A DNA stretch of 64,000 nt from Actinomycetes bacterium (GTDB taxonomy: Bacteria > Actinomycetota > Actinomycetes > Nanopelagicales > Nanopelagicaceae), in the NCBI GenBank assembly GCA_025354785.1, contig JANXME010000326.1, positions 1,506 to 65,505 on the forward strand, given 5' to 3'. Both the position numbers and the translations under genes were made by a program. This document shows positions 1-64,000 of this stretch, piece by piece. Numbering within the stretch: the first letter of the stretch is position 1; every line of letters starts with the position of its first letter. The notes under the pieces were generated by a model. It searched no databases and was not told the DNA's origin. It worked only from the letters and a program-made list of their open reading frames with translations.

Positions 1-1745
1 TCCTTTCTCACTTGCAGACCGGATACTAGTTCACGGCGAAACTGAGACAGTGTTTCGCCGGTAGGCTTGCCGAGGTTTTGCATCATTGCTTGTAAAACTC
101 TTGATTGCTCTATGCCAGTTCGTCTGCGCCACAGGTCTACAGTACGGTTAAGCGCATCCATGAACTCATACTTTGGTTCGGTAGTTAAGATTGTGTCTAT
201 GACTTGTGGTAGTTCCTTGTATTGTGGGAACAATATTGCCATTTCATCACGCACCGACTGGACGGTTACGCTATCAGGCCCAGATAATGTTCTAGCTTTT
301 ATGTGGCATGTGTCTAGTGCGCCGAATACGTATTGATATGCGCCCGTTGTAAACGCTTTAGGATCAGTTATGGCCTGCCTTACAATTGACCAAGCTCTTG
401 GATTGAATAAAATGTGACGAAGTATACTTACTTCCGAATCTTTGTTCAACAGGCCAGACTTAGTCAATTTAAGTTCAGCCACAAACGATTTGATGCTGGC
501 TGGCTCAATCGTTAATTCTTGCGATAGATATGTTGCTGTTAAATCTAGATGTAATTCTGGAATGGAGGACAAGAATCCGCGTAGTTCTTGAATAACTCCA
601 AAACGATCTTTCGTTGATATATTGCCTTGTATGTCTCGTTTGGTATCAACGAAAAATTGGACCGGCAGTACAGCATCATGAAATATCTTATCTAGTGCTG
701 TCTTGCCAGACACTTTGACCATATCATCTGGCTGCGTATCGTTTGGCATTTTTGCCACCAATACATTCATGCTGTCCATTATTGCCACATCGTCTAAGAG
801 ACGAATCGAAGCGGCGCGACCTGCCGCGTCGCCATCAAAGCACACAACAACTTCTTTTACTTGATGCTCTTGCAACATCCGGATCTGCTCTTCATGCAAA
901 GATGAGCCCATCATGGCAACACCTGCACTGGCGATCGCGGCCTTTTGGCCTTCTACTACACGGATGCTATATTTTGTATCTCTAAGGGTTTTCCGGGCAA
1001 GATGGAATCCATAAAGAAGTTTATGGGTCATCAGGGGATGTTTACTGCTAGTGCCAACATACTTGCCACCGAAATCGGGCGGTGGTGAAAGCGGTTTGTT
1101 GTAAAACCGCATGGTTTTACCGGAGGGGTCCTTGACTGGGTAAACCAGGGAGTTGTTCCACATTAATCTATTTGTGAATTCGAGTTTATCAACATCATCC
1201 TGTGTTAGGCCAGGAGTGGTTGTGAATAGATGTCTTACGAGCGTGTCTACGCCTTGCGTCCATCCAACCTCATAGTCCGCAATCTGAGTGTTTGTGAATC
1301 CACTATCTATCTTATACCAGTCAATCAAGGCTTTGTTGTTAAACAATTGAGCGCAACAAAATTTGGATGCAGCGTCCATGATAGAAATGTATCTATTTTT
1401 AAGTATCTCTTCTTCAGTTGGTGGTCGCTCATATGCGGATATGTCTACGCCATATTTGACAGCTAGTAAATATATGGCTTCTGGCCACGTGAGGCCGTAA
1501 TATAACTCAGTCCACTTAACTACATCTCCACCTTTGGTGCAGCCCCAACATTTAAATATCTGCATCTGGCTATGTACGCCAAATGATGGGGAATTCTCTG
1601 AATGTAGCGGACAGCACCAGAAAGAATCATTACCTGAGATTTTGGATGGGGCTCCAATGTCATCAGATATCACTTTTACTATATCTAATTCTTTACGTAC
1701 TTTCGAATGTGCGCCCTTAATATCTGTCAACGTCTTAGTTGTCAA
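1..1745 (-). CDS. DNA primase, DnaG-like (C-terminal part lies beyond the left window edge)
   Basis: Hand translation; absent from ORF track (no ATG, runs off edge). CHC2 zinc finger CCPLHSENSPSFGVH..FKCWGCTKGGDVV and TOPRIM VVEGQKAAIA..CFDGDAAGRAA. Probable TTG start at 1745 overlapping upstream stop as TTGA (alternative TTG 1730). Confidence 0.85.
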   Translation of the reverse strand, partial: MTTKTLTDIKGAHSKVRKELDIVKVISDDIGAPSKISGNDSFWCCPLHSENSPSFGVHSQMQIFKCWGCTKGGDVVKWTELYYGLTWPEAIYLLAVKYGVDISAYERPPTEEEILKNRYISIMDAASKFCCAQLFNNKALIDWYKIDSGFTNTQIADYEVGWTQGVDTLVRHLFTTTPGLTQDDVDKLEFTNRLMWNNSLVYPVKDPSGKTMRFYNKPLSPPPDFGGKYVGTSSKHPLMTHKLLYGFHLARKTLRDTKYSIRVVEGQKAAIASAGVAMMGSSLHEEQIRMLQEHQVKEVVVCFDGDAAGRAASIRLLDDVAIMDSMNVLVAKMPNDTQPDDMVKVSGKTALDKIFHDAVLPVQFFVDTKRDIQGNISTKDRFGVIQELRGFLSSIPELHLDLTATYLSQELTIEPASIKSFVAELKLTKSGLLNKDSEVSILRHILFNPRAWSIVRQAITDPKAFTTGAYQYVFGALDTCHIKARTLSGPDSVTVQSVRDEMAILFPQYKELPQVIDTILTTEPKYEFMDALNRTVDLWRRRTGIEQSRVLQAMMQNLGKPTGETLSQFRRELVSGLQVRK

Positions 1746-2506
1746 TTTTCCTCAATATCTTTGAGCGCTTCAAGCCACTCACGTTCACGACGCCATTTTT
1801 CGGTTTTGTCCGTGCTGTCGTGTTGAATTTTTGGGCCACCATAAGACATTACTTTTGCTAATTTCTCGGCATAACGGGCTCCCATAGCCTGCTCGTGAAC
1901 GTGAGCAACCTGTTGTCTGGACGTCATGTCACGTACTACTGCATATAGATAGCTTATTTTCTTTTGTTCATCGTTAACAATGCCGTTAGCTGCATCTTTG
2001 ATAACCTGAAAATTAAATTCATCAGTGCCCAATTCGGCCATCTTATTTATTTCGGCAGCTGTGAAATCAGTCGTTACAAAGAAGGTGGTCAACCAATCGT
2101 AAAGCTGCATCGTTTTTTCGTTGGTTAAAGATCCAACGCGCAAAGGCTTCAATGGGATACTATGTTCAGATACCCAATTACTGTCCTCAAGATTCTTCAA
2201 GAGCATCACATTTAGTAGATTATCAATCTTATTTGGCTTGTAAGCCTTGTTGACAATCGTCATATATGTCTTCAAATCAAAATAGTGACAAGCTTCTTCG
2301 AATTTTATAGGCTGATATTCAGCAGCAAAATCTCGAATACATACTAGACTTGGATTTGATACTTTATATATCTGTGATGCCCTACTGGTGCCCCATGTGA
2401 TCATATCCTCAAGCAGCTTACGGGCATCCTTAGACATGGGCTTGTTGAACGACACTATGTCGGGAGCATTCAACAGCAAAGCACGTAAATTGGGGTCAAA
2501 TATCAT
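1742..2506 (-). CDS. hypothetical protein
   Basis: 254-aa co-directional ORF; ATGA overlap with upstream gene and TTGA overlap with primase start; no motif recognised. Confidence 0.6.
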   Translation of the reverse strand: MIFDPNLRALLLNAPDIVSFNKPMSKDARKLLEDMITWGTSRASQIYKVSNPSLVCIRDFAAEYQPIKFEEACHYFDLKTYMTIVNKAYKPNKIDNLLNVMLLKNLEDSNWVSEHSIPLKPLRVGSLTNEKTMQLYDWLTTFFVTTDFTAAEINKMAELGTDEFNFQVIKDAANGIVNDEQKKISYLYAVVRDMTSRQQVAHVHEQAMGARYAEKLAKVMSYGGPKIQHDSTDKTEKWRREREWLEALKDIEEN

Positions 2507-2811
2507 TCATTAAACATCGCTTTCAAGAACTCAAGCAAAGTCAACCCACCATTTTCAGACTTTCTCCATAGCAAACAAGCAGACTGAATATGGTCTGGCA
2601 GACCGAAGGGTCCGCTTATGGCACCCCCCATATAGACATATGTCCAGTGGTCATTAGCGGTGATCGCTCCCTCAATATGAATCCATGTCAGATCGGCAAA
2701 TACTGCTTGACAATAAGTCATATTGTTATACTTAAATATTGCATAGTGGCTTGAATCCACAAAATCTTTTAATTCTTCAAACACAAACGTTGATTCTTCA
2801 AACATAGACAT
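2503..2811 (-). CDS. hypothetical protein
   Basis: 102-aa ORF packed between neighbours with 1-4 nt overlaps; no motif recognised. Confidence 0.55.
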   Translation of the reverse strand: MSMFEESTFVFEELKDFVDSSHYAIFKYNNMTYCQAVFADLTWIHIEGAITANDHWTYVYMGGAISGPFGLPDHIQSACLLWRKSENGGLTLLEFLKAMFNE

Positions 2812-3242
2812 TAGAGTTCAATTTCCCAACGCGGACTGAATGGATGCTTAGTTATCTCACATTGTGTAACACGTTCAGGTCTGAAACTATGTATACGTTG
2901 ATGTATGCTACAAAACCCGTAAAAAAGTCTGCCGGTTGTCTTTTCCCTGAAACTATATGGTTCCACCAATCGTGATATGCCATCGTATGTTATCTGAAGC
3001 AACATCATCTTTCGACCAGCCTCGTGAATCATCTGAATTACATTAGATGCGTCGAGAGGGCCTGTTGGTGGTACTTCTGGTGCAGTTACGACGGGCTGGG
3101 GTGAGACAACCGGAGTCCTAACTGGTTGAACAGGGGGTGGCCGCAACGTAGGCTGCCTAACTGGCGAAGGCATACGTTGCGGCCTAGGTTGGGGGCTCCT
3201 AAAAAGTCGACGAATACGCGTCCAGAAGTCGTTAACAGCCAT
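2811..3242 (-). CDS. WYL-domain-like protein with Pro-rich N-terminus
   Basis: C-terminal LLQITYDGISRLVEPYSFREKTTGRLFYGFCSIHQRIHSFRPERV resembles the WYL signature; N-terminal PQPRPQRMPSPVRQPTLRPPPVQP is low complexity. Confidence 0.4.
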   Translation of the reverse strand: MAVNDFWTRIRRLFRSPQPRPQRMPSPVRQPTLRPPPVQPVRTPVVSPQPVVTAPEVPPTGPLDASNVIQMIHEAGRKMMLLQITYDGISRLVEPYSFREKTTGRLFYGFCSIHQRIHSFRPERVTQCEITKHPFSPRWEIEL

Positions 3243-3270
3243 TGGCCACCAGAAATAACTAAAATATGTT

Positions 3271-3552
3271 CTAACTCTTTGGATTTTCTGCGGTCTTCAA
3301 GAATGACACGATCCTGTTTTCATGTGCAACGTCCGTGCCAGCAGCCTCAGCCAATAATAGAAATTCAACCGCCTTCTTGATGCGTGTCTTACTCTCTGCG
3401 AGAGTTTCATTGATTGCTCCGACCAACGCTTTTTTGTTGTCTGAAACTTCTTGCATACTCTTGGTCTCATCGGCAATCATCTTGCGGAGCTCGGTGGTTG
3501 AAAGTTTAGCAAATCCATACGGATCACTGGGGTTTACTTGTTGGGTCGACAT
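3271..3552 (-). CDS. hypothetical protein
   Basis: 93-aa co-directional ORF; helical, charged; no motif. Confidence 0.5.
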   Translation of the reverse strand: MSTQQVNPSDPYGFAKLSTTELRKMIADETKSMQEVSDNKKALVGAINETLAESKTRIKKAVEFLLLAEAAGTDVAHENRIVSFLKTAENPKS

Positions 3553-3553
3553 A

Positions 3554-3925
3554 TTATCCTTTGCTGAGTGGGGTTAAACGTACAACATCTTGTGAGGTAA
3601 AAGCTGGACAGTTGGGTGTGTGGATGCCTTCATATTCAGGTTTGGTCGATATACAATGGGTCGTACCAGATCCTGGACGAATGGGAACATCATGTTCTAA
3701 ACAGTTGTTGCACCAAGGGCAGACTCCGCCTTCGTAGGCGTGGTAGCCAGCAACCTCAGCCTGTTTGATAAGATTCTCTAAATGTGTGACGGTAGATAAC
3801 AGGTGTGTAATTATGTTTATTAGACCATATGTGTCGACATTACCGCCGTATGGTCCAAGCGCATTCAACACTTCTTTCGAAGGCACAGACCCCACTGCGT
3901 CATCTATCACTGTATCGATATTCAT
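3554..3925 (-). CDS. hypothetical Cys/His-containing protein
   Basis: 123-aa ORF with 1-nt spacing to both neighbours; CPWCNNC..H..C cluster. Confidence 0.55.
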   Translation of the reverse strand: MNIDTVIDDAVGSVPSKEVLNALGPYGGNVDTYGLINIITHLLSTVTHLENLIKQAEVAGYHAYEGGVCPWCNNCLEHDVPIRPGSGTTHCISTKPEYEGIHTPNCPAFTSQDVVRLTPLSKG

Positions 3926-3926
3926 A

Positions 3927-5375
3927 TTATCCTAATACTATATTCCCATCGTGTTTATACTGACTACGCCGTATTGAGTGGTGCTTAGCTAAAAACGATA
4001 CATCGGTGTTGAGATCTATTAGCAGACCATTCACCTTACCCGGAGCGGCTCTTTCAACGCGTCCTTTCAGTTGTCGTATATCAGTTACATCACCTGCGAC
4101 AATTAGTGCATCCAGCGAGGGTATGTCCAGACCAGTTGATCCAAGGTCTGAGACTATGCAGAGTACCTTTTTGGTGCGCATATTATCATATGCAGTACGA
4201 CGAGCCAGCCTCTTGGTTTTACCATTAATTAAGACTGAACCTGGAATAAGGTCATGTATCGCTTGAGAAAATGCCAGCTTATGTGGTGCATATACAAAGA
4301 CTGTTCTGCCACCATTCATTAGGTCGAGCGCCAATTTAGCGATCTCTGCATGATATAGTGGATTATCCAGGATCTCTACATCGAGGCAGTGTTTAAAATT
4401 TTTGGCATTGTCAGGCGACAACACTCCGCGAAAGCCCCTCTTAAAATGTTCTTTATATTCGGTTCTGAGTGGCTGCCGATTAATGATGCTTACTATTAGA
4501 GGGGCCTTAACACCCAAGGAGATGAAATCGACCTTCCGACAGTCGTAGATGACCTCCCCGAAATGCTGTTCCAACTCAAGGTTGAATTTTTTCTCGGCTT
4601 TCTCGGCCCAACCATATGGGGTAGCAGACATTCCGAAAAACTTTTCGGTGGCCGTAAAATACGGCATAATTTTCCCGACAGTATTGGAATCGTACAGGTG
4701 GGCTTCGTCAGATATCACGACCCCCACCATATTTACGTGTCGTAACAATAATTTACGTTTATCGGCCGCCTCAATCGATTTAGCGTCGGTAATCGACGCG
4801 AAGGACTGCAGAGTAGTAACGGTGATGGGCTGTAGATCAAATTCACCATCGCCAATTACACCAATTGGCTGATCAAACAACCTAGCGAGGTTTTGCTGCA
4901 TCTGATCGAGTAATACGAGATCGGTTACCAAGACCATGGCATATTTTTTAAGTGTATTGATCATCAATGCGCACATCAGACTTTTGCCGCTACCTGTCGG
5001 GCTTACTATTATGCCCATATCTTTTGCCTCAACAACCGGCAAAAGATTTTGTTGGAACTCATAAGACTTAATCAGATGGGCATTAAACTTATGATCGATA
5101 TGTGGCGTGTGCTTCAGGTTGATCGTAACTATTGGATTATATCCATTCTCGGTCAATATTTGCACCACGCGGGGCAGCAAACCACGCCTAAAAATCGTAG
5201 TGGACGGATTGAAAAGCCGATTATATCCATCCCAGCGTTTATTAATGAAGCTCCATACATGCTCATACCCCTCGGCACGGCACTTGAGTTCTTCGTATAT
5301 TAAAGTTGTAACTGAAGGCGTTAAGGCGCTCTCGATCTTGCAATCGATATTATCTACAGATATTTTAATATCCAT
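3927..5375 (-). CDS. SF2 DEAD/DEAH-box helicase
   Basis: Walker A VSPTGSGKS, DEAH box VISDEAHLY, motif III MSATP, C-terminal helicase motifs GLDIPSLDALI and GRVER. Confidence 0.85.
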   Translation of the reverse strand: MDIKISVDNIDCKIESALTPSVTTLIYEELKCRAEGYEHVWSFINKRWDGYNRLFNPSTTIFRRGLLPRVVQILTENGYNPIVTINLKHTPHIDHKFNAHLIKSYEFQQNLLPVVEAKDMGIIVSPTGSGKSLMCALMINTLKKYAMVLVTDLVLLDQMQQNLARLFDQPIGVIGDGEFDLQPITVTTLQSFASITDAKSIEAADKRKLLLRHVNMVGVVISDEAHLYDSNTVGKIMPYFTATEKFFGMSATPYGWAEKAEKKFNLELEQHFGEVIYDCRKVDFISLGVKAPLIVSIINRQPLRTEYKEHFKRGFRGVLSPDNAKNFKHCLDVEILDNPLYHAEIAKLALDLMNGGRTVFVYAPHKLAFSQAIHDLIPGSVLINGKTKRLARRTAYDNMRTKKVLCIVSDLGSTGLDIPSLDALIVAGDVTDIRQLKGRVERAAPGKVNGLLIDLNTDVSFLAKHHSIRRSQYKHDGNIVLG

Positions 5376-5758
5376 TAGAAAGCTGCGCGAGGCTGCTGGA
5401 CGCCCGTGATCATGCGCGAAGCAGTCTCTCGAATTGCCTCAAGGGTCTGAATGGTTCGGTAGAGGATGTCCTTGCGCTTATTCATACTCTCGGCCATCTC
5501 TTTGGTGGTTGTCTGACCTGAAGAACGTATCGAAGTCTGTGTCGGGGTGGCTCCAACCACTGTCACATATAGTTCTGTGGCAAATGATTGGCGGTTGGCC
5601 AGTTCGGCGAGCATCGGAACTAGTACTCCAGGTATGTTGAGTGTTTCATTGGGCCCCGGCTTGGGTAGGCGCACATTGAGCAGGGTTGAGGCCGCCCATA
5701 GACCTAGTTCGAGTGGGTCGGTAGTGGTTACGTTTAATATGGTGACGTCTGGGAGCAT
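5375..5758 (-). CDS. hypothetical protein
   Basis: 127-aa co-directional ORF; start abuts HNH remnant, stop overlaps helicase start by 1 nt. Confidence 0.5.
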   Translation of the reverse strand: MLPDVTILNVTTTDPLELGLWAASTLLNVRLPKPGPNETLNIPGVLVPMLAELANRQSFATELYVTVVGATPTQTSIRSSGQTTTKEMAESMNKRKDILYRTIQTLEAIRETASRMITGVQQPRAAF

Positions 5759-6281
5759 TTATTTTCCGTTTGCAAGAACTGTGCCATTTAACTGATTAAA
5801 TCTTAACTGATGTGGACATATACGCTCTGGGCTATGTGATTTACCAAACTGGCAGTTCATGCACAATACCTGAAATCCGGCCGGAAAATCATTGTCACGT
5901 AACCAATAATAGATAAATGCTGGTCCGTGGCCCTGTGATATAAGTGCTCGTCTATGTTCAGCGCCATCTTCATTTATGTGATCGATACTTAAGAACAATA
6001 ATGTCGTCTCGCCACAGCACACATGTGCCACCATATCCATTAATTACATCTAATCTTAATTTTTGATTTAATCTTCGCTTCTCAGTCTTAATTTTCAATG
6101 GATCTTTGGCCACTAGCCTTGCCCGGTAGCATCGTATGCAGTCTACGTATCTAGATTTGCCCTTTGGTAGTCCACATGTATGGCATGGCGTAGTCGATAA
6201 AGGTCGTTGGGCGTATTCACAGATGTAGCAACGTTTGCGCCTAGGTGCTGCGGGTCTTTCGCAATCATAGCACTTCCTCAT
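5759..6281 (-). pseudogene. HNH endonuclease (family A), split by a frameshift
   Basis: ORF 5970..6281 carries the Zn-ribbon N-domain up to INGYGGTCV. ORF 5759..6040 in another frame carries CCGETTLLFLSIDHINEDGAEHRR..LCMNCQ. Intact paralogues at 34674 and 51145. Junction lies in GGCACATGTGTGCTGTGGC (6011-6029). Confidence 0.75.
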
Positions 6282-6907
6282 AGTATTTCCAATGCTGCAT
6301 CACCCATGTTGATTGCATCTGCTATATTATCATTCTTGCCAATCTGATCAATCAAATCTTTATGATTTAGATTTGCTATATGGATAGATAACCTCTTCGC
6401 ATCATATCTGGTAACTATCTTACCATCAATCTTAGCTATCTTAGCTCCGGATCTAGTTGGTACCGCCTTACGCTTTATCTTGCCAATTTCTTTATTCCAT
6501 TTTTGTATGTCAGGCCACTGAGATATGTAGCACCTGCAATACTTACGCCAGTCTGAATTCAATAGATATCTAGTCTTGGTTCCCATTGATGAGTCAAAGT
6601 GGGCGAAATGTATGAACTCTAATAAACGTTGGCTAACCCTATGTTTACTGCCCTCGGTATGCTCTGTAACTATCAGTGGCTCACCTAGGCTGATCCACAA
6701 CTCTAGACACATTTTGCTCATAGAGCGAGCTGCATTAATTAGGTTTTGTGGATATGTTATGGGGACATCTCTATATGACCTTAGCTCAGATATGTAATCG
6801 ATTACTTTTACATCGAATGATCCAACGGAGACTAACTTATTGTCGCCATAATATGCCCAACCGGTGTGTGTACTCAAGTCTAGCGACAATAAGTTAGAGG
6901 CCTTCAT
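6278..6907 (-). CDS. RuvC-like Holliday junction resolvase (RNase H fold)
   Basis: Catalytic-acid motifs LSLDLSTHTGWAY, VTEHTEG and NIADAINMGD in RuvC-like order; lies next to recombinase. Confidence 0.6.
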   Translation of the reverse strand: MKASNLLSLDLSTHTGWAYYGDNKLVSVGSFDVKVIDYISELRSYRDVPITYPQNLINAARSMSKMCLELWISLGEPLIVTEHTEGSKHRVSQRLLEFIHFAHFDSSMGTKTRYLLNSDWRKYCRCYISQWPDIQKWNKEIGKIKRKAVPTRSGAKIAKIDGKIVTRYDAKRLSIHIANLNHKDLIDQIGKNDNIADAINMGDAALEIL

Positions 6908-6913
6908 TATGTA

Positions 6914-7432
6914 TTACAATTTGGTGACTGATGCCGGGAATTTTGCCACATGTGCCAATAGATCCTTATTCTCTGGTCTATATAGCCATTCGCGATCTAC
7001 TCCGACTACACCGTTGTTAGCCGCCGATTTGATTGCATAAAGTGGAATTGCGCGCTTATCATTTGGACGCTCTTTACCATTGCTTTGCATGCCGCCAATG
7101 AATCCATTGATGTCGAACCACTCAACAAATCCGTTAACACCAGTGCTGCAATCTACTGGAACATACACAACTGCACTGAGAACCTTAACTGGGGCGACAT
7201 CAGTTACATCATCAAGAGCATCAAAAAGCTCTTCGTTGCCCAATTCAAATAAGCGGGATGTGTCCATCTTAAACATGTCTGCGCATAGAACATCGAGCTC
7301 ATCTAAAGTGCTTAGCAATTTTTCTTTACGAACCTCATGCCATTTCGCTCGCTCACTAAGAGCTAATGCTTGCGATGCTAGTTTGGTTGCCTGTAATGCA
7401 AGTTCCTTAGCTACATCCTGTCGTATACTCAT
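6914..7432 (-). CDS. hypothetical protein
   Basis: Track ORF 6914..7576 reads through a tRNA-like gene. MSIRQDV start at 7432 is preceded by AAGGAG. Confidence 0.55.
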   Translation of the reverse strand: MSIRQDVAKELALQATKLASQALALSERAKWHEVRKEKLLSTLDELDVLCADMFKMDTSRLFELGNEELFDALDDVTDVAPVKVLSAVVYVPVDCSTGVNGFVEWFDINGFIGGMQSNGKERPNDKRAIPLYAIKSAANNGVVGVDREWLYRPENKDLLAHVAKFPASVTKL

Positions 7433-7454
7433 ATCCTTTACAACTCCTTTCCTT

Positions 7455-7473
7455 CCTCTACAATATGTAGAGG
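7455..7473. repeat. perfect 8-bp inverted repeat hairpin (CCTCTACA ATA TGTAGAGG)
   Basis: Read directly. Lies between the tRNA-like gene and the SD of the next gene; no U-run follows, so not a classic terminator. Confidence 0.6.
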
Positions 7474-7481
7474 TACTGCAA

Positions 7482-7594
7482 TGCACATGGTTGGAGTTGA
7501 ACCAACGACCTGGGGCTTTCACGCCCCCCGCTCTACCAATCCTTCCCGTAGTTTCCGGACTCAATAAGGAAGGCACATCCTGAGCTACCTGTGC
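7482..7594 (-). tRNA. tRNA-like gene (Phe-GAA-like) with about 38-nt insertion in the D-loop and irregular anticodon loop
   Basis: Minus strand: GCACAGG TA GCTC AGG [ATGTGCCTTCCTTATTGAGTCCGGAAACTACGGGAAGG] ATTGGTA GAGC GGGGGG CGTGAAAG CCCC AGGTC GTTGG TTCAACT CCAAC CATGTGC A. Acceptor 6/7 bp, good T arm, no U33. Confidence 0.5.
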
Positions 7595-7603
7595 AAGTCT
7601 TCT

Positions 7604-8740
7604 TTAACTCGGTCCGTTTAATACTTCGTCACGGATCTTGTTTACCACTTCAACTGGCGCGGCACGCAATTGTTTGATAAAATTATCTTCACCATTCTCT
7701 TTAATGTCACCCCAGCCATACCATGATGAAGTTTGCTTAATTACTCCACACATGAGTGCTGTTTGGAAGACATCTTTATAGATATCTACCCCAGCATAAT
7801 ATTGAACACCCTTCTCGTCAGTTACAGTCTCAAACAAGACGTCATATTCGATACTGTTCTGAGGAATGGTGGCTGTCTTGTTCTTATGCAAAGTCGCCTT
7901 TACTCTGACACCGATCTTGCGCATCTCATATCCATTGCCGGCACTATTTGGCACGGATCGTACAATATCGTCACGATCGTAGTTCTGTGTCTGGAGTGAG
8001 TAAGACGCAAAAAATTTGAGCGCTGCACCACCGGTATGATCTTCAGTCGGCCCATGCATAACCATTGGCTTATACCGCATTTGGTTGACAAACCAAACGA
8101 TTGGTGTTCTGAAGGCATTAAGGAATGCATTAACCTGCTGCAAGCCTTCAGCCATCATCTGCGCCTGGGTGGCCTTTTGTCCTTGTCCAATGACTGCGGT
8201 GAGTCTTGAACTCGGAATTAAAGCAGGCACTGAGTCAACAATGATCATCTCAATGCCATTCTGAATGAGAATTCCGAGCAGATTGAAATAATCTTCGCCT
8301 GTTAACAGACGCTCTGGTGTGCTGCGGAATAACATTAGCTTATTTGGGTCAACACCCACAGCCGCTGCCATTGATGGACTGTAGGTATTCTCTGCGTCCA
8401 AAAATGCAACCCGCCCTTCGCCAGTTAGATTGGTTGACGAAGGCTCAAATTTGAGCCTTTGGATGTTAGCTGCGACGGTTAATGCAGTGAGTGTCTTACC
8501 ACTGCCCTCCCATCCGAATATGTTAAACACCCGTCCACCAAGCAGACACCCCGTGCCTAGATATTTATCTAGGGATAGAATGCCTGTAGGGTACTTGCGA
8601 ATATGGTTGGTGTCGAACTCCTCGGTATCGCTAGCCAGCGCACTGACCGTGCCACCCATCAATTTATTGATAGAAGCACTAAGGCTAGAAAGATCCTTGC
8701 CCTTTGGAAGGACATACTTCTCTTCTTTTTCTTTTGCCAT
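7604..8740 (-). CDS. RecA-family recombinase
   Basis: Walker A GWEGSGKTLTAL, Walker B IIVDSVPAL; RecA-like core length; neighbours are resolvase and SSB-like gene. Confidence 0.8.
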   Translation of the reverse strand: MAKEKEEKYVLPKGKDLSSLSASINKLMGGTVSALASDTEEFDTNHIRKYPTGILSLDKYLGTGCLLGGRVFNIFGWEGSGKTLTALTVAANIQRLKFEPSSTNLTGEGRVAFLDAENTYSPSMAAAVGVDPNKLMLFRSTPERLLTGEDYFNLLGILIQNGIEMIIVDSVPALIPSSRLTAVIGQGQKATQAQMMAEGLQQVNAFLNAFRTPIVWFVNQMRYKPMVMHGPTEDHTGGAALKFFASYSLQTQNYDRDDIVRSVPNSAGNGYEMRKIGVRVKATLHKNKTATIPQNSIEYDVLFETVTDEKGVQYYAGVDIYKDVFQTALMCGVIKQTSSWYGWGDIKENGEDNFIKQLRAAPVEVVNKIRDEVLNGPS

Positions 8741-8744
8741 TGAG

Positions 8745-9731
8745 TTACGCCTTCTTCGCGCGAATGCTGCTCAATTTAGCAGTCAGAGCGGTTTGAATTA
8801 ACGCAATCTGTTCGGGGGTGCACTTATGATAATTGACACCACCTATTTTTTCTTGAAGGACGGGAATGAGATTGTCAAATGCGCCCATGCCTTGAAATTC
8901 AGGCTGTTGATTTACCCATGTAGAAAACGTGTCAATTATGCTTACTCCACCCATTACAGCTGGCGTTACTGGGATTGGCGTTACTTTTGGTTCAAAGGTG
9001 AAAGTAGCCGGCACTTCTGGCTGCTGTGATACTGAACTAGACATATTCACAGCTGGAACAGAGACGGTTGTTGTGTTGTTATTGAGTGGAATTTCGCCGC
9101 CATTGATGGCGGCCATAAACTGCTCAAGCTTTAGCGGAGCCATATCTTGCTTAGCTCTCTCCATCATAATAGCAGCTTCTGCCTCTAGTTCAGCTGAAGC
9201 TTGAAACTGGGTAGCGTCCAGACGCATGGTGCTGTATTTTGTGAATAGCTCCTTGCCAGTCTTAGTGGCAGTCCACTCACAGCGTCGTAGATCCTTACCA
9301 GAATCTGGCTGTGTGGCAAGCCATAATCCCATATTCTCATAAAGCTGGTTGCCGCCTTTCATAATCTTAACCTTACCAGTATCTAAATCTAGTACCGGCA
9401 ATAGATCAACGCATGACTTTGGAAAGTCTGTTCTGGCACCTTTCTTGTTTGTCTTACTCTTGGCGTCGAGCTTGTCCCACATTGGATCTTGAGTGGTACA
9501 AGGATAACAACCGGCGCCACTTCGACCCGTAGAAACGCAAATCTCAGTTGCATACTTACGTAATATGCGCGGTTGTGCATCAGGACCGATAATCTTCACT
9601 GAGTTGATCTTATGAATCCAAACAGATACCGTGTCCTTTGCTAGCGGACGGAATCGCTTCGGAACATCCGATAGCTCTAGGTATAGATCACTGACCTTCT
9701 TACCACCTTCTTCGTTCTTAACTAATCCCAT
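8745..9731 (-). CDS. possible ssDNA-binding protein (gp32-like); otherwise hypothetical
   Basis: Sits beside the recombinase gene; Cys cluster CVSTGRSGAGCYPC; low-complexity C-terminal half. Weak assignment. Confidence 0.35.
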   Translation of the reverse strand: MGLVKNEEGGKKVSDLYLELSDVPKRFRPLAKDTVSVWIHKINSVKIIGPDAQPRILRKYATEICVSTGRSGAGCYPCTTQDPMWDKLDAKSKTNKKGARTDFPKSCVDLLPVLDLDTGKVKIMKGGNQLYENMGLWLATQPDSGKDLRRCEWTATKTGKELFTKYSTMRLDATQFQASAELEAEAAIMMERAKQDMAPLKLEQFMAAINGGEIPLNNNTTTVSVPAVNMSSSVSQQPEVPATFTFEPKVTPIPVTPAVMGGVSIIDTFSTWVNQQPEFQGMGAFDNLIPVLQEKIGGVNYHKCTPEQIALIQTALTAKLSSIRAKKA

Positions 9732-9792
9732 ATTATTTTAATCCTTGAATCCTTGAATTGGCCGAAGCCTTAAGTTGGATACTACTAACTGC

Positions 9793-9801
9793 ATTATAAC
9801 A
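9793..9801 (-). promoter_or_regulatory. candidate extended -10 promoter element TGTTATAAT
   Basis: Minus-strand TGTTATAAT about 60 nt upstream of ATG 9731, followed by a GGC-TTCG-GCC hairpin and AAGGA SD. Confidence 0.3.
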
Positions 9802-9815
9802 TATGAGTATGACAT

Positions 9816-10001
9816 CTACTCTGGGTAATCTATCTCCATATCTATATCTATACTCTCTGTCATAGACAGGTGTGTGGCCGCTTTTTCTTTTTGCTCATGA
9901 GCGCATGTTCTGCAGGGGGAATATCCGCATTCCGCTCCAATGCACTCGTCTTTATAGCCCTCGCATATACGACCGCAAACTGGGCAAGTTCGTGCTGACA
10001 T
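9816..10001 (-). CDS. small zinc-ribbon protein
   Basis: 61 aa with CPVCGRIC and C..C..C clusters; 1-nt gap to next gene. Confidence 0.5.
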   Translation of the reverse strand: MSARTCPVCGRICEGYKDECIGAECGYSPCRTCAHEQKEKAATHLSMTESIDIDMEIDYPE

Positions 10002-10002
10002 A

Positions 10003-10212
10003 TTACTTCAAAAGCTCGTCAATCTTTACCGCTAAATCGGTCTTGGTTAGAAGAAGACCGGTGGCTATAGCCGCGCAAATCCCTAATGCATTTGCAACTT
10101 CGTGGCGTTCATTGTTTCGTACGCCGCTATTTATGTATGCATGTTGATTTGCGCCAGTCTTGGTACGGCCAAAGGCATTTAGATATACTTGGTAATCAGT
10201 TTCGTCTTTCAT
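10003..10212 (-). CDS. hypothetical protein
   Basis: 69-aa ORF with 4-nt overlap to upstream ORF. Confidence 0.45.
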   Translation of the reverse strand: MKDETDYQVYLNAFGRTKTGANQHAYINSGVRNNERHEVANALGICAAIATGLLLTKTDLAVKIDELLK

Positions 10213-10409
10213 TTTGAGTCTTCCTTTAAATACCCAGCATCTTTTAGTGCCAGGTATATTTTGGTGTAAATACTATAATCATATTCGCCATATATGGCAG
10301 CCATAGAACTAGCCATAGCAGCATCATGATCAGACATGGTTCTGGCTATCAACTTTTGGACTTCATTCCAAGAATTTGGATTTTCCATCATTCCTTCAGG
10401 TTCTTCCAT
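10209..10409 (-). CDS. hypothetical protein
   Basis: 66-aa acidic ORF, co-directional. Confidence 0.45.
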   Translation of the reverse strand: MEEPEGMMENPNSWNEVQKLIARTMSDHDAAMASSMAAIYGEYDYSIYTKIYLALKDAGYLKEDSK

Positions 10410-10531
10410 TTACGTGAATTTTCTTCGGTCCAAAATGGCTGTAAGTTAGTGTAGTGGCACGCTTTTATTAATTCTTGTTTATTGTTTAGATCAAATGAGT
10501 CTAACGGTCTAATATGATCTATAACACATTT

Positions 10532-11662
10532 TCATAACATCCAGATGTAGTCGTCGTGTTCTGCAGAGGTGCCAATCATGACCACTGGTAGGTTGGTTAC
10601 ATCTTCCATCTTTTCAATATACGTTTGAACACTCCGGTGTAGCTTTCGGTATTCGGTGTGACCACCACGTACCTTGTAGGAGCTCCAGTGTATATATTGA
10701 GGAAAGTTGAGAATCAACTTGGTTGCCCCAGTTGCTTGTGCCGAGTCTGCTAGGAGACTCCAAGACTGTGTGGCTACCCGGCGAATCTTTTTCGTGACCG
10801 TCGTCCGCTCTCTCTCTGCCAGCCCGGCTGCCTCGTCGGGCGGCATGCCCGCATCTTTCGCAATTTGCTCCCATGTAGTTTCTTGTTGGTCGCTGCAGAA
10901 ATCACCAGAGTATCCAACCTGTGTCCCATCCTTGGTGAAATTGTTTCCAACACGTATGGCGAAACTTCGCACATTTAGATATACGTCGCCAATTAAACTG
11001 GGTGTAATACAAAAGTCTGAATAGGCTTGCTGCGGAGTGCAGTCACGAAAAGTACTATGGGGATAGTGTGTACCATAGTTAACTGAAAGTGCGAATCCCT
11101 GTGAGACTTCATGCATAAAGGTGCGGCCATCGGCAAATTCTTTGCGAACTGCCTTCATAAAATTCATTGGTGGTAGCGATGTATATTCTGGATAATTTCG
11201 TATTAAATCCACCGTTTCACCGCGCATAGCCTTTTCAGTGAAAGCTGCACCAGATCCACTCATGGTTGAAGAGATACGCTCTGTTGACTGCACTCCGCCA
11301 GGTGACTCCATATCAATATGCCGCTGGCTGGACACAATGGCACGTTCATGGAAGAATACCTCATTGTGTTTATACCCAGTTTCTTTAAGTTCCTTATTTA
11401 ATTGTTCAATGGTAAATCCAGAATTCGGTCCAACCCACAAACGGGGCTTACTTTTACCCATCGTATTCAGATATGATGGTGTAGGAATTGCCTTAGATAC
11501 AAACTTCTTAACCGAATGTACCACACTATGTCCAGCATTCGGAAAGTTACATGTCGAAACATTTTCTGTCTTATAAATGTCGACTAGTCGAGTCGACGCA
11601 GCCCCTTTCGCACTTGAACCCCAAGCAGAATCTACGATACAATTAAACTTACCCTTTTGCAT
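10532..11662 (-). CDS. adenylosuccinate synthetase family protein (divergent PurA homologue; candidate PurZ)
   Basis: Collinear with E. coli PurA motifs: WGSSAKG (GDEGKGK), FPNAGHSV (GGHNAGHT), ISSTMSGSGAAFTEK (IGTTGRGIGPAYEDK), IRVGNN (TRVGAG), TKLI (TKLD), IGTSAEH (ISTGPDR). 376 aa versus about 430. Confidence 0.75.
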   Translation of the reverse strand: MQKGKFNCIVDSAWGSSAKGAASTRLVDIYKTENVSTCNFPNAGHSVVHSVKKFVSKAIPTPSYLNTMGKSKPRLWVGPNSGFTIEQLNKELKETGYKHNEVFFHERAIVSSQRHIDMESPGGVQSTERISSTMSGSGAAFTEKAMRGETVDLIRNYPEYTSLPPMNFMKAVRKEFADGRTFMHEVSQGFALSVNYGTHYPHSTFRDCTPQQAYSDFCITPSLIGDVYLNVRSFAIRVGNNFTKDGTQVGYSGDFCSDQQETTWEQIAKDAGMPPDEAAGLAERERTTVTKKIRRVATQSWSLLADSAQATGATKLILNFPQYIHWSSYKVRGGHTEYRKLHRSVQTYIEKMEDVTNLPVVMIGTSAEHDDYIWML

Positions 11663-11880
11663 TATTGCACCTTAAGTACAACGTCGACGTTAGCCAAATA
11701 TGTCGTGAATTTAATCTTTGGAAGCGCGCTGCCAGCATCGATCTCTATTTCCAGATTAGAGATCAGTCCTACTGGCTTACCATTGTAGTAGAGCATAGAG
11801 CGCTGGCCATGCTTGGTGTCTAGCTCAAGGCGCCAGTCTGGCTTTTTGTCAAAAATATTCTCAATCTTCTTCTTGCTCAT
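11662..11880 (-). CDS. hypothetical protein
   Basis: 72-aa ORF; 1-nt overlap with PurA-like start and 4-nt overlap upstream. Confidence 0.5.
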   Translation of the reverse strand: MSKKKIENIFDKKPDWRLELDTKHGQRSMLYYNGKPVGLISNLEIEIDAGSALPKIKFTTYLANVDVVLKVQ

Positions 11881-12155
11881 TTTTCTATATCCTTGAGTAT
11901 TTTATGCCATGCTTTCTTCTTAGGAAATTTATTTACTAGACGTCCGATAACCTTCTGGCCGTGCATGAATAGTATAGTATATGCAGGTAATATTCTATGC
12001 TTGGCAATGAAAGATAATTCTTCTACATCCATCGTGTAAAAATCTAGGAATGTAGCGTCAGAAACGAACGCCGCTAGCTCCAGAAATTCTTTGTTGCGCG
12101 GGAAGTCGGGGTCAGTTATGAATATAACTTTCACGTCTTTTGACAAGTTGGCCAC
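11877..12155 (-). CDS. thioredoxin-fold-like protein without CxxC
   Basis: VKVIFITD..ILPAYTILFMHGQKVIGRLVN matches thioredoxin beta-alpha-beta topology; no redox cysteines; adjacent to RNR. Confidence 0.35.
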   Translation of the reverse strand: MANLSKDVKVIFITDPDFPRNKEFLELAAFVSDATFLDFYTMDVEELSFIAKHRILPAYTILFMHGQKVIGRLVNKFPKKKAWHKILKDIEK

Positions 12156-12190
12156 CTATTATCATATATGCGCGACTTAGCTGCGGATAA

Positions 12191-14134
12191 CTATATGTGG
12201 CAGACTGCGAATCCGCAATGTGTACAAGTATCGCAACCGCCAGCCGAATCCATCTCTTTCGTGCATTCAGGACATGCATTCTTGATATCCCTCATGGCTA
12301 TATCTATGTGGTTGTTCCCATATCTAATAGATTCTATGGTGCTACTAGCACTGTCAATTACCGCTTTAACAGTATCGATTATACTAGCTTGACCGCTTGA
12401 TAGTGTCTGGTTTGCTCTGCAACCGTCTCGATAGATTGTAATACCCTTACAGCCACTTTTCCAGGCTAACATAAAAGCTTTCTTTACATCTTCAACCGTT
12501 GCCAAATTCGGCAGATTGATGGTCTTAGATATCGCATTGTCTACATGCTTTTGCCACACCGCTTGCATGGCAATGTGCTGTTCTACAGTTACATCATTGG
12601 CCTGTACGAATATGGCCTGATATGCCAGATCAATTTCTGAGCAGCCTTGAATAGTATTGTGTTTGAAGTAATACTCGTGTATAGCATCAACCTTGATGTT
12701 AGGCAGCGTGTCTAAGTATTGCTGGAACAACGGGTGTGTCTCATACATCACCATACCAGCCTGTTCGCGTTTCAGAATTAAAAATGAGATCGGCTCAATG
12801 CCGGTGTCAGCCCCAACAATAATTGCTGTTGATCCGGTTGGAGCCACGTTGGTTCGACAAGCGTTTCGCATGGCCTCCCAACCTTCAGCTTGCACTGCTG
12901 AACCTTCGAAAGAACCAAAGGAACCTCTTTCTACACCCAGATTGCAGGATGCACGATCCGCGATAGACCTGAAAACAAACGCAATCTTGTCCGCAATGTC
13001 TAGAGATTCCTGTGAACCATAAGCGACGCCGAGCTTAATGAATAACCCAGCCTCACCCATTACTCCAAGTCCAATCTTACGATTGGTGCGCTTATGCATC
13101 TGCTCGATAGCGGGTAACGCATAGTGGTTGACTTCTATGACATTATCTAAGAATCTAACAGCAACGTGAATGTCTTTCTTGAATTGATCCCAGTTAAAAT
13201 GAGATTCCCAAGTGCCATTTGTTGGTGGCTTAGCGATATAATATTTACTTAGATCTAAGTGACCTAGTGTACATGCCTCATTTGGCAATAGCCACTGCTC
13301 TCCACAGGGATTAGTAGCCTCTAGTCGACCTATGTGGGGTGTTGGATTTGTTCTGTTCGCCGTATCGATAAATAACATGCCTGGATCGCCGGTCAGCCAT
13401 GCGTTCTGGCATATATCGTCAAACAGTTTGTCTGCGCGGACCATGCTGGTTACATGTCCGTCAACTCTTGATATAAAATCCCAGTTGTCTTGATTAAGCA
13501 CTGCATTCATGAATACGTCTGGAACTGTATGGGAAATGTTGAAAGACTTACATGAACCATCTACGTTTTTAAATGTGATAAATTCTGGGGTGTTTGGATG
13601 GTCAATAGGCAAAGCGGCCATATTGGCGCCATTGCGGGCACCACCTTGGATGATGAACTCTGTCATCATATAATTTTTCAGTTTGATTACTGGAATCGGA
13701 CCAACCGCTCTTTTGCCAGTGCTCTTAATTATGGCTTCAGATTCACGAATTAAGCCATAATTAAATCCAGTGCCTCCGCCACTCTTTTGCACCATGGCTT
13801 GAGCTTTGATGCAGTCCATGATTTCTTCCATGGAATCGCCAATTGGCAAAACGTAGCATGCGGCGAGTTGGCCACGTTCGCGACCAGCATTGATTAATGT
13901 GGGTGTATTCGGCATAAACCGAAGACTACACATCATCTCCATAAACTGTTGCTCAAAAATCTCGATAAGGTCTGCATGGCCAAATATAGCCTCAGCAGAG
14001 GCGACTTTGGTGGCCACGCGCCAAAACATATCTTTCGGAACTTCCAAAGAACCATCGGCTTTGGTCCAATGATATCGTTTGTCAAGGATTTTTAAAGCAT
14101 TGGCAGTAATGGCTGGGTCAATATCTACAGACAT
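12191..14134 (-). CDS. nrdJ: class II (adenosylcobalamin-dependent) ribonucleotide reductase
   Basis: TNPCGEQWLLPNEACTLGHL active-site loop, SGGGTGFNYG, C-terminal CPEC..CDTCTHC ribbon. ATG at 14134 preferred over track TTG at 14155. Confidence 0.85.
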   Translation of the reverse strand: MSVDIDPAITANALKILDKRYHWTKADGSLEVPKDMFWRVATKVASAEAIFGHADLIEIFEQQFMEMMCSLRFMPNTPTLINAGRERGQLAACYVLPIGDSMEEIMDCIKAQAMVQKSGGGTGFNYGLIRESEAIIKSTGKRAVGPIPVIKLKNYMMTEFIIQGGARNGANMAALPIDHPNTPEFITFKNVDGSCKSFNISHTVPDVFMNAVLNQDNWDFISRVDGHVTSMVRADKLFDDICQNAWLTGDPGMLFIDTANRTNPTPHIGRLEATNPCGEQWLLPNEACTLGHLDLSKYYIAKPPTNGTWESHFNWDQFKKDIHVAVRFLDNVIEVNHYALPAIEQMHKRTNRKIGLGVMGEAGLFIKLGVAYGSQESLDIADKIAFVFRSIADRASCNLGVERGSFGSFEGSAVQAEGWEAMRNACRTNVAPTGSTAIIVGADTGIEPISFLILKREQAGMVMYETHPLFQQYLDTLPNIKVDAIHEYYFKHNTIQGCSEIDLAYQAIFVQANDVTVEQHIAMQAVWQKHVDNAISKTINLPNLATVEDVKKAFMLAWKSGCKGITIYRDGCRANQTLSSGQASIIDTVKAVIDSASSTIESIRYGNNHIDIAMRDIKNACPECTKEMDSAGGCDTCTHCGFAVCHI

Positions 14135-14202
14135 AAAAGACACATTCCTACCCAATCGAACAGAGTTCGAGGGGCTTAAATTAGATAATTTGGATAGTTG
14201 AG

Positions 14203-14211
14203 ACTATAACA
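14203..14211 (-). promoter_or_regulatory. candidate extended -10 element TGTTATAGT
   Basis: Minus-strand TGTTATAGT about 70 nt upstream of the nrdJ ATG in a 170-nt intergenic region. Confidence 0.25.
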
Positions 14212-14306
14212 ATGTCAGGATATAGAACGGTGGTCGGAATGATCCAAAATCTGCACAAACCATTAACGTTCATAGATGCACCTGTCACAAAATGTTGCAA
14301 CTGAAA

Positions 14307-14588
14307 TTATAATTTTTGAGCATCAGCTGGAAATGTTTCGACAAACATTCCGAGCAATTTATTTTTACTTGCGCGCTTATTTCTAGCACGTTCCGCTCGT
14401 GAGCGCAGACGATACATACGAGCACACGCTTTACAATATTTCGTTTGACTTTTATCCTGTGCTTTCACATATCTTACTTTAAAGCATCCAGGTTCTTTGC
14501 AAATTATCTTGTAGCAATACAATCCAACATCGATTTTTTCAGGTTGCCCATTTTCATTTAGTTGGGTTGCAAATTTAACTTCATTCAT
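14307..14588 (-). CDS. zinc-ribbon protein with basic tail
   Basis: CYKIICKEPGC..KYCKAC followed by RMYRLRSRAERARNKRASK. Confidence 0.5.
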   Translation of the reverse strand: MNEVKFATQLNENGQPEKIDVGLYCYKIICKEPGCFKVRYVKAQDKSQTKYCKACARMYRLRSRAERARNKRASKNKLLGMFVETFPADAQKL

Positions 14589-14630
14589 TTAGATGCCTTG
14601 CCAGTGTTTGCAGGTTCTCTAGTGGCTTTC

Positions 14631-15869
14631 TTAGTATACAAGTAGCTTCCCTTGTTTCTTGAGTAAATTATATAAAGAGTCACACAGATCGATATCCCGG
14701 TTCTCAGACACATACTTGATAAAATATTTACGAATGGTCTGTATTCGACGTGATGATAATGTTGCAGACACGCCGTGATACTCACCAATCTTCTTACTAT
14801 AATTAATGCATCTGTCTAGAGAAAAAGATTCGGCCCCACATGTCTGTTTAGGGTTTTTAATTTTGAGGTGCTCACATTTACGAGTATTCTTAAATCCAGA
14901 ACATAATTCAGAACATACTGAATCGGCTTTGAGTGAGCACTTGGAGCATATATCTTTGGATGCTACCGGGTCGAAAATGACATCTAATATAGCTCTAGCC
15001 TTGGTGTCAGTTGGTGAAGCTAGTGGGTCTGGATTCAACGGCAGCGCCGCATATGTACCAGAGATTATGATTTGCACCTCGGCTTCCAATTCTTGCTCTA
15101 CATATTGTTCTTCAATATTAAGTTCTTCAGTTGGAAGGTCATGTACGATATCTTCTTTACTATCGAACCGAGATTCAATGTGTACATCCGTCGAAAGACA
15201 TTTTGCACAAACATATGCAAATTTACGCTGCCAAATATTTGAGCAGGTCAGACATTTGCGATATTTATTGGCTTTATATGCGGAATTACCATCTGGCCAA
15301 CATTCGATTGTTAACTGACTGGTGCATTCTGGGCACACTTTGCTGTCAACTTCTCTGGAATCTGCTTTAGAGCGATGTCCACAATCATCGCACACTTGGA
15401 TCAAGTTGTGATTATATATCTTGTTAATTGCGTTACGTACGCCCATGATCCCGCGTTTTTTAAGCCAGTTTATCGGGTTGGCATTTGTTGGCCTCACTAT
15501 GCCTCCACCAACATCAGCTGTCTGACCAACCACTGCCCTAGTGGTGACCACGGTTCCAAACGCTTTAGCGGAAGGTAAATCCTTGAAAATGGTTTCCCAA
15601 AATATGGAGACCACATCGTCAAGATTTATTGAGAAGTTTGAGTAGTCATTATTACGTGAATAATAACGTTTACACTCTTTCTCGAACAAACGCTTAATAA
15701 CGCCTTGTCTGGCGGGGTTATTTATGGTGTATGCAGTAACTCCGGACACGAGGTCCATCATCTCCTGCATCGCAGTTGGATCTTGAATCTTATTTAGTAT
15801 CGATTGTTGCACTCGATTGACTATCAAGTCCGCTTGTTGATTGCTTATCCAACTTTTTGGTTGTGCCAT
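14631..15869 (-). CDS. multi-zinc-ribbon protein with C-terminal sigma-70 region-4-like HTH (putative transcription factor)
   Basis: Several CxxC pairs (CDDCGH, CPEC, CLTC, CAKC, CSKC); C-terminal IGEYHGVSATLSSRRIQTIRKYF resembles a region 4.2 HTH. Start uncertain (80-nt overlap upstream). Confidence 0.3.
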   Translation of the reverse strand: MAQPKSWISNQQADLIVNRVQQSILNKIQDPTAMQEMMDLVSGVTAYTINNPARQGVIKRLFEKECKRYYSRNNDYSNFSINLDDVVSIFWETIFKDLPSAKAFGTVVTTRAVVGQTADVGGGIVRPTNANPINWLKKRGIMGVRNAINKIYNHNLIQVCDDCGHRSKADSREVDSKVCPECTSQLTIECWPDGNSAYKANKYRKCLTCSNIWQRKFAYVCAKCLSTDVHIESRFDSKEDIVHDLPTEELNIEEQYVEQELEAEVQIIISGTYAALPLNPDPLASPTDTKARAILDVIFDPVASKDICSKCSLKADSVCSELCSGFKNTRKCEHLKIKNPKQTCGAESFSLDRCINYSKKIGEYHGVSATLSSRRIQTIRKYFIKYVSENRDIDLCDSLYNLLKKQGKLLVY

Positions 15870-16272
15870 TTTTGTTTGATTTACACTCGCGACACCGTTT
15901 AACTAAAAATGCATCAGCTAAGTGGATGGTCCGCTCACCACCACAGTCTACGCATTTAATTGCAAGTAGCGTGCCACCTAATTTCTCTGGATCTTGGGTA
16001 AATGAGCCCACAACCACCCATGGAAATTTGACGCAGACTTCTTTTTGTTTCTCTACATCTTTGAATACAGGAACCTTAGTCTTAGCTTTGGTTAGACGGA
16101 CTTCTGGATGTCCCTCCACATCAAACTGGGTCTTAATGGCCGCTTTCATTGCGGCTTTAGCCTGCTCTTTAACCAGCTTGGCTGCGTCCTTCAATTCCTT
16201 TTCGGTTTTGATTGGCTCCGGCTGCAGTGCGAGCGGATCAAACGGAACATCTTCAATTGTGAGCTTATTCAT
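15790..16272 (-). CDS. hypothetical protein with C-terminal zinc ribbon
   Basis: KCVDCGGERTIHLADAFLVKRCRECK is the same ribbon pattern as the C-terminus of 16800..18395. MNKLTIEDV start chosen. Confidence 0.5.
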   Translation of the reverse strand: MNKLTIEDVPFDPLALQPEPIKTEKELKDAAKLVKEQAKAAMKAAIKTQFDVEGHPEVRLTKAKTKVPVFKDVEKQKEVCVKFPWVVVGSFTQDPEKLGGTLLAIKCVDCGGERTIHLADAFLVKRCRECKSNKNGTTKKLDKQSTSGLDSQSSATIDTK

Positions 16273-16537
16273 ATATGTTATCATATCCGTAAGATAGAGG
16301 AAATAGTTGAAACCAAACATGTTCTTTAATGCGTGCTAATGCGTACTCTAGAGCAACCACAAATGATGGTTGCTTGAGTAATCTTAAATCATCTGGATGA
16401 CCCATCTCAATTGCCCTCAATCGATGAGCATCAGCGACATGTCCGTCTTCGAACACTCGTATTGACTCCAGAACAGTATGCAAACGCCATACCAATGGTA
16501 TACCAGCTTCGTTTACTATCAGATAGACTGTCGGCAC
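16265..16537 (-). CDS. hypothetical protein
   Basis: 90-aa co-directional ORF. Confidence 0.45.
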   Translation of the reverse strand: MPTVYLIVNEAGIPLVWRLHTVLESIRVFEDGHVADAHRLRAIEMGHPDDLRLLKQPSFVVALEYALARIKEHVWFQLFPLSYGYDNIYE

Positions 16538-16800
16538 CGCTTCCTTGGATCTGGGAGATTTAGTGTCTTTAGTGAAGAGTTGTACATGTCTGGACCAAAC
16601 AACGCTGATACAGGTGTCCAGCCTGTATATGAATACATTTGTGGCAGATTAACAAATGAGGCAACAAAACCAATAATGAAGACCCATTTTAATACACCCA
16701 ATATAAATATGAGTAGTCGGCCCCACCACATCACTGATGACTTAAACATCAGTGATATGAAAAAGATGCCAACACATCCAACCGCCACCAACCCTGACAT
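16519..16800 (-). CDS. small membrane protein
   Basis: 93 aa with three hydrophobic segments (VAVGCVGIFFISLMF, LLIFILGVLKWVFIIGFVASFV). Confidence 0.5.
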   Translation of the reverse strand: MSGLVAVGCVGIFFISLMFKSSVMWWGRLLIFILGVLKWVFIIGFVASFVNLPQMYSYTGWTPVSALFGPDMYNSSLKTLNLPDPRKRCRQSI

Positions 16801-18395
16801 TAAGAGTTCCCAATCATTCTTCGCTCTTTCGCACGTTTCCGACGAGCTTCTTTAGTGCACGCGAGACATTTCTTAACTTGATGAACATCTTGAGGATATA
16901 TAATTCTACCGCCGTGGCAGTCTTCGCACTGAATCATCACCATTGATGTGGGCTTGGAACGAGCTATAATCTTCATTTCATTGCCCTTTGTCAGGGCAAC
17001 AATGGCCAATTTGCCAGCCATACGTTCCGACTCTCGTTGAAATGCCTCATCATGAGTGCCACACGTATTGTGAGCAAATTCGTGTACGATTGTACTTAGA
17101 ACCTTTTCATCCAGCGCATCTTTGAAATCAAAACAATTTACATTAAATCCAATAACCCCAGTGGACCATCTGAAATGCGCCATTTTCTGCACGCCAGTGA
17201 AACTTTGTGGGCGCTTGAAAAACTCGATGCCGACATTCTTGCCTAGCATTTCTTGACCCAAGAAACAAACAAGTCTACGAAATGCTCCAGTTGGCTCTGC
17301 AATGGATTCAGGAACATATTCATCCATGAACTCATTTTCAATACTGCGTACTACAGTTGTTGCGTTGTGAATGTGATTTATAAGTATGTTGACCAAATGG
17401 TTACTAATCCCAGTAAGTTTTATGATGGAATACCCATTTTGCTGTGCGACATCATTGGCAGCCATGTCATGTGATACCAATGCTAGTTTTGATAATGGCC
17501 CATAAAGTTTAGTAGCCACCAGACGTCCCTCTTCATATGTTAGGGCAGCCATGGCTTCATCAACCCATTCATGCTTCAAGGCTCGGGCACTCATTTTCGG
17601 TAGTAATTTGGGTAAAACCATCATGCCAAGTGAGTTCAGATATTCGTCATCAATACTATCTCGATTGTCATTTAGTGGAATGCGTTGGCAAACATTAATA
17701 TGAAATCTAGTACTATGTTCCTGTACCGGAATACCCATCTCATAGATCCAGCCCAGTTTTTCACCCTTAGCTAGATTTAGAATCTCAACTGTTGTGTCGC
17801 CAGACACGTCTTTCTGCACACCATTGATAATAGATTGGGTCCTCAGTGTTGCGCTAAAATGGGTGCGTAAACGACGAGCTTTTACTTCTGAGTTATTTAC
17901 AAATAGTGTTATTCCATTGGGTGGAATAATTCTATTTAGGTATACCGCAGCCGCCTCTACATCTGTTTGAGTCCATTCCGCAACTTTTACAGAGACTTTC
18001 GTTCCAACAATTCGATCCGATTTGACTGTTTCACGGCCATCGGTAAACGTGGTCTTAAATCCGATTGTGTCAACTTCGGCCCACTCAGCTGCCGATATTA
18101 GTTCTTTTAGCCCTCGGCCTTTACGTCCCCGCTTGGTCACGCTATCTTGCTTATCGGTTAAGAACACTGTGGTGACCAATGAGATATCTTGAATACCAAT
18201 CTTAGAATTATCCTCCACTGACACAAATCCAGGTCGGAGTTGGACACGTACTTCAGTAACATCACTAGTGTCGAAAGTGTTGGAAATAGCTTCTCGAATT
18301 AGATCGGCAGGACGTCGACCTGCATTCATCCGTTTCCAACCATCGTTGGAGATAGAAAACCGTTCCACGCTCTTTTCTAGAATGTCATTGCTCAT
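16800..18395 (-). CDS. GHKL-type ATPase-like domain fused to an HExxH metallopeptidase motif and a zinc ribbon
   Basis: Bergerat-like ADLIREAISNTFDT, VEDNSKIG, GRKGRGLK; C-terminal VHEFAHNTCGTHDEAF; terminal CEDCHGGR..CLAC. ATG 18395 preferred (track start 18428 is TTG). Confidence 0.45.
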   Translation of the reverse strand: MSNDILEKSVERFSISNDGWKRMNAGRRPADLIREAISNTFDTSDVTEVRVQLRPGFVSVEDNSKIGIQDISLVTTVFLTDKQDSVTKRGRKGRGLKELISAAEWAEVDTIGFKTTFTDGRETVKSDRIVGTKVSVKVAEWTQTDVEAAAVYLNRIIPPNGITLFVNNSEVKARRLRTHFSATLRTQSIINGVQKDVSGDTTVEILNLAKGEKLGWIYEMGIPVQEHSTRFHINVCQRIPLNDNRDSIDDEYLNSLGMMVLPKLLPKMSARALKHEWVDEAMAALTYEEGRLVATKLYGPLSKLALVSHDMAANDVAQQNGYSIIKLTGISNHLVNILINHIHNATTVVRSIENEFMDEYVPESIAEPTGAFRRLVCFLGQEMLGKNVGIEFFKRPQSFTGVQKMAHFRWSTGVIGFNVNCFDFKDALDEKVLSTIVHEFAHNTCGTHDEAFQRESERMAGKLAIVALTKGNEMKIIARSKPTSMVMIQCEDCHGGRIIYPQDVHQVKKCLACTKEARRKRAKERRMIGNS

Positions 18396-18573
18396 CAGTT
18401 GACTCGTCGAATATAAATGCGTGCGCAAATCCCAACACCAAACCTGCTACGATGCAAACTAAAAGTCCAGTAAAGCTGGTGAGATGACCATGCATTCTAC
18501 CGACTGTAACCAAAGTGGCTACCAACATGCTGCTTAAAATGATTGAGACAAGCTTCTTTGTGTAAGTATTCAT
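18385..18573 (-). CDS. small membrane protein
   Basis: MNTYTKK start; two TM helices (LVSIILSSMLVATLVTV, GLLVCIVAGLVLGFAHAFIF). Confidence 0.45.
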   Translation of the reverse strand: MNTYTKKLVSIILSSMLVATLVTVGRMHGHLTSFTGLLVCIVAGLVLGFAHAFIFDESTDEQ

Positions 18574-18574
18574 A

Positions 18575-19285
18575 TTAATATACTGGGAATGGGAATGGCG
18601 GGTCCATTTCGACTGCACTACGTATATCATCTACTAATCGCTGATATGTTTTGGGAGGCACATTATATCTCTTTTTAGAATATTTTACCAATCTATATAT
18701 TGATTCCATTGGAAATTGGTGTCGATGTATTATCAGATTATTTTTGAATAGATCAATAATAGACATTGGGTTCATGGTCAAAACACCATTATTCACCGCA
18801 AATTGTGTTACAGTGAAATCGAATGAATCGATTACATGTTCAACACTCTCGTACCACACCAATTTCACCAATTGAATAGGTAGCCGCGATTTGCCTGGGT
18901 GCTCAAAATTAACCAATCGTATGGCTGCAGATCGCGCCTTAATATCTTCGCGGGATATGTCGGGTTTATATCCCTTTAATGCCCAAGCATCATCTGCATC
19001 AGGTGGGTTGCAAAGCAATTCGTAAGTATCAATAAACGCTGCGCCTGACGTAAAGAATATATCGATATCTGTTGGTTTACGATTACGATCAATCAAAGAT
19101 GTGATAAAGCTGCCAGCCAGAACAGCGCCATCTGGCAAATATTTTGTCAAACTATCTAACTCTTTATTAAAGATATTTCGTGGTCCAGCCAGGTCTTTCA
19201 GTGCAACACTGTGATACATAGTGCTGGTTAAAGAATAATGCGCGGGACAGTTGTGTTTTAAATAATACGGATCAATAATGGTCAT
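18575..19285 (-). CDS. Pol-beta-superfamily nucleotidyltransferase-like protein
   Basis: hG[GS]x9-13DxD pattern LAGSFITSLIDRNRKPTDIDIFF, downstream acidic DSFDF; adjacent to RNA ligase. Confidence 0.45.
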   Translation of the reverse strand: MTIIDPYYLKHNCPAHYSLTSTMYHSVALKDLAGPRNIFNKELDSLTKYLPDGAVLAGSFITSLIDRNRKPTDIDIFFTSGAAFIDTYELLCNPPDADDAWALKGYKPDISREDIKARSAAIRLVNFEHPGKSRLPIQLVKLVWYESVEHVIDSFDFTVTQFAVNNGVLTMNPMSIIDLFKNNLIIHRHQFPMESIYRLVKYSKKRYNVPPKTYQRLVDDIRSAVEMDPPFPFPVY

Positions 19286-19295
19286 GGACCCTAGA

Positions 19296-20399
19296 TTACG
19301 CAGTATAATCGATATCTTGTAGTTCCAACATTGACATTAGACTCTTGATATTCATGTCTGCCAGATAAGCTTTAATGCTGGCGGCTCTCTTCGATCGGAC
19401 AGAAAACAAAGCTCCAGAGCATCGCGTCTTGACCGCCTCTAAGGCAAATGTCTTTTGGTCCGGAAAATCTTCGATCTGTAAATATGCAGTCTCAAGTTCA
19501 TGAATTAATTTCTTGAGCGCAGTGCCTACTTTTTCAAATTGAGGTGCCCACTCCGGAAAATAGGTTAGAAACTCTGGAACTTCTCCGGAACGCATAATCT
19601 CAACAATTCGACGCATCCCGAAACCATCTTTTAAATGATGGATGGCCACATATCCAGGGTGCTTCATTTTGTTGCGATTAAAATCACTATCCAGAACTAC
19701 ATATCCCTCTTGGGACATTGGGTCGATTGTGTCAAAAGACGATTCGATGGCGGCCACGCTGTTTAGCGCGAAAGCCCGGACCGCTGGGTATCCTGTTGCG
19801 ACGGCGCGCGGGCCATATACTGATAGCTCCTGTCCAGAAAATCTATCGCGGACGCCAATTAATTTTAATTGACAGTCCATGTGTCGCACCACAATTCGAT
19901 TGTAGGGAGTCATTAATTCAAACATATAATTAATGTCCACGTCTGAATGTGGGGGAACAGACAATTTTTGCTTCTGGAATGTATCCCAAAACAAACTTGC
20001 AAAAGTCATGTTTGGCAAGTCGTTTACATTACCGCCAGCATCTGGCGATCCGGAGGTTGCAACATTCCAAATCCCATTGTACCAATATAAAGTACACAAT
20101 GAGCCATCAAGCTTTTCTTGGACCATTGCGGTGTTCCAGTTGATCACTGAGGCATGCCCTTCGCCAAAATTGAAAAATTTATCGAATGGGCGACAGATAA
20201 CACGCCAATTATCGGATTCATCTAAGATGAGTCCACGACATTCACGAACCAATGGTTCGGCCATTGGAGAATCTATCTGATTATATTTGAACAGAAGCAG
20301 ATTGTCGAATTTAGGATGATGGCGTGCCACAATAGCATATTTCTCAGTCAGCTGGGCGGGCGTAGCCCCAGACATAAGCGCTTCTTGTATTTTGAGCAT
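19296..20399 (-). CDS. ATP-dependent RNA ligase, Rnl1-like
   Basis: Motif I EKLDGSL; FELMTPYNRIVV as in T4 Rnl1-type ligases; size 367 aa. Confidence 0.65.
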   Translation of the reverse strand: MLKIQEALMSGATPAQLTEKYAIVARHHPKFDNLLLFKYNQIDSPMAEPLVRECRGLILDESDNWRVICRPFDKFFNFGEGHASVINWNTAMVQEKLDGSLCTLYWYNGIWNVATSGSPDAGGNVNDLPNMTFASLFWDTFQKQKLSVPPHSDVDINYMFELMTPYNRIVVRHMDCQLKLIGVRDRFSGQELSVYGPRAVATGYPAVRAFALNSVAAIESSFDTIDPMSQEGYVVLDSDFNRNKMKHPGYVAIHHLKDGFGMRRIVEIMRSGEVPEFLTYFPEWAPQFEKVGTALKKLIHELETAYLQIEDFPDQKTFALEAVKTRCSGALFSVRSKRAASIKAYLADMNIKSLMSMLELQDIDYTA

Positions 20400-20404
20400 A
20401 TTTA

Positions 20405-20851
20405 CTATTCGCGATAATCGTTAAGTAGGTCTGCATCACTCATGAATCTAATTACATCTCTAACCAATTCATCATTCTGAGACACACTGCCGTCTACTCT
20501 TACTTTGTGCAAAAATCGTGCCAAAAGATCTTGCATTCTTACAAAATCATTGCGCGATGGAATTGCATTATCAACTCTTACAATGGTCGATATTTCATCG
20601 CGCAATTGGTGAACATTTATTGTGTCATTTATTGTATCCCAAACTAATATGCTTATCCTACGTGCAGATTCAAGCAGATTGATTTGGTCCGCTTCCATCT
20701 TTTTAAACTTGCCATAGATCGTCTCTGCTTCCATGAGAACAGACAGGACGTCGTCAGTCAGAAGACCGTCTTTTCGTAAACGTTCCTTAACATCGTCTAA
20801 ATTATTTAGCTTTAAGCTTGTGACAAGAAGCCCAGGCATTGAAGAGTCCAA
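20405..20851 (-). CDS. hypothetical protein
   Basis: 148-aa ORF; about 40-50 nt overlap with upstream ORF, start uncertain. Confidence 0.5.
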   Translation of the reverse strand: MDSSMPGLLVTSLKLNNLDDVKERLRKDGLLTDDVLSVLMEAETIYGKFKKMEADQINLLESARRISILVWDTINDTINVHQLRDEISTIVRVDNAIPSRNDFVRMQDLLARFLHKVRVDGSVSQNDELVRDVIRFMSDADLLNDYRE

Positions 20852-21029
20852 CGATTTGCTCCAGACCTTGTAGGTCGGAATGAGACAGACAATCTAGATG
20901 AGATCCGTTATCGTCTATAATATAGAAGCTTGAATCACTTCGTAAAATTAATGTAAAATGTCCAATCACTCCAATCACCAATCCTTCATTCTTGATTTTA
21001 TCAGCATCTAACGTTCTTTCTATTTCCAT
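20802..21029 (-). CDS. hypothetical protein
   Basis: 75-aa co-directional ORF. Confidence 0.4.
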   Translation of the reverse strand: MEIERTLDADKIKNEGLVIGVIGHFTLILRSDSSFYIIDDNGSHLDCLSHSDLQGLEQIVGLFNAWASCHKLKAK

Positions 21030-21063
21030 ATGCTAGATATTAGTATCGTTAACTATGTTGGGT

Positions 21064-22227
21064 CTATTGACACTCGTCAATCATGTTGTCGAGTTCGTTT
21101 TCCATTGCAGCAGCACTCATGTATATATCAAGAATCTTGCCGCCGGTTTGAGTGGCAGCTGCTTGATATGATAGCGCGACTCCGGCCTCTGTAAAGATAA
21201 ATACTTTCATGTTTGCATCAGATGCCTCAGTGGCTGCTTCGTCAATAGTGTGTGTAATCGGAGCATAGGATTGAGCGTACTCGTCTGAAAACATAATGAA
21301 GGTTCTCTTGGCGCCCGCCCGCCAATTCAAATGCAGATGGTTAACTGGATCAGCGGTCATATATATCGCATCAATAGTTGGCTCACTCCCAGTATCACCA
21401 GAGCGTTCATAGGCCATTCTTTGATTAAATACAGATACGGTCGTAAAATTTTGGACGAGTTTTACCTTATAGTCGTCAATTGTATCTGGCCCCGGACACT
21501 CCTCTAAGGCCCACGTGAGATCTGCGCGCCCCGCATATTTGGTGGTCCATTGCTGCGTAACTCCTTTAATCGTATTAATTACATTGCCCATTGACCCAGA
21601 ATTGTCTATGCAGATAACTATATCACGTGGATACAATGATGTTCCATTGTCTACGATTCCGTCACAATTATCATCAATATGATTGCACATTTCTGGCCTT
21701 GGAAGCACTTGTCCAATACATTTAGATGAGCCGTCCACGCATGATTTTATTCCAGCTTTGCAGTTGCCCTTGCCAAGTGTGTCAAGTGGAGCATCATAGC
21801 AAACTGCATCCGATATCGTTTTGTACACAATATTATCTATAATACCATCACAATCATTATCCAAGCCGTCACATACCTCTGGGCCACCTTCGTTGCCAAG
21901 ACATGACGATTGGACCCCACCTACACAAGTTTTAATGCCTGAACCACACGGGTTAACACATTGGGTGACTGGCTCATCTATAAATCCGTCACAATTATTG
22001 TCTAGTCCATTGCAGACCACTGGACCGGGTTTGCCTGATCCAAGACACACCGGATTTTGATCGTCATCGGCACAATCCCATTTGCCAAAAGCACAAACAC
22101 CCTTACCTGCCAGATTGTTTTCGCCATCGAAACATGGGGAGTCGCATTTTGGATTTGGCGCTTTAACCAAATGATACTTAGTGCACCCGGCAAACAGTGC
22201 TAGAACCACCAAAATACAAACTCTCAT
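21064..22227 (-). CDS. lipoprotein with Cys-rich DNDCDG repeats and C-terminal vWA domain
   Basis: Signal peptide with lipobox LFAG-C; repeats CNGLDNNCDGFID, CDGLDNDCDGIID, CNHIDDNCDGIVD; MIDAS CIDNSGSM. Confidence 0.7.
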   Translation of the reverse strand: MRVCILVVLALFAGCTKYHLVKAPNPKCDSPCFDGENNLAGKGVCAFGKWDCADDDQNPVCLGSGKPGPVVCNGLDNNCDGFIDEPVTQCVNPCGSGIKTCVGGVQSSCLGNEGGPEVCDGLDNDCDGIIDNIVYKTISDAVCYDAPLDTLGKGNCKAGIKSCVDGSSKCIGQVLPRPEMCNHIDDNCDGIVDNGTSLYPRDIVICIDNSGSMGNVINTIKGVTQQWTTKYAGRADLTWALEECPGPDTIDDYKVKLVQNFTTVSVFNQRMAYERSGDTGSEPTIDAIYMTADPVNHLHLNWRAGAKRTFIMFSDEYAQSYAPITHTIDEAATEASDANMKVFIFTEAGVALSYQAAATQTGGKILDIYMSAAAMENELDNMIDECQ

Positions 22228-22236
22228 ATCATCTCT

Positions 22237-22716
22237 TTACATATAAAATATAGCAGGTCGACTGTTTAGATGTTCACGAATTTTGCGAACCACTTTAAAA
22301 GGTATTCCCTCTTTATCCATTAGATCTTCCAGATCTGCGGTAGGAATAACTCCGAATCCAGCGGTATTAACACGGCCAATGATTATATATGGCGGATCAC
22401 CATATACTTTATAGTCCTCTATAGTGGTTGATGGCCATGCATAAATGTCAGTAAAATCTTCATTGGGACGTTTAAAATCGTGAATATGACATTCGTCAGC
22501 CATGCGATTTACAGTTTTTGAGCAGGGATACCAATCAGCCTTTTCTGGGTCTGGACGAAAAATTGTTAGATCAGGCAGCCTGGCGAATAAAATCTTGAAG
22601 GCGTCAATAACATTTTGATCTGCTCCACATGCAGATAATGTCTCAATACCTTTTTGGGCTGGCGTCAGAAAATGCTGGATCATGTGTCTATCCTCTCTTA
22701 AATGGTCTTCAGTCAT
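22237..22716 (-). CDS. hypothetical protein
   Basis: 159-aa co-directional ORF. Confidence 0.55.
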   Translation of the reverse strand: MTEDHLREDRHMIQHFLTPAQKGIETLSACGADQNVIDAFKILFARLPDLTIFRPDPEKADWYPCSKTVNRMADECHIHDFKRPNEDFTDIYAWPSTTIEDYKVYGDPPYIIIGRVNTAGFGVIPTADLEDLMDKEGIPFKVVRKIREHLNSRPAIFYM

Positions 22717-22719
22717 TTC

Positions 22720-23301
22720 TCACCTGGATATGTGTCCCATACGATTCTTGAGACGAGGGGCCTTATGTCTAACCTTTCTCTTAACATTTTCTTCTTCGTC
22801 TATTTCCTCATATTCTACTTTATGTTTACCAAAAACTCGACGATTTTTGGGTACGCTCGCATTGGATTTTTGCGGGCGCATTGATAATATATATTGCTTA
22901 AGTGTTAGATCCGCAAATCCGCCGGTATTTCGATACATCTTAAATGCGGCATGCACCCAATCTGGCAGCCACACGAGTGTGTCCGATATTCTACACAGAT
23001 CTCTGGCGCCACGCAAACTATCAATTAACATATCTATATCTGTGTCGCTAAGCATCGACGGAACAAAGCCTTCAGCATATAATTTGAGCGCTGACATTTG
23101 CCCCAATAACACATTCTTGTGGCGCCAATCAACATATTCATTTATATGACATGGGTCGTTAAATATCGCAATAGCTTCGTTGAGCATGCCTGTGGCAACG
23201 CGAACCAGCAAGTTGACACATCGCCCAGCTGGATTGTCGGCAGTGTCAATTTTTTGCAGACATTCGAGGGCTTCTCGGAGGGCTCTTAATTGGTCGTTCA
23301 C
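22720..23301 (-). CDS. hypothetical protein
   Basis: 193-aa ORF with basic C-terminus. Confidence 0.55.
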   Translation of the reverse strand: MNDQLRALREALECLQKIDTADNPAGRCVNLLVRVATGMLNEAIAIFNDPCHINEYVDWRHKNVLLGQMSALKLYAEGFVPSMLSDTDIDMLIDSLRGARDLCRISDTLVWLPDWVHAAFKMYRNTGGFADLTLKQYILSMRPQKSNASVPKNRRVFGKHKVEYEEIDEEENVKRKVRHKAPRLKNRMGHISR

Positions 23302-23732
23302 GGCTTAACAGGGGCTGTGCTGCGTTTTAGATCCCTATGAAAATTTTCTTTAAGGGTGGCTGCCAACGGCGCGCCAGAATCCCTCGCAACCGCTTCCCTG
23401 AATTCATTTCGCAACACCACTTTAACCACAAACTCTTTCACGGCGCGACTAAGAGCCAATGATCGACCACGGAGCAACATTGGCTGGTCAGTTGGATTGC
23501 GTTTAGACACGCCAACAGACATGGCCTTACCGTCACTGGCCTCATATAGCACAGCGACGGTAAAGTCATCTTGTTGGAAATACTGGACACCAAGACCCTC
23601 CAGAACGGTAGTCAAGATTGAATCGTGGTTATCTTCTCGGAGTACCTTCTTTTCCAAAAGACGTTTTAGGGTGCCAGTCACAACTTCAGTAAAATTCGGG
23701 GTGCTATTTTTAGCCATTGCGTATGCCTTCAT
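23298..23732 (-). CDS. hypothetical protein
   Basis: 144-aa ORF, 4-nt overlaps on both sides. Confidence 0.5.
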   Translation of the reverse strand: MKAYAMAKNSTPNFTEVVTGTLKRLLEKKVLREDNHDSILTTVLEGLGVQYFQQDDFTVAVLYEASDGKAMSVGVSKRNPTDQPMLLRGRSLALSRAVKEFVVKVVLRNEFREAVARDSGAPLAATLKENFHRDLKRSTAPVKP

Positions 23733-24202
23733 AAGTATGAGATGGTGTTAATCACGTGTTTAATACTCGGACCAATATACATGAAACCGACTGATAGTAT
23801 ATACCAAAACAAGGCGTAATCCAGTCTTATTAACCCCATTATGCTAAAACGATGTATCTCCTCACTTGTGTCAGATTTGGTGTACTTCCAGAAACATCGA
23901 CCATATATTTTTATCGACAACAAACCAAACAAAAATTCGATGACGAATATTGCAAGTGTCATCGGAATTGCCTTTAGAAAAATATTCCACGACAACGACC
24001 AATCAAGTAATTCAAGAAGTGTGCCACCAATTCCGTAAACAAAAAAGACTGGCAGATTGCTCTTGGTCGGCGCATCCCATCTGCCCTGTGATAGTGCTTT
24101 AAGTCCTGTGAACCAATGTTCTGTTAGAATGCCTAGTAGGCCCCAGGCAGCAAGCCGCTGGAGAGCTTGGTTAAAGAAATGAAGAGTAATCATGCTGCAC
24201 AC
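23729..24202 (-). CDS. integral membrane protein
   Basis: 157 aa with about 4 hydrophobic helices. Confidence 0.55.
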   Translation of the reverse strand: MCSMITLHFFNQALQRLAAWGLLGILTEHWFTGLKALSQGRWDAPTKSNLPVFFVYGIGGTLLELLDWSLSWNIFLKAIPMTLAIFVIEFLFGLLSIKIYGRCFWKYTKSDTSEEIHRFSIMGLIRLDYALFWYILSVGFMYIGPSIKHVINTISYL

Positions 24203-24231
24203 CCAAATATTTCTTGAATGATTTTGTCTAT

Positions 24232-25320
24232 TTACTCACCAGCAGTATGCCGAGTCAAGATTCTCCAACCTTTTACAGCTAAGAAACCTGCGCATCGTTG
24301 CAGATACTCACCATCTTCAATGGGTAGCTCAGTGGCTGTGCGTGCTAGTGCTTCGATAACGTCTGCCCGAGTATTTTTCCGAAACATATTGTCACCGATG
24401 CGCTTCAGAGTGTTTTCATTGAATTCGAATTCTTTCTTGAGCGCATCATGGAGATCTTCTGCAGAGTTGAAATGCCCCATGATAGTATCCTCATACGAAG
24501 CATCCAACATGTCGATGAATGGTTCGATAGCCTCGAATGTGGCATCAAGCTTTTGGGAGAGACGGTCGGCTGCATTGCCAATATGCCGAATCGCCACCTC
24601 AGACCGATTGGTCGGTACGATAATCGATGCATGGTATCCTACACTATGTACAATAGGATCTAGGCTAATACTGGAGGCTCCGGTTTCAGAATTGGAGAGT
24701 CGAACGGCCACCATCAAGGGTTCACCGTTTACCAGAGTGCGTTTCATGGTAGGCCAGATTACATCATATCGCGATTTAATATCTCCGCGAGCACTCCTCA
24801 TCTTTGCGCCGGCTGGCGCAATCTCCAAGAAATTCTTGAGCACAACCGGGTCATCAATCGGGACATAGGACTGGCTTACAACTGCCCGAAGGATGGCACA
24901 TCCGACCTCGCCGGCTCGGGTTCTCAATAGAGCATCATTCTTGGTGAGTGTCTTAACATCTGGGCCATATCGCTCGTTGTGCCAGAAATTGAAATTGACA
25001 GCCCGAAGATCAGGTGGACACACAGCTAGATATCCTGCCATACCGACCACACCTTCAGGTTTGATACGCATTACTGCCTGGGTAAGGGCATGGCGCGTAT
25101 ATTGGAATTGAAGGCCAACATTGTCGTGCGAATATGCTAACCCACCATCATCTTCCATGCTCAACTTGTCGAAATCGACCGGCAAATCGATATGATACTC
25201 TGACTTAACCATCTGATTAAGAATGTTTACGCCATCTGCAATATCTGGGAGTTTGAATACATCACCCAAAATAGTCTGAATATTGGATTCGCGCTGCGGC
25301 ACAAGGGCTACAAATTTCAT
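24232..25320 (-). CDS. hypothetical protein (possibly DUF932-like)
   Basis: 362-aa ORF with AGGAGG SD; RLSNSETGASS resembles the DUF932 core. Weak. Confidence 0.55.
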   Translation of the reverse strand: MKFVALVPQRESNIQTILGDVFKLPDIADGVNILNQMVKSEYHIDLPVDFDKLSMEDDGGLAYSHDNVGLQFQYTRHALTQAVMRIKPEGVVGMAGYLAVCPPDLRAVNFNFWHNERYGPDVKTLTKNDALLRTRAGEVGCAILRAVVSQSYVPIDDPVVLKNFLEIAPAGAKMRSARGDIKSRYDVIWPTMKRTLVNGEPLMVAVRLSNSETGASSISLDPIVHSVGYHASIIVPTNRSEVAIRHIGNAADRLSQKLDATFEAIEPFIDMLDASYEDTIMGHFNSAEDLHDALKKEFEFNENTLKRIGDNMFRKNTRADVIEALARTATELPIEDGEYLQRCAGFLAVKGWRILTRHTAGE

Positions 25321-25470
25321 AGACTGCCTCCTATTAGAAGAATTGCAATACCCATGCCAATATATCTATTGATGGGTAGCCTATCATCATTGTCGTACAC
25401 AACTTTTAGATAGTCTAGTTGTTACCATAGACATCTTAATTCGCATTATATTTTAGCGAGGATATATTTC

Positions 25471-26109
25471 ATGGCTAACATCTCAGTTCAAAATCTAACT
25501 ACCAGCATTCTTTCCACTGAGGTCGGATCTCTGCTTCCTGGCGAGACTAAGTCAGTGCCAATGGGTCCACTTCAGGCTTATAGAGCAGCTGATAGCCTGA
25601 AGGCTATGCAGGACGCTGGCAAGATACAGGTCACTGTGACCGAAGAGTCATCCAAATTGGATGCCATGGAACTTGGTCCGACAGTGGTTTCACAAATTGA
25701 CGTAACTATTCCTACCGCAGCGGTGTTAACTTTAAATGCAACACCAGTTCAAATTGTTCCTGCTCCAGGTGCCGGCTTTTGCGTTATTTTTGAAGGTGCC
25801 GTTCTTTCAATGAAATATAACTCAATCGCCTACAACGGTGTTGCTGCCGGCGAAGACCTAGTATTCAGCTACACCAACGGCGCTGGTGTTAAGGTTGCGT
25901 TGGTTGAATCAACCGGGTTTGTTGATCAAACCACCAATCAGATGCGATATGCACGTCCTTATGGTGCACTAATCACAACCGACTCTTCAATGATTCCGAC
26001 CGCTGGGGCCGCTCTAATGTTGAGCAACCTTTCAGGTGAGTGGGCGACTGGTAACTCCGATTTGAAGGTACGTTGCTTCTTCCGCATCGTTCCAGCCACT
26101 CTCGGATAA
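25471..26109 (+). CDS. hypothetical protein; only non-HNH plus-strand gene (A/G/T/V-rich, structural-like composition)
   Basis: 212-aa ORF, GAGGA SD 8 nt before ATG, 150-nt divergent AT-rich region upstream. Confidence 0.6.
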   Translation: MANISVQNLTTSILSTEVGSLLPGETKSVPMGPLQAYRAADSLKAMQDAGKIQVTVTEESSKLDAMELGPTVVSQIDVTIPTAAVLTLNATPVQIVPAPGAGFCVIFEGAVLSMKYNSIAYNGVAAGEDLVFSYTNGAGVKVALVESTGFVDQTTNQMRYARPYGALITTDSSMIPTAGAALMLSNLSGEWATGNSDLKVRCFFRIVPATLG

Positions 26110-26385
26110 TTAAACAGCTACAGTCTTGAAGGTAGTCCAACCCTCAAGGTTATCTTGAGGATCAAAAACCTGTACAAGTGTAGGTTTGGCGGCAATCCGT
26201 CGCAAACACACCTTGGCTTGGGTCAGCGAAATATCTGTAAATATTACCTTGTATGGATGTGGGTCATCTTTGGACCCTGCCAACCAATCGGACCAAGTTC
26301 CAATACTCTCCAACTGGTCTAGTGCAGCCTCTGCATCCTTCTGTGTATTGTAAAATGCGCGCACTACCAATGGTTGACTATGCAT
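26110..26385 (-). CDS. hypothetical protein
   Basis: 91-aa ORF, 1-nt overlap with deaminase stop. Confidence 0.5.
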   Translation of the reverse strand: MHSQPLVVRAFYNTQKDAEAALDQLESIGTWSDWLAGSKDDPHPYKVIFTDISLTQAKVCLRRIAAKPTLVQVFDPQDNLEGWTTFKTVAV

Positions 26386-26810
26386 TAATGCTTCCTCGGA
26401 TTTTTACTGATGAAGTGGTATTCCAGATACATTGGAGCATCGTTGTTAGAGGCCAGTTTGAGACTTTCAAGACTACCGTCGTTGTTGGAAAATATAATCT
26501 TCTTTATGCCCGCTTGGCTAAGCCTAGACATACAGAGATGACAAGGCTTAGCCATTCCCAGACTGCCATCTTTACGCACACGAATAACCAAGAGGGTGGT
26601 GCCTTCAACATCACTTCGCCAAGCTCGGTTGAGAACAGAATGCTCGGCATGTATGAATGAATGATTCCAACCAACTTTGATTATACTACCGCCACGGACG
26701 ATGGCAGCCGCAATTTTATGTTGTTTATGATCTGATTTACCAACATGCTTCAATAAAGTGCGTACATGTTTTGCAGGGTTTCCGTCAATTGTGTATGACA
26801 GGCCAATCAT
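26385..26810 (-). CDS. dCMP/cytidine deaminase family zinc enzyme
   Basis: HAEHSVLN and PCHLCMSRL zinc-binding motifs at the expected spacing. Confidence 0.85.
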   Translation of the reverse strand: MIGLSYTIDGNPAKHVRTLLKHVGKSDHKQHKIAAAIVRGGSIIKVGWNHSFIHAEHSVLNRAWRSDVEGTTLLVIRVRKDGSLGMAKPCHLCMSRLSQAGIKKIIFSNNDGSLESLKLASNNDAPMYLEYHFISKNPRKH

Positions 26811-26842
26811 GACTACCTCTCTGCGTTATACTATATATCTGT

Positions 26843-27199
26843 TTAATTCAGTTGGCTCTTATCCAGAGGTGGCACTTCATCCATCGACGGTTTGTGGAAT
26901 TCCTGAGCAGTCGTGAGAATATGCATACTGGCCCCCTGAAGGAGCATTGAAATAGTCTCTTTCAACAAGGCACCATCTACTGCGTTGATATATCGTCGAG
27001 CCGGTTCGTTGTTTGAAACGAACACAAGACGGTTTATCTTCAGTTTTGGTTGAGGATTCCCCGCTCTGTTAACCTCCACATCAAACCCAACCCCAATCTC
27101 AAACGACAATGAGTTATTTGGGTCAATAGTATCAACGAGACTAATTGCGTTGGCCGGCTGAGGCTTTTTCTTGAATAGTTTCTTAAAAAATTCGAACAT
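26843..27199 (-). CDS. hypothetical protein
   Basis: 118-aa co-directional ORF. Confidence 0.5.
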   Translation of the reverse strand: MFEFFKKLFKKKPQPANAISLVDTIDPNNSLSFEIGVGFDVEVNRAGNPQPKLKINRLVFVSNNEPARRYINAVDGALLKETISMLLQGASMHILTTAQEFHKPSMDEVPPLDKSQLN

Positions 27200-27256
27200 A
27201 GTTATTTGTGCCTTTGAACATTACCGTAATGTTTACATTTGTTACTATTAAGGTAT

Positions 27257-27514
27257 ATGGATCCTATACTCAAAAAATGTTGGCGATGTCCAGCTGACAA
27301 AGGTGGGCAACCGCCTGAAAACTTCTGTCGTGATGGTAAAGACTCGGTGTGTAAGTCATGTCGATATGAACTGAATGCTGAATGGGCTAAGAATAACCGT
27401 GAGAAGCTGCGTCCAAAGCGCGCCGAATACATGCGCCACTATCGCGCGCAAAAAGCAAAAGAACAAGCTGCAAAAGACGTGCCAGCGGCCCCCACTGAAG
27501 ATCCAGAAAAATAG
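27257..27514 (+). CDS. N-terminal Zn-ribbon module of HNH family B without the nuclease core (truncated remnant)
   Basis: CWRC..FC..SVCKSCRYELNAEW parallels CTGC..F..SKCKKCYSN of 57596..58051; no DH..N..CH core. Stop TAG touches the 3' end of the opposite-strand tRNA. ATG 27257 with AAGG SD. Confidence 0.5.
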   Translation: MDPILKKCWRCPADKGGQPPENFCRDGKDSVCKSCRYELNAEWAKNNREKLRPKRAEYMRHYRAQKAKEQAAKDVPAAPTEDPEK

Positions 27515-27595
27515 CTCCGTGAGGGAGTCGAACCCACGCGTTCTTACGAAGCCTGCTTACAAAGCAGGTGCACTCGGCCACTATGCGAACGGAGC
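27514..27595 (-). tRNA. type II (long variable arm) tRNA with apparent UGU (Thr) anticodon
   Basis: GCTCCGT TC GCA TAGTGGCCGAG TGC A CCTGC TTTGTAA GCAGG CTTCGTAAGAACGC GTGGG TTCGACT CCCTC ACGGAGC. 7-bp acceptor, 3-bp D stem, 14-nt variable arm, one U-U in the T stem. Confidence 0.6.
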
Positions 27596-27626
27596 ACGTA
27601 ATACTTACACCAGTCAACCAATCTAG

Positions 27627-27857
27627 TTATTTGCAATACTGATCGTAGATCCTTAGCTCGTCTGGGGTTAAGCTACATATCTCAGAACGCCGCATGCATA
27701 GGTCGATGAATCCACATTTAGCCTTTTGCACGCGATTGAGTTGTTCATATTGTGCCTTATATTCTTCCTGTTGCAAATGGGCCGCTAAGAACAGTAGGCC
27801 AAAGATCATGGCGTACATAATAATTATTAGTCTTTTTGCCAAGTTCATTGCACTCAC
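27627..27857 (-). CDS. small membrane protein
   Basis: 76 aa; N-terminal TM LIIIMYAMIFGLLFLAA. Confidence 0.45.
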   Translation of the reverse strand: MSAMNLAKRLIIIMYAMIFGLLFLAAHLQQEEYKAQYEQLNRVQKAKCGFIDLCMRRSEICSLTPDELRIYDQYCK

Positions 27858-27937
27858 TTTTGCCAGACGATGCCGCTTGATCTATTATATTACGCGCGTC
27901 GCGCGCTTGAATTGGCGCAGTCAGGGCCATTATTTCT

Positions 27938-28240
27938 TCAAGTTTTAGCATTACTGTCACGCTTGCCACATGCCTTACAGGTAGTAAATAAAGATCCGCT
28001 TGGAGTTGTTATGGCACGTATGTTGGTACTATCGCAAAACTTACACTTGGGCAAATCATTAGGTAAGGTGTATTCTGACGAAACATCTTCATACTTTACT
28101 ATCTCTGGCTTATTTGCCTCTTTTCTAAGCCTAGCTACCTGTTTGCGCAAGAGTTTGATCTCTGATTTTAGCTCTTGGACCTCTTGATTCTTTCGTTCTT
28201 CTCGTGTTGGTTTATGTTGTGTGCGCTTAGGCTGCCTCAT
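27938..28240 (-). CDS. coiled-coil plus zinc-ribbon protein
   Basis: Basic/heptad N-terminus, CKFC..CKAC ribbon; 4-nt overlap upstream. Confidence 0.5.
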   Translation of the reverse strand: MRQPKRTQHKPTREERKNQEVQELKSEIKLLRKQVARLRKEANKPEIVKYEDVSSEYTLPNDLPKCKFCDSTNIRAITTPSGSLFTTCKACGKRDSNAKT

Positions 28241-29421
28241 CGAGTTCTACGTTCCGGCATCTCGCAGAAGATAACCTGGGCGCCCTGAGGTGGTTTGGTG
28301 TGGATTTCGCGGGCGAAAGCACCAACGATTAGCTGTCTGGCAGGGATGGGTGAGGGCCACGCTGCGAAAAATTCGCAGTCAGTGAAATGAATGCACGCAT
28401 CGAACTTACCTTTCTTGCTTGCTTGCCTGCACGCCACGTACGCTGGCTCGGGGTCAGTCCCACCAGAGAACGAAACAGCTTCATTCAGCTTCCACTGCTC
28501 ATTCTCAGACAACCAACCAGACCACACCAATTCGCTGGTGTGAACCGCCAAAAACACCTTCACGCCACTGAATGAATGCATCAGATTGACCGTTTCGGCG
28601 ACAATCTGGTTAATCCATTCACGGTCCATCGACCCAGATGCATCGATAATTACGCTAAGGCTCGGCTGATGTCCCTTCCATCCAGGCAACTGCACACCTT
28701 CTTCCGGGGACCGGCGATTACGCTTTGAAAAAGTCTGATAGTCGCGGGTCGGCTTTGATGCTGTAACTTCGAAACCGTGACGGATAATCTTCTTCCAGTC
28801 GATGCGGGCTGCACGTGGAGATAGCAATGCTGCGACCGCTGAGCTACCTTTCCCAGCCGCTTGGGCGTGGGCTCGCGCCTCAATAGCAACTTGTTTCCAA
28901 TCTGGAGCGCCCTCGGTGTTGTCGTCAATAACGCCACAGCCTGCTGCGGCATCCCCCTGCCCACTATCCTTTGATTGCTGTGGCATATTCTTCGGATTTT
29001 TCTTTAAAAATTCGAAGATCGCCTCTGCGAATATGTCTCCATGATACTCATGGGGTGGATATAGCGCATCCTTTGGCAATTTAATATCATCGAGCTTCAG
29101 AGCATGATTGATCGCCATGTCGGTTGCCACATTCCACATCCAAGCATCACGCCCACCACGCCGACCATGATGAAGCAAAATTAGATGCAACATCTCGTGC
29201 GCCAGAACTCCCTGGAGCTCCTCCTTTGTGAGCTTGTTCACAAATTCGGGGTTCAACAAGATTCGACCAGCGGCAGTGATACCCATCGTACCAACACCCT
29301 GCTCTTTATTTGAGATTTGATACAATTCGCGAATACGTTGGTGGATTAGCAAGAAATGTGGTTGAGTAAAACCAAGCACGTAGACAGCATTCCTACATTT
29401 CTCGATTGCGTCGTGGCTCAT
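28237..29421 (-). CDS. putative metallopeptidase (HExxH) fused to vWA-like domain; MoxR partner type
   Basis: VLAHEMLHLILLHH; C-terminal MIDAS-like VIIDASGSM; lies just downstream of the AAA+ ATPase. Confidence 0.65.
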   Translation of the reverse strand: MSHDAIEKCRNAVYVLGFTQPHFLLIHQRIRELYQISNKEQGVGTMGITAAGRILLNPEFVNKLTKEELQGVLAHEMLHLILLHHGRRGGRDAWMWNVATDMAINHALKLDDIKLPKDALYPPHEYHGDIFAEAIFEFLKKNPKNMPQQSKDSGQGDAAAGCGVIDDNTEGAPDWKQVAIEARAHAQAAGKGSSAVAALLSPRAARIDWKKIIRHGFEVTASKPTRDYQTFSKRNRRSPEEGVQLPGWKGHQPSLSVIIDASGSMDREWINQIVAETVNLMHSFSGVKVFLAVHTSELVWSGWLSENEQWKLNEAVSFSGGTDPEPAYVACRQASKKGKFDACIHFTDCEFFAAWPSPIPARQLIVGAFAREIHTKPPQGAQVIFCEMPERRTR

Positions 29422-29477
29422 TATGGATCTATCTCACTAATGGTGTTTGGATGCGTGTTACTAGACATATGATACAT

Positions 29478-29672
29478 TTAATTTTTGTTGTGATTCGCCC
29501 AATAAATCCATGCTCTAGGGAATAAATTAAAAATCATTCTACTGAATAGACTAAACCAGTGGTTGCGCCACGCCCCTATCCGGCAGCGTGGACACAACCG
29601 GTCCAATTCATTGTGCTGGGAACAAACAGAATAGAAGTCCCGGCGCCACCATAAATGACCCTTATAAAGCAT
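29478..29672 (-). CDS. hypothetical small protein
   Basis: 64 aa, Trp/Arg-rich with CPRC; start overlaps ATPase stop by 1 nt. Confidence 0.35.
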   Translation of the reverse strand: MLYKGHLWWRRDFYSVCSQHNELDRLCPRCRIGAWRNHWFSLFSRMIFNLFPRAWIYWANHNKN

Positions 29673-30841
29673 TACTGACCGCGAATAGCCTGTCCGATAG
29701 AACGAAGAAGACGGCCTTGCGCGAGAGTGCCTTCCTTGTGGAAAGGAGAGGAAGTGAACTTCTGCATTCCGAAACGACCCATCACATTCATTGCCGCTAC
29801 GCGGGTTTCATTCTGCAAACGGTCAGAATAGATCCATGCGGGGCAGGGGTCGGTCTGTGAAACTTGGGCAAGAATGCCAAGCACCGCGATTGCGGAATTC
29901 ACATCGGTGGGCAATTTAGCGGAGGCCGGGTTCTTCAAAATCTCCTTGATGCTCGGAAGGCTGTGGCGAACTTTACGAATGGTCATATACGATGCCGCCG
30001 CATCTTCACCCACATTGCCAGCCAGCACAGCGGCAAAAACAGACCCGCTATCCTGTTCACCAGCATCAAGCGCTTGGGCAATGACACGAATGCCACGCTC
30101 CCATGACCGTGGAGCGCCCCAAGCCTTACCCGACGACGATGCGCCCGGCGGTGGGTCAATGCACAACAAATCCGGAGCCATCTCAATAGTGGCGGCGAAG
30201 TCCGTGGCGATAGTCTGTGCAGTGGTCATCTCCTTAACCAGCCGCTCCTTCTCGCCATTAACTTCAACAAACTTGGCATCGAGGTTGTAAAAATACTCTT
30301 GGACCTCTTTGTTCGCCGGGCGCATATTGATTTGCGTCATACGACCGAGAAGAGGAAGTGAAAGTTCCCATCCGCCAGACGCCTGCTCTGGTGGGTTGGC
30401 TGCCGCCACGATGCGCGTTCCGGGGTGCAGCTTGACATCACCAGCCCAACGCTCATACACCAGCCGCAACGCTGCGCCCTGAACAGCCGGGGAGGCGCAG
30501 GTAAGCTCGTCTAGGAACAGCAGTACGGGCTCTTGCGTCGCGCGCTTAATACAGCCGAGCGGCAGCCGGTTGATGCTGCCGAGCTTATTTTCCGCATTGC
30601 CGCCAGTTGACACCGGGAAACCACCGATATCAGTAGGATCGCAAAGTGAAAGGATAAGCGGCTCAAACGGCAACTTGAGCTCCGCCGCAACAATGGCGAC
30701 GATAGCCGACTTGCCAATTCCAGGCGGACCAATCAAATTGATCGGCTGGTTGGCCAGGATGGAATGCCGCAAAGCCCGAATGCATTCTGCCAGATTCAAC
30801 ACATCAATTCCACTCGTCTTATCTGAAGTAATTTTACTCAT
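29672..30841 (-). CDS. MoxR/CbbQ/CobS-like AAA+ ATPase
   Basis: Walker A GPPGIGKSAIV, Walker B LLFLDELT; GAGGAAAG SD before ATG 30841 (track start 30883 less likely). Confidence 0.75.
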   Translation of the reverse strand: MSKITSDKTSGIDVLNLAECIRALRHSILANQPINLIGPPGIGKSAIVAIVAAELKLPFEPLILSLCDPTDIGGFPVSTGGNAENKLGSINRLPLGCIKRATQEPVLLFLDELTCASPAVQGAALRLVYERWAGDVKLHPGTRIVAAANPPEQASGGWELSLPLLGRMTQINMRPANKEVQEYFYNLDAKFVEVNGEKERLVKEMTTAQTIATDFAATIEMAPDLLCIDPPPGASSSGKAWGAPRSWERGIRVIAQALDAGEQDSGSVFAAVLAGNVGEDAAASYMTIRKVRHSLPSIKEILKNPASAKLPTDVNSAIAVLGILAQVSQTDPCPAWIYSDRLQNETRVAAMNVMGRFGMQKFTSSPFHKEGTLAQGRLLRSIGQAIRGQ

Positions 30842-30905
30842 CTTTCCTCTTCTGCGTTGTGTGTGAACTGCAATAAACTGCAATAATTATGCCAGTGCAA
30901 CATCG

Positions 30906-30915
30906 AATATAACCA
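30906..30915 (-). promoter_or_regulatory. candidate extended -10 element TGGTTATATT
   Basis: Minus-strand TGGTTATATT about 65 nt upstream of ATG 30841. Confidence 0.25.
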
Positions 30916-30955
30916 CAGATGCGATCCTGACTACAACTTATATAAAAAATATTAT

Positions 30956-31028
30956 TGAGAATGACAGGAGTTGAACCCGCGTCTACTAAGTCGATACTTT
31001 AGTCGCTCTACCGTTGAGCTACATTCCC
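30956..31028 (-). tRNA. tRNA-like gene with 9-nt anticodon loop (isotype undetermined)
   Basis: GGGAATG TA GCTC AACGGTA GAGC G ACTAA AGTATCGAC TTAGT AGAC GCGGG TTCAACT CCTGT CATTCTC A. Acceptor, D and T arms fold normally; the loop does not fit a 7-nt U33 pattern. Confidence 0.5.
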
Positions 31029-31063
31029 ATTTATTGCCTAATTAAGACCTTTTGACGTGTCAC

Positions 31064-31423
31064 TCACGGCTTCAGATTTGTTAGGAAATCGGTCATCGAC
31101 AACCCGTCGATTTGCATTGAATAGTACATGTTTACGCCCTCATAAAGCCAATTTGGGGCATATAGTGCTATCATATGTCCATTTATGATATCAACGCGAA
31201 ATTCTTCGAATGGTAGTCCATGGGTGGTCTTAAGCAGGTCAGTCAATTCTGTTGTAACATCAACCCGCTTTAACTTATTACGCTCAATATTAGCCAGATG
31301 CTTGTTTAAGCAACATTCATACGTGTGATTAATAATGGCGTTCGCATACACAGTCAATATACGTTCGCCACAATCATCACAAGTTTTAGCCAACTGTGCA
31401 TTCTTACCAACTGGTTTGGTCAT
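31064..31423 (-). CDS. C2HC zinc-finger / C-terminal-helix paralogue family member
   Basis: CDDCGERILTVYANAIINHTYEC, then ..NWLYEGVNMYY..GLSMTDFLTNLKP. ATG 31423 forms an ATGA overlap with the upstream stop. Confidence 0.55.
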   Translation of the reverse strand: MTKPVGKNAQLAKTCDDCGERILTVYANAIINHTYECCLNKHLANIERNKLKRVDVTTELTDLLKTTHGLPFEEFRVDIINGHMIALYAPNWLYEGVNMYYSMQIDGLSMTDFLTNLKP

Positions 31424-31647
31424 CTTATACCCGTACCATCGAGAAATTCTTGTAAAGAGATTGCTCCAGCACAACTTGCGACCCATATGCGACAAGCGGC
31501 ATTTAAATCTTCATCCAACACGTAGGCGAATTTGTTATTAGTATAAGCCGATCTCGCCAATATCACGTAGTCATTCGAAAGGCCAAACATAAACGTCCTA
31601 AATTCATATCCAGCATAAATTGCTGCGCAATGTGACAAGAGGTACAT
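31420..31647 (-). CDS. hypothetical protein
   Basis: 75-aa ORF, ATGA-coupled to the downstream family member. Confidence 0.45.
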   Translation of the reverse strand: MYLLSHCAAIYAGYEFRTFMFGLSNDYVILARSAYTNNKFAYVLDEDLNAACRIWVASCAGAISLQEFLDGTGIR

Positions 31648-31651
31648 GGCA

Positions 31652-32506
31652 TTATTGGGTTGATTCTGGTTTCATTGCACAAAGAAATTCTGCAAGTGTC
31701 ATGCCAGCATATTCCGGCCCAGATTTATTATAAGATTTGATTGCTTCAACCACCCACGGTGGTGTCCACATGCGCCAGAATGTACTACACATTTCATGTG
31801 TAATGTCAGCAGAACGTATCGCGAGCAATTCAGTCATGTTTTCAATCTGAACATATCCTTTATCACTCATCTTTTGTTGATCTGCTTGTATCCTACATTC
31901 GGGATGCAGCTTGTGCATGGCCATGTCTTCGACTGGCCTGATGCTCTGGCATACATCACATTCTGCTCCATCTATTAAATTAACCTGATATATAACACCT
32001 TGATTGTGCAGAGATGGTTTAGACATAAATGGCGGCACGAGTCCTTCTAATAAATATATTTGTTGATCAACTATTGGCCTGCCAGCTAAAATTTCTACGA
32101 ATGCGGCGGTGTCGCTTGCTTGCATCGAGGCCAATTGACGCAACGCATTTTCACCTCTTTCAACACTATTATGTGATTCTATTGATTCAGTGCCTAGGAT
32201 TGAACACCATTTCGGCCAGTGTGTTTTATTGAGCGCCAGTTCATCTCGGTAGTTATCGAAGTAGTTAGTAGAGTTAACATCTACTTTATCAAATCTGACC
32301 CATAATGTGTCTATATACTTAATTGCATTTTGTAACAGCAATAGTAATTGATCCCGTTCGATGCGTGCATAACGATACTGGTTACGGTAAGGCTTAGCCT
32401 TGAACATGTTGCTACAAAAATATCCAACCTTATTTTGGTTTGATTGCATGTCTGTCATCTGCCATCTTGCTAATAAAGTCTGCAAGACACATGTCGCCAA
32501 ATCCAT
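31652..32506 (-). CDS. C2HC zinc-finger / C-terminal-helix paralogue family member (long form)
   Basis: CDVCQSIRPVEDMAMHKLHPEC, then WTPPWVVEAIKSYNKSGPEYAGMTLAEFLCAMKP. Start may be ATG 32449. Confidence 0.6.
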   Translation of the reverse strand: MDLATCVLQTLLARWQMTDMQSNQNKVGYFCSNMFKAKPYRNQYRYARIERDQLLLLLQNAIKYIDTLWVRFDKVDVNSTNYFDNYRDELALNKTHWPKWCSILGTESIESHNSVERGENALRQLASMQASDTAAFVEILAGRPIVDQQIYLLEGLVPPFMSKPSLHNQGVIYQVNLIDGAECDVCQSIRPVEDMAMHKLHPECRIQADQQKMSDKGYVQIENMTELLAIRSADITHEMCSTFWRMWTPPWVVEAIKSYNKSGPEYAGMTLAEFLCAMKPESTQ

Positions 32507-32801
32507 TATTTTTGATGTAAAGCCGGATTGCGTCTGCTCCCCAAGATTCTACAAACAAATCCGCTGGTATGCCATTTACACGAATCGGCTTTGATGCCAA
32601 CTTAGGATAGATATTTGCTAAATTGCCGGCTACATAGTCAAATGTGTATTTTGATTCGGAAAGCATGCCGTATACGCTAACCATATTATATTTTGGCGCT
32701 TCGATATTTCTGAATCTCATCCAACTACATACCTGTGATGCATGGTCAGGCGCTGACGACGAAATTTTGGTCATACATTTCGGACAGATATTATCAGTCA
32801 T
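32430..32801 (-). CDS. C2HC zinc-finger / C-terminal-helix paralogue family member (short form)
   Basis: CPKCMTKISSSAPDHASQVC, then ESWGADAIRLYIKNNGFGDMCLADFISKM. Confidence 0.55.
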   Translation of the reverse strand: MTDNICPKCMTKISSSAPDHASQVCSWMRFRNIEAPKYNMVSVYGMLSESKYTFDYVAGNLANIYPKLASKPIRVNGIPADLFVESWGADAIRLYIKNNGFGDMCLADFISKMADDRHAIKPK

Positions 32802-33597
32802 CTTTTGTGCCCATGCTTGTTAAATAGTCGGCAAGTGACATGTCTAGAAACATGCCCCGACTTTGCATCGCATTAAATGTTTTAATCACTTTATCCACCC
32901 AATCTGGAACAAACATGGCATAGCCAATTGGAAGAAATTCAAATGGAATATTTTTAGCCCTTATGATTTGAGTTTCTTCAGCAATACTAACATTGTAAAT
33001 ATTTTGTTTGCTGATCAATTGCATGCGCATAGTTTCCATACATGCAATTGATTTCATGTGATCTTCTACCGCCTCTGTCACCACATTGCACAAGCATTTT
33101 GGACAAACGATTGGTTTTAATAGCGTATGTTTAGTAACATATCCGTCAAAATCAATCTGATGCTCAACTAGATAAACAGTTTTCCCATGTACTTGTTGAG
33201 CCGTTGCATCATTAATTCCATTTAGTAGAATGGAAGATGATTCACTGTTATGCGTGCGAATTGTCTCAATCGCAGACAATGACAAATTTGAAATGTGCTG
33301 ATCAAATGGTGCCTGATATATAGACATCCCATGATTATCATTTTCCAGACGTTCGATCATATATGGGCAGTGTGGCATACTTAAACTATTTTCAGCGCGC
33401 GCAGCTTCCAATCTGTCTTTAAGTCTTAGTAGATACACATCTGTCGACTGAATTAGTTTAATGAAGCCATTAGTATCATACGCACGGGCATTTATGTGGC
33501 CGAGTGAAATAACGCGCTGTACCAATATGTTTGATTCTATATTAGGTTTGAGTCCCATCGGTCTGGTCGGTCTGGTCGATTGCAATGCTCTCACCAT
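32794..33597 (-). CDS. C2HC zinc-finger / C-terminal-helix paralogue family member (long form)
   Basis: CPKCLCNVVTEAVEDHMKSIAC, then FVPDWVDKVIKTFNAMQSRGMFLDMSLADYLTSM. Confidence 0.6.
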   Translation of the reverse strand: MVRALQSTRPTRPMGLKPNIESNILVQRVISLGHINARAYDTNGFIKLIQSTDVYLLRLKDRLEAARAENSLSMPHCPYMIERLENDNHGMSIYQAPFDQHISNLSLSAIETIRTHNSESSSILLNGINDATAQQVHGKTVYLVEHQIDFDGYVTKHTLLKPIVCPKCLCNVVTEAVEDHMKSIACMETMRMQLISKQNIYNVSIAEETQIIRAKNIPFEFLPIGYAMFVPDWVDKVIKTFNAMQSRGMFLDMSLADYLTSMGTKDD

Positions 33598-34282
33598 TAA
33601 TTGCTCTGAGGAATTCGTGTAGTTTTAAACCGGCAAATTCTGATGATTTACGATAATCTTGGATGGCTTTATCAACCCAAGCTGGCACCCACATGTCTAG
33701 TGCTTGTGGACGAATTTTGAATTCAATGCCCGATTTACGAATAGCATTAGTTGCAGCCGGGTCATCTACAATGACATATCCGGCCTGTTGAACATCGCGT
33801 ATCTGGGTATCACGCAAGCATCTAAGCGACCCCATGTGGGAATTCATGCCACTCTTGGTGTATTGTTTATGACATTGAGGGCATTCACTCGCCTTAATTA
33901 TGGTAGCTAAATAATATCGATAGAATGTTGGAGTGGAGGTGGCAACGTCCCATACGAAACTAATCTTGGGCATCTTGTCGCCCTTTTTGACCGCATCTAA
34001 CACCAATCTAGAACACTTGATAGTGTGGTCTAGATCCTGCATGTCGGCGAGCATGTTGTATTTGTATACGGATATGTTCACGTCAACTATACTATATCCA
34101 ACACTAATCGTGGTGTAATGCCACACACCACCACGATTAGTTATGCTTTCTAAGTTGATGGCCCGGAATTGCTCTAATGCTACAACAATCCCCTCGACAC
34201 GCTTGATAATATCCTGGATATCAAATTTGCATATTGTGTTTTGTGTCTGCACCGCATATTCGTCCAAAATATAACCCCTCAA
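33542..34282 (-). CDS. C2HC zinc-finger / C-terminal-helix paralogue family member (long form)
   Basis: CPQCHKQYTKSGMNSHMGSLRC, then WVPAWVDKAIQDYRKSSEFAGLKLHEFLRAI. TTG start in a TTGA overlap. Confidence 0.6.
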   Translation of the reverse strand: MRGYILDEYAVQTQNTICKFDIQDIIKRVEGIVVALEQFRAINLESITNRGGVWHYTTISVGYSIVDVNISVYKYNMLADMQDLDHTIKCSRLVLDAVKKGDKMPKISFVWDVATSTPTFYRYYLATIIKASECPQCHKQYTKSGMNSHMGSLRCLRDTQIRDVQQAGYVIVDDPAATNAIRKSGIEFKIRPQALDMWVPAWVDKAIQDYRKSSEFAGLKLHEFLRAINGESIAIDQTDQTDGTQT

Positions 34283-34479
34283 TAGTCAGAGCAGTCTGGG
34301 CACGCGGTCCGCGTGCCATTGCTGGCAGCAACGACTCCTGTGTCATTACACGTTTTGCAAAGGGCGTGCCAACTTTTATCATCCATAGGCCCAGCACTCA
34401 TCCGCATCTTGGCATGCAAAGCAACGATGTTACGGCGCCTTGGCTGTTTTATCGTTATCGGCTTGATTGGTTTTTTCAT
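34279..34479 (-). CDS. small Cys-rich protein (CxxCxxxG-type)
   Basis: CKTCNDTG..CPDC; start uncertain (may be 34407). Confidence 0.4.
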   Translation of the reverse strand: MKKPIKPITIKQPRRRNIVALHAKMRMSAGPMDDKSWHALCKTCNDTGVVAASNGTRTACPDCSDY

Positions 34480-34588
34480 GACATTCGCACATATGATAAT
34501 GCAAATTAGTAGATAATTCGCATCCTAGAGTTTTATCACCAATGCAAGCAAAATAGCCTTTGTCTTCACAAGCTTTACAATTAAACAT
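34430..34588 (-). CDS. small Cys-rich protein (below ORF-track cutoff)
   Basis: Hand-translated 52 aa MFNCKACEDKGYFACIGDKTLGCELSTNLHYHMCECHEK..; GGTGA SD before ATG 34588. Confidence 0.3.
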   Translation of the reverse strand: MFNCKACEDKGYFACIGDKTLGCELSTNLHYHMCECHEKTNQADNDKTAKAP

Positions 34589-34673
34589 CAATCACCAGTT
34601 TGGGGTTAAATGGTACATCAACATCTTCATGGACACGATATTACTAGTGTGTCCATGGACTTAAATATCTAAT

Positions 34674-35231
34674 ATGTCCACCACATATAATAGTAGAAGA
34701 TCCCTGAATAAATGTGTTAAATGTTCTAAACAATTAAATGACATTACTCAAGCTAGATGCCAGACATGCCGTAATTTTGAGCAAGAAAATACAAAATCTT
34801 ATCAGTCAAAGCGTATTCTTGCACATTTATGCCGGAGTTGTTGCAAGTCCAACAATAATGGGAAAGTTCATTGTGATATTTGCGGTTTTAAAGCAAGAGT
34901 CCGTGCCCGTAAGCGCGCCATAGAATTAAAAATTATGATATTAAATGCATATGGTGGACCACAGTGCGCTTGTAGAGGGTGCAGTTGGCATAATCAACGC
35001 TGTGTCTGTAGTCACATAGACGTCTTAACTATAGACCATATCGACAATAGTGGCGCCAAACATAGGAGAGAGATGACTGGCGGAGATCGCGTCGGTGGCG
35101 GCGATACCACCTATCGATGGCTTAAGAAGAATAATTACCCATCTGGATATCAAGTTCTATGCTGGAATTGTAATTGGATCAAATATAAACATTTAGTCTC
35201 TCCACAAAATCTGGATTCTCATTTTCATTAG
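34674..35231 (+). CDS. HNH endonuclease, family A (free-standing, opposite strand)
   Basis: N-terminal Zn ribbons, LNAYGG, TIDHIDNSGAKHRRE, LCWNCNW. 53-nt convergent overlap with the phosphoesterase gene. Confidence 0.8.
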   Translation: MSTTYNSRRSLNKCVKCSKQLNDITQARCQTCRNFEQENTKSYQSKRILAHLCRSCCKSNNNGKVHCDICGFKARVRARKRAIELKIMILNAYGGPQCACRGCSWHNQRCVCSHIDVLTIDHIDNSGAKHRREMTGGDRVGGGDTTYRWLKKNNYPSGYQVLCWNCNWIKYKHLVSPQNLDSHFH

Positions 35232-35916
35232 GATATCCCATTGGATTGGCAAAAACGCGCGTGCTGCCAATCTTAATATCGATTGGACAGTGTGTATGCC
35301 CATGTATCCACAATTTTGGCTTGCGAGCAACCATCAAATCTTCCACGTCACACACGAAAAATCGATTTAATGAAGACTTTTGAAATTTTGGATGAATACT
35401 CTTTGAAGATGGAAGATGGTGTGTGACCACCACATCATTTTCACATAAATTATCTTGTAGACCTTGAACAGTTAATTTATTTTCTTCGTAGACCCATGGA
35501 TCAAATCCATCGATTACATGAAAGTCGTTCATCTGCTGTGCGTGCAGACGATTGTTCTTCTCTTGACGAAACCAGAGAGTGCCTCCAAGAAAACGCTGAC
35601 CATCAATTACCTTTACGCCACCGTGACGTAATACATGGAGATTGGTGAGATTATACTCAATTGCATTGAGGTGTCTCTCAGCAGTTCCAACATCGGTATT
35701 GTAATACTCATGATTACCGCAAACCATGAGTACTTTGTTATATTTAGAACAAAATTCAGACAGAATGTCTTGGGACCAATAGTAGTCGCGCAAAACAGTG
35801 ACGTCGCCGGCTAAAACTAATATGTCTACCCCGCTTGGGTCAAGACTTTTTAAGAAAGAAATTCCATGGTCCCTGTGAAATTCTAGGTGGAGATCACTCA
35901 TAATGGCCAGTTTCAT
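35179..35916 (-). CDS. calcineurin-like metallophosphoesterase
   Basis: MSDLHLEF, LAGDV, GNHEYY, THHLP, GHTHCP in canonical order. Confidence 0.85.
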   Translation of the reverse strand: MKLAIMSDLHLEFHRDHGISFLKSLDPSGVDILVLAGDVTVLRDYYWSQDILSEFCSKYNKVLMVCGNHEYYNTDVGTAERHLNAIEYNLTNLHVLRHGGVKVIDGQRFLGGTLWFRQEKNNRLHAQQMNDFHVIDGFDPWVYEENKLTVQGLQDNLCENDVVVTHHLPSSKSIHPKFQKSSLNRFFVCDVEDLMVARKPKLWIHGHTHCPIDIKIGSTRVFANPMGYPNENENPDFVERLNVYI

Positions 35917-36875
35917 TTAGTCGATTCCAGATCAACACTATCTTCATTGCGCTGACGGAAATAATTCCTGATCGCATCTCTGAACTCTGGCTTATTGTCC
36001 TCCAATTGAAGGACGCCATTATATCCATATTTAATATCTTTCAATGGATCGTAATCGTGCTTTGTAATTATATCCCATCGTTCAACATATTTTCGATCTT
36101 TCTTTTTACCATGGAAGGCGTGACATATAATTCCTGGAACATAGCCCACATCGCGTTTGATCAAACGCTCACATCTGTCCTGAAATGTATATAGCGCATC
36201 TGAGTAATTTTTGTGGATTCCGCCCGGCATTGAGTTTTTAACATTTCCAACAAACGCTAGGGCCATGTGGTGATCGGCTGCGCCCAAGATGGCGTAATCG
36301 ATCAATCGACCAATAGCATTGAAAGCATCTCGTCTAATAGCCCAAGCATATCCTGGATGCCAAAATGTGTACTCTGGCTTCATGATTTGTCCTGTAATAT
36401 ACTGATAACCAAATCCGGTATGAGTCTGGATTGCACTACCATCAGGACCAGTATCGATACAGTTTTGGAACATCTGAACGATCTTGTAGTGTTGTAGGGC
36501 GTTAAGCGTGTCGTGAACCCATTCCGGATTCATAAATTCAATGTCGCCATCAACCCACGCCGCATACTCCCAATCATCAGGCAGTCGTGCAAATCCGAGA
36601 TTAATTAGATTTTCCTTGTGCCATAGTTCGTCCTTGCCACGCACCTGCACGTGATTTGGATTGGTCGCATTGGTGACCTCGAATTGTCTTGCTCCAAAAG
36701 CCATCTCAACTACAATCAGATTTACATCATGAAGAGCCATAACCGCTTGAAATTGCTTAAAGAGCACATATCGACTCTTAAATGCAACCGGGTTACTCAC
36801 TACAGCAATTACATGCAATGTACTGCTGGGACTGTGATGTACAATCTCATGATGGTGCTTCATTAAATGACGCAT
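35913..36875 (-). CDS. putative glycosyltransferase (nucleotide-diphospho-sugar transferase fold)
   Basis: VIAVVSNP N-terminal strand and DxD-like WVDGDIEF; 320 aa. Moderate guess. Confidence 0.4.
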   Translation of the reverse strand: MRHLMKHHHEIVHHSPSSTLHVIAVVSNPVAFKSRYVLFKQFQAVMALHDVNLIVVEMAFGARQFEVTNATNPNHVQVRGKDELWHKENLINLGFARLPDDWEYAAWVDGDIEFMNPEWVHDTLNALQHYKIVQMFQNCIDTGPDGSAIQTHTGFGYQYITGQIMKPEYTFWHPGYAWAIRRDAFNAIGRLIDYAILGAADHHMALAFVGNVKNSMPGGIHKNYSDALYTFQDRCERLIKRDVGYVPGIICHAFHGKKKDRKYVERWDIITKHDYDPLKDIKYGYNGVLQLEDNKPEFRDAIRNYFRQRNEDSVDLESTK

Positions 36876-36893
36876 TATATCCTCGGATTAATG

Positions 36894-36967
36894 TCTAGAT
36901 GACTGGAGTTGAACCAGCGACACCTTGCTCCCAAAGCAAGTGCTCTACCAAACTGAGCTACATCTAG
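36894..36967 (-). tRNA. tRNA-Pro (UGG)
   Basis: CTAGATG TA GCTC AGTTTGGTA GAGC A CTTGC TTTGGGA GCAAG GTGTC GCTGG TTCAACT CCAGT CATCTAG A; perfect acceptor. Confidence 0.85.
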
Positions 36968-37142
36968 ATATGCTTCTTGAACCACTTAATTAATGCTTCT
37001 ACTGTTGAAACAATGATTAATATAATATCTTCAATTACCTGTTCTAGTACAAACAGCATTGTTAAACATGCCGTCACCGTTAGTAACCACATAATACCAT
37101 CTAGCACGCCTTCCAACATTTGGACCTGGAGTCGATTTTATA

Positions 37143-37215
37143 TGGACGTTCCGGGGATCGAACCCGGCGCCTTCTGCGTGCAAAGCAGACGCTCTCCCAA
37201 ATGAGCTAAACGCCC
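37143..37215 (-). tRNA. tRNA-Ala (UGC) with G3:U70
   Basis: GGGCGTT TA GCTC ATTTGGGA GAGC G TCTGC TTTGCAC GCAGA AGGCG CCGGG TTCGATC CCCGG AACGTCC A. Confidence 0.9.
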
Positions 37216-37299
37216 TAGACTATCGTTCCAAATATGTTCGTTTACATTTCTGGTTGCCATTGTGTGACACCATATTTTGCGACCTTCATCAACCATAAT

Positions 37300-38007
37300 T
37301 TAAAATGTTATGATGCCATTTAATTCACAAAATCGGCTCTTAATAGTTTGTGCTGCCTGCTCTGCTGGTAGCTTATTCTGAATGGGCGTTCCATCGAGTC
37401 TAGGTGCCACACTAAAGTCGATTGCCAAACGTTCATGTCCTATAGCCACGAAATCAATTGCGTAAAGAGGGGAGTTGATCTCGTAGATTGGCCCGCGCAT
37501 ACCACGGTCATATCGATTGTCAATCTCAGTAATGGTCACATCGCCTGAATTTGATCGCCAATCGTCTTTACTCGTGTACTCCAGCCAGAATTGGCGATCG
37601 CCCATAACCACCAATCGTTCCGTACGTGAAGCAAATGTTTTGGCGGTAGGAATGAATTGTGCTGCAAAATGGCCTGGATATTTCTTACGTGCGTCATCCA
37701 AGGACATTTTTTCTTTACCTTCGCCCGCATGCGCATGGATGTCGATAAAAACCACCAACTCTACCAACTTACCATATCCACTAGATTTTAGACTGGACAC
37801 TCCGCCATTCTGCGTACCCAAATCCTTGTAAAGTTCGGCAACCATACCGAACTTAGGTGTCTTCAGTCCAACCATGTTCAGAGCTTTATATGTTTCAATC
37901 CGATTGAGCTTAGGTACTGTGTGACGTTGGAGCATGAGCTCACCATCTAGGTCCATGAAATGGTCATAATAGTCGACGAAATCACTATCAAGTTTGATCT
38001 TAGCCAT
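37300..38007 (-). CDS. hypothetical protein
   Basis: 235-aa co-directional ORF; no motif. Confidence 0.6.
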   Translation of the reverse strand: MAKIKLDSDFVDYYDHFMDLDGELMLQRHTVPKLNRIETYKALNMVGLKTPKFGMVAELYKDLGTQNGGVSSLKSSGYGKLVELVVFIDIHAHAGEGKEKMSLDDARKKYPGHFAAQFIPTAKTFASRTERLVVMGDRQFWLEYTSKDDWRSNSGDVTITEIDNRYDRGMRGPIYEINSPLYAIDFVAIGHERLAIDFSVAPRLDGTPIQNKLPAEQAAQTIKSRFCELNGIITF

Positions 38008-38060
38008 GTGTTATCACCAAATTTGTAAGATGCCTAGTAAAGTGTGTCTCAGAATCGTTT

Positions 38061-38459
38061 CTACGTATCACGTGGCACCATGGAAACAAGAAATTCTGCA
38101 AATGTCATGCCAGCATATCCTTCTTTTAGGGCATAGTACACACGCACAGCGTCGATTATATCTTCAGATACAAAAACTTCAAAGAAACTCCCGCCTATAC
38201 CCGACATCTTAAAGGTTTTTGCAGAATATCCTAGTGAGATTAACGTTTCATTAACCTCACTAAGTTTATCCATTTCACTATTATGCCTCATGTAGCCAGG
38301 ATGACCAAAACTTATGCCCACATCATTATATGTAAGACTACAGAGTTTTAGCATTGGCGCTTCTTGTGATTTAAATCGCAGATATTCGCAGATATCTTCA
38401 TGCATGTGCCCCCATACACCAGTTACTATCTGGTGGCCGCAAACGCTACACTGATTCAT
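38061..38459 (-). CDS. C2HC zinc-finger / C-terminal-helix paralogue family member (short form)
   Basis: CSVCGHQIVTGVWGHMHEDIC, then IIDAVRVYYALKEGYAGMTFAEFLVSM. Confidence 0.55.
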   Translation of the reverse strand: MNQCSVCGHQIVTGVWGHMHEDICEYLRFKSQEAPMLKLCSLTYNDVGISFGHPGYMRHNSEMDKLSEVNETLISLGYSAKTFKMSGIGGSFFEVFVSEDIIDAVRVYYALKEGYAGMTFAEFLVSMVPRDT

Positions 38460-38919
38460 AGTCGCCCATTCTAATTAATTTTCGAAGTCTTGCCTTATAA
38501 CGGAATCTATCACTTCTGCCTTTATAATATTTCATGCGCTTCGCATTGCGACTACGGCCCGACCGTCTGCCACGGGCGCGGACATATGGATGATAGTACA
38601 TTGGAACGGTGCAATATTGCGCCTTGCCAAGATACCGATTAAGTATGTGTGTACGCTCTAAGCGATTAAGAAAGAACATTTCCCAGCATGCACTATGATC
38701 GTTGACTATAAATTGTTGATATCCATACACCCTATAATGCGTAGTATCCAATTCAACAATTGCCCCGCTTTCAATAAGACATGGGGCCATGAATATATCA
38801 TGTACAATAATCTTTATTCTATTTGCATCTACAGTCGCTATGTGTATAAGAGCCACGCTATCGGTATAGCGCGGGCTATTCTTTAGTCTATTATGTCGAA
38901 GCCGTTCTGTTCTAGACAT
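38446..38919 (-). CDS. hypothetical protein with Arg-rich C-terminus
   Basis: 157-aa ORF; RARGRRSGRSRNAKRMKYYKGRSDRFRYKARLRK tail. Confidence 0.5.
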   Translation of the reverse strand: MSRTERLRHNRLKNSPRYTDSVALIHIATVDANRIKIIVHDIFMAPCLIESGAIVELDTTHYRVYGYQQFIVNDHSACWEMFFLNRLERTHILNRYLGKAQYCTVPMYYHPYVRARGRRSGRSRNAKRMKYYKGRSDRFRYKARLRKLIRMGDYESV

Positions 38920-38920
38920 A

Positions 38921-39088
38921 TTAAAACATGGCGTTGAGATATGCTTGAAGACTCATTGAATCAGAAAAGGTCTTGGCCCAGATTTCACACTTCATTCTAA
39001 TGGCGTCGAGATCGTCTTGCGCCAATTTTGGATGATGTTTATTCGTATATCCTATGAGGATTCTGGGCGATCCGAATAAGTGTATATC
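38921..39088 (-). CDS. possible short member of the paralogue family (helix module only)
   Basis: Hand-translated about 55 aa from GTG: ..HHPKLAQDDLDAIRMKCEIWAKTFSDSMSLQAYLNAMF. Ends 2 nt before the next ATG. Below ORF-track cutoff. Confidence 0.3.
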   Translation of the reverse strand, partial: DIHLFGSPRILIGYTNKHHPKLAQDDLDAIRMKCEIWAKTFSDSMSLQAYLNAMF

Positions 39089-39140
39089 CACATAAATTTC
39101 TAAGCACCAAAGTGTGCGTCACAATGTTCTATAGAATAGC

Positions 39141-39569
39141 TCACATCGCACTCCATATACCAATGGAATATGTCTCACCCTTACTGGTTGACCATCGTTT
39201 AAGCAGTTGGCGCTTGGTAAGCACCAGGGTGCCGACTTGAGGATCAAAAATGATGGTTAGATCGTCATGGCTACCTATTTTAACAACCCAATGATCAAAC
39301 TCATCAATGCATAATATATTAATGTACTTTGAAGTGGTCAACTGTTCATATGCGACTTTATTGCTGAACGTCTGACGCACTTCGAAATTGAGCTTAAAAT
39401 GTTCAAGTACCTTCAGGATGTTTTTGGAGTCTGTACCGTTTATTCTGGAAGTCTCAGCCAGTTTGTATATTGCTTTATATGATTCATCGATCCCGAAAAA
39501 CAGGAGAGCCGCCCGAAGGGCTGCCACGCCACAATCTGCAGTCGTTCGCTGGAGCTCTAAGACGCTCAC
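39141..39569 (-). CDS. peptidase C39-like cysteine protease (stand-alone)
   Basis: LQRTTADCGVAALRAALLFFG (Gln/Cys), DHWVVKIG (His), IFDPQ (Asp). GTG start with GAGG SD. Confidence 0.6.
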   Translation of the reverse strand: MSVLELQRTTADCGVAALRAALLFFGIDESYKAIYKLAETSRINGTDSKNILKVLEHFKLNFEVRQTFSNKVAYEQLTTSKYINILCIDEFDHWVVKIGSHDDLTIIFDPQVGTLVLTKRQLLKRWSTSKGETYSIGIWSAM

Positions 39570-39580
39570 GAGAGCCTCGA

Positions 39581-39658
39581 TTACTTAGGGGGCCTGTGAC
39601 ATCCACACATAACACATTTCCCGTCATTGCCAAATTTACATGTATTATTCGGACACAT
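39581..39658 (-). CDS. 25-aa Cys-rich peptide MCPNNTCKFGNDGKCVMCGCHRPPK
   Basis: Hand-found. ATG shares a base with the upstream TAA (TAATG); stop lies 11 nt before the C39 peptidase start. Confidence 0.3.
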   Translation of the reverse strand: MCPNNTCKFGNDGKCVMCGCHRPPK

Positions 39659-39894
39659 TATATGCCTGCCTTTGCAAATACTTCTTTCCAATCCATACCA
39701 CTAGCCACAGATTTAAATCCATGCACTATAGTATAATTCTCGCTAATTCGCTCATGAATCTCTGGTAGAATCAGCGTACCAACTTCTTTTAGACCATTTT
39801 CATGAATACGTGCCATACCTAAATAATCCCACCTTGACCTACATCGATGTTGCGCATCGACCAATTCGGTAAGCTGTTTGGTATTTAGGCGCAT
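39658..39894 (-). CDS. hypothetical protein
   Basis: 78-aa co-directional ORF. Confidence 0.45.
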   Translation of the reverse strand: MRLNTKQLTELVDAQHRCRSRWDYLGMARIHENGLKEVGTLILPEIHERISENYTIVHGFKSVASGMDWKEVFAKAGI

Positions 39895-39896
39895 CG

Positions 39897-40085
39897 CTAA
39901 TATTCGCTAGATTGGCCACGCTTTTGCGGCTCTGGTGGCAGATTGACACCCAAGTCTTGTGCAATCAATAGAATTGACTGAACAATCCACTCCATACGCT
40001 CATTTGCATAATCGATTTGATTCTGTAAGTCTATCCTGTTTTGGCATTCATCACAGGTATAACTACAGTTACATTCGCAAGACAT
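39897..40085 (-). CDS. small Cys-rich protein
   Basis: MSCECNCSYTCDEC N-terminus; AAGGA SD. Confidence 0.45.
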   Translation of the reverse strand: MSCECNCSYTCDECQNRIDLQNQIDYANERMEWIVQSILLIAQDLGVNLPPEPQKRGQSSEY

Positions 40086-40243
40086 ATTTTCCTTGGTGGC
40101 GTGGGTCGGCCATCACTCTGACATACTGAGGGTTAGCATACTCTCTGCTCTACTAAGGTTTTTATTCAAACCTCTGATGCCATGTTGTTAAACCAAGCAT
40201 TTCATGAAATGCTGGGCGCACTCCATGCTTAAGCTACCACGCA

Positions 40244-40315
40244 TGCGGCCTATCGGATTTGAACCGATAACCCTCGACTTGGAAGGCAGATGCTCTACCG
40301 TTGAGCTAAGGACGC
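40244..40315 (-). tRNA. tRNA-Gly (UCC), two stem mismatches
   Basis: GCGTCCT TA GCTC AACGGTA GAGC A TCTGC CTTCCAA GTCGA GGGTT ATCGG TTCAAAT CCGAT AGGCCGC A. U4-C69 and U29-C41 mismatches. Confidence 0.7.
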
Positions 40316-40530
40316 TGATTCTGACATTTGTCACAAGGTGTCTTGTAAACTTTGTATTTTGGACTATAGTCCACGACATGTTGAACATATACTGACCTAC
40401 ATATTTCGCATGGATAGATCTCACGACTGCGCAAGAATCGATAACACTCATAACAGTGCATATGGTGTGCCGACACTTTAGCGCCAACCTTTAAATCGCG
40501 TCCATGGTCCGCACTTGGAATCTTGCCCAT
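40306..40530 (-). CDS. possible zinc-ribbon protein filling the gap between two tRNAs
   Basis: 74 aa with CYEC, CEIC, CDKC. ATG follows directly after the tRNA-Met 3' end; stop lies 10 nt inside tRNA-Gly. Confidence 0.35.
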   Translation of the reverse strand: MGKIPSADHGRDLKVGAKVSAHHMHCYECYRFLRSREIYPCEICRSVYVQHVVDYSPKYKVYKTPCDKCQNQRP

Positions 40531-40531
40531 A

Positions 40532-40605
40532 TAGCGGGAGTGGGATTTGAACCCACAACAGGCGGGTTATGAGCCCGCTGATCTACCGGATTGATCTATC
40601 CCGCA
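40532..40605 (-). tRNA. tRNA-Met (CAU) with initiator-type features
   Basis: TGCGGGA TA GATC AATCCGGTA GATC A GCGGG CTCATAA CCCGC CTGTT GTGGG TTCAAAT CCCAC TCCCGCT A. Unpaired 1:72, A11:U24, three G-C pairs closing the anticodon stem. Confidence 0.8.
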
Positions 40606-40606
40606 A

Positions 40607-40688
40607 TGTCGGATACTGGAATTGAACCAGTGGCCCCTAAAATCGCCCTTTCGGGATACTTAGCACTCTTTCTCTGAGCTAATCCGAC
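40607..40688 (-). ncRNA. tRNA-shaped RNA with 17-nt anticodon region forming a GAAA-capped hairpin
   Basis: GTCGGAT TA GCTC AGAGAAA GAGT G CTAAG TAT-CCC-GAAA-GGG-CGAT TTTAG GGGCC ACTGG TTCAATT CCAGT ATCCGAC A. Perfect acceptor and T arm; no 7-nt anticodon loop. Confidence 0.5.
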
Positions 40689-40770
40689 TAACTCCAGCAG
40701 CTTCTTAGGTAATTTCGCGCCTATACCCAATTCTTTCTGACATAATTAAACAAGCTTACAGTCATCCATC

Positions 40771-40824
40771 TTAGATGGGAATCGAACCCACATTGCGCTA
40801 GACCTCTACCTGCTCAACTACATC
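40771..40824 (-). other. tRNA fragment-like sequence (T arm GTGGG TTCGATT CCCAT, no matching acceptor or anticodon arm)
   Basis: GATGTAGTTGAGCAGGTAGAGGTCTAGCGCAATGTGGGTTCGATTCCCATC; no 5' partner for the 3' acceptor strand could be found. Confidence 0.35.
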
Positions 40825-40896
40825 TGGTGGGGAGTCCCGGTCGTGAGACGGGATCCTTGGCCGTAAGGCCGCCGTTCTACTTTGAACTAACTCCCC
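40825..40896 (-). ncRNA. 68-nt tRNA-like small RNA, paralogue A, with encoded ACCA tail
   Basis: GGGGAGT TA GTTC AAAGTA GAAC G GC GGCC TTAC GGCC AAG GA TCCCG TCTCACGAC CGGGA CTCCCC ACCA. Central tetraloop hairpin instead of an anticodon loop; 9-nt loop in the T position. Confidence 0.45.
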
Positions 40897-40901
40897 ATAA
40901 A

Positions 40902-40970
40902 GCCCGAGGGCGGTTGCGAGGCGCCATCTCTCCCCTATAACGGGGCCGCTCTGCTTTGAGCTACTCGGGC
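40902..40970 (-). ncRNA. 69-nt tRNA-like small RNA, paralogue B (possible UAU loop)
   Basis: GCCCGAG TA GCTC AAAGCA GAGC G G CCCC GTTATA GGGG AG AGAT GGCG CCTCGCAAC CGCC CTCGGGC. Same architecture and loop motifs (AAAGYA, YCTCRCRAC) as 40825..40896. Confidence 0.45.
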
Positions 40971-41039
40971 ACAAAAACCACAGCACGGGTTGTGCAACAC
41001 TCGTGCCAATATCTGTTTATCAAGTCAATGTTATCCTCT

Positions 41040-43085
41040 TTACTGACATATCCAATTGTCATTGGAATTTTTAGCCGTGAACAAAAGTTCATACCCAGTC
41101 TCTAGATTTACAGTGACTGCTCCAGTAAATGTTAGATAATCTGGTTCAATGAATGTACCGCCGCCACTTATAGCATTTGACAATGGCGTCCAACTGGACC
41201 ATGGACCATAGTTATCACGATGCGTTATATATATATTGTTATCAGTTCCAACAGTGGCCATCGCTTGTTTGTTTACGCCGCCAATGTCAGTACTAACAAG
41301 TGTTTCACCAGTACGACTGGCGCCCATGACATTCAATGGCGGGCGCTGGCTTATACCTACCGTTCCGCCTTGATTCCCTGCGCCGCCAGTCCCCTGCCAT
41401 GTGCAGGGATAATCCTGCGCCAAATCGGTGTACATGTCATAAGTTGCGATATATCTGTTTGGATCATTCATTGTAAATGCAATCGTGCATGCACGAGCAG
41501 GATCGACAGGTGTTGCTGGCCAAAATAGATCGCTGCATGACACAACGGGCGCTTGTGATGAAATAATAAATCCCGCTGGGAAGTTTGACCAGACTTGTGT
41601 CCATTGTTTCTCAGAGTAGTCAGAAGTTGTTGAGATTGTTGTCCAACTTACTGCGCCGCTAGGCCCATTAGGCTGCCAATACTGCCCCGGCCCCGGCGGT
41701 GGATTAACAATGTCTTGTCCATCGAAGAGATCCTGAGAATAGTCTAGATATACTACCACAATCAAATTCATTCCAGGTTCGTAGGCAACACTCACTGGTA
41801 GACGTGTTTCAATGGGGATCTGATATGGCGGACTCTTCAGCATGCCACATGATGTATTACACGACGGTGTGTCCTTGCAACCGTTAGGATAGTTGTAGCT
41901 GTTCCATGAATCCACCGTAGTACGACGTACCAAGCCATGGTAGGTCCAATTCGCTCGATCCGTGCTTGTCCAATATGAGACATTCCGGGTATTGGAGCCG
42001 CGAACGAATCCGAATGCCCACCATACCTTATGAACAGGATCGAATGTGACTGCCGGCTTGCGAAGTGAATCAAAGGGGCTTGCTGGAGCAAAGAGGCCAC
42101 CCGATCCCTTGTAATCATTGAATTTTACTGGGTGAAACTGATCGCTATCAATCACATGAATGTTTGATTCGGCAAACAGGCCCCACGGTGCTATGCCACC
42201 AGTATCTGATCCTCGCACTGCATCGAACCCACCAGCGCCACCAATCTGATTAGATGGGCTCAGCACTGCTGCGGTGAAGTTACTACCAGTGGGCAGCCAC
42301 GATGCTGTCGTTGTTTTATATATCGAATTGGTATAGTACCCATCAGTCCGTCTTGCGTCAGCGCAAGTAGTACCGGGGCGACTGCCATATCCAGCCACCA
42401 ATTTCATTATTTCATCTTCACATAAGGCATTTCGACTATAATACAAAACTTTGTTTAGATCCGTGCCCGTCGCTGGACCTGTTAGACAGGAAGAGTCCGA
42501 AACCATGCCATTGCCAGCAATCATCAAAAAGGCGCGTAGAATTATTTGTGATATTTCAATTCTATTCGGATTAGTTACGTAGTATGTACCATCCAAGTCA
42601 TATAGACTGGGATCTCTTAGTTCACCACCTCGATTCCATGTAACCCACAGTGTACCTGGGTTATTATATAGTGTGATTAACCAAGGGCCAGCTGGCGTGC
42701 CACTGCAATTTGACCAAGCCATGTGGCCAACTGGACACCCAGTCTTAGGACACGAAGTCATAACGCGTATGACAGTTTGCGTGGGGAGACAAGAAGACGC
42801 CGTTGTGATGCCATCATATACAAACTGCGTTCTAGAATTACCTTGTGACTGCAATACTGCAGCGGCTTGCAAAATGCTGGCCGTTGGGTCACCGTTCGCA
42901 TGGGCGCCGCCATTTGGTAAATTGATTACTGCCTGTTGCATTACGTAATGCTGCGGGAAGTATGATTGTCCAAACTGAGTGTGATTGCCATCGGTACTGG
43001 CTACATTTGAATCCATGGGTGGAATTGCCCAGGCTGACCTGTAACACAATACTAAGATTACACTATACCATCGAATTAGGTTCAT
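41040..43085 (-). CDS. secreted protein, function unknown (one Asp-box-like motif)
   Basis: Signal peptide MNLIRWYSVILVLCYRSAWA; WTSTDRANWTY resembles an SxDxGxTW Asp-box; 681 aa, Gly/Thr/Ser-rich. Confidence 0.6.
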   Translation of the reverse strand: MNLIRWYSVILVLCYRSAWAIPPMDSNVASTDGNHTQFGQSYFPQHYVMQQAVINLPNGGAHANGDPTASILQAAAVLQSQGNSRTQFVYDGITTASSCLPTQTVIRVMTSCPKTGCPVGHMAWSNCSGTPAGPWLITLYNNPGTLWVTWNRGGELRDPSLYDLDGTYYVTNPNRIEISQIILRAFLMIAGNGMVSDSSCLTGPATGTDLNKVLYYSRNALCEDEIMKLVAGYGSRPGTTCADARRTDGYYTNSIYKTTTASWLPTGSNFTAAVLSPSNQIGGAGGFDAVRGSDTGGIAPWGLFAESNIHVIDSDQFHPVKFNDYKGSGGLFAPASPFDSLRKPAVTFDPVHKVWWAFGFVRGSNTRNVSYWTSTDRANWTYHGLVRRTTVDSWNSYNYPNGCKDTPSCNTSCGMLKSPPYQIPIETRLPVSVAYEPGMNLIVVVYLDYSQDLFDGQDIVNPPPGPGQYWQPNGPSGAVSWTTISTTSDYSEKQWTQVWSNFPAGFIISSQAPVVSCSDLFWPATPVDPARACTIAFTMNDPNRYIATYDMYTDLAQDYPCTWQGTGGAGNQGGTVGISQRPPLNVMGASRTGETLVSTDIGGVNKQAMATVGTDNNIYITHRDNYGPWSSWTPLSNAISGGGTFIEPDYLTFTGAVTVNLETGYELLFTAKNSNDNWICQ

Positions 43086-43101
43086 TTATTTCCTTGTGTA
43101 G

Positions 43102-43491
43102 TTAGACAGCAACTTCTCGTGTGAAATCCACCGGTAAATTCCTAAATACAGACTTAATATGCCATTTCTTTAAATATTCTTGACGATGCAGTATGAAGTT
43201 ACGTGCAATCTCTATGAACAATTTTTGAGTGGCTAGACTATCAATTTCCATTGTAAAATGTCGTGGATTGGTGTCCATTGCCATGCCAGTCTTGAATTTA
43301 TATGGATAAATCATATTCCAGTGTGTCATATGTAGGTGACCACGAAAATCTGATGCCACACAATATAGGTAGGTGGCGTATAGCGCCAAGTCTGAAAGGT
43401 ACGCATCATCGCCTACGTTTCGCTGCAACGCAGTTGTGGCATGGATCTCTCGCTTAAGTTTTATCCAATCTGGCTTAATTAGAGTTTTCAC
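43102..43491 (-). CDS. hypothetical protein
   Basis: GTG at 43491 preceded by AAGGAG at 6-nt spacing, directly after the upstream TAA. Track start 43554 rejected. Confidence 0.5.
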   Translation of the reverse strand: MKTLIKPDWIKLKREIHATTALQRNVGDDAYLSDLALYATYLYCVASDFRGHLHMTHWNMIYPYKFKTGMAMDTNPRHFTMEIDSLATQKLFIEIARNFILHRQEYLKKWHIKSVFRNLPVDFTREVAV

Positions 43492-43501
43492 AGTCGGCTC
43501 C

Positions 43502-43822
43502 TTATTTTGAGAGAGGATATTTTTGAAGAATTTTCTTAACCAAGCTACGATCACAAGGCACCAAGCCTATCGCCATTAACTGGTTGCATAGATCGGGTTC
43601 ACGAATGGCGACGTGAGGAATAGTGTGTTCTATGAGTTTTTGCTCTAACAGAGCAAGATCCATCTCATTTTGAGCGACGAGCGAGACGGCGTGGGTATTG
43701 TTCGGTAAAAGAACTTGATTCTGAAGTGTCCAGATGCTTGTGGACACATCTGCTGCATGTGTTAACTGAGCATCCCACATACCTCTTGGGACATCACCTC
43801 GGCCAACAATGTAATGGTACAG
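43502..43822 (-). CDS. divergent PTH2-like protein, no ATG at the true N-terminus
   Basis: Upstream in-frame extension gives YHYIVGRGDVPRGMWDAQLTHAA (compare KQVLVMRADLKMRKGKCVAQGAHAS in 44498..44893). C-terminus AIGLVPCDRSLVKKILQKYPL. Start codon uncertain (CTG 43822, ATT 43810 or ATA 43849). Confidence 0.4.
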   Translation of the reverse strand: MYHYIVGRGDVPRGMWDAQLTHAADVSTSIWTLQNQVLLPNNTHAVSLVAQNEMDLALLEQKLIEHTIPHVAIREPDLCNQLMAIGLVPCDRSLVKKILQKYPLSK

Positions 43823-43895
43823 CGGTGTATTATCGGTTGTATCGCATATTCAAAACCTCAGTACATAATTATAACATGGGAAAGTCCTACGGAAA

Positions 43896-44021
43896 CTACT
43901 CATCATTGCTACGATCCATGGTGGACAGGGCGACTACTTGTAGAACTGAATAGATGGCCTGCAAGCAGGCAAGAGCCAAAATGAAAGTCATCCAGGGATG
44001 TTCTCGCATTAGTTCAATCAT
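43896..44021 (-). CDS. 41-aa membrane peptide (below ORF-track cutoff)
   Basis: MIELMREHPWMTFILALACLQAIYSVLQVVALSTMDRSNDE; ATGA overlap with the upstream stop. Confidence 0.3.
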   Translation of the reverse strand: MIELMREHPWMTFILALACLQAIYSVLQVVALSTMDRSNDE

Positions 44022-44344
44022 TGTGGTTGCTCCTTGGCCTTCTCTAGCATTTCTAGATGCTTGCGAATGTAGCGCATGAATAGAATGGCCTTGTCTTGAG
44101 ACAAGAAAGTTGTAGTGCCAATGTCTGTTATTGGCACCGGGAACTCAAACTGCTCGTAGTTGGCGTCTTCTGGGCTACCTGACATATCTGGCACCACATA
44201 GTCCACCTGATACCAAAGGTTTCCGTCAAAATATCGGGTGAAATATGCACTATTCTCGCCGACCACCATCAATTTAATTAAGTCCGTATTGCCCATATAC
44301 ATATCCTCAAGCATCTCGATTAATGACAAACTTGCCCAACGCAT
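44018..44344 (-). CDS. hypothetical protein
   Basis: 108-aa co-directional ORF. Confidence 0.5.
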   Translation of the reverse strand: MRWASLSLIEMLEDMYMGNTDLIKLMVVGENSAYFTRYFDGNLWYQVDYVVPDMSGSPEDANYEQFEFPVPITDIGTTTFLSQDKAILFMRYIRKHLEMLEKAKEQPQ

Positions 44345-44497
44345 TAACTGTCTCGATGATCATCTGGCGTATGATCACCCATCTGTTGAATATTGTCGCA
44401 ATTACTGCAAATGTGTGTCTCACATCCATAGCAGTAGTCATCGTCGTCGCATTTAGTTTTGCAGAAATAGCAGAAACCATCGTTGTGTAGGGCCATA

Positions 44498-44893
44498 TTA
44501 ATATAGTTTAAGGTGTCCTGTCACCTGGTTTATCTTCTCTTCTGTGTCCGGGCCAATGGCTAGGCATGTGCGGGTTGGTACGCCGTTGAACTCAGTCTTA
44601 CCTGCGTCGGTAATCATATGCACCTCAAGACCACTAGTTTCGGCCTGCTCATAAATCTCCATTAATTCTGCCTCTGAGCTGACTTGAAGACATATTTTGG
44701 TAAATGCGCCGCCAAACATCCACTCTATTTCATTTTTACTAAAGTTGCCTTCATATTGGCCCGTTCCTAGACTATCCCAGGCTGTGGTTAGCCGTTTCAC
44801 TAAGAATGAAATAGATGCATGAGCACCTTGAGCAACACACTTACCTTTTCTCATTTTTAGATCGGCGCGCATCACTAGCACTTGTTTGATCAT
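44498..44893 (-). CDS. pth2: peptidyl-tRNA hydrolase, PTH2 (archaeal/eukaryotic) type
   Basis: KQVLVMRADLKMRKGKCVAQGAHAS, ITDAGKTEF, TCLAIGPDTEEKINQVTGHLKLY. ATG 44893 (or GTG 44899 in a GTGA overlap). Confidence 0.85.
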   Translation of the reverse strand: MIKQVLVMRADLKMRKGKCVAQGAHASISFLVKRLTTAWDSLGTGQYEGNFSKNEIEWMFGGAFTKICLQVSSEAELMEIYEQAETSGLEVHMITDAGKTEFNGVPTRTCLAIGPDTEEKINQVTGHLKLY

Positions 44894-44895
44894 GC

Positions 44896-47502
44896 TCACC
44901 TTAATAGTTGTAATAGTGCAGCCAGTTCGACCGGCGCCATCTTAGCAACACCAGCACATGTGTTGTTTACCTGATTGCAATTTGCTCCTACGTTAGGGTG
45001 AATACCATCACGAAGGTCTGCCAACGTTAATACCGAGTTAACATCTGCTAAACGCACTTTCTGCCCCGCAGTGACCCTTGCAGCTACCAGCCGGCGCAAC
45101 TCGGTATTATACTGTTGTGCAAGTACGGCCCGATCTACATTGTTCGGTGCTACCAACACTGACGACTGAGGTGGGATTGTTTGCACCACAATTTTTACGT
45201 TCGGTAGTGTTTGTTGAATGGTGGTGATTAGAACATCCTGTCGACCTGCAACACTCGTGCCAGTCTCGGCTGTCCACCATGCAATATCATTAGTTCCGGC
45301 CATGACGACCACAACATCTGGTTGATAGGTATTCAGCCACCCTACAACTTGCGCACTAATATCTCCAATTGTCCAACCTGGATGTCCCTCGTGGCGTGTG
45401 GAACATGGATCGTATGTATTTGCCTGAGACCCTACAGGTACGATATTATATCCAGCTGCGATTGCCTGTGTGGTAAGTGCGCAGCGCCATGACCATTCTT
45501 CTTGTGTTATCGAGTCACCAAGGTCCATGAGCTTAATGGCTGCGCCCGTGACCGGTGCACCCGCATCGACAACCCCGGCGTCTGGAACCACGGTGCCAGC
45601 GTCCTTTGCCACAACTCCTGCATCTGTCACTGGTGGCGGGGGTGTGCCCGCATCCGGTGTTTGAGTGCCCGCGCCCCACGAAATTGAGTCAACATATATA
45701 ATACCAGACAGGGCTGCGTTTGGCTGCAGTTCCACACCAAGGCTTTGCAACACACCTGGAACAGTGGGCAGAGTGAGTGTGAACGTATTCCATCCGACAA
45801 TCAGTGCTGACTGTGGGAACCAGTTAGAGTTCCATTTCCATGAAGTGGTTGCGTCTTCCTGAGCAAACACCTGTAATGAAGTGAGGGCCGTGACCACAGG
45901 GATATAGACATGGTATGTAATCGTCGTGCCGCGCGGGACTGCTGGGTTGGCTACGATGAAGCTCTGATTGGCAGATGAGGAGCCATTGAATGTTCCAGCC
46001 AGTGACCGTAAGCCAGCAAATGCCTTGGCCGTACTGGTACCAAGCGTGCCACCCCCGCCAGTTAGAGTAAACCCCTGCAGATTGCCCGCAGTCTCGAAGT
46101 TGCATTGTGCAGGATCCAAAACAACTCCACCTGCGTCTGGTGTGCCAGCATCCTTAGTGCCTGCGTCAGGTGACCCAGCATCAACAACTATCGTGCCTGC
46201 ATCCTTTATACCCGCATCCACAACCGTTCCAGCGTCAGGTGTTATACACACACAAGTACACACGGCACCTGCATCTGGCGACCCGGCATCAACAATGCCT
46301 GCGTCAGGCACAGGGGCGCTAGATGGTAGATTCATGCCTCCACTAGCATAAAATGTACCAACATTGACTTTCAGGAAATCGTTGTCAACTTCTTGACGGC
46401 TCTGGCATCCCTCGCCCGCTCCGAACAACAGTGAAATCATGCCACTGCTTACAAATTTTTGTAGATGCGTGGTGCCACCGTTGCCGAAGAAATATTCTGA
46501 ACGATTGTCTTTGTATCCACTACCTATGCTACCATTGTAGCATACATCCTTACTAAAGGAGTTGCCAATCGGCACCTGCCAAAGCACCCAACGCTTGGAT
46601 GCCTTTACGTTCCAGAGGCGCATCCATTCAGCATAACGATTGAAGCTTCTGGTGTTTATGGCAGCTGTATCAGCTGTGTCCCACCAACGATTCTCTCCTC
46701 TTACAAGCGTGTAGTAGTTAGAATCTCTGTCAAGAGGGTCGCCCACTAATATATCATATGTATCACCAGTTATATTAGCGACTAGCCCCAGTGGCGCTAA
46801 GAAGTTGTATACATTGTCAACAGCTGGCTGTAGCGGATCGGTCACATTGAAATGTATGATGTCTAACCCAGTTGCCCAGCCAGAAATGTGCATACCCAAT
46901 ATTACGTTTGTTGCACCAACAGACTTGCGCATCTGCAAAAATGCTAACCCCCATCCTGCAGCCGTATTGGGTAGCCCGGCTAGCTCTGGTAGACCAGTGG
47001 ATGCGATTGCGGCTGGAGCAGTTGGTACTACGGCTGACTCTTGTAGATATGCATATCCATCTGGTTCAAGCATAACTAGGACCGGTCTGCCAAATGTCTT
47101 TGCTTGCTGCATTAGCAGCTTGAAATCGCCAAAATATTCGGCCATTGCTGTGGGCGATTGTACCTTTTGGTAGAATCCGGTATTAGCGGGCGGGATGTCA
47201 TACATTTCATAGTACGAGATAGCTGGAATGTATCCGTTGGCGTCTGCGGACTTGAAGAAGGACTGAGCGAAGGCGCCGTCACGTGGGCCACCGCCCCAAT
47301 TGGTGGCCCAGGAGTATGTCAGATAGATATATTCCAGATCCCACTGGACACCGCTATTGTGCATCCAGGTTGTGGACGCTGAGTCGTTGTTGTTGAATAG
47401 CCCGATAGATAACTTTTGCGGCATTGGTGCCGGCACAGACCCAGATGGGCCTGCCCATGCATTAACAGTAAGAAGGAGGCAGATTAAGCAGCTTAATTTC
47501 AT
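44896..47502 (-). CDS. secreted modular protein: N-terminal domain, DAG-rich linkers, beta-sandwich (CBM-like) domain, C-terminal SGNH/GDSL hydrolase
   Basis: Signal peptide MKLSCLICLLLTVNAWA; linkers PDAGIVDAGSPDAG..DAGTKDAGTPDAGG; SGNH blocks LGDSITQ, MAGTNDI, DGIHPN. Confidence 0.75.
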   Translation of the reverse strand: MKLSCLICLLLTVNAWAGPSGSVPAPMPQKLSIGLFNNNDSASTTWMHNSGVQWDLEYIYLTYSWATNWGGGPRDGAFAQSFFKSADANGYIPAISYYEMYDIPPANTGFYQKVQSPTAMAEYFGDFKLLMQQAKTFGRPVLVMLEPDGYAYLQESAVVPTAPAAIASTGLPELAGLPNTAAGWGLAFLQMRKSVGATNVILGMHISGWATGLDIIHFNVTDPLQPAVDNVYNFLAPLGLVANITGDTYDILVGDPLDRDSNYYTLVRGENRWWDTADTAAINTRSFNRYAEWMRLWNVKASKRWVLWQVPIGNSFSKDVCYNGSIGSGYKDNRSEYFFGNGGTTHLQKFVSSGMISLLFGAGEGCQSRQEVDNDFLKVNVGTFYASGGMNLPSSAPVPDAGIVDAGSPDAGAVCTCVCITPDAGTVVDAGIKDAGTIVVDAGSPDAGTKDAGTPDAGGVVLDPAQCNFETAGNLQGFTLTGGGGTLGTSTAKAFAGLRSLAGTFNGSSSANQSFIVANPAVPRGTTITYHVYIPVVTALTSLQVFAQEDATTSWKWNSNWFPQSALIVGWNTFTLTLPTVPGVLQSLGVELQPNAALSGIIYVDSISWGAGTQTPDAGTPPPPVTDAGVVAKDAGTVVPDAGVVDAGAPVTGAAIKLMDLGDSITQEEWSWRCALTTQAIAAGYNIVPVGSQANTYDPCSTRHEGHPGWTIGDISAQVVGWLNTYQPDVVVVMAGTNDIAWWTAETGTSVAGRQDVLITTIQQTLPNVKIVVQTIPPQSSVLVAPNNVDRAVLAQQYNTELRRLVAARVTAGQKVRLADVNSVLTLADLRDGIHPNVGANCNQVNNTCAGVAKMAPVELAALLQLLR

Positions 47503-47662
47503 TTTTTAATTCTTCCTTTACGATCTTACGAATAAGATCTTGTAGTTTCTTGTTTTTGATCGAGTTAGACTGTCTCTCGCGATACTCTGCCACATCTAAC
47601 TGAGTATGTGGACACATATCAAAATCTTCTTTACAAATAACACATTCTTCATGTCTAGACAT
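47462..47662 (-). CDS. hypothetical small protein
   Basis: 66 aa, CVICKEDFDMCPH; 41-nt overlap with the downstream gene start. Confidence 0.4.
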   Translation of the reverse strand: MSRHEECVICKEDFDMCPHTQLDVAEYRERQSNSIKNKKLQDLIRKIVKEELKNEIKLLNLPPSYC

Positions 47663-47870
47663 TTATATCTTCAGGCAATAGATAGAGAGTGTATTTCCTA
47701 TTCACTTGCAAAAGTTGATATGTTTCCGAATCCACAGTTAGGCCGATGCGCGGCCAAGGCTGGCCATCTTGCGCCAATTCCACTTCAAAGTGATTAACGG
47801 TTTCTTCCTTTTTCACGATTCGGAAAGTCTTCTTGGACTCTATAACTTCTTTATCGATTTTAGTAATCAT
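47655..47870 (-). CDS. hypothetical protein
   Basis: 71-aa co-directional ORF. Confidence 0.45.
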   Translation of the reverse strand: MITKIDKEVIESKKTFRIVKKEETVNHFEVELAQDGQPWPRIGLTVDSETYQLLQVNRKYTLYLLPEDINV

Positions 47871-47873
47871 TGT

Positions 47874-48167
47874 TTACCCACTTAAACCAGTAAGCATCCG
47901 TTCTATTGTCTGTTTCGGCGTCAAATCGGCATAAGTATTAGATATTTTAAATATGATATTTAAAATATCTAATATGTACCACAACTTGCTCGCATCGTGA
48001 TGTGAGACTTCTCCTAATAGTATATAACTCCAGTGCACATAATCACCGTAGGCTTCTCTGTAAAAAGCAAATGTTGTTCCATCGAATTGGAAAGTAAAGA
48101 GTTCAGGATGGTTCCTACTAAGATCATGCAACTGTTTACGTCGAGATTTACCTGGTCTGGACATCAT
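47874..48167 (-). CDS. hypothetical protein (paralogue of 48148..48525)
   Basis: Shares ..WYILDILNIIFKISNTYADLTPKQTIERMLTGL with ..YTLSKIEMVIDFLNKSDNYAGLAPKQIAKQLLTDL of the neighbour. Confidence 0.5.
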   Translation of the reverse strand: MMSRPGKSRRKQLHDLSRNHPELFTFQFDGTTFAFYREAYGDYVHWSYILLGEVSHHDASKLWYILDILNIIFKISNTYADLTPKQTIERMLTGLSG

Positions 48168-48525
48168 TTAGATCTGTCAACAACTGCTTTGCAATCTGTT
48201 TAGGAGCCAAACCCGCATAGTTGTCCGACTTGTTTAGGAAATCTATTACCATCTCGATTTTTGACAGAGTATAGTATATGCTATTGGATGCGATAGGACG
48301 CCACTGCCAATATTTTTTCAATATTCCGTCTATCATGTGTCCCATATAAACATAATAAAGAACTGAATCTATTAGTATGGTGAAATGGTCTGCATGGAAG
48401 CCGGAAGCATTAGCCATCCAGAAATGTCTCTTTTCATAAGACAACAAACTAAAAGCCTTAGATTCTGAACGGTTGATTTGTGTATGATAGTCAGTAGCCA
48501 CGATGGCTTTTACCAACCTTTTCAA
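48148..48525 (-). CDS. hypothetical protein (paralogue of 47874..48167)
   Basis: See neighbour; tandem duplication. Confidence 0.5.
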   Translation of the reverse strand: MKRLVKAIVATDYHTQINRSESKAFSLLSYEKRHFWMANASGFHADHFTILIDSVLYYVYMGHMIDGILKKYWQWRPIASNSIYYTLSKIEMVIDFLNKSDNYAGLAPKQIAKQLLTDLNDVQTR

Positions 48526-49034
48526 CCATTGCCATCAGCTGGCGGATATTCTTCGGCCTATATTCGTTTACATCCACACCAACATTAATGATCGGACCCT
48601 TACGATTAAACGCCTCGTGAACGTGACCATGTAGATGAACATCTGCCTTCTCGTTTGGCAGAAATGCCATATCTGGCTCATGGCGTAGGTAAAGTTTTAC
48701 TCCATCGACAGTCAAAAAAAGCTCAGTGTTGATTGAGGCCCATTCAGCATTCTCAATTTGAGATAGGATGGTCACACCGTTATGCTTCATGTCATGATTG
48801 CCCAAAACAATATGCTTAACGCCATTCAGGCGCGCCCAGATGCCTGGAATGAGCCCCTTGTCACCCATGGCAAAATCGCCCAAATGATAAATAGTGTCTT
48901 GTGGACTAACAACCTCATTCCAATTCTTAACTAACTCTTCGGTCATGTGGGCGCAGTCTTTAAACGGCCTACTCGAATATTGTATAATATTGTTATGGTT
49001 GAAAGTGCGTATCCGAAGTAAAGTATGTACTCAA
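48491..49034 (-). pseudogene. small metallophosphoesterase interrupted by a 1-nt frameshift near its 5' end
   Basis: Track ORF (to 48946) has HLGDF, GNHD, GHVH but lacks the first DxH motif. Upstream, one frame encodes (TTG)STYFTSDTHFQP-stop and the main frame continues FNHNNIIQYSSRPFKDCAHMTEEL. The shift lies in CTTTC at 49001-49005. Confidence 0.65.
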
Positions 49035-49783
49035 GAGTCACCTCCTTTGTGTAGATGTAGATAAATTTTATCTACCCAGGCCGTAAATTCTCCTACGGCC
49101 ATTGTGTGTTTCGCTATATTGCAAATCTTACAGCAAGATACTACGTTTCCTACTGTATATCCGAGTGCGTTATTTAACCTATCTATGCCATTGTTGTAAA
49201 TAAAATCACCATATTTCATTTTAGTTAATGTCAATGGCGATGTTCCGCAAAATTTGCAGTTGGAAAATATAAGTAACTCAAATTGTTCACGTGTGAGCGC
49301 CCATTCGTAGCTGCGTACTGCTGCGTTACGCTTATAATAGTTCCATACGGATGTAGTTGCTGAGGTGCCCAGAGCTTTTCTTGTTCTTATACTAGCAGAT
49401 TCCTTCTGCCAACACCCACAACTTTGTGTTCCACCACTCATCAGATTGGTATATGTAACTTCCGTAAAAGTACCACAATCACATACGCACTTGTATTTAA
49501 CCATCTTGCGACTACGTGGAGTCGCGGGACGGGGGAGGGGTGTCAGACGTTCTATCGCCACTAAACGACCAAATCTCTTATTTATTACGGAATATGCAGC
49601 GGCATCTTTAAAGAGGTGCTGTCTACAGCCGCAACTCTTAGTACGTTTGATGTTAGAACCAGTTATCTTCGTTAAGTTTCCACATTCACACAAACATTGG
49701 TACTTAGTTGCGGCACCATTGACACTTGGTATGCTGTATAATAATTCTAAACAACCAAATTTGTACCCTGAAGTATACTTCAT
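49031..49783 (-). CDS. HNH endonuclease (third family), minus strand
   Basis: Repeats YQCLCECG..SCGC and YKCVCDCG..SCGC; C-terminal GIDRLNNALGYTVGNVVSCCKICNIAK. Confidence 0.7.
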   Translation of the reverse strand: MKYTSGYKFGCLELLYSIPSVNGAATKYQCLCECGNLTKITGSNIKRTKSCGCRQHLFKDAAAYSVINKRFGRLVAIERLTPLPRPATPRSRKMVKYKCVCDCGTFTEVTYTNLMSGGTQSCGCWQKESASIRTRKALGTSATTSVWNYYKRNAAVRSYEWALTREQFELLIFSNCKFCGTSPLTLTKMKYGDFIYNNGIDRLNNALGYTVGNVVSCCKICNIAKHTMAVGEFTAWVDKIYLHLHKGGDS

Positions 49784-50076
49784 CTTTGTTCCTGTGGAAA
49801 CATCATTGATAGTAATTCTTCGTGAGATAAATCTGCGTATTTAATATACTCACCATTTGCCATCTTCTGTATAATGTTGAATGGGGCCATAGCATGCCTG
49901 CAAAATGGCCCCTCGTCGCAATAGTTAAGCCCATCAACATCATCGTCTACACATTTAAAATGTCTGCCACCATAGTCGTCGTGGTTGTTCCATCTGGTAC
50001 AGAAGATTCTAGACATGATATCTCGGGTAATGTGGGTGTCGATTCGGCTTGGTTGGCGAGGAGTGCTCCTAGACAC
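49780..50076 (-). CDS. hypothetical Cys/His-rich protein
   Basis: 98-aa ORF overlapping 49947..50330 by 130 nt in another frame. Start probably MSRIFC at 50016; possible further frameshift. Confidence 0.35.
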   Translation of the reverse strand: MSRSTPRQPSRIDTHITRDIMSRIFCTRWNNHDDYGGRHFKCVDDDVDGLNYCDEGPFCRHAMAPFNIIQKMANGEYIKYADLSHEELLSMMFPQEQR

Positions 50077-50330
50077 TCTTCAGAACATATAGGGGTGGGC
50101 CAGTAATCATTCGCGCCAGAATCATGTCTAAATGCGGTGGTAACGTCGCATATATTACATCCAGCATACATGCCTGAGAAATATATGGTTGGCTCCACTA
50201 GCATGCTTTCTGATTTATACGGATCGCGATACTCCGCTTTCGGCTGGTTAAATACCCCTGGGTGCTTTGTGTTGAAATCCATCAGTGTCCGCCACAATTG
50301 GTTCTGCGCCATCGAAAAAAACCTCCACAC
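49947..50330 (-). CDS. hypothetical protein
   Basis: 127-aa ORF overlapping the Thg1-like 3' end; start uncertain (50312 or 50282). Confidence 0.35.
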   Translation of the reverse strand: MWRFFSMAQNQLWRTLMDFNTKHPGVFNQPKAEYRDPYKSESMLVEPTIYFSGMYAGCNICDVTTAFRHDSGANDYWPTPICSEECLGALLANQAESTPTLPEISCLESSVPDGTTTTTMVADILNV

Positions 50331-51117
50331 GATTCACAACACGTGCCAGCGGCGGCATATTAATTTGAGCCACAACATGGCGTTCAATCTCTAGATTGGG
50401 ATTTACGCGTGCTGCGTGTTTTGGCGGTAGTGCCTCCAATTCTTCTTGGGTAAATTTTCCAGTCATCTTAATACGGCGCACATATGCACCACGTTTGAAA
50501 AACGTCGGATAGTCAGACCAGTTCACACCCTTTTTATGGAGCATCTCGATCATCTCTGTCCGACCCTGGTTCGCCATTTCTAAATGGGAGTAATAGTGGC
50601 GTGTGGCCATAGATACACTATTTTTGGTGGCATCTTGCTCACGCCACAAAATGGCATTAACAGCTTCATCCTTGTTAGGCACATTCCAAACACGACAATC
50701 GAATGTCGGAAGAGATTCTGCCTTTTCTGGAATGTACATAGCCAAATTTTTGTTGAAAAAGGCGCTTGCTTGTGAAGCGAGATTGCTTACGATCTTTTGA
50801 ATTTTACCATCAAACCATACCTGTTCACGGAAATCATGCGCATATATCAGTAGACTGATCTCGTCGGATTGAGTGTAGCCCACCAACGCATTAGTTTCCT
50901 CTACTAGATGGATGGTGGTGTCGGCCATCAAACTTGACATACGGCGATCGTATGGACGTTTTAGTCCGCGAGTAAATTTACTAAAACTACGTCCATCTAG
51001 ACGGGCAATGAGCGGCAATAGAGGCATAAGTTTGCGACCAGCCTCAACCTGCTCGTAAGACTTCATCCTTATTGCCACATCTGTATTGTCTTTGCTCATA
51101 AATTTAATTATTTCCAT
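50248..51117 (-). CDS. Thg1-like protein (tRNA-His guanylyltransferase family, 3'-5' nucleotidyltransferase)
   Basis: LIARLDGRSFSKFTRGLKRPYDRRM and VGYTQSDEISLLI match the Thg1/TLP palm-domain carboxylate motifs. Confidence 0.8.
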   Translation of the reverse strand: MEIIKFMSKDNTDVAIRMKSYEQVEAGRKLMPLLPLIARLDGRSFSKFTRGLKRPYDRRMSSLMADTTIHLVEETNALVGYTQSDEISLLIYAHDFREQVWFDGKIQKIVSNLASQASAFFNKNLAMYIPEKAESLPTFDCRVWNVPNKDEAVNAILWREQDATKNSVSMATRHYYSHLEMANQGRTEMIEMLHKKGVNWSDYPTFFKRGAYVRRIKMTGKFTQEELEALPPKHAARVNPNLEIERHVVAQINMPPLARVVNRVEVFFDGAEPIVADTDGFQHKAPRGI

Positions 51118-51144
51118 GAATAGATTTGGTGATGATCATTAGCC

Positions 51145-51672
51145 ATGAATACACTATGCATATATTGCAATAAACAACCGCCACGTATAGGCAAAAGTCA
51201 GTGTGCCGATTGCAGGGTGCAATTAACTAAGATGGAGCGCATTAGAGTAGCCCGTAGAAGAGTGGCTGGAGTGTGCATTAAATGCGGTGATAAAAGATAT
51301 CTCAATTTTGTTGAATGTGAATATTGCCATAATATAAATGCAGCTAGACGTCGCGTTGTACAGCACAACTTAAAATTGGAAACATTAAATGCATATGGTG
51401 GACTTAGATGTGCTTGTTCGAAATGTCCATATGCTATCGCAATTCCTGCCATTCAATTTGCCACACTTGACCATATAAACAATGATGGCGCCAAACACAG
51501 AAAAGAGGTTGGTGTTGGATCACATTCAGGTAAGACATTCTATAGATACTTGAAGCAGCAGGGATTTCCGTTTGGATTGCAAGTAATGTGTTTCAATTGC
51601 AACTCTGGACGTCAATTAAATGCTGGCATTTGTCCACATATGGGTGACGAATCACCCATAAATCTTCTTTAG
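51145..51672 (+). CDS. HNH endonuclease, family A (free-standing, opposite strand)
   Basis: LNAYGG, TLDHINNDGAKHRKE, MCFNCNS; paralogue of 34674..35231. Confidence 0.8.
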   Translation: MNTLCIYCNKQPPRIGKSQCADCRVQLTKMERIRVARRRVAGVCIKCGDKRYLNFVECEYCHNINAARRRVVQHNLKLETLNAYGGLRCACSKCPYAIAIPAIQFATLDHINNDGAKHRKEVGVGSHSGKTFYRYLKQQGFPFGLQVMCFNCNSGRQLNAGICPHMGDESPINLL

Positions 51673-51966
51673 CCTCTCATATTCCTGTCTCTCACATTCC
51701 TGTCTCTTAGTCAACTTTTGTGCGTTATCGCTCAGTCTAATGGCCATTTCAATTTTAGACTCTGGGCGATAGCCAGACAATAACAATTCCACGTCTGTGT
51801 CGCCATAGTTGGTTGATACTTCAATTTTTAATTCTAAATTGCGCCAACGTCCGAGTCGAACCTTGTCCTCAGCGTCGCCAATGATATCTTTGATCTCATT
51901 CAATGTGATATATCTACCAAAATTATGATAGATATCACGCACCCATTCGGTATTTTCTTCAGCCAT
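51652..51966 (-). CDS. hypothetical protein
   Basis: 104-aa ORF; 21-nt convergent overlap with the HNH gene. Confidence 0.5.
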   Translation of the reverse strand: MAEENTEWVRDIYHNFGRYITLNEIKDIIGDAEDKVRLGRWRNLELKIEVSTNYGDTDVELLLSGYRPESKIEMAIRLSDNAQKLTKRQECERQEYERLKKIYG

Positions 51967-52279
51967 TCCGCATCTCCTTGATCAATTGTTCTCCACGTGT
52001 TCGATTTTTGCAATTTCGACACCAGAAACGGTCGGGTAGTGGTAGACCCCGTTCTCCCTTTGGGGCACGACTCCCACGTAATTCATGGCACCAAGTTGTA
52101 TCACCCTGAGCTAAACATTGCGCCGTATCTTTTAACAGTTTGAATAATTCTTCGCAACGTTCTAAATCAGCCGATGTCATCTGGGTGGCGGATGGCTCGG
52201 TAGGTTGGAAGAATTGGAACATTGTCATCACTGAGCCTTTGATATTTAAAATTAACAATCTTGCCAATAAGTTTCTCAT
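51959..52279 (-). CDS. hypothetical protein (start uncertain, possibly 52180)
   Basis: Track ORF overlaps the ligase 3' end by 113 nt; the internal ATG at 52180 gives a 14-nt overlap. Confidence 0.4.
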   Translation of the reverse strand: MRNLLARLLILNIKGSVMTMFQFFQPTEPSATQMTSADLERCEELFKLLKDTAQCLAQGDTTWCHELRGSRAPKGERGLPLPDRFWCRNCKNRTRGEQLIKEMRNG

Positions 52280-53471
52280 CGTCCCATAACTCTTGTCGCA
52301 ATGCTTTGGTCAGCCCTTCGCCAGTGCCCATGCCGAATACTGGACCAGTTGGCTTGCCTTTGACAAGTAAACGGCATTCAAGTTTGCCGAGAGATCCGAC
52401 CAACCAGCCTTCTCCCTCAACCTTGCCAACGATCATTGCTTCTGCGTCTTCAAATGGCTTGATTTTGGTGATGTCGGAAGTTTTCTTATTAGTTGGTGCC
52501 TTGTCCAGACGACGGATAATAGCTCCGTCACAACCAAGGGTAGTCACGAAATCACCAGCTTCTTTGTCAAGGAATTCTTGGGTTGGGTCGATCACCACCC
52601 GCGAGCTCACAATCCTTAATACACCATGACTGAACGAATGTGTACTATGAGACTGCATCATGTTTCTTAAATGTTGTAGCCGATCTTCATAAATAGTATG
52701 CGGGTCGTCATATTCATCACTGGCGGCACAATCAAACATCACATATACCAATAAACCTTTTTCCGGTTCGCGACCATCATCCGCATGGAATAATTTCTGA
52801 ACCGCCTGGAAGTCCATGCGGCCATAACTGTCAAACACTACAACTTCACCATCAATCGTAGTGCCTGACTGCAGTTTGAGACGTGTGATTTCCGCCTTGA
52901 TCGACTGAAAGCCTTTCCATTCTTTGCCAGTCCTGGATAAAAGAGTGACTGCGCCGCCTTCACCAATGCGAGCGATCGTACGTCCTCCATCCATTTTGGG
53001 CTGTAATGCCCATCGGCCCTTAAGAGATTTAAGCTCTTTAAAAGGCTTGGCGAGCGGAATCGAAAATAGAGCAATCGTGCCCGGCATAACCTTGTTTACA
53101 TCCTTGGCGCCGACGCTCAGGCGCAGATCTTGCTTGATAATACGCTCGGTCCACTTCACTTCTACCGAACTACACAATCCGAGAAAGGAAGCGATGGCAC
53201 TTTTAGCCGCATTACCAGTCAGCGTACGATCCGACAAGGGGACGAGCAAATGTTCTTCCAAATATTTGAACCAATCGTCCTCATCCATGGAAGCTACCTG
53301 GGCCGGTGCTGGCGATGGTACCTGCTTAATACCAAAGGTGATCGCTGGAGAAAGAGCATAGTTCAACAACTTACGCATCTCGGGTGAATCACCCTTTTTC
53401 ATCGCTTCAAGACGCGCATTACCCAACGGAGCGGCCTCAAATTTTTCTAGCTGTTTGACTAATTCATTCAT
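52167..53471 (-). CDS. ATP-dependent DNA ligase
   Basis: Motif I KMDGGR, III DGEVVVFD, IV DGAIIRR, V ITKIKP. ATG 53471 forms an ATGA overlap with the upstream stop. Confidence 0.85.
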   Translation of the reverse strand: MNELVKQLEKFEAAPLGNARLEAMKKGDSPEMRKLLNYALSPAITFGIKQVPSPAPAQVASMDEDDWFKYLEEHLLVPLSDRTLTGNAAKSAIASFLGLCSSVEVKWTERIIKQDLRLSVGAKDVNKVMPGTIALFSIPLAKPFKELKSLKGRWALQPKMDGGRTIARIGEGGAVTLLSRTGKEWKGFQSIKAEITRLKLQSGTTIDGEVVVFDSYGRMDFQAVQKLFHADDGREPEKGLLVYVMFDCAASDEYDDPHTIYEDRLQHLRNMMQSHSTHSFSHGVLRIVSSRVVIDPTQEFLDKEAGDFVTTLGCDGAIIRRLDKAPTNKKTSDITKIKPFEDAEAMIVGKVEGEGWLVGSLGKLECRLLVKGKPTGPVFGMGTGEGLTKALRQELWDDEKLIGKIVNFKYQRLSDDNVPILPTYRAIRHPDDIG

Positions 53472-53896
53472 AATTCTCCAGATTGGGGACAATCCACTAC
53501 ATGTCCGCACAAAGCGGCTCGATCTTCCCATCTCCAATTTCTCGTAAGATGGTCACATTCACAAACTAACTTAGTTGGCTTAGTTGCGCCATCGGCATAC
53601 ACTATATGACATTCATCGCTTAATACGTAGTACATAACTGCCTTCTGGCGATAGTGGTCGATCGTTATTTGCACGATTTGTGCCATGATATCGTCGGCAC
53701 ACATAATTCTAACTGGAATTACCCTTTCTAAGAAAGTTTCTCCTTCATGTTCCCAAACACCCTTTCCAGGAGTAAAGATGGTAAGTCCACCCGTAAGCTT
53801 TTGCACTTTAGCGTCCCAGTTCTTATGATGTTTCGTGCGAATGGGCTTGATTGTGTCGCCATACATCGTTGGCACTAATATCTCATAAAGCTTCAT
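53468..53896 (-). CDS. hypothetical protein
   Basis: MKLYEILVPT start in an ATGA overlap; C-terminal Cys/His cluster. Confidence 0.5.
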   Translation of the reverse strand: MKLYEILVPTMYGDTIKPIRTKHHKNWDAKVQKLTGGLTIFTPGKGVWEHEGETFLERVIPVRIMCADDIMAQIVQITIDHYRQKAVMYYVLSDECHIVYADGATKPTKLVCECDHLTRNWRWEDRAALCGHVVDCPQSGEL

Positions 53897-54402
53897 TTGT
53901 GAGCACTCTCGGTGGCGCCACATATAACGCAGCCATTTACATATATCGGATGGGACCTAAATTGATGGTTCGGCGCTGGAGCGGGACGTGTCGAAGCTTT
54001 ATTTGTCATACCTTTTAGATTTCCAATCGTTATGTGGAACACTGGGCGACTGTCAGGGGGCCTAGATTGGACACTTGTTCGTGGGAGCCCCAACCCTAGT
54101 CGAAGTAGTTCCAACTCCGCACTCATTGCATTTACCCAATAATATTTGCCATCGTCATGGACAAACGGATTATATTCAAAATTAATAGGCAGGCCATCAT
54201 TTAGGCCCCATAGTGTTAAGTCTATTGGAACCTCATGGCGAATAACTGAAATATGTGGCGCATATTTCTGATGATTAAGTCCCACTGGCGTCAAGGCTCT
54301 AGCAACCGCAACTATTCCTGGATCTACTTCGACTATAAGCTTATGCCCGGTTGAGTCGTGGGTGTAACGTAATATACCAGTTGAGTCATGCCAACCATTC
54401 AT
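53893..54402 (-). CDS. 2H phosphoesterase superfamily protein (LigT/CPDase-like or Acb1-like)
   Basis: Two Hx(S/T)x motifs, PHISVI and FHITIG, about 80 aa apart. Confidence 0.6.
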   Translation of the reverse strand: MNGWHDSTGILRYTHDSTGHKLIVEVDPGIVAVARALTPVGLNHQKYAPHISVIRHEVPIDLTLWGLNDGLPINFEYNPFVHDDGKYYWVNAMSAELELLRLGLGLPRTSVQSRPPDSRPVFHITIGNLKGMTNKASTRPAPAPNHQFRSHPIYVNGCVICGATESAHK

Positions 54403-54593
54403 GTGGCTTTATTCATCTCTTCAGCAGATAGCACGTGTGTGCCTTCAGGTATGGCGAAATACCATGCCTGCTCCACGCCTTCAGACTCTCTCACATTCAG
54501 GCGATGGGACTCAGCTTCATCTTCGGTATTGTACGGTCCGTTAGAGCCATAATATTGACCAGCAACCTTCCACATCACATAGTATTTATTCAT
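54399..54593 (-). CDS. hypothetical protein
   Basis: 64-aa ORF, 4-nt overlap downstream. Confidence 0.45.
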   Translation of the reverse strand: MNKYYVMWKVAGQYYGSNGPYNTEDEAESHRLNVRESEGVEQAWYFAIPEGTHVLSAEEMNKAT

Positions 54594-54698
54594 ATCACCG
54601 TTGCTTAGGGCGAGTAAGCTTCCTCTCCCTCAACTTTGCGCGTCCGCAAGTTTATAGATAGTGGTTTCAATAACCTAAACGATGGCTTCCTTCTAGGA

Positions 54699-56873
54699 TT
54701 AGATATCTACTTTAACTTCACGAACGCCAATTGTGAATTCGTTGCCATCCACCGTCAGCTTATTATCTTCGCGGCTAGTGAACTCTGAAAACCACCGCTT
54801 CGCAAGTAGAACCGAGAACTTGGTGCGTTGAATGTCTCCACGAACAGTCGCGAGCGCGCCCTTCTCAGCCTTAATCTGCAAATCTAGTTTGGCCAGCTTA
54901 TCCGTCTTACTAGACCCGGCGCGCACGAGGGTTGCGACAGCCTTAACCAAGCCGTTGGCCACCAGTTGACCACTGACCGTCAAAACCTTCTTGGAAGCGA
55001 CCTTAGTCTTCACCTCTTCGACCTTAGGCAAGGATGACAGCCCCTTGATCTTAATCTCGAACTCCTTCGCCATATAAAAGTCGGTGGCGTCGAGCTTCTC
55101 GGTCGGAGGGTTGAATCCAGACTTCGTAACCCCCTTCTCTTTAAGGAACTCTTCCTGCTCGTCGGTCAAGTTCAGACCAAGACTGCGTTCAGTGAGTGGT
55201 TCAAGTTCATTGCGTGCGAAGTTGAGGGCCTTGATGTTCGCCATTAACTCCATCTCTTGGAAGCTGTTGACGCAAAGTACCTTGGCAGATGTCTTCCCAT
55301 CGGCAATCTTACGATTGATGACCGGAATACGATCGAGGTTCAGTGTGTAGCAGCGGCCCTTATAGTGTCGATTGTGTTCGGCGTCGATCACACCCTCAGC
55401 GAGGAATCGGTCGTAAGACGCCTTGGACAGCGTGACCGGGAGCCTCTGCACATTTAGGAAACCATCCTTTACCAGTGCGTAGTTGCGCCACACGTAGGTG
55501 TCGAAGGTGTTCTCCAAGCCAAGGTACTTTGCGTCCTTTCCGAGCTCGATCGTGCCGTCAATTTTGGCTCGAATAGACAGGTTGAGCTTGGTGTCATTCC
55601 ACACCAGTCCGGTCATCGGGACACGCGTATCCTTCTTAGCCTCGAACTTAGGGAAGTCTCCCTTGGTCTTGGTGCCAACTCCTACCTTATGGTATTCGAA
55701 ATCGTCGTGATAGGGGTAGAATTCCGCTTCCTCGTCGTTCATAAGAATGTCGAGCGCATCCAAAAGGCAAAATACATCGGGCTTTGGAAGATAATTCTTG
55801 ACGCGGCCAGCTGAGAAACGCTTATTTTCGGAGCCGATTGCCTCAAGAATACTTTGTTCGACCGCACCATACTCGGCATTGGTGAAGGCATTATTCACTC
55901 GATCGATTACTGCCTTATCGCCGATTACAGAGAGGACGTCAAGAGCAACATCGGTCTTAGTGCACTGAGTGAGTACGTATGCTGCCGCATACATTGCTTT
56001 AGTAAACGTCTCTTCACCTACATTGGATAGTGTAACGGACTCGCCATTCTTCGGTTTCTTATCCGATAGGACGTAGAGATTCTCGTTGGAATTCTTGGTA
56101 GGGGAGAATGCAACCGCGCCATTCTCGACGGCATAGAGATTGACTGTACCTCCGCTCAACGAGAACACCGCACCACCTTCGGAGGCGGGTCTAACCAGAA
56201 GCTCGACTAGCATCTTCGGCTCCGAGTCACGCGACTTGTCCATGAACTTCTGGTAGGCGGTCGGAAAATCAGACAGCTTGCTGGAGTGAATGAGGGCGCC
56301 CGACAGTTGCGACGCCATGTCCGAGAGGAGTTCCTTGTTGTAGTAGTTGCCGTAGCCGACGAGCAACGAAGACGCAATCTCGCCAGACACGTTGGCAATG
56401 GCGGCCTTGATCGCCTTGATCTCCTTCTCATAGGGATGCACTGTCGGATATCCGTCAGTCAGGAAGCAAAGCGCGAACCCATTACCGAGCGGCTTCAGAT
56501 CCTTGACCACCTGCTTAGTGTCATCCAGGATCTCAGAGAAGCACGTCGAGCCTAGAGTTGTGCTGTTAGCGTCGAGAACCTTATCGATATTGTCGAAGTC
56601 CGCCTTGCCAGCGATCTTTAGACCCTTGAGAGGAAATCGAAATTCACCGGGGCTCGAAAAATATCCAACAGTGACAGTATCACCATTTGGTACTGTCCGC
56701 AGACGCGCCTTGAGATCGACGATGAGGGTGTCCAGCACACCATACATCGAACCTGACCGGTCATAGATGAAAATATGATTAAGCCCCTTCGGAAGCTTAA
56801 CCTCCTTCGCCCCATTCTTTACAACTTCCTGTTCAACGAGGTACAACGAATTATTAATTTCAATATAGCGCAT
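54699..56873 (-). CDS. large vWA-domain protein
   Basis: N-terminal MIDAS IFIYDRSGSM; 724 aa; G+C-richer than flanks. Confidence 0.6.
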   Translation of the reverse strand: MRYIEINNSLYLVEQEVVKNGAKEVKLPKGLNHIFIYDRSGSMYGVLDTLIVDLKARLRTVPNGDTVTVGYFSSPGEFRFPLKGLKIAGKADFDNIDKVLDANSTTLGSTCFSEILDDTKQVVKDLKPLGNGFALCFLTDGYPTVHPYEKEIKAIKAAIANVSGEIASSLLVGYGNYYNKELLSDMASQLSGALIHSSKLSDFPTAYQKFMDKSRDSEPKMLVELLVRPASEGGAVFSLSGGTVNLYAVENGAVAFSPTKNSNENLYVLSDKKPKNGESVTLSNVGEETFTKAMYAAAYVLTQCTKTDVALDVLSVIGDKAVIDRVNNAFTNAEYGAVEQSILEAIGSENKRFSAGRVKNYLPKPDVFCLLDALDILMNDEEAEFYPYHDDFEYHKVGVGTKTKGDFPKFEAKKDTRVPMTGLVWNDTKLNLSIRAKIDGTIELGKDAKYLGLENTFDTYVWRNYALVKDGFLNVQRLPVTLSKASYDRFLAEGVIDAEHNRHYKGRCYTLNLDRIPVINRKIADGKTSAKVLCVNSFQEMELMANIKALNFARNELEPLTERSLGLNLTDEQEEFLKEKGVTKSGFNPPTEKLDATDFYMAKEFEIKIKGLSSLPKVEEVKTKVASKKVLTVSGQLVANGLVKAVATLVRAGSSKTDKLAKLDLQIKAEKGALATVRGDIQRTKFSVLLAKRWFSEFTSREDNKLTVDGNEFTIGVREVKVDI

Positions 56874-56940
56874 TGGCTCTTCCTTATTTACACGACATTT
56901 GTGGGGACTACTAGAGAATTATATCATAACAGTATGACAT

Positions 56941-57171
56941 TTACTTATTGTTATAGTACTTGGTCAAATCACACTCGAAATGGCAGGTGACGTCACCGCA
57001 CCCACACTTGACAATATCTGTGTGGTTACTACGTTTATATTCACCGCGTTTCACGCGACTGTTACGGACAGCCTCGGCATGTTTCATGGTCGCAATGGCA
57101 ACTTTGGTTAAGAAGTATCCGCCAGATCTGCCCATGTAGACCAACTTAGTTTTAATATCATATAGTTTCAT
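56941..57171 (-). CDS. hypothetical protein
   Basis: 76 aa, basic, CGCGDVTCHFEC. Confidence 0.45.
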   Translation of the reverse strand: MKLYDIKTKLVYMGRSGGYFLTKVAIATMKHAEAVRNSRVKRGEYKRSNHTDIVKCGCGDVTCHFECDLTKYYNNK

Positions 57172-57179
57172 GCATCACC

Positions 57180-57587
57180 TCAATATGACCGATCGTCGCG
57201 ATTATATTCAGCATCATCATCTTCATGCTGCTGTATCTCAGGTTTTACAACAATTGGGTCTGTGTCAAAAAATCTTACGCCCTCGCACCACACTCTTACA
57301 TAGCTATCTGAGCTAGTACCGCACGTGGTGCATCCTGAGTCAGTGTATTCTACGACACTGCGGAAGTTAATAAGTTTCGTGTCGGTAATCTTGGCGATTT
57401 CCTCTAAACGGTCATACTCGATTTCATATCCCCTCACCCAAAATTCTAAAGTCTTAGCAGTATGATTCTCGCTATATCGCTCAACATTTCCGAACTGTTG
57501 GCTGATTAACTGGTCAAATATGTTCTTAGACATAGTACCCCAGGCAGAGCGAATTAGAATTGCTAAACGACTTCTAATTGACAACAT
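57180..57587 (-). CDS. hypothetical protein
   Basis: 135-aa ORF with acidic C-terminus. Confidence 0.5.
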   Translation of the reverse strand: MLSIRSRLAILIRSAWGTMSKNIFDQLISQQFGNVERYSENHTAKTLEFWVRGYEIEYDRLEEIAKITDTKLINFRSVVEYTDSGCTTCGTSSDSYVRVWCEGVRFFDTDPIVVKPEIQQHEDDDAEYNRDDRSY

Positions 57588-57595
57588 TTCTCCAC

Positions 57596-58051
57596 ATGAC
57601 TATTTTTAATAAATGTACAGGCTGCCATCGCAAATTACCAGAACATGACTTCAGTTTTAAAAACAAGTCTACTGGCTATAGACAATCCAAGTGCAAGAAG
57701 TGTTATAGTAACATTTTGAAAGTCCATTATATGCTGAATAAAGAGGGTTATATTCATAAATATAAGTATCGAGCTAAACAAATCAAATCCAACATTGCTT
57801 CGATCAAATCGAGTAAACCATGTCTAGACTGCGGTGTCGCGTATCCATATTATGTTATGGATTTTGATCATCGACCGGGTGAACTTAAGACTGCTGACAT
57901 AAGTGTAATGATTAGAGCAAAAATGGCATATAATTCGATTTTGACTGAAATATCTAAATGTGACTTAGTATGTGCAAATTGCCATAGGGTACGCACATTT
58001 ATACGTTCTAAACGCCCCCTGAGGGCCTCGAACCCCCGACCTTCAGAGTAG
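57596..58051 (+). CDS. HNH endonuclease, family B; 3' end antisense to tRNA-Arg
   Basis: CTGC..KCKKC, PCLDCGVAYPYYVMDFDH, CDLVCANCHRVRT. The last 38 nt overlap the opposite-strand tRNA. ATG 57596 preferred over track TTG 57578. Confidence 0.8.
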   Translation: MTIFNKCTGCHRKLPEHDFSFKNKSTGYRQSKCKKCYSNILKVHYMLNKEGYIHKYKYRAKQIKSNIASIKSSKPCLDCGVAYPYYVMDFDHRPGELKTADISVMIRAKMAYNSILTEISKCDLVCANCHRVRTFIRSKRPLRASNPRPSE

Positions 58052-58086
58052 AAATCTGACGCTCTATCCATCTGAGCTAAGGGGGC
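58014..58086 (-). tRNA. tRNA-Arg (UCU)
   Basis: GCCCCCT TA GCTC AGATGGATA GAGC G TCAGA TTTCTAC TCTGA AGGTC GGGGG TTCGAGG CCCTC AGGGGGC. Confidence 0.85.
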
Positions 58087-58101
58087 TACTGGGGCAGGAG
58101 A

Positions 58102-58374
58102 TTAGTATTCGCGTGATATGGTTACATGTACGGCTGGGGACTTATTCTCAAATGTTTCGGTAAAGATTGTGACTACCCCTAAAGCGCGCATCCACGCTCG
58201 CGGATTGCTCTTCTTGGTTGGTTTAAAGATGGTTTCGCTTGGCACTTCGAATTTGACCGTGGAGGCTGGAATGCATGCGCCGCGATAATGTACAGTCCAC
58301 GGCAGACCATGCGCGACGCCGGCCTTGCGGAAATGTACTAAGACCACTCGCGCCCTTATTTTGTTGGTAGACAT
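58102..58374 (-). CDS. hypothetical protein
   Basis: 90-aa co-directional ORF. Confidence 0.45.
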   Translation of the reverse strand: MSTNKIRARVVLVHFRKAGVAHGLPWTVHYRGACIPASTVKFEVPSETIFKPTKKSNPRAWMRALGVVTIFTETFENKSPAVHVTISREY

Positions 58375-58508
58375 TCGTGATTTTTAGCCATGGAGCACTC
58401 GCAGCTTGGCGAGGGTGGATAATATAGCAGATATAGAAATGCTGAGAGCGAGACAAATACTAAGAAGATCAAAAGCGCTAAGTCTTGCTCTTTACGGTAC
58501 TCATTCAT
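58353..58508 (-). CDS. 51-aa membrane peptide (below ORF-track cutoff)
   Basis: MNEYRKEQDLALLIFLVFVSLSAFLYLLYYPP..; overlaps the next start. Confidence 0.3.
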
Positions 58509-58552
58509 GACTTTAACCCGAATGCTCTATCAACCACTGTATCTTATCTTCA

Positions 58553-58768
58553 TCACTCATTCGAGTGTGGGTAGCAGATAATGTAGCTCTTGGCGTCGTT
58601 TTTGTCATTGAACGTCTCGCAGCGAACCACCGACTTCTGTTGGTCCGCCAATAGGACAAACTGTTCTTCGCGATTGCAAATGGGGCAGTCAGCCCAGACG
58701 TTACGGAATTCGGGATCAGGGTGCGGATGGGTGCTCCATCCTTCTACTACTTTCATGGTCATCTCCAT
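58553..58768 (-). CDS. hypothetical protein
   Basis: 71-aa ORF with CPIC. Confidence 0.45.
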   Translation of the reverse strand: MEMTMKVVEGWSTHPHPDPEFRNVWADCPICNREEQFVLLADQQKSVVRCETFNDKNDAKSYIICYPHSNE

Positions 58769-58998
58769 TAGACGAATGCTACTTTCCTACCCTTCGCGAC
58801 TGTGGCTACATTATGAAGATTGTTTAGCATCGAAGATGCGTCACGCAGATCGCCCAATGTGACAGTTGACAAGCCGGGTGCATCTGAAATTATCTCGTAA
58901 TCATCGGGGGTGTCATCTGACACCCCGCTCCAGTCCAACAACGTATTGACCACTTTGAGGAGCAATTCAATCTCCTCCACCTTAACCTCATTCGACAT
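58768..58998 (-). CDS. hypothetical protein
   Basis: 76-aa acidic ORF, 1-nt overlap. Confidence 0.45.
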   Translation of the reverse strand: MSNEVKVEEIELLLKVVNTLLDWSGVSDDTPDDYEIISDAPGLSTVTLGDLRDASSMLNNLHNVATVAKGRKVAFV

Positions 58999-59016
58999 TA
59001 TGTATGCTTCTCCCAG

Positions 59017-59400
59017 TTACTTTGAATGATCAAAAAGGGCCATGGGACGATTATAAGGCGCATGGTCGCGATTTTCTTGAGAGAGTTCATCACGCTTTTT
59101 AATGTATTCTCCCCAAGCGATAATCGCCTTGGCCTCGGCGCGCTGCCCTTCCCACGCCTGCTGAAACGCCTCGTTTACGCGATTCAGTTCAGCACGGGCG
59201 TGGGAGAATGTGACAACTGCCTCGTCAAGTTCCCTTGCTGCTTTACGATGTTCTATAGCCGCACCGCTGCTAAAACAAATCACTCCACCAAGAACTAGAG
59301 AGGTAGCCCACCCGGCATACCAAAACTTGGTACGGACCTGTAGGCGATCCAAAAGAAATTGGGACACGATCACCGGACGATCTTCTTTCTTTGTCATCAA
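59017..59400 (-). CDS. membrane-anchored protein
   Basis: 127 aa; TM WYAGWATSLVLGGVICFSSGAAI. Confidence 0.5.
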   Translation of the reverse strand: MMTKKEDRPVIVSQFLLDRLQVRTKFWYAGWATSLVLGGVICFSSGAAIEHRKAARELDEAVVTFSHARAELNRVNEAFQQAWEGQRAEAKAIIAWGEYIKKRDELSQENRDHAPYNRPMALFDHSK

Positions 59401-59624
59401 TTATCCTGTGGACGCATATTACTGAGGAATTCTTCCAGAGACAGCCCGGCAAACCCATCATTCTTACGATAAAGCTCGATAGCGTTCTTTACCCATCGTG
59501 GAACCCATGCTTGTCCTATCATTTTATCAGCCTTGAGTCCCTGACGAATCAATATGTCTCTCAGCATGGCATCCATGTTGATTTTCACATATCCACCGAT
59601 CGCCGGAGTTCGTTTGCGTTCCAT
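59397..59624 (-). CDS. short member of the paralogue family (C-terminal helix module only)
   Basis: WVPRWVKNAIELYRKNDGFAGLSLEEFLSNMRP. Confidence 0.5.
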   Translation of the reverse strand: MERKRTPAIGGYVKINMDAMLRDILIRQGLKADKMIGQAWVPRWVKNAIELYRKNDGFAGLSLEEFLSNMRPQDN

Positions 59625-59626
59625 GG

Positions 59627-59845
59627 CTACTTCTTCTTTTCGGCCTTAGCAACAGCCTTGGCAACGATTGCCAGATTCTCCTTGGCAATGCGGCCCATAA
59701 GACGAGCGCGCTGATGAGCAGCCTTGGGTTCGGGTTCAGTACGATTCAAGACCTCCAGCTTTTGCTGGGTAGTCAATTTGTCGTATCGCTCCTTGCGAGC
59801 GGCGGCAGACTTCTGACGATTCACACGGTTATAGCTGGGCTTCAT
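59627..59845 (-). CDS. hypothetical basic protein
   Basis: 72 aa, Lys/Arg/Ala-rich. Confidence 0.45.
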   Translation of the reverse strand: MKPSYNRVNRQKSAAARKERYDKLTTQQKLEVLNRTEPEPKAAHQRARLMGRIAKENLAIVAKAVAKAEKKK

Positions 59846-59852
59846 GATTTCC

Positions 59853-60062
59853 TCAGAACGGCGGGGTGGGTTCAGGTTCAGGGTAAGGGTATGGGTATGG
59901 CAGCGGGGGCGTTATGTGCGGGACGGGGATTTCTATTTCCTGTGTAACCCTACGTCTACTCGGAGTGGGAAGGTCATACACTCTGGCACAGCGAGCGCAC
60001 ACAGGTATCTTCTCACCTGGATGACGCTCTTCATTATAATCACAAATGTAACAGGCTCTCAT
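59853..60062 (-). CDS. small zinc-binding protein with Pro-rich tail
   Basis: CYICD..CARC; PLPYPYPYPEPEPTPP. Confidence 0.45.
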   Translation of the reverse strand: MRACYICDYNEERHPGEKIPVCARCARVYDLPTPSRRRVTQEIEIPVPHITPPLPYPYPYPEPEPTPPF

Positions 60063-60316
60063 TTAAGCCTCTTAAGCACGATTCGCCGCATTGTAACAAA
60101 CAACACTGCAATCGCAATGCCACCGGGTAGTAATATAAGACCGACCAATACTATCGTTTCGGTCTTATTCGGCTTCGGTCCGAATATTACGGTTGAGGCT
60201 CGCTTTGAAAAGCTTAACAGTGCGATGCCCAATTGCGCTGTGTACATCCTTGCCTTCAACAAGTTCGCCTTTACCTTCTCTGAGCACATCTTCCACCATT
60301 GCACTAATAATGTCAC
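60059..60316 (-). CDS. possible small membrane protein (start unclear)
   Basis: C-terminal TM IVLVGLILLPGGIAIAVLFV; the N-terminal part overlaps the Rnl2 3' end in another frame. Confidence 0.3.
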   Translation of the reverse strand: MTLLVQWWKMCSEKVKANLLKARMYTAQLGIALLSFSKRASTVIFGPKPNKTETIVLVGLILLPGGIAIAVLFVTMRRIVLKRLK

Positions 60317-61121
60317 GCATAGAATTGATAGTACGCTTCTCTTCGGGCATCTTATCTAACACGTGCTGCAAACGAACATCGGTCACCCATTCGTCGGCGA
60401 TTGCTTTAGCATTGTCGAGTACAGCTAGTTTCGCCGGATCGACAACTTTGCGCACACTCGTTGTCTCGCGCCACTCGGGGCGCTTGTGTTTTGCAATCAC
60501 CCGGTCCCCGTTGTTCGCGCGCAACTCTATTAGCGGTCTGGCGACGACGCCTTCGGCGATCTTGTCCGCGCCACACCCATTCCGGATTGCCTGTGTGGAG
60601 AAAGCGTCTCGTTGCGCATCCAATGCCTCAACGGTAGCAGGAATACGAACATAGTGCACAAAGTCAAATCCTAGATCTAGAGCAACCTTCTCGGCCTTAG
60701 GTACACTGAGCCACAAGTTGCCAATTTTTACGTCGAAGGCAACAAACTTGAGCTCTTTCCCGTAGGTATTAGACATACCTTGACATTTGCCACCATATGC
60801 TTCGCCAAAGACAATGACCTTATCCATGCCCAATCTAGTGAAGGCTTCAGACAACTTATCCTTGTCAAATAAGCTAACAAATTTTTCGTATTTCTCCCCA
60901 CCAGAGAAAAATCCGACGCCCACTTGAGGCTTCCCATCACACCCCTCGCATGGTAGCCCTAGATTTTGCGCACTGCCTCCACCACCGCCACATTCGGCAC
61001 AGGGAGTGAGTCGGAAAGATACATGGGCGCTCGTGCCATGAATCTTTTCCATGGCATAACACTCCTTGAAAAGGAGTATTTCTTGGTTCTTGTACAGGTT
61101 CTCTATATGTAAGTATCCCAT
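60165..61121 (-). CDS. ATP-dependent RNA ligase, Rnl2-like
   Basis: Motif I EKIHGTS, FGEAYGGKCQG, EGVVARP, KHKRPEW. ATG 61121 lies directly after the upstream stop. Confidence 0.8.
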   Translation of the reverse strand: MGYLHIENLYKNQEILLFKECYAMEKIHGTSAHVSFRLTPCAECGGGGGSAQNLGLPCEGCDGKPQVGVGFFSGGEKYEKFVSLFDKDKLSEAFTRLGMDKVIVFGEAYGGKCQGMSNTYGKELKFVAFDVKIGNLWLSVPKAEKVALDLGFDFVHYVRIPATVEALDAQRDAFSTQAIRNGCGADKIAEGVVARPLIELRANNGDRVIAKHKRPEWRETTSVRKVVDPAKLAVLDNAKAIADEWVTDVRLQHVLDKMPEEKRTINSMRDIISAMVEDVLREGKGELVEGKDVHSAIGHRTVKLFKASLNRNIRTEAE

Positions 61122-61123
61122 TA

Positions 61124-61600
61124 TCAACTCACGTTTGTAACTGCGTATAGGGGGTATGTTCCCCGAACAAACACACTGCTTAAAACTTCTGGAGCACGAG
61201 ATACTGCGAAACATCGTTTAAGATCAATGTCATCATAATTCAAGCTCCATCCGGCATCTTCTAGCTCATCTCTTAGGCTGCCCATGCTATCATAAGTCGC
61301 TTGTAGTATAGCTGCGATGCCGTCTATTATGTCGTTTTCGACATGAACATGAAGCTCGTCAAGCTTGACACCACATTCTGGGCAAAATTTACACTGCGTC
61401 TTAATCGCACCATCAGCCTTACAGTCTCCTAGATGCCCGTCGTCTTCGTCAATATCTTGACCAAATACCCTAGCGAGGCTCTGCAGTGCATCTAGCACAG
61501 AGTCAAATCCTTTAATGTGGCTAATAACCATGCAGGACATGCTCTGGTCCTCTGCATACCCTTGATAGAGCCATAGTGTTTTGACCGGCTTTTTCTTCAT
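61124..61600 (-). CDS. hypothetical protein
   Basis: MKKKPVKTLW start with AGGAG SD; CKFCPEC ribbon. Confidence 0.5.
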   Translation of the reverse strand: MKKKPVKTLWLYQGYAEDQSMSCMVISHIKGFDSVLDALQSLARVFGQDIDEDDGHLGDCKADGAIKTQCKFCPECGVKLDELHVHVENDIIDGIAAILQATYDSMGSLRDELEDAGWSLNYDDIDLKRCFAVSRAPEVLSSVFVRGTYPLYAVTNVS

Positions 61601-61872
61601 AGTTGCTCCTAAAATTTTGCACCCCATATTAGCCAATACTAATATGATTAGATGTGTGGGTCCGTAACTGGACTAGGACCCCATCTCCACGAATGATCGT
61701 CGCAGGCCGATATATCCACACCAGATTCAACCCTGGCGTTTGTACTATACCACCAACCGGACCTTAACTAGTCTAACCGGCTGAAGTGATGTACTGCGCA
61801 AATCCGAATAGTGGTTCGACGCAGCGTTGTGTCTCTTCCCCATAGGTGCATTCTGGGATCGGGGACGGTTTC
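61601..61872 (-). ncRNA. candidate structured non-coding RNA region 2 (class unknown; strand inferred)
   Basis: 272-nt gap in a tightly packed genome; G+C-rich. Hairpins CCAG-GGTTGAAT-CTGG, GGGTCC..GGACCC, CTGCG..CGCAG. Only a poor 72-aa ORF overlaps it. Confidence 0.4.
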
Positions 61873-62424
61873 TTACAACAACTGCTTCGCGAGTTCGTAT
61901 AAAACAATATTTCCCGCTTGTGAAGTATTCAAACAAAATCCAACTCCCGGCATTGGAATGCAAACAATCATGTCTGACACATGAAGGATTTCCTCTGGGA
62001 CGCCGGTAGTTTCGTGACCAAGCACCAACATAATCTCCTTGCCCCTCTCTACCCTTAGCTCCGACAATGGGATTGCTCGCTCATCTAACTCTAACGAAAT
62101 AAGTGGAATGTTTTTTGCTAGCGTATATTCGAGAAAAGAGCTTGGGTTGGAATGTTGCCTGATATTAATCAGGCGGTTAAGACCACCAGATAGACTAACC
62201 ATATCTCGATAGCTGGGTGCGGCGCCAATGATGTGCAGATCCATTGCTCCGAAACAAGCCATCGCACGGATGATAAACCCAATATTGCCATCACACCGAA
62301 AATTTATAGTAGCAACGGATATGGGGATGGTCTTGGCGCCAAGAGCCTTAGCCATATGTCGCTCAGCGCGAGTTTTTCTCTGGAGAAGAGGCGAGAATAC
62401 ATTCCCACTCTGTAAGACCTGCAT
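61873..62424 (-). CDS. SpoU/TrmH-family RNA 2'-O-methyltransferase
   Basis: NIGFIIRAMACFGA, MLVLGHETTGVPEEIL, CIPMPGVGFCLNTSQAGNIVLYE. GGAGG SD before ATG 62424 (alternatives 62439, 62355). Confidence 0.85.
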   Translation of the reverse strand: MQVLQSGNVFSPLLQRKTRAERHMAKALGAKTIPISVATINFRCDGNIGFIIRAMACFGAMDLHIIGAAPSYRDMVSLSGGLNRLINIRQHSNPSSFLEYTLAKNIPLISLELDERAIPLSELRVERGKEIMLVLGHETTGVPEEILHVSDMIVCIPMPGVGFCLNTSQAGNIVLYELAKQLL

Positions 62425-62677
62425 ATGAATTACCTCCATCAGCTAATTTACGGTACAATTGCTGCACCTCAATGACCCATGGCTCAACAAAAGCCATGTA
62501 ATAAGGTGGCCAATCAGGTTCTTTCGGCACCCACACCCTAATACCAGCCTCTCTGAGTGTTAGCACCTTGTCCATGCGCAAATAACCTAGCGTAACCATC
62601 CCCGGTGGACCTTGATGCAATTTTGCCTCCGATCTTGCGAAATCAGGATGCAGTGGATCGTGCAAAAATCGTGCCAT
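62363..62677 (-). CDS. member of the paralogue family (helix module, no zinc finger)
   Basis: FVEPWVIEVQQLYRKLADGGNSYAGLTEWE. MARFLHD start at 62677; the track start reads into tRNA-Lys. Confidence 0.45.
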   Translation of the reverse strand: MARFLHDPLHPDFARSEAKLHQGPPGMVTLGYLRMDKVLTLREAGIRVWVPKEPDWPPYYMAFVEPWVIEVQQLYRKLADGGNSYAGLTEWECILASSPEKNSR

Positions 62678-62679
62678 AA

Positions 62680-62753
62680 TGGGATTGGTGAGACTTGAAC
62701 TCACGACCTTGCGCTTAAAAGGCGCTTGCTCTAACCAACTAAGCTACAACCCC
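62680..62753 (-). tRNA. tRNA-Lys (UUU)
   Basis: GGGGTTG TA GCTT AGTTGGTTA GAGC A AGCGC CTTTTAA GCGCA AGGTC GTGAG TTCAAGT CTCAC CAATCCC A. Confidence 0.85.
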
Positions 62754-62775
62754 AAAACACCTAAATCATATTAAG

Positions 62776-62848
62776 TTGCACGTATCGGATTTGAACCAAT
62801 GTTTCCACTCTGTACGAATGGTATCCTAGACCTCTAGATGAACGTGAA
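62776..62848 (-). tRNA. tRNA-like gene, UAC (Val) anticodon position but G at position 33
   Basis: TTCACGT TC ATC TAGAGGTCTAG GAT A CCATT CGTACAG AGTGG AAAC ATTGG TTCAAAT CCGAT ACGTGCA A. 3-bp D stem, one acceptor mismatch. Confidence 0.55.
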
Positions 62849-62857
62849 CTTCTCTAT

Positions 62858-62895
62858 AGATGGGTACTATTCGAATCATAGTTAGTATCCCATCT
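62858..62895. repeat. long imperfect hairpin (AGATGGG..CCCATCT) around a TTCGAA core
   Basis: AGATGGGTACTATTCGAATCATAGTTAGTATCCCATCT. The AGATGGG word also occurs beside the tRNA fragment at 40771. Confidence 0.5.
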
Positions 62896-62907
62896 GTATT
62901 GCGAGAA

Positions 62908-62988
62908 TGGAAGTTGCAGGAATCGAACCTGCTTGTATTTCTACGTCCGATTTACAGTCGGGTGTCAAGTCCGTAAGACGGAACTTCC
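62908..62988 (-). tRNA. tRNA-Tyr (GUA), type II
   Basis: GGAAGTT CC GTC TTACGGACTT GAC A CCCGA CTGTAAA TCGGA CGTAGAAATACAA GCAGG TTCGATT CCTGC AACTTCC A. Confidence 0.85.
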
Positions 62989-63281
62989 GTAAATACTGCG
63001 CCCCAAACACCACCTCAACACCTCAAACGGTTGGTCAGTCTTATCCATGCGCCGGCCAACAGACACATGGGCTCGTGACTCTGTGGGTTTATAACGTGGC
63101 AGGTGCCACACTTAACAGTTTGTCACTATTTAGTACTCGTCTCGGCGTCTCAACCCGTCCGGATTCAACCCCGGACTAGCCACCTCTTCACTGGATGGCC
63201 CCAACTCCCCTGCGCAGTACCAGGGATTCGGTTCAAGTGTTATGTAGCTAGCGGAGGGCCGGTGCCCAGAGGCAATCGCAT
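62989..63281 (-). ncRNA. candidate structured non-coding RNA region 1 (class unknown)
   Basis: 293 nt between a CDS stop and tRNA-Tyr; about 56 percent G+C by hand count over 63001-63280. Helices GTCCGG-GGTTGAAT-CCGGAC, GCCATC..GGTGGC (G-U only on minus strand), GTGGC-ACCT-GCCAC, CCCTG..CAGGG, CCATG..CATGG. Terminal pairing CGCCCCAA/TTGGGGCG. Confidence 0.45.
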
Positions 63282-63653
63282 TTAATACTTGGGGCGGGTA
63301 GTGCCAACCGGTATGGTCAGATCCAGCGCTATGACTCTATCCGCAAATTGAAGATAGGACAATATTGATGCATCATCCATAAGCCGCAGATCACCAGCGG
63401 TAGATGATACGTTATCCAGATATGTTACATTAATTTGAAACAATCTGAGCGCTATTTCAATGCGATCAATCATAAACGTACACTCCAATTTAACCAAGGC
63501 AGCAACGATGGGAGTGGCTCCTGTACCCCACATTCGCGTGTAATCCTGCTGTACATCTACCTTCGCAGATTCAACTCTGCCACGTGAGGTCCCTCTCCCG
63601 AGCGTGTACACCCGGATCAGCCATGGCGCCATATGCGTGGTGACGGTCTGCAA
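63282..63653 (-). CDS. hypothetical protein
   Basis: 123-aa co-directional ORF. Confidence 0.5.
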   Translation of the reverse strand: MQTVTTHMAPWLIRVYTLGRGTSRGRVESAKVDVQQDYTRMWGTGATPIVAALVKLECTFMIDRIEIALRLFQINVTYLDNVSSTAGDLRLMDDASILSYLQFADRVIALDLTIPVGTTRPKY

Positions 63654-63731
63654 CTAGCGTCACTCCTAGTATCTTGTGAAAACTGTAATGCGGATACAAT
63701 AACATAATTGCTACAGACTCGTCGGCCTGCT

Positions 63732-64000
63732 ACCATTTTGCATGAAAACTTGTTCAAAATGTAGCAGCAGTGCCGGCCCATTTAAGGGAAGTTGCAACTA
63801 TTGTCAAAAATGTCAGAGTGAGTATTTCAAAGCTCGTTATCAACTAAAATACAAAGACAGTGTTAAGGAACATAAAAAGCAGCACATTAGAACTATTGTT
63901 GCCTATATTCAACAAGTTAAAGATGGCAAACCATGTTTAGATTGTGGGAAGCTATACCCATATTATGTAATGGACTTCGACCATGTGCGAGGGGAGAAAA
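63732..64000 (+). CDS. HNH endonuclease, family B (3' part beyond the right window edge)
   Basis: Hand translation MKTCSKCSSSAGPFKGSCNYCQKCQSEYF..KPCLDCGKLYPYYVMDFDHVRGEK; paralogue of 57596..58051. Confidence 0.75.

What the first reader, a model, noticed from the sequence alone, without database searches (positions are those of the whole stretch)
10532..11662. Divergent PurA homologue: candidate PurZ (2-aminoadenine pathway)
The ORF is collinear with adenylosuccinate synthetase but short (376 aa). The P-loop Asp of GDEGKGK is replaced (GSSAKG). The guanine-specifying Asp of the TKLD motif is lost (TKLI), which is consistent with ATP or dATP rather than GTP as donor. Phage PurA homologues characterised so far (cyanophage S-2L, Vibrio phage PhiVC8) are PurZ enzymes. 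PurZ makes the precursor of dZTP, which replaces A by 2-aminoadenine in the genome. Nucleotide-metabolism neighbours (nrdJ, dCMP deaminase) fit this reading. I did not see datZ, mazZ or dpoZ in this window.
Basis: partly seen in the sequence, partly recalled or inferred. Interest (0 to 1): 0.6.

Follow-up and report, generated by a model that had tools for sequence, protein, structure and literature searches.

The report
PurZ-like enzyme in a large phage
This gene in an uncultured phage of about 160 kb most likely encodes a divergent PurZ, the enzyme that starts replacing adenine with 2-aminoadenine (Z) in DNA. It comes with an unusual helper-gene set and a different kind of DNA polymerase, so Z-DNA may extend to a phage type not described so far.

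Summary
The ORF is real: 10532-11662, minus strand, 376 aa. It is an intact member of the short PurA/PurZ fold.

It is not a cellular PurA.
- All PurZ-specific substrate contacts are present: S16 for the catalytic Asp, T287, K291, W264, and the ATP-type motif N319-F-P-Q322-Y323.
- It lies in a 100/100-supported clade of uncultured phages, inside the phage "Ser-type" clade. Characterised PurZ is a neighbouring lineage and PurZ0 lies outside.
- One clade member has a canonical purZ-mazZ-datZ cluster plus PolA. Another has a DUF5664 dATP/dGTP hydrolase directly downstream.

The true site is NFPQ, and the conclusion that the guanine-specifying Asp is lost still holds.

This phage has no DatZ, MazZ, DUF550, DUF5664 or PolA. 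About 1.6-3.2 kb beyond the window's left edge, the adjoining contig carries an Adk-like kinase, a DmtZ-like NDT enzyme with the catalytic residues conserved, and a dUTPase. That is the helper set of PurZ0-type Z-phages. The polymerase is DnaE-type.

The protein scores 153 bits against the curated PurZ model (cut-off 300), as does the clade member inside a canonical Z-cluster.

PurZ chemistry is likely. Z in virion DNA is plausible but unproven. This scan has noted stand-alone PurZ-like genes in other large phages before.

The parts
10532..11662 (-). PurZ-like succino-amino-deoxyadenylate synthase candidate (376 aa). Key residues: P-loop G15SSAKG20, H45, T287-T-V-T-K291-K-I-R294, W264, N319-F-P-Q322-Y323.
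   Evidence: ORF. Pfam, PDB and NCBIfam matches. Residue mapping. Trees. AF2 model pLDDT 88 and Foldseek.
12191..14155 (-). Ribonucleotide reductase large subunit (654 aa) with a Cys-rich C-terminal tail. It is the only gene repeatedly linked to the PurZ-like gene in relatives.
   Evidence: Pfam Ribonuc_red_lgC 370 bits and Ribonuc_red_lgN 66 bits. A homologue lies within 10 kb of the PurZ-like gene in 14 of 32 related loci.
11662..12155 (-). Two small ORFs (72 aa and 92 aa) between the RNR and the PurZ-like gene. The 72-aa ORF's stop overlaps the PurZ-like start codon. Function unknown.
   Evidence: ORFs. No Pfam match. No homologues in related loci.
7604..8740 (-). RecA-like recombinase, part of the co-oriented replication and nucleotide module.
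   Evidence: Pfam RecA 137 bits. The same order, purA-like then recA then helicase then primase, occurs in Bacillus phage vB_BpsS-140 and in G003.
3927..5375 (-). SF2 (UvsW-like) helicase of the same module.
   Evidence: Pfam ResIII, DEAD and Helicase_C. Synteny.
3..1745 (-). DnaG-type primase, which runs off the window. Its downstream neighbours on the adjoining contig C80 are an Adk-like kinase, a DmtZ-like NDT, Dut, a sigma-like ORF and a DnaE polymerase.
   Evidence: Pfam Zn_ribbon_DnaG and Toprim. Contig join by a 14-bp end overlap and G003 synteny. C80 genes.
26385..26810 (-). Cytidine/dCMP-deaminase-like ORF (141 aa). It is not adjacent to the PurZ-like gene.
   Evidence: HAE...PCxxC motif. 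Pfam dCMP_cyt_deam_1 43.9 bits.

Best explanation
The ORF encodes a PurZ-type enzyme. [quoted passage not shown]

An adenylosuccinate lyase would then make dZMP. None was found in the bin or in G003, so the lyase is presumed to be the host's. The phage's own Adk-like kinase may phosphorylate dZMP, and the phage's DnaE-type polymerase would incorporate dZTP.

This phage lacks the classical DatZ/MazZ helpers. It appears instead to use a PurZ0-style set encoded 12-13 kb downstream in the same co-oriented module. In that set a trimeric Dut may turn dATP and dGTP into dNMPs, and a DmtZ-like NDT enzyme may destroy dAMP and salvage Z base.

Shown here: gene integrity, family placement, conservation of PurZ-specific residues, the gene content of this phage and its relatives, and canonical Z-clusters in clade members.

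Inferred: the substrates of all four enzymes, and that the virion DNA actually contains Z.
For: 1. PurZ-specific substrate contacts are present and conserved across about 120 family members (residue roles from PMC8342488 and bioRxiv 10.1101/2025.10.22.683976).
- S16 corresponds to VpS14 and EcD13.
- T287 corresponds to VpT262, where PurA has Gly.
- K291, W264 (VpW252) and T298 (where PurA has Trp) are PurZ-like.
- F320 and Y323 correspond to VpF295 and VpY298, which stack on the adenine of ATP.
- Q322 sits at EcD333, as does S-2L Q308.
- V238, followed by the PurZ-type insertion, corresponds to the S-2L V241 that excludes the 2'-OH.

2. The careful IQ-TREE places the query clearly.
- The query sits in a 13-row clade with 100/100 support.
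- That clade lies in a 100/100 clade that also holds characterised PurZ (100/98).
- PurZ0 lies outside, P. horikoshii PurA next, and bacterial PurA at the root.
- The two enzyme types shown to use dGMP therefore bracket the query.

3. Members of the same 13-row clade carry known Z helpers.
- G006 (118 kb, complete) has purZ-like, then a MazZ-like gene (4e-10 to S-2L MazZ), then a DatZ-like gene (YfbR-like 38 bits; 3e-6 to S-2L DatZ). A PolA lies 9 kb upstream.
- G019 (41 kb, complete) has DUF5664 at 82-84 bits directly downstream, plus an NDT-like gene.

4. This phage has its own candidate helpers.
- Contig C80 abuts the window's contig (14-bp end overlap; same order in G003).
- It carries an Adk-like kinase, an NDT-like gene and Dut in tandem.
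- The NDT-like protein keeps DmtZ's Tyr/Asn/Glu triad, Asp12 and Pro57.
- Its only matches among 50,697 phage records are the DmtZ domains of 8 Arthrobacter PurZ0 phages and a vB_BpsS-140 protein.

5. The cultured phage vB_BpsS-140 has the closest cultured homologue and the same module. Its DNA resisted DraI, HindIII, PstI and BamHI although the sites are present (PMC6483233 S3 Table; site counts).
Against: 1. The protein scores 152.9 bits against the curated PurZ model NF038379, whose cut-off is 300. True PurZ and PurZ0 score 313-408. It is about equally far from the archaeal-type PurA model, at 138.5 bits.

2. No DatZ, YfbR-like, MazG, DUF550, DUF5664 or PolA gene was found on any phage-like contig of the bin, nor in the closest complete relative G003.

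3. The Dut cannot be told apart from an ordinary dUTPase. The NDT-like matches are weak: 20.6 bits to PF05014, and tblastn E-values of 3e-3 to 7e-2.

4. W14 is PurA-like, where PurZ has Phe or Tyr. The P-loop has Ala18 where most members have Gly.

5. No PurB was detected in the bin or in G003 with the one query used.

6. vB_BpsS-140 DNA was reported as completely cut by EcoRI, which has A in its site. That phage's enzyme also lies in a different subclade.

7. There is no direct chemical evidence for any member of this clade.
Confidence: 0.58

Rival explanations
1. The enzyme has true PurZ chemistry, but the genome is not wholesale Z-substituted. It makes dSMP and hence dZ nucleotides, yet without a dedicated dATPase the DNA is only partly substituted. 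Alternatively the reaction serves to reshape purine dNTP pools, draining dGMP and dATP, or to counter a host defence.
For: No DatZ, MazZ or DUF5664 was found in this phage or in G003. In E. coli, purZ-mazZ-datZ alone gives only 7-28% Z (PMC12944874, Table 3, read). S-2L PurZ itself consumes dATP (PMC8342488). The PurZ-like gene sits far from the YfbR-like and PolA genes in the 360-436 kb relatives.
Against: An adjacent DmtZ-like plus Dut pair is present, the set that PurZ0 phages use for full substitution (PMC12884076). The PurZ residues are strongly and widely conserved.
Confidence: 0.17
2. The protein is a Ser-type PurA-family ligase with a different nucleotide substrate. It could act on GMP (ribo), with the linked RNR reducing the product. 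It could also act on IMP or XMP as an auxiliary purine-supply enzyme working with the Adk-like kinase and RNR to boost (d)ATP.
For: The RNR is the only conserved neighbour, in 14 of 32 loci. An Adk-like kinase is in the module. The protein falls below every curated family threshold. W14 is PurA-like. The related MaF61-type phages pair the gene with PurB.
Against: The catalytic Asp13, about 99% conserved in PurA (PMC12884076), is Ser in all of the roughly 250 homologues examined. T287, W264 and T298 match the residues that separate dZ-contig enzymes from PurA. The post-RVG insertion that positions Val against the 2'-OH in PurZ is present. Clade members sit in canonical Z-clusters.
Confidence: 0.2
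3. The gene is a host-derived or decaying PurA copy with no specific function, or a mis-binned cellular gene.
For: The contig comes from a fragmented metagenome bin of 356 contigs.
Against: The contig is phage throughout, with co-oriented genes, 8 tRNAs and phage replication genes. It is syntenic with a complete 160.7-kb viral genome. The bin's own PurA is a separate canonical 427-aa gene on C143. There are 70 invariant columns across 22 family members, including all catalytic residues. The AF2 model is confident.
Confidence: 0.03

Closest known systems
PurZ (ATP-dependent N6-succino-2-amino-2'-deoxyadenylate synthase; PhiVC8 PDB 6FM1/6FKO, S-2L PDB 7ODX; NCBIfam NF038379)
   Same: Same short PurA fold (Foldseek E 5e-24, TM 0.74-0.82). 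Ser replaces Asp13. The Thr-Thr-Val-Thr-Lys aspartate loop is present. The ATP-type N-F-x-[NQ]-Y motif is present. The insertion after the RVG strand is present. The query clade is a neighbouring lineage of characterised PurZ in the tree.
   Different: Only 25-34% identity. It scores 153 bits against the curated cut-off of 300. It has an extra segment of about 12 residues (MPPDEAAGLAER) also seen in archaeal PurA. It has Trp14 rather than Phe or Tyr. It is not next to datZ or mazZ, there is no DpoZ, the phage genome is about 160 kb, and the polymerase is DnaE-type.
PurZ0 system of actinophages (Gordonia phages Ghobes and Archimedes, PDB 7VF6; Arthrobacter phage Wayne), with DmtZ (NDT family) and DutZ
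   Same: The helper-gene logic is the same: an NDT-family gene with the Tyr/Asn/Glu triad and Asp12, directly followed by a trimeric Dut, in the same module as the PurA-like gene.
   Different: The synthase itself is not PurZ0. It has Gln, not Asp, at the guanine-specifying position, which makes it ATP-type, and it branches with PurZ rather than PurZ0. The NDT and Dut genes are separate, not fused. No PolA is present.
PurA-like gene of Bacillus phage vB_BpsS-140 (MH884512.1), the closest cultured homologue
   Same: 35% identity, phmmer 5e-44. The module order is the same: purA-like, recA, helicase, dnaG, adk, dut, sigma. It has an NDT-like gene and a DnaE-type polymerase (PMC6375668).
   Different: It belongs to a different subclade, on the PurZ side of the 100/100 clade. 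The P-loop is GSEGKG. The genome is a 55-kb siphovirus. Its enzyme and DNA chemistry are uncharacterised, apart from a restriction pattern.
Archaeal short adenylosuccinate synthetase (P. horikoshii PurA, PDB 5K7X/2D7U; NF003295)
   Same: Equal best sequence and fold match (E 2e-21; Foldseek E 5e-24). It shares the short architecture and the MPxxEA segment.
   Different: It keeps Asp13 and the T-M-L-D guanine motif, uses IMP and GTP, and branches outside the Ser-type clade.

Membership tests
PurZ (NCBIfam NF038379, succino-amino-deoxyadenylate synthase) | Score at or above the curated model cut-off of 300 bits | tested here: not met
   The query scores 152.9 bits. Six PurZ/PurZ0-type sequences from known Z-phages or close relatives score 313-408. 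G006's orthologue, which sits in a purZ-mazZ-datZ cluster, also scores only 150.2. The cut-off therefore excludes this whole clade.
PurZ | Ser in place of the catalytic Asp13 of PurA (VpS14, S-2L S23) | tested here: met
   S16 is present. Ser occupies this position in all of the roughly 250 homologues examined.
PurZ | [quoted passage not shown] | tested here: met
   T287, K291, W264 and T298 are PurZ-like. VpF12 is Trp14 here, which is PurA-like.
PurZ | ATP-type nucleotide pocket: Phe and Tyr stacking on adenine, and no Asp at EcD333 | tested here: met
   L318-N-F320-P-Q322-Y323 aligns with VpPurZ L-N-F295-C-N-Y298 and S-2L N-F-A-Q308-Y.
PurZ | Phylogenetic position with PurZ/PurZ0 rather than cellular PurA | tested here: met
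   The Ser-type clade has 100/99 support. The query clade and characterised PurZ share a 100/100 clade, with PurZ0 outside. The query is not inside the characterised PurZ clade itself.
PurZ | Catalysis of dGMP + Asp + ATP/dATP to dSMP | not testable with these tools
   This needs an enzyme assay.
Canonical Z-cluster (purZ-mazZ-datZ, with or without dpoZ) | Linked DatZ (YfbR-like HD dATPase) and MazZ/DUF550/DUF5664 (d)NTP pyrophosphohydrolase | tested here: not met
   None was found in the contig, in the phage-like contigs of the bin, or in the complete relative G003. The feature is met in clade members G006 and G019.
Canonical Z-cluster | Family-A polymerase DpoZ | tested here: not met
   The only PolA in the bin is the 868-aa gene on contig C106, taken here to be the host's Pol I. 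G003 has none. Instead there is a DnaE-type Pol III alpha (226 bits), with an orthologue split over C80 and C49.
PurZ0-type helper set (DmtZ + DutZ; PMC12884076) | NDT-family protein with the catalytic Tyr6/Asn77/Glu103, Asp12 and Pro57 | tested here: met
   The C80 726-1235 product has Y5, N63, E89, D11 and P39 aligned with DmtZ of Gordonia phage Sapo. The same residues occur in the G003, G001 and vB_BpsS-140 homologues. PF05014 scores are 20.6 bits for C80, 21.9 for Sapo DmtZ and 44.8 for G003.
PurZ0-type helper set | Dut gene fused to or directly following the NDT gene | tested here: met
   On C80 the NDT-like gene (726-1235) and Dut (1196-1669) overlap. G003 has the same pair at 136853-137380 and 136407-136871.
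PurZ0-type helper set | Dut and NDT belong to the monophyletic DutZ and DmtZ groups and act on dATP, dGTP and dAMP | tested here: inconclusive
   Dut scores 61-72 bits against DutZ and 45 against the bin's own Dut on contig C72, but its best database hits are ordinary phage Duts. No labelled tree was built. Activity is not testable here.
PurZ0 (GTP-dependent) | Asp retained at the guanine-specifying position (EcD333) | tested here: not met
   The query has Q322. The two PurZ0-type sequences examined (Sapo and Parvaparticeps) have Asp.
Adenylosuccinate synthetase PurA (EC 6.3.4.4; TIGR00184, NF003295) | Catalytic Asp13, the (N/T)KxD guanine motif, and the curated HMM cut-offs | tested here: not met
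   The query has S16 and NFPQ. TIGR00184 scores 78 bits against a cut-off of 396. NF003295 scores 138.5 against 368.

The most novel reading that the evidence does not exclude
A third architecture of Z-genome biosynthesis. It combines an ATP-type PurZ lineage with PurZ0-style helpers (a DmtZ-like NDT plus Dut), a phage Adk-like kinase and an RNR. It occurs in phages of about 160 kb that replicate with a DnaE-type family-C polymerase. This would extend 2-aminoadenine DNA beyond the small PolA/PrimPol phages known so far. By extension, the related PurZ-like genes in 250-436 kb phages may do the same.
Probability: 0.4. Interest if true: 0.78.

Novelty: new variant of a known kind. Interest (0 to 1): 0.62.

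Why it matters
Natural Z-DNA has been shown only in small siphoviruses and podoviruses. These use DpoZ or PrimPol, with DatZ/MazZ or DutZ/DmtZ helpers.

This gene belongs to a large uncultured clade. More than 1,300 homologues reach E<1e-10, on contigs of 17-436 kb. The curated PurZ model misses the clade, so annotation pipelines call these genes "adenylosuccinate synthase".

If these enzymes are true PurZs, three things follow.
- Z-DNA, or Z-nucleotide metabolism, is far more widespread than thought and reaches large and jumbo phages.
- A family-C polymerase can replicate Z-DNA.
- The helper modules (DatZ/MazZ, DUF5664, DmtZ/Dut) are interchangeable around one synthase lineage.

A cultured, depositable relative, vB_BpsS-140 (DSM 29700), makes this directly testable.

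Tried and rejected
- Megablast of 20 kb of the window against 50,697 phage records found nothing. No cultured phage has a protein more than 35% identical to the query over most of its length.
- phmmer with DatZ, MazZ and DpoZ from S-2L, ZP6, a PhiVC8-like phage and PMBT28 against all six-frame ORFs of the bin found no phage hits.
- The following families gave no hit on phage-like contigs: phrog_7076, phrog_801, PF12917, PF01966, PF03819, PF04447, PF18909 and PF00293.
- A PolB on the short contig C175 has no counterpart in G003 or any relative. I treated it as unrelated.
- The short PolA-like ORFs of G002, G004 and G005 have no homologue in this phage.
- I considered a 2-residue shorter motif-3 hairpin, shared by this Dut and DutZ in my alignment, as a DutZ marker. 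I dropped it because, from my own recollection of human and E. coli Dut sequences (not fetched or aligned here), ordinary Duts show the same spacing.
- Fold search does not discriminate PurA from PurZ. 5k7x and 6fko tie.
- The small ORFs flanking the gene have no Pfam match and no conserved homologues. None is a hidden MazZ.
- A PurB query from phage MaF61 found nothing in the bin or in G003. This is uninformative.
- The per-enzyme dZ sensitivity of EcoRI and DraI could not be read from PMC12944874, because the labels are in figures and no supplements are held.
I could not look for nanopore or other runs holding this phage.
Full report
**The object**

An ATG-started ORF of 376 aa lies at 10532-11662 on the minus strand. 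Its start overlaps the stop of a 72-aa upstream ORF. It matches Pfam Adenylsucc_synt at 68 bits and PHROG 1211.

Against solved structures it is equally close to two groups:
- the short archaeal PurA of P. horikoshii (5k7x, E 1.9e-21);
- PhiVC8 PurZ (6fm1, 2.3e-21).

S-2L PurZ (7odx, 1.4e-19) and PurZ0 (7vf6, 4e-12) follow. An AlphaFold2 model built on 22 family members is confident (pLDDT 88, pTM 0.90). Foldseek gives the same tie, with 5k7x at 4.6e-24 and 6fko at 5.2e-24. The fold therefore does not decide between PurA and PurZ.

**The genome**

The window is most of contig C128 (65.6 kb, 44.6% GC) of a 356-contig, 1.95-Mb metagenome bin. The contig is phage throughout. Its genes are co-oriented, it carries 8 tRNAs, and it encodes a DnaG primase, an SF2 helicase, RecA, an RNR, a DNA ligase and RNA ligases.

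Several other contigs belong to the same phage.
- Tetranucleotide similarity links C128 to C132, C49, C80, C281 and C254.
- Protein synteny with a complete 160,708-bp IMG/VR genome that has terminal repeats (G003) links C128 to C49, C147, C281, C132 and C80.
- The syntenic contigs sum to about 160 kb.

No cultured phage is close at the DNA level.

**Residues**

I aligned about 250 homologues with E. coli PurA, the bin's own PurA, P. horikoshii PurA, six PurZ and two PurZ0 sequences. S16 occupies the position of the catalytic Asp13, and every homologue of the query has Ser there.

E. coli L-T-K-L-D aligns with query L318-N-F-P-Q322, with PhiVC8-type L-N-F-C-N and with S-2L L-N-F-A-Q. The guanine-specifying Asp is therefore Q322. 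F320 and Y323 are the Phe and Tyr that stack on the adenine of ATP in PurZ.

Other PurZ-type positions are matched as well:
- T287, the Thr of the TTVTK aspartate loop, where PurA has Gly;
- K291, W264 and T298, the last at a position where PurA has Trp;
- V238, followed by the PurZ-type insertion.

These correspond to residues described as PurZ-specific or dZ-associated in PMC8342488 and bioRxiv 10.1101/2025.10.22.683976.

There are two exceptions. W14 is PurA-like, and Ala18 sits in the P-loop. About 45% of the family has Ala at that position, and so does the Ghobesvirus PurZ0 of phage Sapo.

This protein has not lost it.

**Curated models**

NCBIfam's PurZ model gives 152.9 bits against a cut-off of 300. 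The archaeal PurA model gives 138.5 against 368. Six PurZ/PurZ0-type sequences from known Z-phages or close relatives score 313-408. By that criterion the protein is not a family member.

However, the orthologue in G006, which sits inside a purZ-mazZ-datZ cluster, scores only 150.2. The cut-off simply does not reach this clade.

**Phylogeny**

A quick tree of 102 sequences and a careful tree of 62 sequences (ultrafast bootstrap / SH-aLRT) agree on the following order:
- bacterial PurA at the root;
- then P. horikoshii PurA;
- then a Ser-type clade (100/99);
- within it, PurZ0 branches outside a 100/100 clade.

That 100/100 clade contains characterised PurZ (100/98), the vB_BpsS-140 group, and a 100/99 clade holding MaF61-like proteins together with the query's 13-member clade (100/100). 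The two lineages shown experimentally to use dGMP thus bracket the query.

**Size of the family**

- 1,362 clusters reach E<=1e-10.
- 775 representatives at 50% identity reach E<=1e-10.
- 32 IMG/VR contigs of 17-436 kb carry a homologue, several complete with terminal repeats.
- All homologues of 43% identity or more to the query are uncultured.

**Companions in relatives**

The only gene repeatedly found within 10 kb is the RNR, in 14 of 32 loci. Within the query's 13-member clade the picture is as follows.
- G006 (118 kb, complete) reads purZ-like, then MazZ-like (4e-10 to S-2L MazZ), then DatZ-like (YfbR-like 38 bits). A PolA lies 9 kb upstream.
- G019 (41 kb, complete) has a DUF5664 dATP/dGTP diphosphohydrolase domain (82-84 bits) directly downstream, plus an NDT-like gene.

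The 360-436 kb relatives carry YfbR-like and PolA genes about 10 kb apart from each other but far from the PurZ-like gene. G003, the closest complete relative, has none of these families.

**Companions in this phage**

None of the classical helpers is present.

The left end of C128 overlaps the start of contig C80 by 14 bp. G003 has the same gene order. Directly downstream of the primase, C80 carries the following genes.
- An Adk-like kinase: AAA_17 44 bits and ADK 26.1 bits. The G003 orthologue scores ADK 32.4, above the cut-off.
- An NDT-like gene.
- A trimeric Dut that overlaps the NDT-like gene.
- A sigma-like ORF.
- The N-terminal part of a DnaE-type Pol III alpha. The G003 orthologue scores 226 bits.

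The NDT-like protein scores like bona fide DmtZ against PF05014: 20.6 bits against 21.9 for Sapo DmtZ and 44.8 for the G003 orthologue. It conserves the Tyr/Asn/Glu triad, Asp12 and Pro57, which PMC12884076 shows to matter in DmtZ.

Its only tblastn matches in 50,697 phage records are weak but specific:
- the N-terminal DmtZ domains of the fused DmtZ-DutZ proteins of 8 Arthrobacter PurZ0 phages, verified in phage PitaDog;
- one protein of vB_BpsS-140.

A profile of these NDT-like proteins finds the gene in G003, G001 and G019. I could not tell whether the Dut is DutZ-like.

**A cultured lead**

Bacillus phage vB_BpsS-140 has the closest cultured homologue (phmmer 5e-44). It also has the same module: purA-like, recA, helicase, dnaG, adk, dut and sigma, together with an NDT-like gene and DnaE polymerases (PMC6375668).

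Its DNA was reported as follows (PMC6483233 S3 Table):
- not cut by DraI, HindIII, PstI or BamHI;
- poorly cut by KpnI;
- completely cut by EcoRI.

I counted 18, 6, 4, 3, 3 and 22 sites respectively in the first 50 kb. This fits some modification of A- or T-containing sites. It is not specific, and the EcoRI result is unexplained.

**Verdict**

The enzyme-level reading is well supported by residues, phylogenetic bracketing and clade context. That reading is PurZ-type chemistry of the ATP type.

The pathway-level reading, that the virion DNA contains Z, rests on inference. The inference comes from a PurZ0-style helper set and from relatives.

I found no paper in the held library that links PurZ to large or jumbo phages or to DnaE-type replication. 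Earlier notes of this scan report stand-alone PurZ-like genes in other large phages.

Noticed in passing
Outside the window: contig C80 1-4870, which abuts window position about -1505: An Adk-like kinase, a DmtZ-like NDT, Dut, a sigma-like ORF and the N-terminal part of a DnaE-type polymerase lie in tandem. The polymerase gene appears split between contigs C80 and C49.
   Followed up: yes
Homologues P0121, P0122, P0124-P0126, P0130, P0131: Several PurZ-like homologues are 750-1,200 aa long and match the query in two separated stretches. This suggests inteins or other insertions inside the gene.
   Followed up: no
L033 (IMGVR_UViG_3300017646_000001) 9929-13091: A complete 118-kb phage has purZ-like, MazZ-like and DatZ-like genes followed by an NrdR-like zinc-ribbon ORF. 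DnaB and a 1,087-aa PolA lie upstream. This is a canonical Z-cluster in a mid-sized uncultured phage.
   Followed up: partly
Bacillus phage vB_BpsS-140 (MH884512.1), L074: Published restriction data show resistance to DraI, HindIII, PstI and BamHI although the sites are present. The phage carries purA-like, NDT-like, adk and dut genes, and I found no report on its DNA chemistry.
   Followed up: partly
window 11877-12155 (-) and 11662-11880 (-): Two small ORFs between the RNR and the PurZ-like gene have no family match and no homologues in the 32 related loci.
   Followed up: partly
window 21064-22227 and 28237-30883: A MopE-like metal-binding/vWA protein, and a DUF2201 metallopeptidase-vWA gene paired with a MoxR-like AAA ATPase, are encoded in the phage. 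They are not adjacent to the PurZ-like gene.
   Followed up: no
G003 141893-142417 (L069): The closest complete relative has a dCTP-deaminase-like ORF between primase and helicase. It has no counterpart at that place in this window.
   Followed up: no
Contig C175 of the bin: An 860-aa family-B DNA polymerase ORF sits on a short contig and has no counterpart in the related phages. It probably belongs to another element.
   Followed up: no

Follow-up and report, generated by a model that had tools for sequence, protein, structure and literature searches.

Do four closely packed genes on a phage contig, in which an ATPase-peptidase fusion and a small membrane peptide lie next to two enzymes of RNA-end chemistry, encode one machinery or several? 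The DNA analysed here (the window) is a 64-kb stretch of a 65.5-kb contig that comes from a large uncultured phage and is probably part of a larger phage genome. An earlier reading made from the letters alone (the sequence-only reading) had taken the four genes as a single block, in which an Rnl1-type RNA ligase would rely on the nucleotidyltransferase or the ATPase-peptidase for healing or sensing. We regard it as the somewhat likelier case that genes A to D are neighbours with separate functions and not a single system. An ORF check of the window confirmed the four open reading frames, all on the minus strand, and a fifth gene (F) follows them:

19296..20399, minus strand: gene D, 367 aa, Rnl1-family RNA ligase
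18575..19285, minus strand: gene C, 236 aa, Pol-beta superfamily nucleotidyltransferase of the Pfam Gad2 family
18385..18573, minus strand: gene B, 62-aa peptide with two hydrophobic helices
16800..18395, minus strand: gene A, 531 aa counted from the ATG used by homologues
16519..16800, minus strand: gene F, 93-aa membrane protein directly after gene A

The longest frame of gene A begins at a TTG (18428), and that of gene B spans 18385-18630, its homologues beginning at the Met at 18573, which gives 62 aa. Transcription runs in the order D-C-B-A, with the two-TM peptide B upstream of the fusion and a second small membrane protein, F, downstream; the peptide read next to the fusion does exist, but precedes the fusion rather than coming after it. 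The tight coupling seen at first reading is likewise real, with an overlap of 11 nt between B and A, spacers of 1 nt (C/B) and 10 nt (D/C), and a 1-nt overlap between the stop of gene A and the ATG of gene F (TAATG). However, the whole one-strand window is equally dense in genes, so the tight spacing of A to D is weak evidence for a common function.

The domain calls themselves were correct: motifs, profiles and models agree on a GHKL ATPase, HExxH peptidase and zinc ribbon in A, a 2-TM peptide in B, a Pol-beta nucleotidyltransferase in C and an Rnl1 ligase in D. Gene A, the most interesting of the four as a putative stand-alone ATP-driven zinc protease from a huge phage family, can be divided as follows:

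17931..18395, minus strand: residues 1-155, GHKL (Bergerat-fold) ATP-binding domain (invariant columns, HATPase_c matches, Foldseek)
17652..17930, minus strand: residues 156-248, beta-rich transducer-like domain (AF2 secondary structure, Foldseek)
17241..17651, minus strand: residues 249-385, mainly helical middle domain (AF2 secondary structure, pLDDT >88 throughout)
16956..17240, minus strand: residues 386-480, Wss1/WLM-type zincin (WLM matches, conserved H438-E-F-A-H442-x5-H448)
16800..16955, minus strand: residues 481-531 and stop, CxxC-x16-CxxC zinc ribbon and basic helix (motif), KEARRKRAKERR

The ATP-binding domain carries an N-box (E35/N39/D42), a G1 box (D62..G67) and a G2 box (G90-RKGRG95) and lid. 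The transducer-like domain, whose boundaries were read off the secondary structure of the AF2 model, holds the invariant motifs YEMGIP and QRIPLNDNR(245)D, with E219, G221, P223, P240 and R245 invariant in a 31-member alignment. The middle domain has no Pfam, PHROG or PDB sequence match, the zincin site reads HEFAHNTCGTH at 438 (HEFAHx5H), and the zinc ribbon CEDC-x16-CLAC lies at residue 490. The GHKL and HExxHx5H residues vary little or not at all in the same alignment: H438, E439, H442 and H448 are conserved at a level of at least 90%, and HExxH has been lost in a single member (P0049). Judged from these residues, the zincin of gene A appears catalytically intact and looks active. Across 89 family loci HExxHx4-6H is retained in 80 and the motif is missing in 8-9, suggesting that proteolysis is dispensable in some family members.

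Among the 31 members, Pfam HATPase_c_3 is matched by 14, HATPase_c by 13 and WLM by 15 (best E 1.9e-6), while the NCBIfam sacsin ATP-binding domain is found in 19 and PADLOC TmtA in 7. The window protein alone scores below threshold against both WLM (E 5e-4, 20.6 bits, threshold 26 bits) and the sacsin domain (19.8 bits, threshold 50 bits), so these two assignments stand at family level. The family profile matches Wss1p (5xbn, E 4e-4) and an S. pombe WLM protease (5jig, E 4e-3) in the PDB. The AF2 model (pLDDT 90.4) has its best solved-structure matches in TRAP1/Hsp90, a viral topoisomerase II ATPase and MORC3 (Foldseek, E down to 8e-14), and the alignments to the Hsp90/TRAP1 N+M, topoisomerase II and MORC ATPase modules extend past the ATP-binding domain; viral fold matches include phage rIIA-type GHKL proteins (E about 1e-9) and ‘HSP90 family’ proteins. 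Conserved residues, HATPase_c and WLM matches and fold matches taken together, the GHKL and HExxH resemblance is genuine and not spurious.

The family of gene A is very large. Clustering at 50% identity gives 1034 clusters (E<=1e-30), with a typical length of 470-500 aa that spans the GHKL domain to the zincin, and almost all members come from uncultured sources. The zinc ribbon and basic tail are a clade-specific add-on: a C-terminal ribbon occurs in only 8 of the 89 family loci, and the same ribbon/basic-helix cassette stands at the C-terminus of the neighbouring proteins at 15790-16320 and 14307-14588. Relatives are present in 193 IMG/VR loci, 80 of which were retrieved for neighbourhood comparison, and most sit among small early-type phage genes. 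A clade of bacterial chromosomal relatives also exists, in one case adjoining toxin-antitoxin genes.

This neighbourhood comparison bears directly on the question of a single block. In a single RNA-damage response module, gene A would sense or process, gene C would heal in place of Pnkp, gene D would seal, and gene B would be the membrane link. The genes are indeed co-directional with overlapping or abutting frames, and the closest lineage (loci L002, L003/L004 and L114) shows the gene order D-C-(small ORF)-A throughout, at 44-73% fusion identity. No Pnkp is visible either, as had been noted from the letters: AAA_33 and PNK3P match nothing on the 65.5-kb contig, and a Walker-A scan of the window returned only RecA-like, MoxR-like and one chance motif. 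However, collinearity in the closest lineage continues through the ribonucleotide reductase and past it, so this synteny does not single out the four genes, and in L003/L004 the position of gene B is taken by an unrelated 83-aa non-membrane ORF. Beyond this lineage the synteny is lost. More than 60 other non-redundant fusion loci are without C and D, no neighbour family is common to more than 4 of 68 non-redundant fusion loci, and 17 loci of gene C relatives have neither ligase nor fusion within 6-8 kb. Near-complete phage genomes that carry the fusion (234-459 kb, including some 89-91% complete) have no Rnl1 and/or no nucleotidyltransferase genome-wide, and Rnl1 lies close to the fusion in only one other case (L049/L071), where the two are separated by a sigma factor, an AAA ATPase and unrelated ORFs and there is no nucleotidyltransferase. 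The proposals of one four-gene block and of a healing or sensing partner for Rnl1 thus fail outside the immediate lineage, and we consider the single module highly improbable, although the persistence of the D-C-B-A order, with frames that overlap or nearly abut, at fusion identities as low as 44% would allow for a functional link within this lineage. As an interpretation of the locus, the sequence-only reading is partly supported.

If the genes are separate, what do C and D do? Gene D is predicted to be an ordinary, complete Rnl1 RNA ligase with all catalytic motifs present (I, K96-LDGS; III, FEL at 160; IV, EGYV at 231; V, KMK at 244). It matches Pfam RNA_lig_T4_1 (E 3.8e-13, 50.2 bits, above the 28.3-bit threshold) and phrog_562 (E 5e-46), aligns to the T4 Rnl1 structures 2c5u/5tt6 (E 1.7e-10), where motifs I, III, IV and V all line up, and has relatives in 733 phage records. 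It resembles T4 Rnl1 (gp63, RnlA) in length, in all nucleotidyl-transfer motifs and in its PHROG, whereas its score against the NCBIfam equivalog is 65 bits, under the 242-bit cut-off, and T4 Rnl1 works with Pnkp while gene D has none adjacent or in the 64-kb window. Since the searches turned up no polynucleotide kinase, the available DNA does not encode a full T4-type repair pathway. Elsewhere in the window there are 8 tRNA genes, an Rnl2-like ligase (PF09414), a Thg1-like enzyme, Pth2 (PTH2) and two metallophosphoesterase (Metallophos) proteins, and most plausibly C and D are part of a dispersed toolkit of the phage for tRNA maintenance and repair.

Gene C carries the motifs G58-S-x13-D73-I-D75 and D153-SFD156-FT, in which G58, D73, D75, D153 and D156 are invariant among homologues; the nucleotidyltransferase motif was thus rightly recognised, with a spacing of x13 and not x10 (GS-x13-DID). 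It matches phrog_4400 (E 6e-14) and phrog_1614 ‘nucleotidyltransferase’ (E 7.5e-9). In Foldseek, its AF2 model (pLDDT 89.5) best matches class II CCA-adding enzymes and poly(A) polymerase (E 2.5e-6 over about 215 aligned columns), the fold being closest to the head and neck of the class II CCA-adding enzymes, whose motif B its DFT motif resembles; unlike them, gene C is without the (tRNA-binding) body and tail domains and without the Pfam PolyA_pol signature. It has been reported that jumbo phages couple RNA ligases with end-rebuilding nucleotidyltransferases (PMC7824862), and that RlaP, a small Pol-beta nucleotidyltransferase encoded beside an RNA ligase, extends damaged RNA 3′ ends by 1-2 nucleotides before ligation (PMC12776372, PMC7824862). 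With RlaP as the working model, gene C may rebuild RNA 3′ ends and gene D would then seal the nicks. Gene C is not RlaP itself, as PF10127 gives no match even at E 10, and its ligase adjacency is limited to one phage lineage.

The family assignment of gene C points in another direction. Precomputed hits place Pfam PF26128 (Gad2) on gene C and on 23 of 23 homologues, and Gad2 is a phage protein of nucleotidyltransferase fold needed to overcome Gabija (bioRxiv 10.1101/2023.05.01.538930), with which gene C shares the catalytic motifs. Given the anti-Gabija protein family and the ligase adjacency confined to one lineage, gene C may act on a non-RNA substrate. It could be a Gad2-like anti-defence enzyme directed at a nucleotide-sensing system, of the Gabija type or another, and have no connection with ligase D, as its relatives, which stand alone among small early genes with no RNA ligases, would suggest; however, it has 236 aa against the 400 aa of Gad2, tblastn with gene C found no SPbeta-like Bacillus phage, and its fold is nearest to tRNA 3′-end enzymes. 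We hold this to be possible though rather unlikely, and it would not conflict with the best explanation of A and D.

That best explanation, which we hold with moderate confidence, takes gene A to be a zinc protease that works alone and is gated by ATP, and C and D to be separate members of the tRNA toolkit. By homology, the GHKL and transducer-like domains of gene A would bind and hydrolyse ATP, and the protein would dimerise into a clamp as Hsp90, MutL, MORC and Tiamat do. The helical middle domain may present the substrate, which the zincin, with its conserved residues, would cut, and the zinc ribbon and basic tail probably anchor the protein to nucleic acid, comparable to the zinc-binding domain of SPRTN. 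The most likely target would be a host or competitor protein, possibly nucleic-acid-bound, in which case gene A would serve host takeover or anti-defence.

Wss1/WLM and SPRTN (SprT) are DNA-protein crosslink proteases. Their small zincin, like that of gene A, combines HExxH with a third His five residues further along, and in SPRTN, as in the lineage of gene A, a zinc-binding module and a basic region come after the protease, a likeness limited to the 8 of 89 family loci with the ribbon. In contrast to gene A, they lack a GHKL ATPase; their regulation comes from ubiquitin, SUMO or DNA binding and not from ATP. T4 rIIA and other phage GHKL proteins, thought to serve phage-host conflict, also combine an N-terminal GHKL ATPase with a variable C-terminal region (PMC7824862), but rIIA has no zincin, a different C-terminal half and a partner, rIIB, with no counterpart for gene A, which has no sequence-level match to the rIIA PHROGs. 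ArdC, which overcomes a host restriction system, is a mobile-element protein that likewise joins a nucleic-acid-binding module to a Spartan-like metalloprotease; it is plasmid-borne, however, with a ssDNA-binding N-domain, no ATPase and a gluzincin site (third ligand Glu) (PMC7213743).

In sequence comparison gene A is nearest to sacsin/Tiamat-type ATPases, its GHKL domain being closest to the sacsin and TmtA models. Like gene A, Tiamat (TmtA) is a single-gene unit that unites an N-terminal sacsin-like GHKL ATPase and a Wss1-like metalloprotease fold in one polypeptide, and Tiamat-like variants exchange the nuclease for peptidase effectors (bioRxiv 10.64898/2026.09.30.754977). Together with the bacterial chromosomal relatives, once beside toxin-antitoxin genes, this could make gene A a phage-carried immune or exclusion gene, in which a compact Tiamat-like GHL sensor and a protease effector would shield the infected cell from competing phages or mobile elements, and not a weapon aimed at the host. 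However, Tiamat is about 1500 aa long, contains TPR-like repeats, ‘Fold B’ and a PD-(D/E)xK nuclease, and no longer has HExxH in its Wss1-like fold, whereas gene A is phage-encoded, shorter, with a beta-rich transducer-like domain, an intact HExxHx5H, no assignable DUF3684/TPR region and no nuclease. The TmtA similarity is confined to about 80 residues within the ATP-binding domain, gene A is located among small early-type genes in most loci, and its abundance in viral contigs (193 IMG/VR loci) suits a core phage-side function as well as it suits exclusion. We estimate the immune role to be improbable.

The Hsp90/TRAP1 matches across the N and M domains and the phage ‘HSP90 family’ proteins would also fit a chaperone-like protein or maturation factor that serves proteins of the phage itself, in which a processing protease is joined to an Hsp90-type clamp and which plays no part in conflict, and metallopeptidase-linked chaperone pairs serve virion assembly in jumbo phages (PMC7824862). 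On the other hand, any GHL ATPase is expected to resemble Hsp90 in Foldseek, the zincin belongs to the Wss1/SprT type, which is known to act on DNA-linked substrates, the bacterial chromosomal homologues lack any virion context, and in the window and its relatives gene A stands beside nucleotide-metabolism and replication-type genes and not structural ones. We therefore regard a chaperone role as quite improbable, and favour the ATP-gated protease with a host or competitor target.

The two genes that flank the fusion, B and F, are small membrane proteins specific to the lineage. Gene F is not common to the wider gene A family, and gene B is absent outside L002 (62% identity) and L114, where it is conserved; gene F is kept after the fusion in L002, L114 and L009/L011, and is weak and displaced in L003/L004.

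Of the four genes A to D, A is the one of value: its family joins an ATPase of the GHL type to a Wss1-type protease that seems to be active. The four genes and the gene that follows A all lie on the minus strand, as do nearly all genes of the window, whose 64 kb come from contig C128 (65.5 kb), the largest in a metagenome bin of 1.95 Mb:

19296-20399, minus strand: gene D, RNA ligase, a 367-aa ORF
18575-19285, minus strand: gene C, nucleotidyltransferase (NTase), a 236-aa ORF
18385-18630 (longest ORF), minus strand: gene B, start set by homologues at Met 18573, giving a 62-aa peptide with two transmembrane segments
16800-18428 (longest ORF), minus strand: gene A, GHKL-zincin fusion, start set by homologues at ATG 18395, giving 531 aa
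16519-16800, minus strand: gene F, membrane protein of 93 aa, with its start and the stop of A sharing TAATG

D and C are separated by 10 nt and C and B by 1 nt, and the reading frames of B and A share 11 nt. Such packing carries little weight as evidence for a unit, because it is the rule across the whole window. A scan of the 14-23 kb interval for sigma-70 promoters and terminators gave none above shuffled expectation, and by this measure no operon could be split or defined.

The AlphaFold2 model of A (pLDDT 90.4, pTM 0.73) suggests the following division, with all boundaries placed from the secondary structure of the model:

Residues 1-155: GHKL domain
Residues 156-248: beta-rich transducer-like domain
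Residues 249-385: helical middle domain
Residues 386-480: zincin
Residues 481-531: zinc ribbon (CEDC-x16-CLAC) and basic helix

In an alignment of 31 homologues, the catalytic glutamate E35 and the Mg-binding asparagine N39 of the N-box (EAISNTFD) are invariant in all 31 sequences, and D42 of the same box is invariant or at least 90% conserved, as are the transducer-like motifs YEMGIP and QRIPLNDNR. G67 of the G1 box is invariant and D62 at least 90% conserved, with a spacing one residue longer than DxGxG, and the G2 box (G90-RKGRG95) matches GxxGxG with both G90 and G95 invariant. When the members were scanned singly against Pfam, HATPase_c_3 was found in 14 of the 31 and HATPase_c in 13. Foldseek aligned the model of A with TRAP1/Hsp90 (E 8e-14), the ATPase domain of ASFV topoisomerase II (5e-9) and MORC3 (2e-8), and the family profile also matches MutL and topoisomerase VI-B in the PDB. 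The model and these matches show a Bergerat fold with a second domain of the transducer type behind it, as in the GHL subgroup.

The protease half carries the zincin signature H438-EFA-H442-x5-H448, in which each residue is at least 90% conserved among the 31 aligned members, and HExxHx4-6H is retained by 80 of 89 fetched fusion ORFs. The matches of single sequences are weak, and the assignment of the fusion was settled at the family level. Pfam WLM matches A alone at E 5e-4 (20.6 bits, under the gathering score of 26) and 15 of the 31 members scanned singly, at best with E 1.9e-6; against the PDB, A alone reaches Wss1p at E 0.015, and the family profile reaches it at E 4e-4 together with the S. 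pombe WLM protease. Proteases of the SPRTN type are switched on by DNA bound through a zinc-binding domain; A ends in a zinc ribbon and basic tail. The ribbon is a local addition; only 8 of the 89 family loci carry one at the C-terminus. The description of A as a GHKL ATPase with an HExxH peptidase and a zinc ribbon, originally read from the sequence, is borne out by the family alignment, the profiles and the AlphaFold2/Foldseek comparison, in which A adopts a GHL-type fold. The same CxxC-x16-CxxC ribbon with a basic tail closes three otherwise unrelated proteins of the window, A itself (16803-16955) and two neighbours (14307-14588 and 15790-16320, all minus strand), and the tail of the 176-aa protein at 15790-16320 also matches the C-termini of fusion homologues at two other loci (L005, L010).

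A is a member of a very large, mainly phage-borne family of GHL ATPases with an effector domain, similar in this respect to Tiamat. A word-indexed search with A found 87 homologues, and HMMER, run exhaustively over 1.84 billion representatives, gave 1034 clusters (50% identity) at E<=1e-30 and 1546 at E<=1e-10, most of them 470-500 aa long and aligned with the profile all the way from GHKL domain to zincin. The 193 fusion loci in IMG/VR lie on contigs between 5 and 459 kb long. BLAST of A and of a divergent homologue (P0087) against 50,697 deposited phage records matched only the uncultured 485-kb phage LR745208.1, and therefore no cultured model phage there has a BLAST-level relative of A; at the DNA level the 3.6-kb four-gene block has no similarity to deposited phages. 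PHROGs has no family for the fusion, and 2 of the 31 members, both divergent, reach phrog_6077. Over 1000 sequence clusters, almost all from uncultured large phages, encode a fusion that has no Pfam family.

A bacterial clade of the fusion occupies a conserved chromosomal site in two assemblies, in both of which the fusion is followed by a highly acidic protein of about 100 aa with Pro/Glu/Trp repeats (L006, 9432-9773; L125, 9429-9722) and a CCG-domain Fe-S protein. On Methanothrix-labelled contigs the fusion adjoins a RuvB-like ATPase, and likewise on a virus-like contig (L007). In some phages (L044, 7483-8862; L041, 8460-9965) a second GHKL-like protein with the N-box ELVQNAKDA directly adjoins the fusion homologue, and these may be tandem paralogues.

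We found no paper on a phage GHKL-WLM fusion, and the nearest published description is that of Tiamat, which combines a sacsin-type GHL ATPase with a Wss1-like fold without HExxH and a nuclease; Tiamat-like variants have peptidases (bioRxiv 10.64898/2026.09.30.754977). The NCBIfam sacsin ATP-binding domain (NF047352) matches A at E 8e-4 (19.8 bits, cut-off 50) and 19 of the 31 members, at best with E 6e-7, and the PADLOC TmtA profile matches A at E 2e-3 and 7 of the 31 members, at best with E 2.4e-6. Tiamat (TmtA) ends in a PD-(D/E)xK nuclease (NOV_C/DUF3883), and its long middle region is of the DUF3684/TPR kind; A has 531 aa, ends in the zincin, zinc ribbon and basic helix, and matched no nuclease family. 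Membership in rIIA was also considered. Among viral models, the model of A matched uncharacterised phage proteins and, through its GHKL part, rIIA proteins; the similarity is one of fold at the GHKL level, no rIIA PHROG matches A, and its neighbours are small membrane proteins unrelated to rIIB in Pfam and PHROG searches.

To our knowledge, ATP-dependent proteases such as FtsH, Lon and Clp use AAA+ motors, and a Wss1-type zincin driven by a GHKL clamp would couple ATP to proteolysis by another route. It is conceivable, if on balance improbable, that the phage GHKL-Wss1 fusions form a new class of ATP-gated protease, in which a clamp of the Hsp90/MORC style shuts around a host protein bound to nucleic acid (e.g., a nuclease of a defence system, a nucleoid protein or a trapped topoisomerase) and the built-in zincin then cuts this protein, and that they are the active relatives from or beside which the dead Wss1-like fold of Tiamat/sacsin ATPases arose. 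The fusion offers a concrete handle on these Tiamat/sacsin-type ATPases, whose Wss1-like fold is catalytically dead.

The sequence-only reading had taken the four genes as one block, in which the NTase or the ATPase-peptidase may supply a healing or sensing step different from that of Pnkp, and synteny in relatives was its test. Rnl1, NTase, small ORF and fusion follow each other in this order in three relatives that form the immediate lineage of the window, namely L002 (fusion 73% identical), L003/L004 (48%) and L114 (44%), where collinearity runs several genes on, to a class II-like ribonucleotide reductase and beyond; in L003/L004 an unrelated ORF stands in place of B. Relatives with fusions 37-39% identical keep the downstream genes and have neither Rnl1 nor NTase upstream. 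A survey of same-strand ORFs within 3.5 kb of the fusion at 89 loci (68 groups at 70% identity) found no neighbour family common to more than 4 of the groups and none that recurs beyond the immediate lineage, and the small ORFs directly after the fusion are unrelated across clades, except for membrane protein F in a few. Near relatives of C, at 15 IMG/VR loci and on two further contigs, there is no ligase and no fusion, and in cultured phages C-like genes lie among small genes of no assigned function.

Beyond this lineage, Rnl1 was seen near a fusion in one case (L049/L071): the fusion there is 26% identical, the roughly 4 kb up to Rnl1 contain genes for a sigma factor and an AAA ATPase besides unrelated ORFs, and an NTase is absent. 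The 258-aa ORF before Rnl1 in L049 was examined as a candidate and is not an NTase. One such case is close to chance expectation, by a rough estimate rather than a computed test. Genome-wide, a 234-kb phage with a fusion (89% complete) has neither Rnl1 nor NTase, a 247-kb phage (91% complete) lacks Rnl1 and, for the NTase, shows no more than a weak and distant match, and a 459-kb phage has Rnl1 and no NTase. Since the association with C and D is gone in the wider loci and in near-complete genomes, synteny is lost outside the immediate lineage and the single-system reading is not supported. Hence the four genes should not be propagated in annotation as an "RNA repair operon".

For gene C, the assignment to Pol-beta NTases stands, and the motif spacing, first read as GSx10DID, is GS-x13-DID. 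G58, D73, D75, D153 and D156 are invariant in an alignment of its homologues, and C matches phrog_4400 and phrog_1614. Precomputed Pfam annotation places PF26128 (Gad2) on C and on 23 of 23 homologues; tblastn with C found no SPbeta-like phage. Gad2 is a 400-aa phage protein with an NTase fold that is needed to overcome Gabija (bioRxiv 10.1101/2023.05.01.538930). RlaP, an NTase known to accompany RNA ligases (PMC7824862, PMC12776372), was rejected as an identity for C, since PF10127 matched nothing anywhere in the assembly at E <= 10 and did not come up in hmmscan at E <= 0.1.

In the PDB, neither sequence nor profile searches with C rose above noise. Foldseek of its model (pLDDT 89.5), the check proposed together with that of A, found as best match the head and neck of class II CCA-adding enzymes and poly(A) polymerase (E 2.5e-6 over some 215 columns), with a TM-score against the CCA-adding enzyme of 0.57 on the query and 0.35 on the target, a third of which is covered. 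C carries D73-I-D75 and D153-SFDFT, that is, a DxD and a motif-B-like DFT, and DSFDFT resembles motif B of these enzymes. Class II CCA-adding enzymes (PF01743) have about 400 aa with a tRNA-binding body and tail, whereas C has 236 aa without body and tail, and in Pfam PF01743 (PolyA_pol) does not match C. In annotation, C should be labelled a putative Gad2-family enzyme with a CCA-enzyme-like fold, and not a Pnkp substitute.

Gene D is an ordinary, standard Rnl1, as first read: it matches Pfam RNA_lig_T4_1 (PF09511) with 50.2 bits against a threshold of 28.3, phrog_562 at E 5e-46 and T4 Rnl1 structures at E 1.7e-10. Its K96-LDGS, FEL160, EGYV231 and KMK244 (motifs I, III, IV and V) align with T4 K99, E159, E227 and K240/K242. 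Against the T4 RnlA equivalog TIGR02308 it scores below the cut-off (65.3 bits, cut-off 242); D is a member of the Rnl1 family and not a T4 orthologue. Relatives of D, many of them next to a polynucleotide kinase, occur in 733 phage records. The window also holds 8 tRNA genes, tRNA-Lys(UUU) among them, and the following:

60165-61214, minus strand: Rnl2-like RNA ligase (Pfam RNA_ligase PF09414, E 2.6e-11)
52167-53537, minus strand: ATP-dependent DNA ligase
50248-51117, minus strand: Thg1-like protein of the tRNA-His guanylyltransferase family (E 8e-32)
48491-48946, minus strand: calcineurin-like metallophosphoesterase
44498-44899, minus strand: Pth2, peptidyl-tRNA hydrolase (E 3e-33)
35179-35916, minus strand: calcineurin-like metallophosphoesterase

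The PF09414 match means that the phage has both Rnl1- and Rnl2-type ligases. Thg1 is a 3'-5' polymerase of the type known for tRNA 5'-end repair; in Vibrio phage P018-4 a Thg1 gene lies about 3 kb from a relative of C. As had been noted, no Pnkp, the partner of Rnl1 in T4-type tRNA repair, is visible: AAA_33 and PNK3P match neither C128 nor the compositionally similar contigs, a Walker-A scan of the window ORFs found no kinase-type P-loop, and AAA_33 matches in related big phages are uninformative. A 5'-kinase is thus missing from the DNA at hand, which is an incomplete phage genome, so that its absence is not proven, and the two metallophosphoesterases could supply a 3'-end healing or phosphatase step only. 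C and D appear to be parts of a dispersed tRNA toolkit, and it is a reasonable idea that they would act by putative fill-and-seal on nicks with 5'-P/3'-OH ends.

The phage probably extends beyond C128, since relatives reach 174-253 kb and four contigs of the same bin (C49, C132, C281 and C254) carry its tetranucleotide signature (r 0.84-0.93) with similar G+C; these probably belong to the same large phage as well and were binned together with a bacterial genome. Gene F is kept after the fusion in L002, L114 and a further related locus, L009/L011, with the common motif GWTP.S..FG, and small membrane proteins on both sides of the fusion (B upstream, F downstream) are seen in this lineage only. 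A 412-aa protein with many CxxC pairs and no family match (14631-15869, minus strand) is conserved in L002 (86%) and L009/L011 (39%), where it separates the fusion from the ribonucleotide reductase. The ribonucleotide reductase of L009 (12110-15139) contains an intein with a LAGLIDADG endonuclease, and the copy in the window is free of it.
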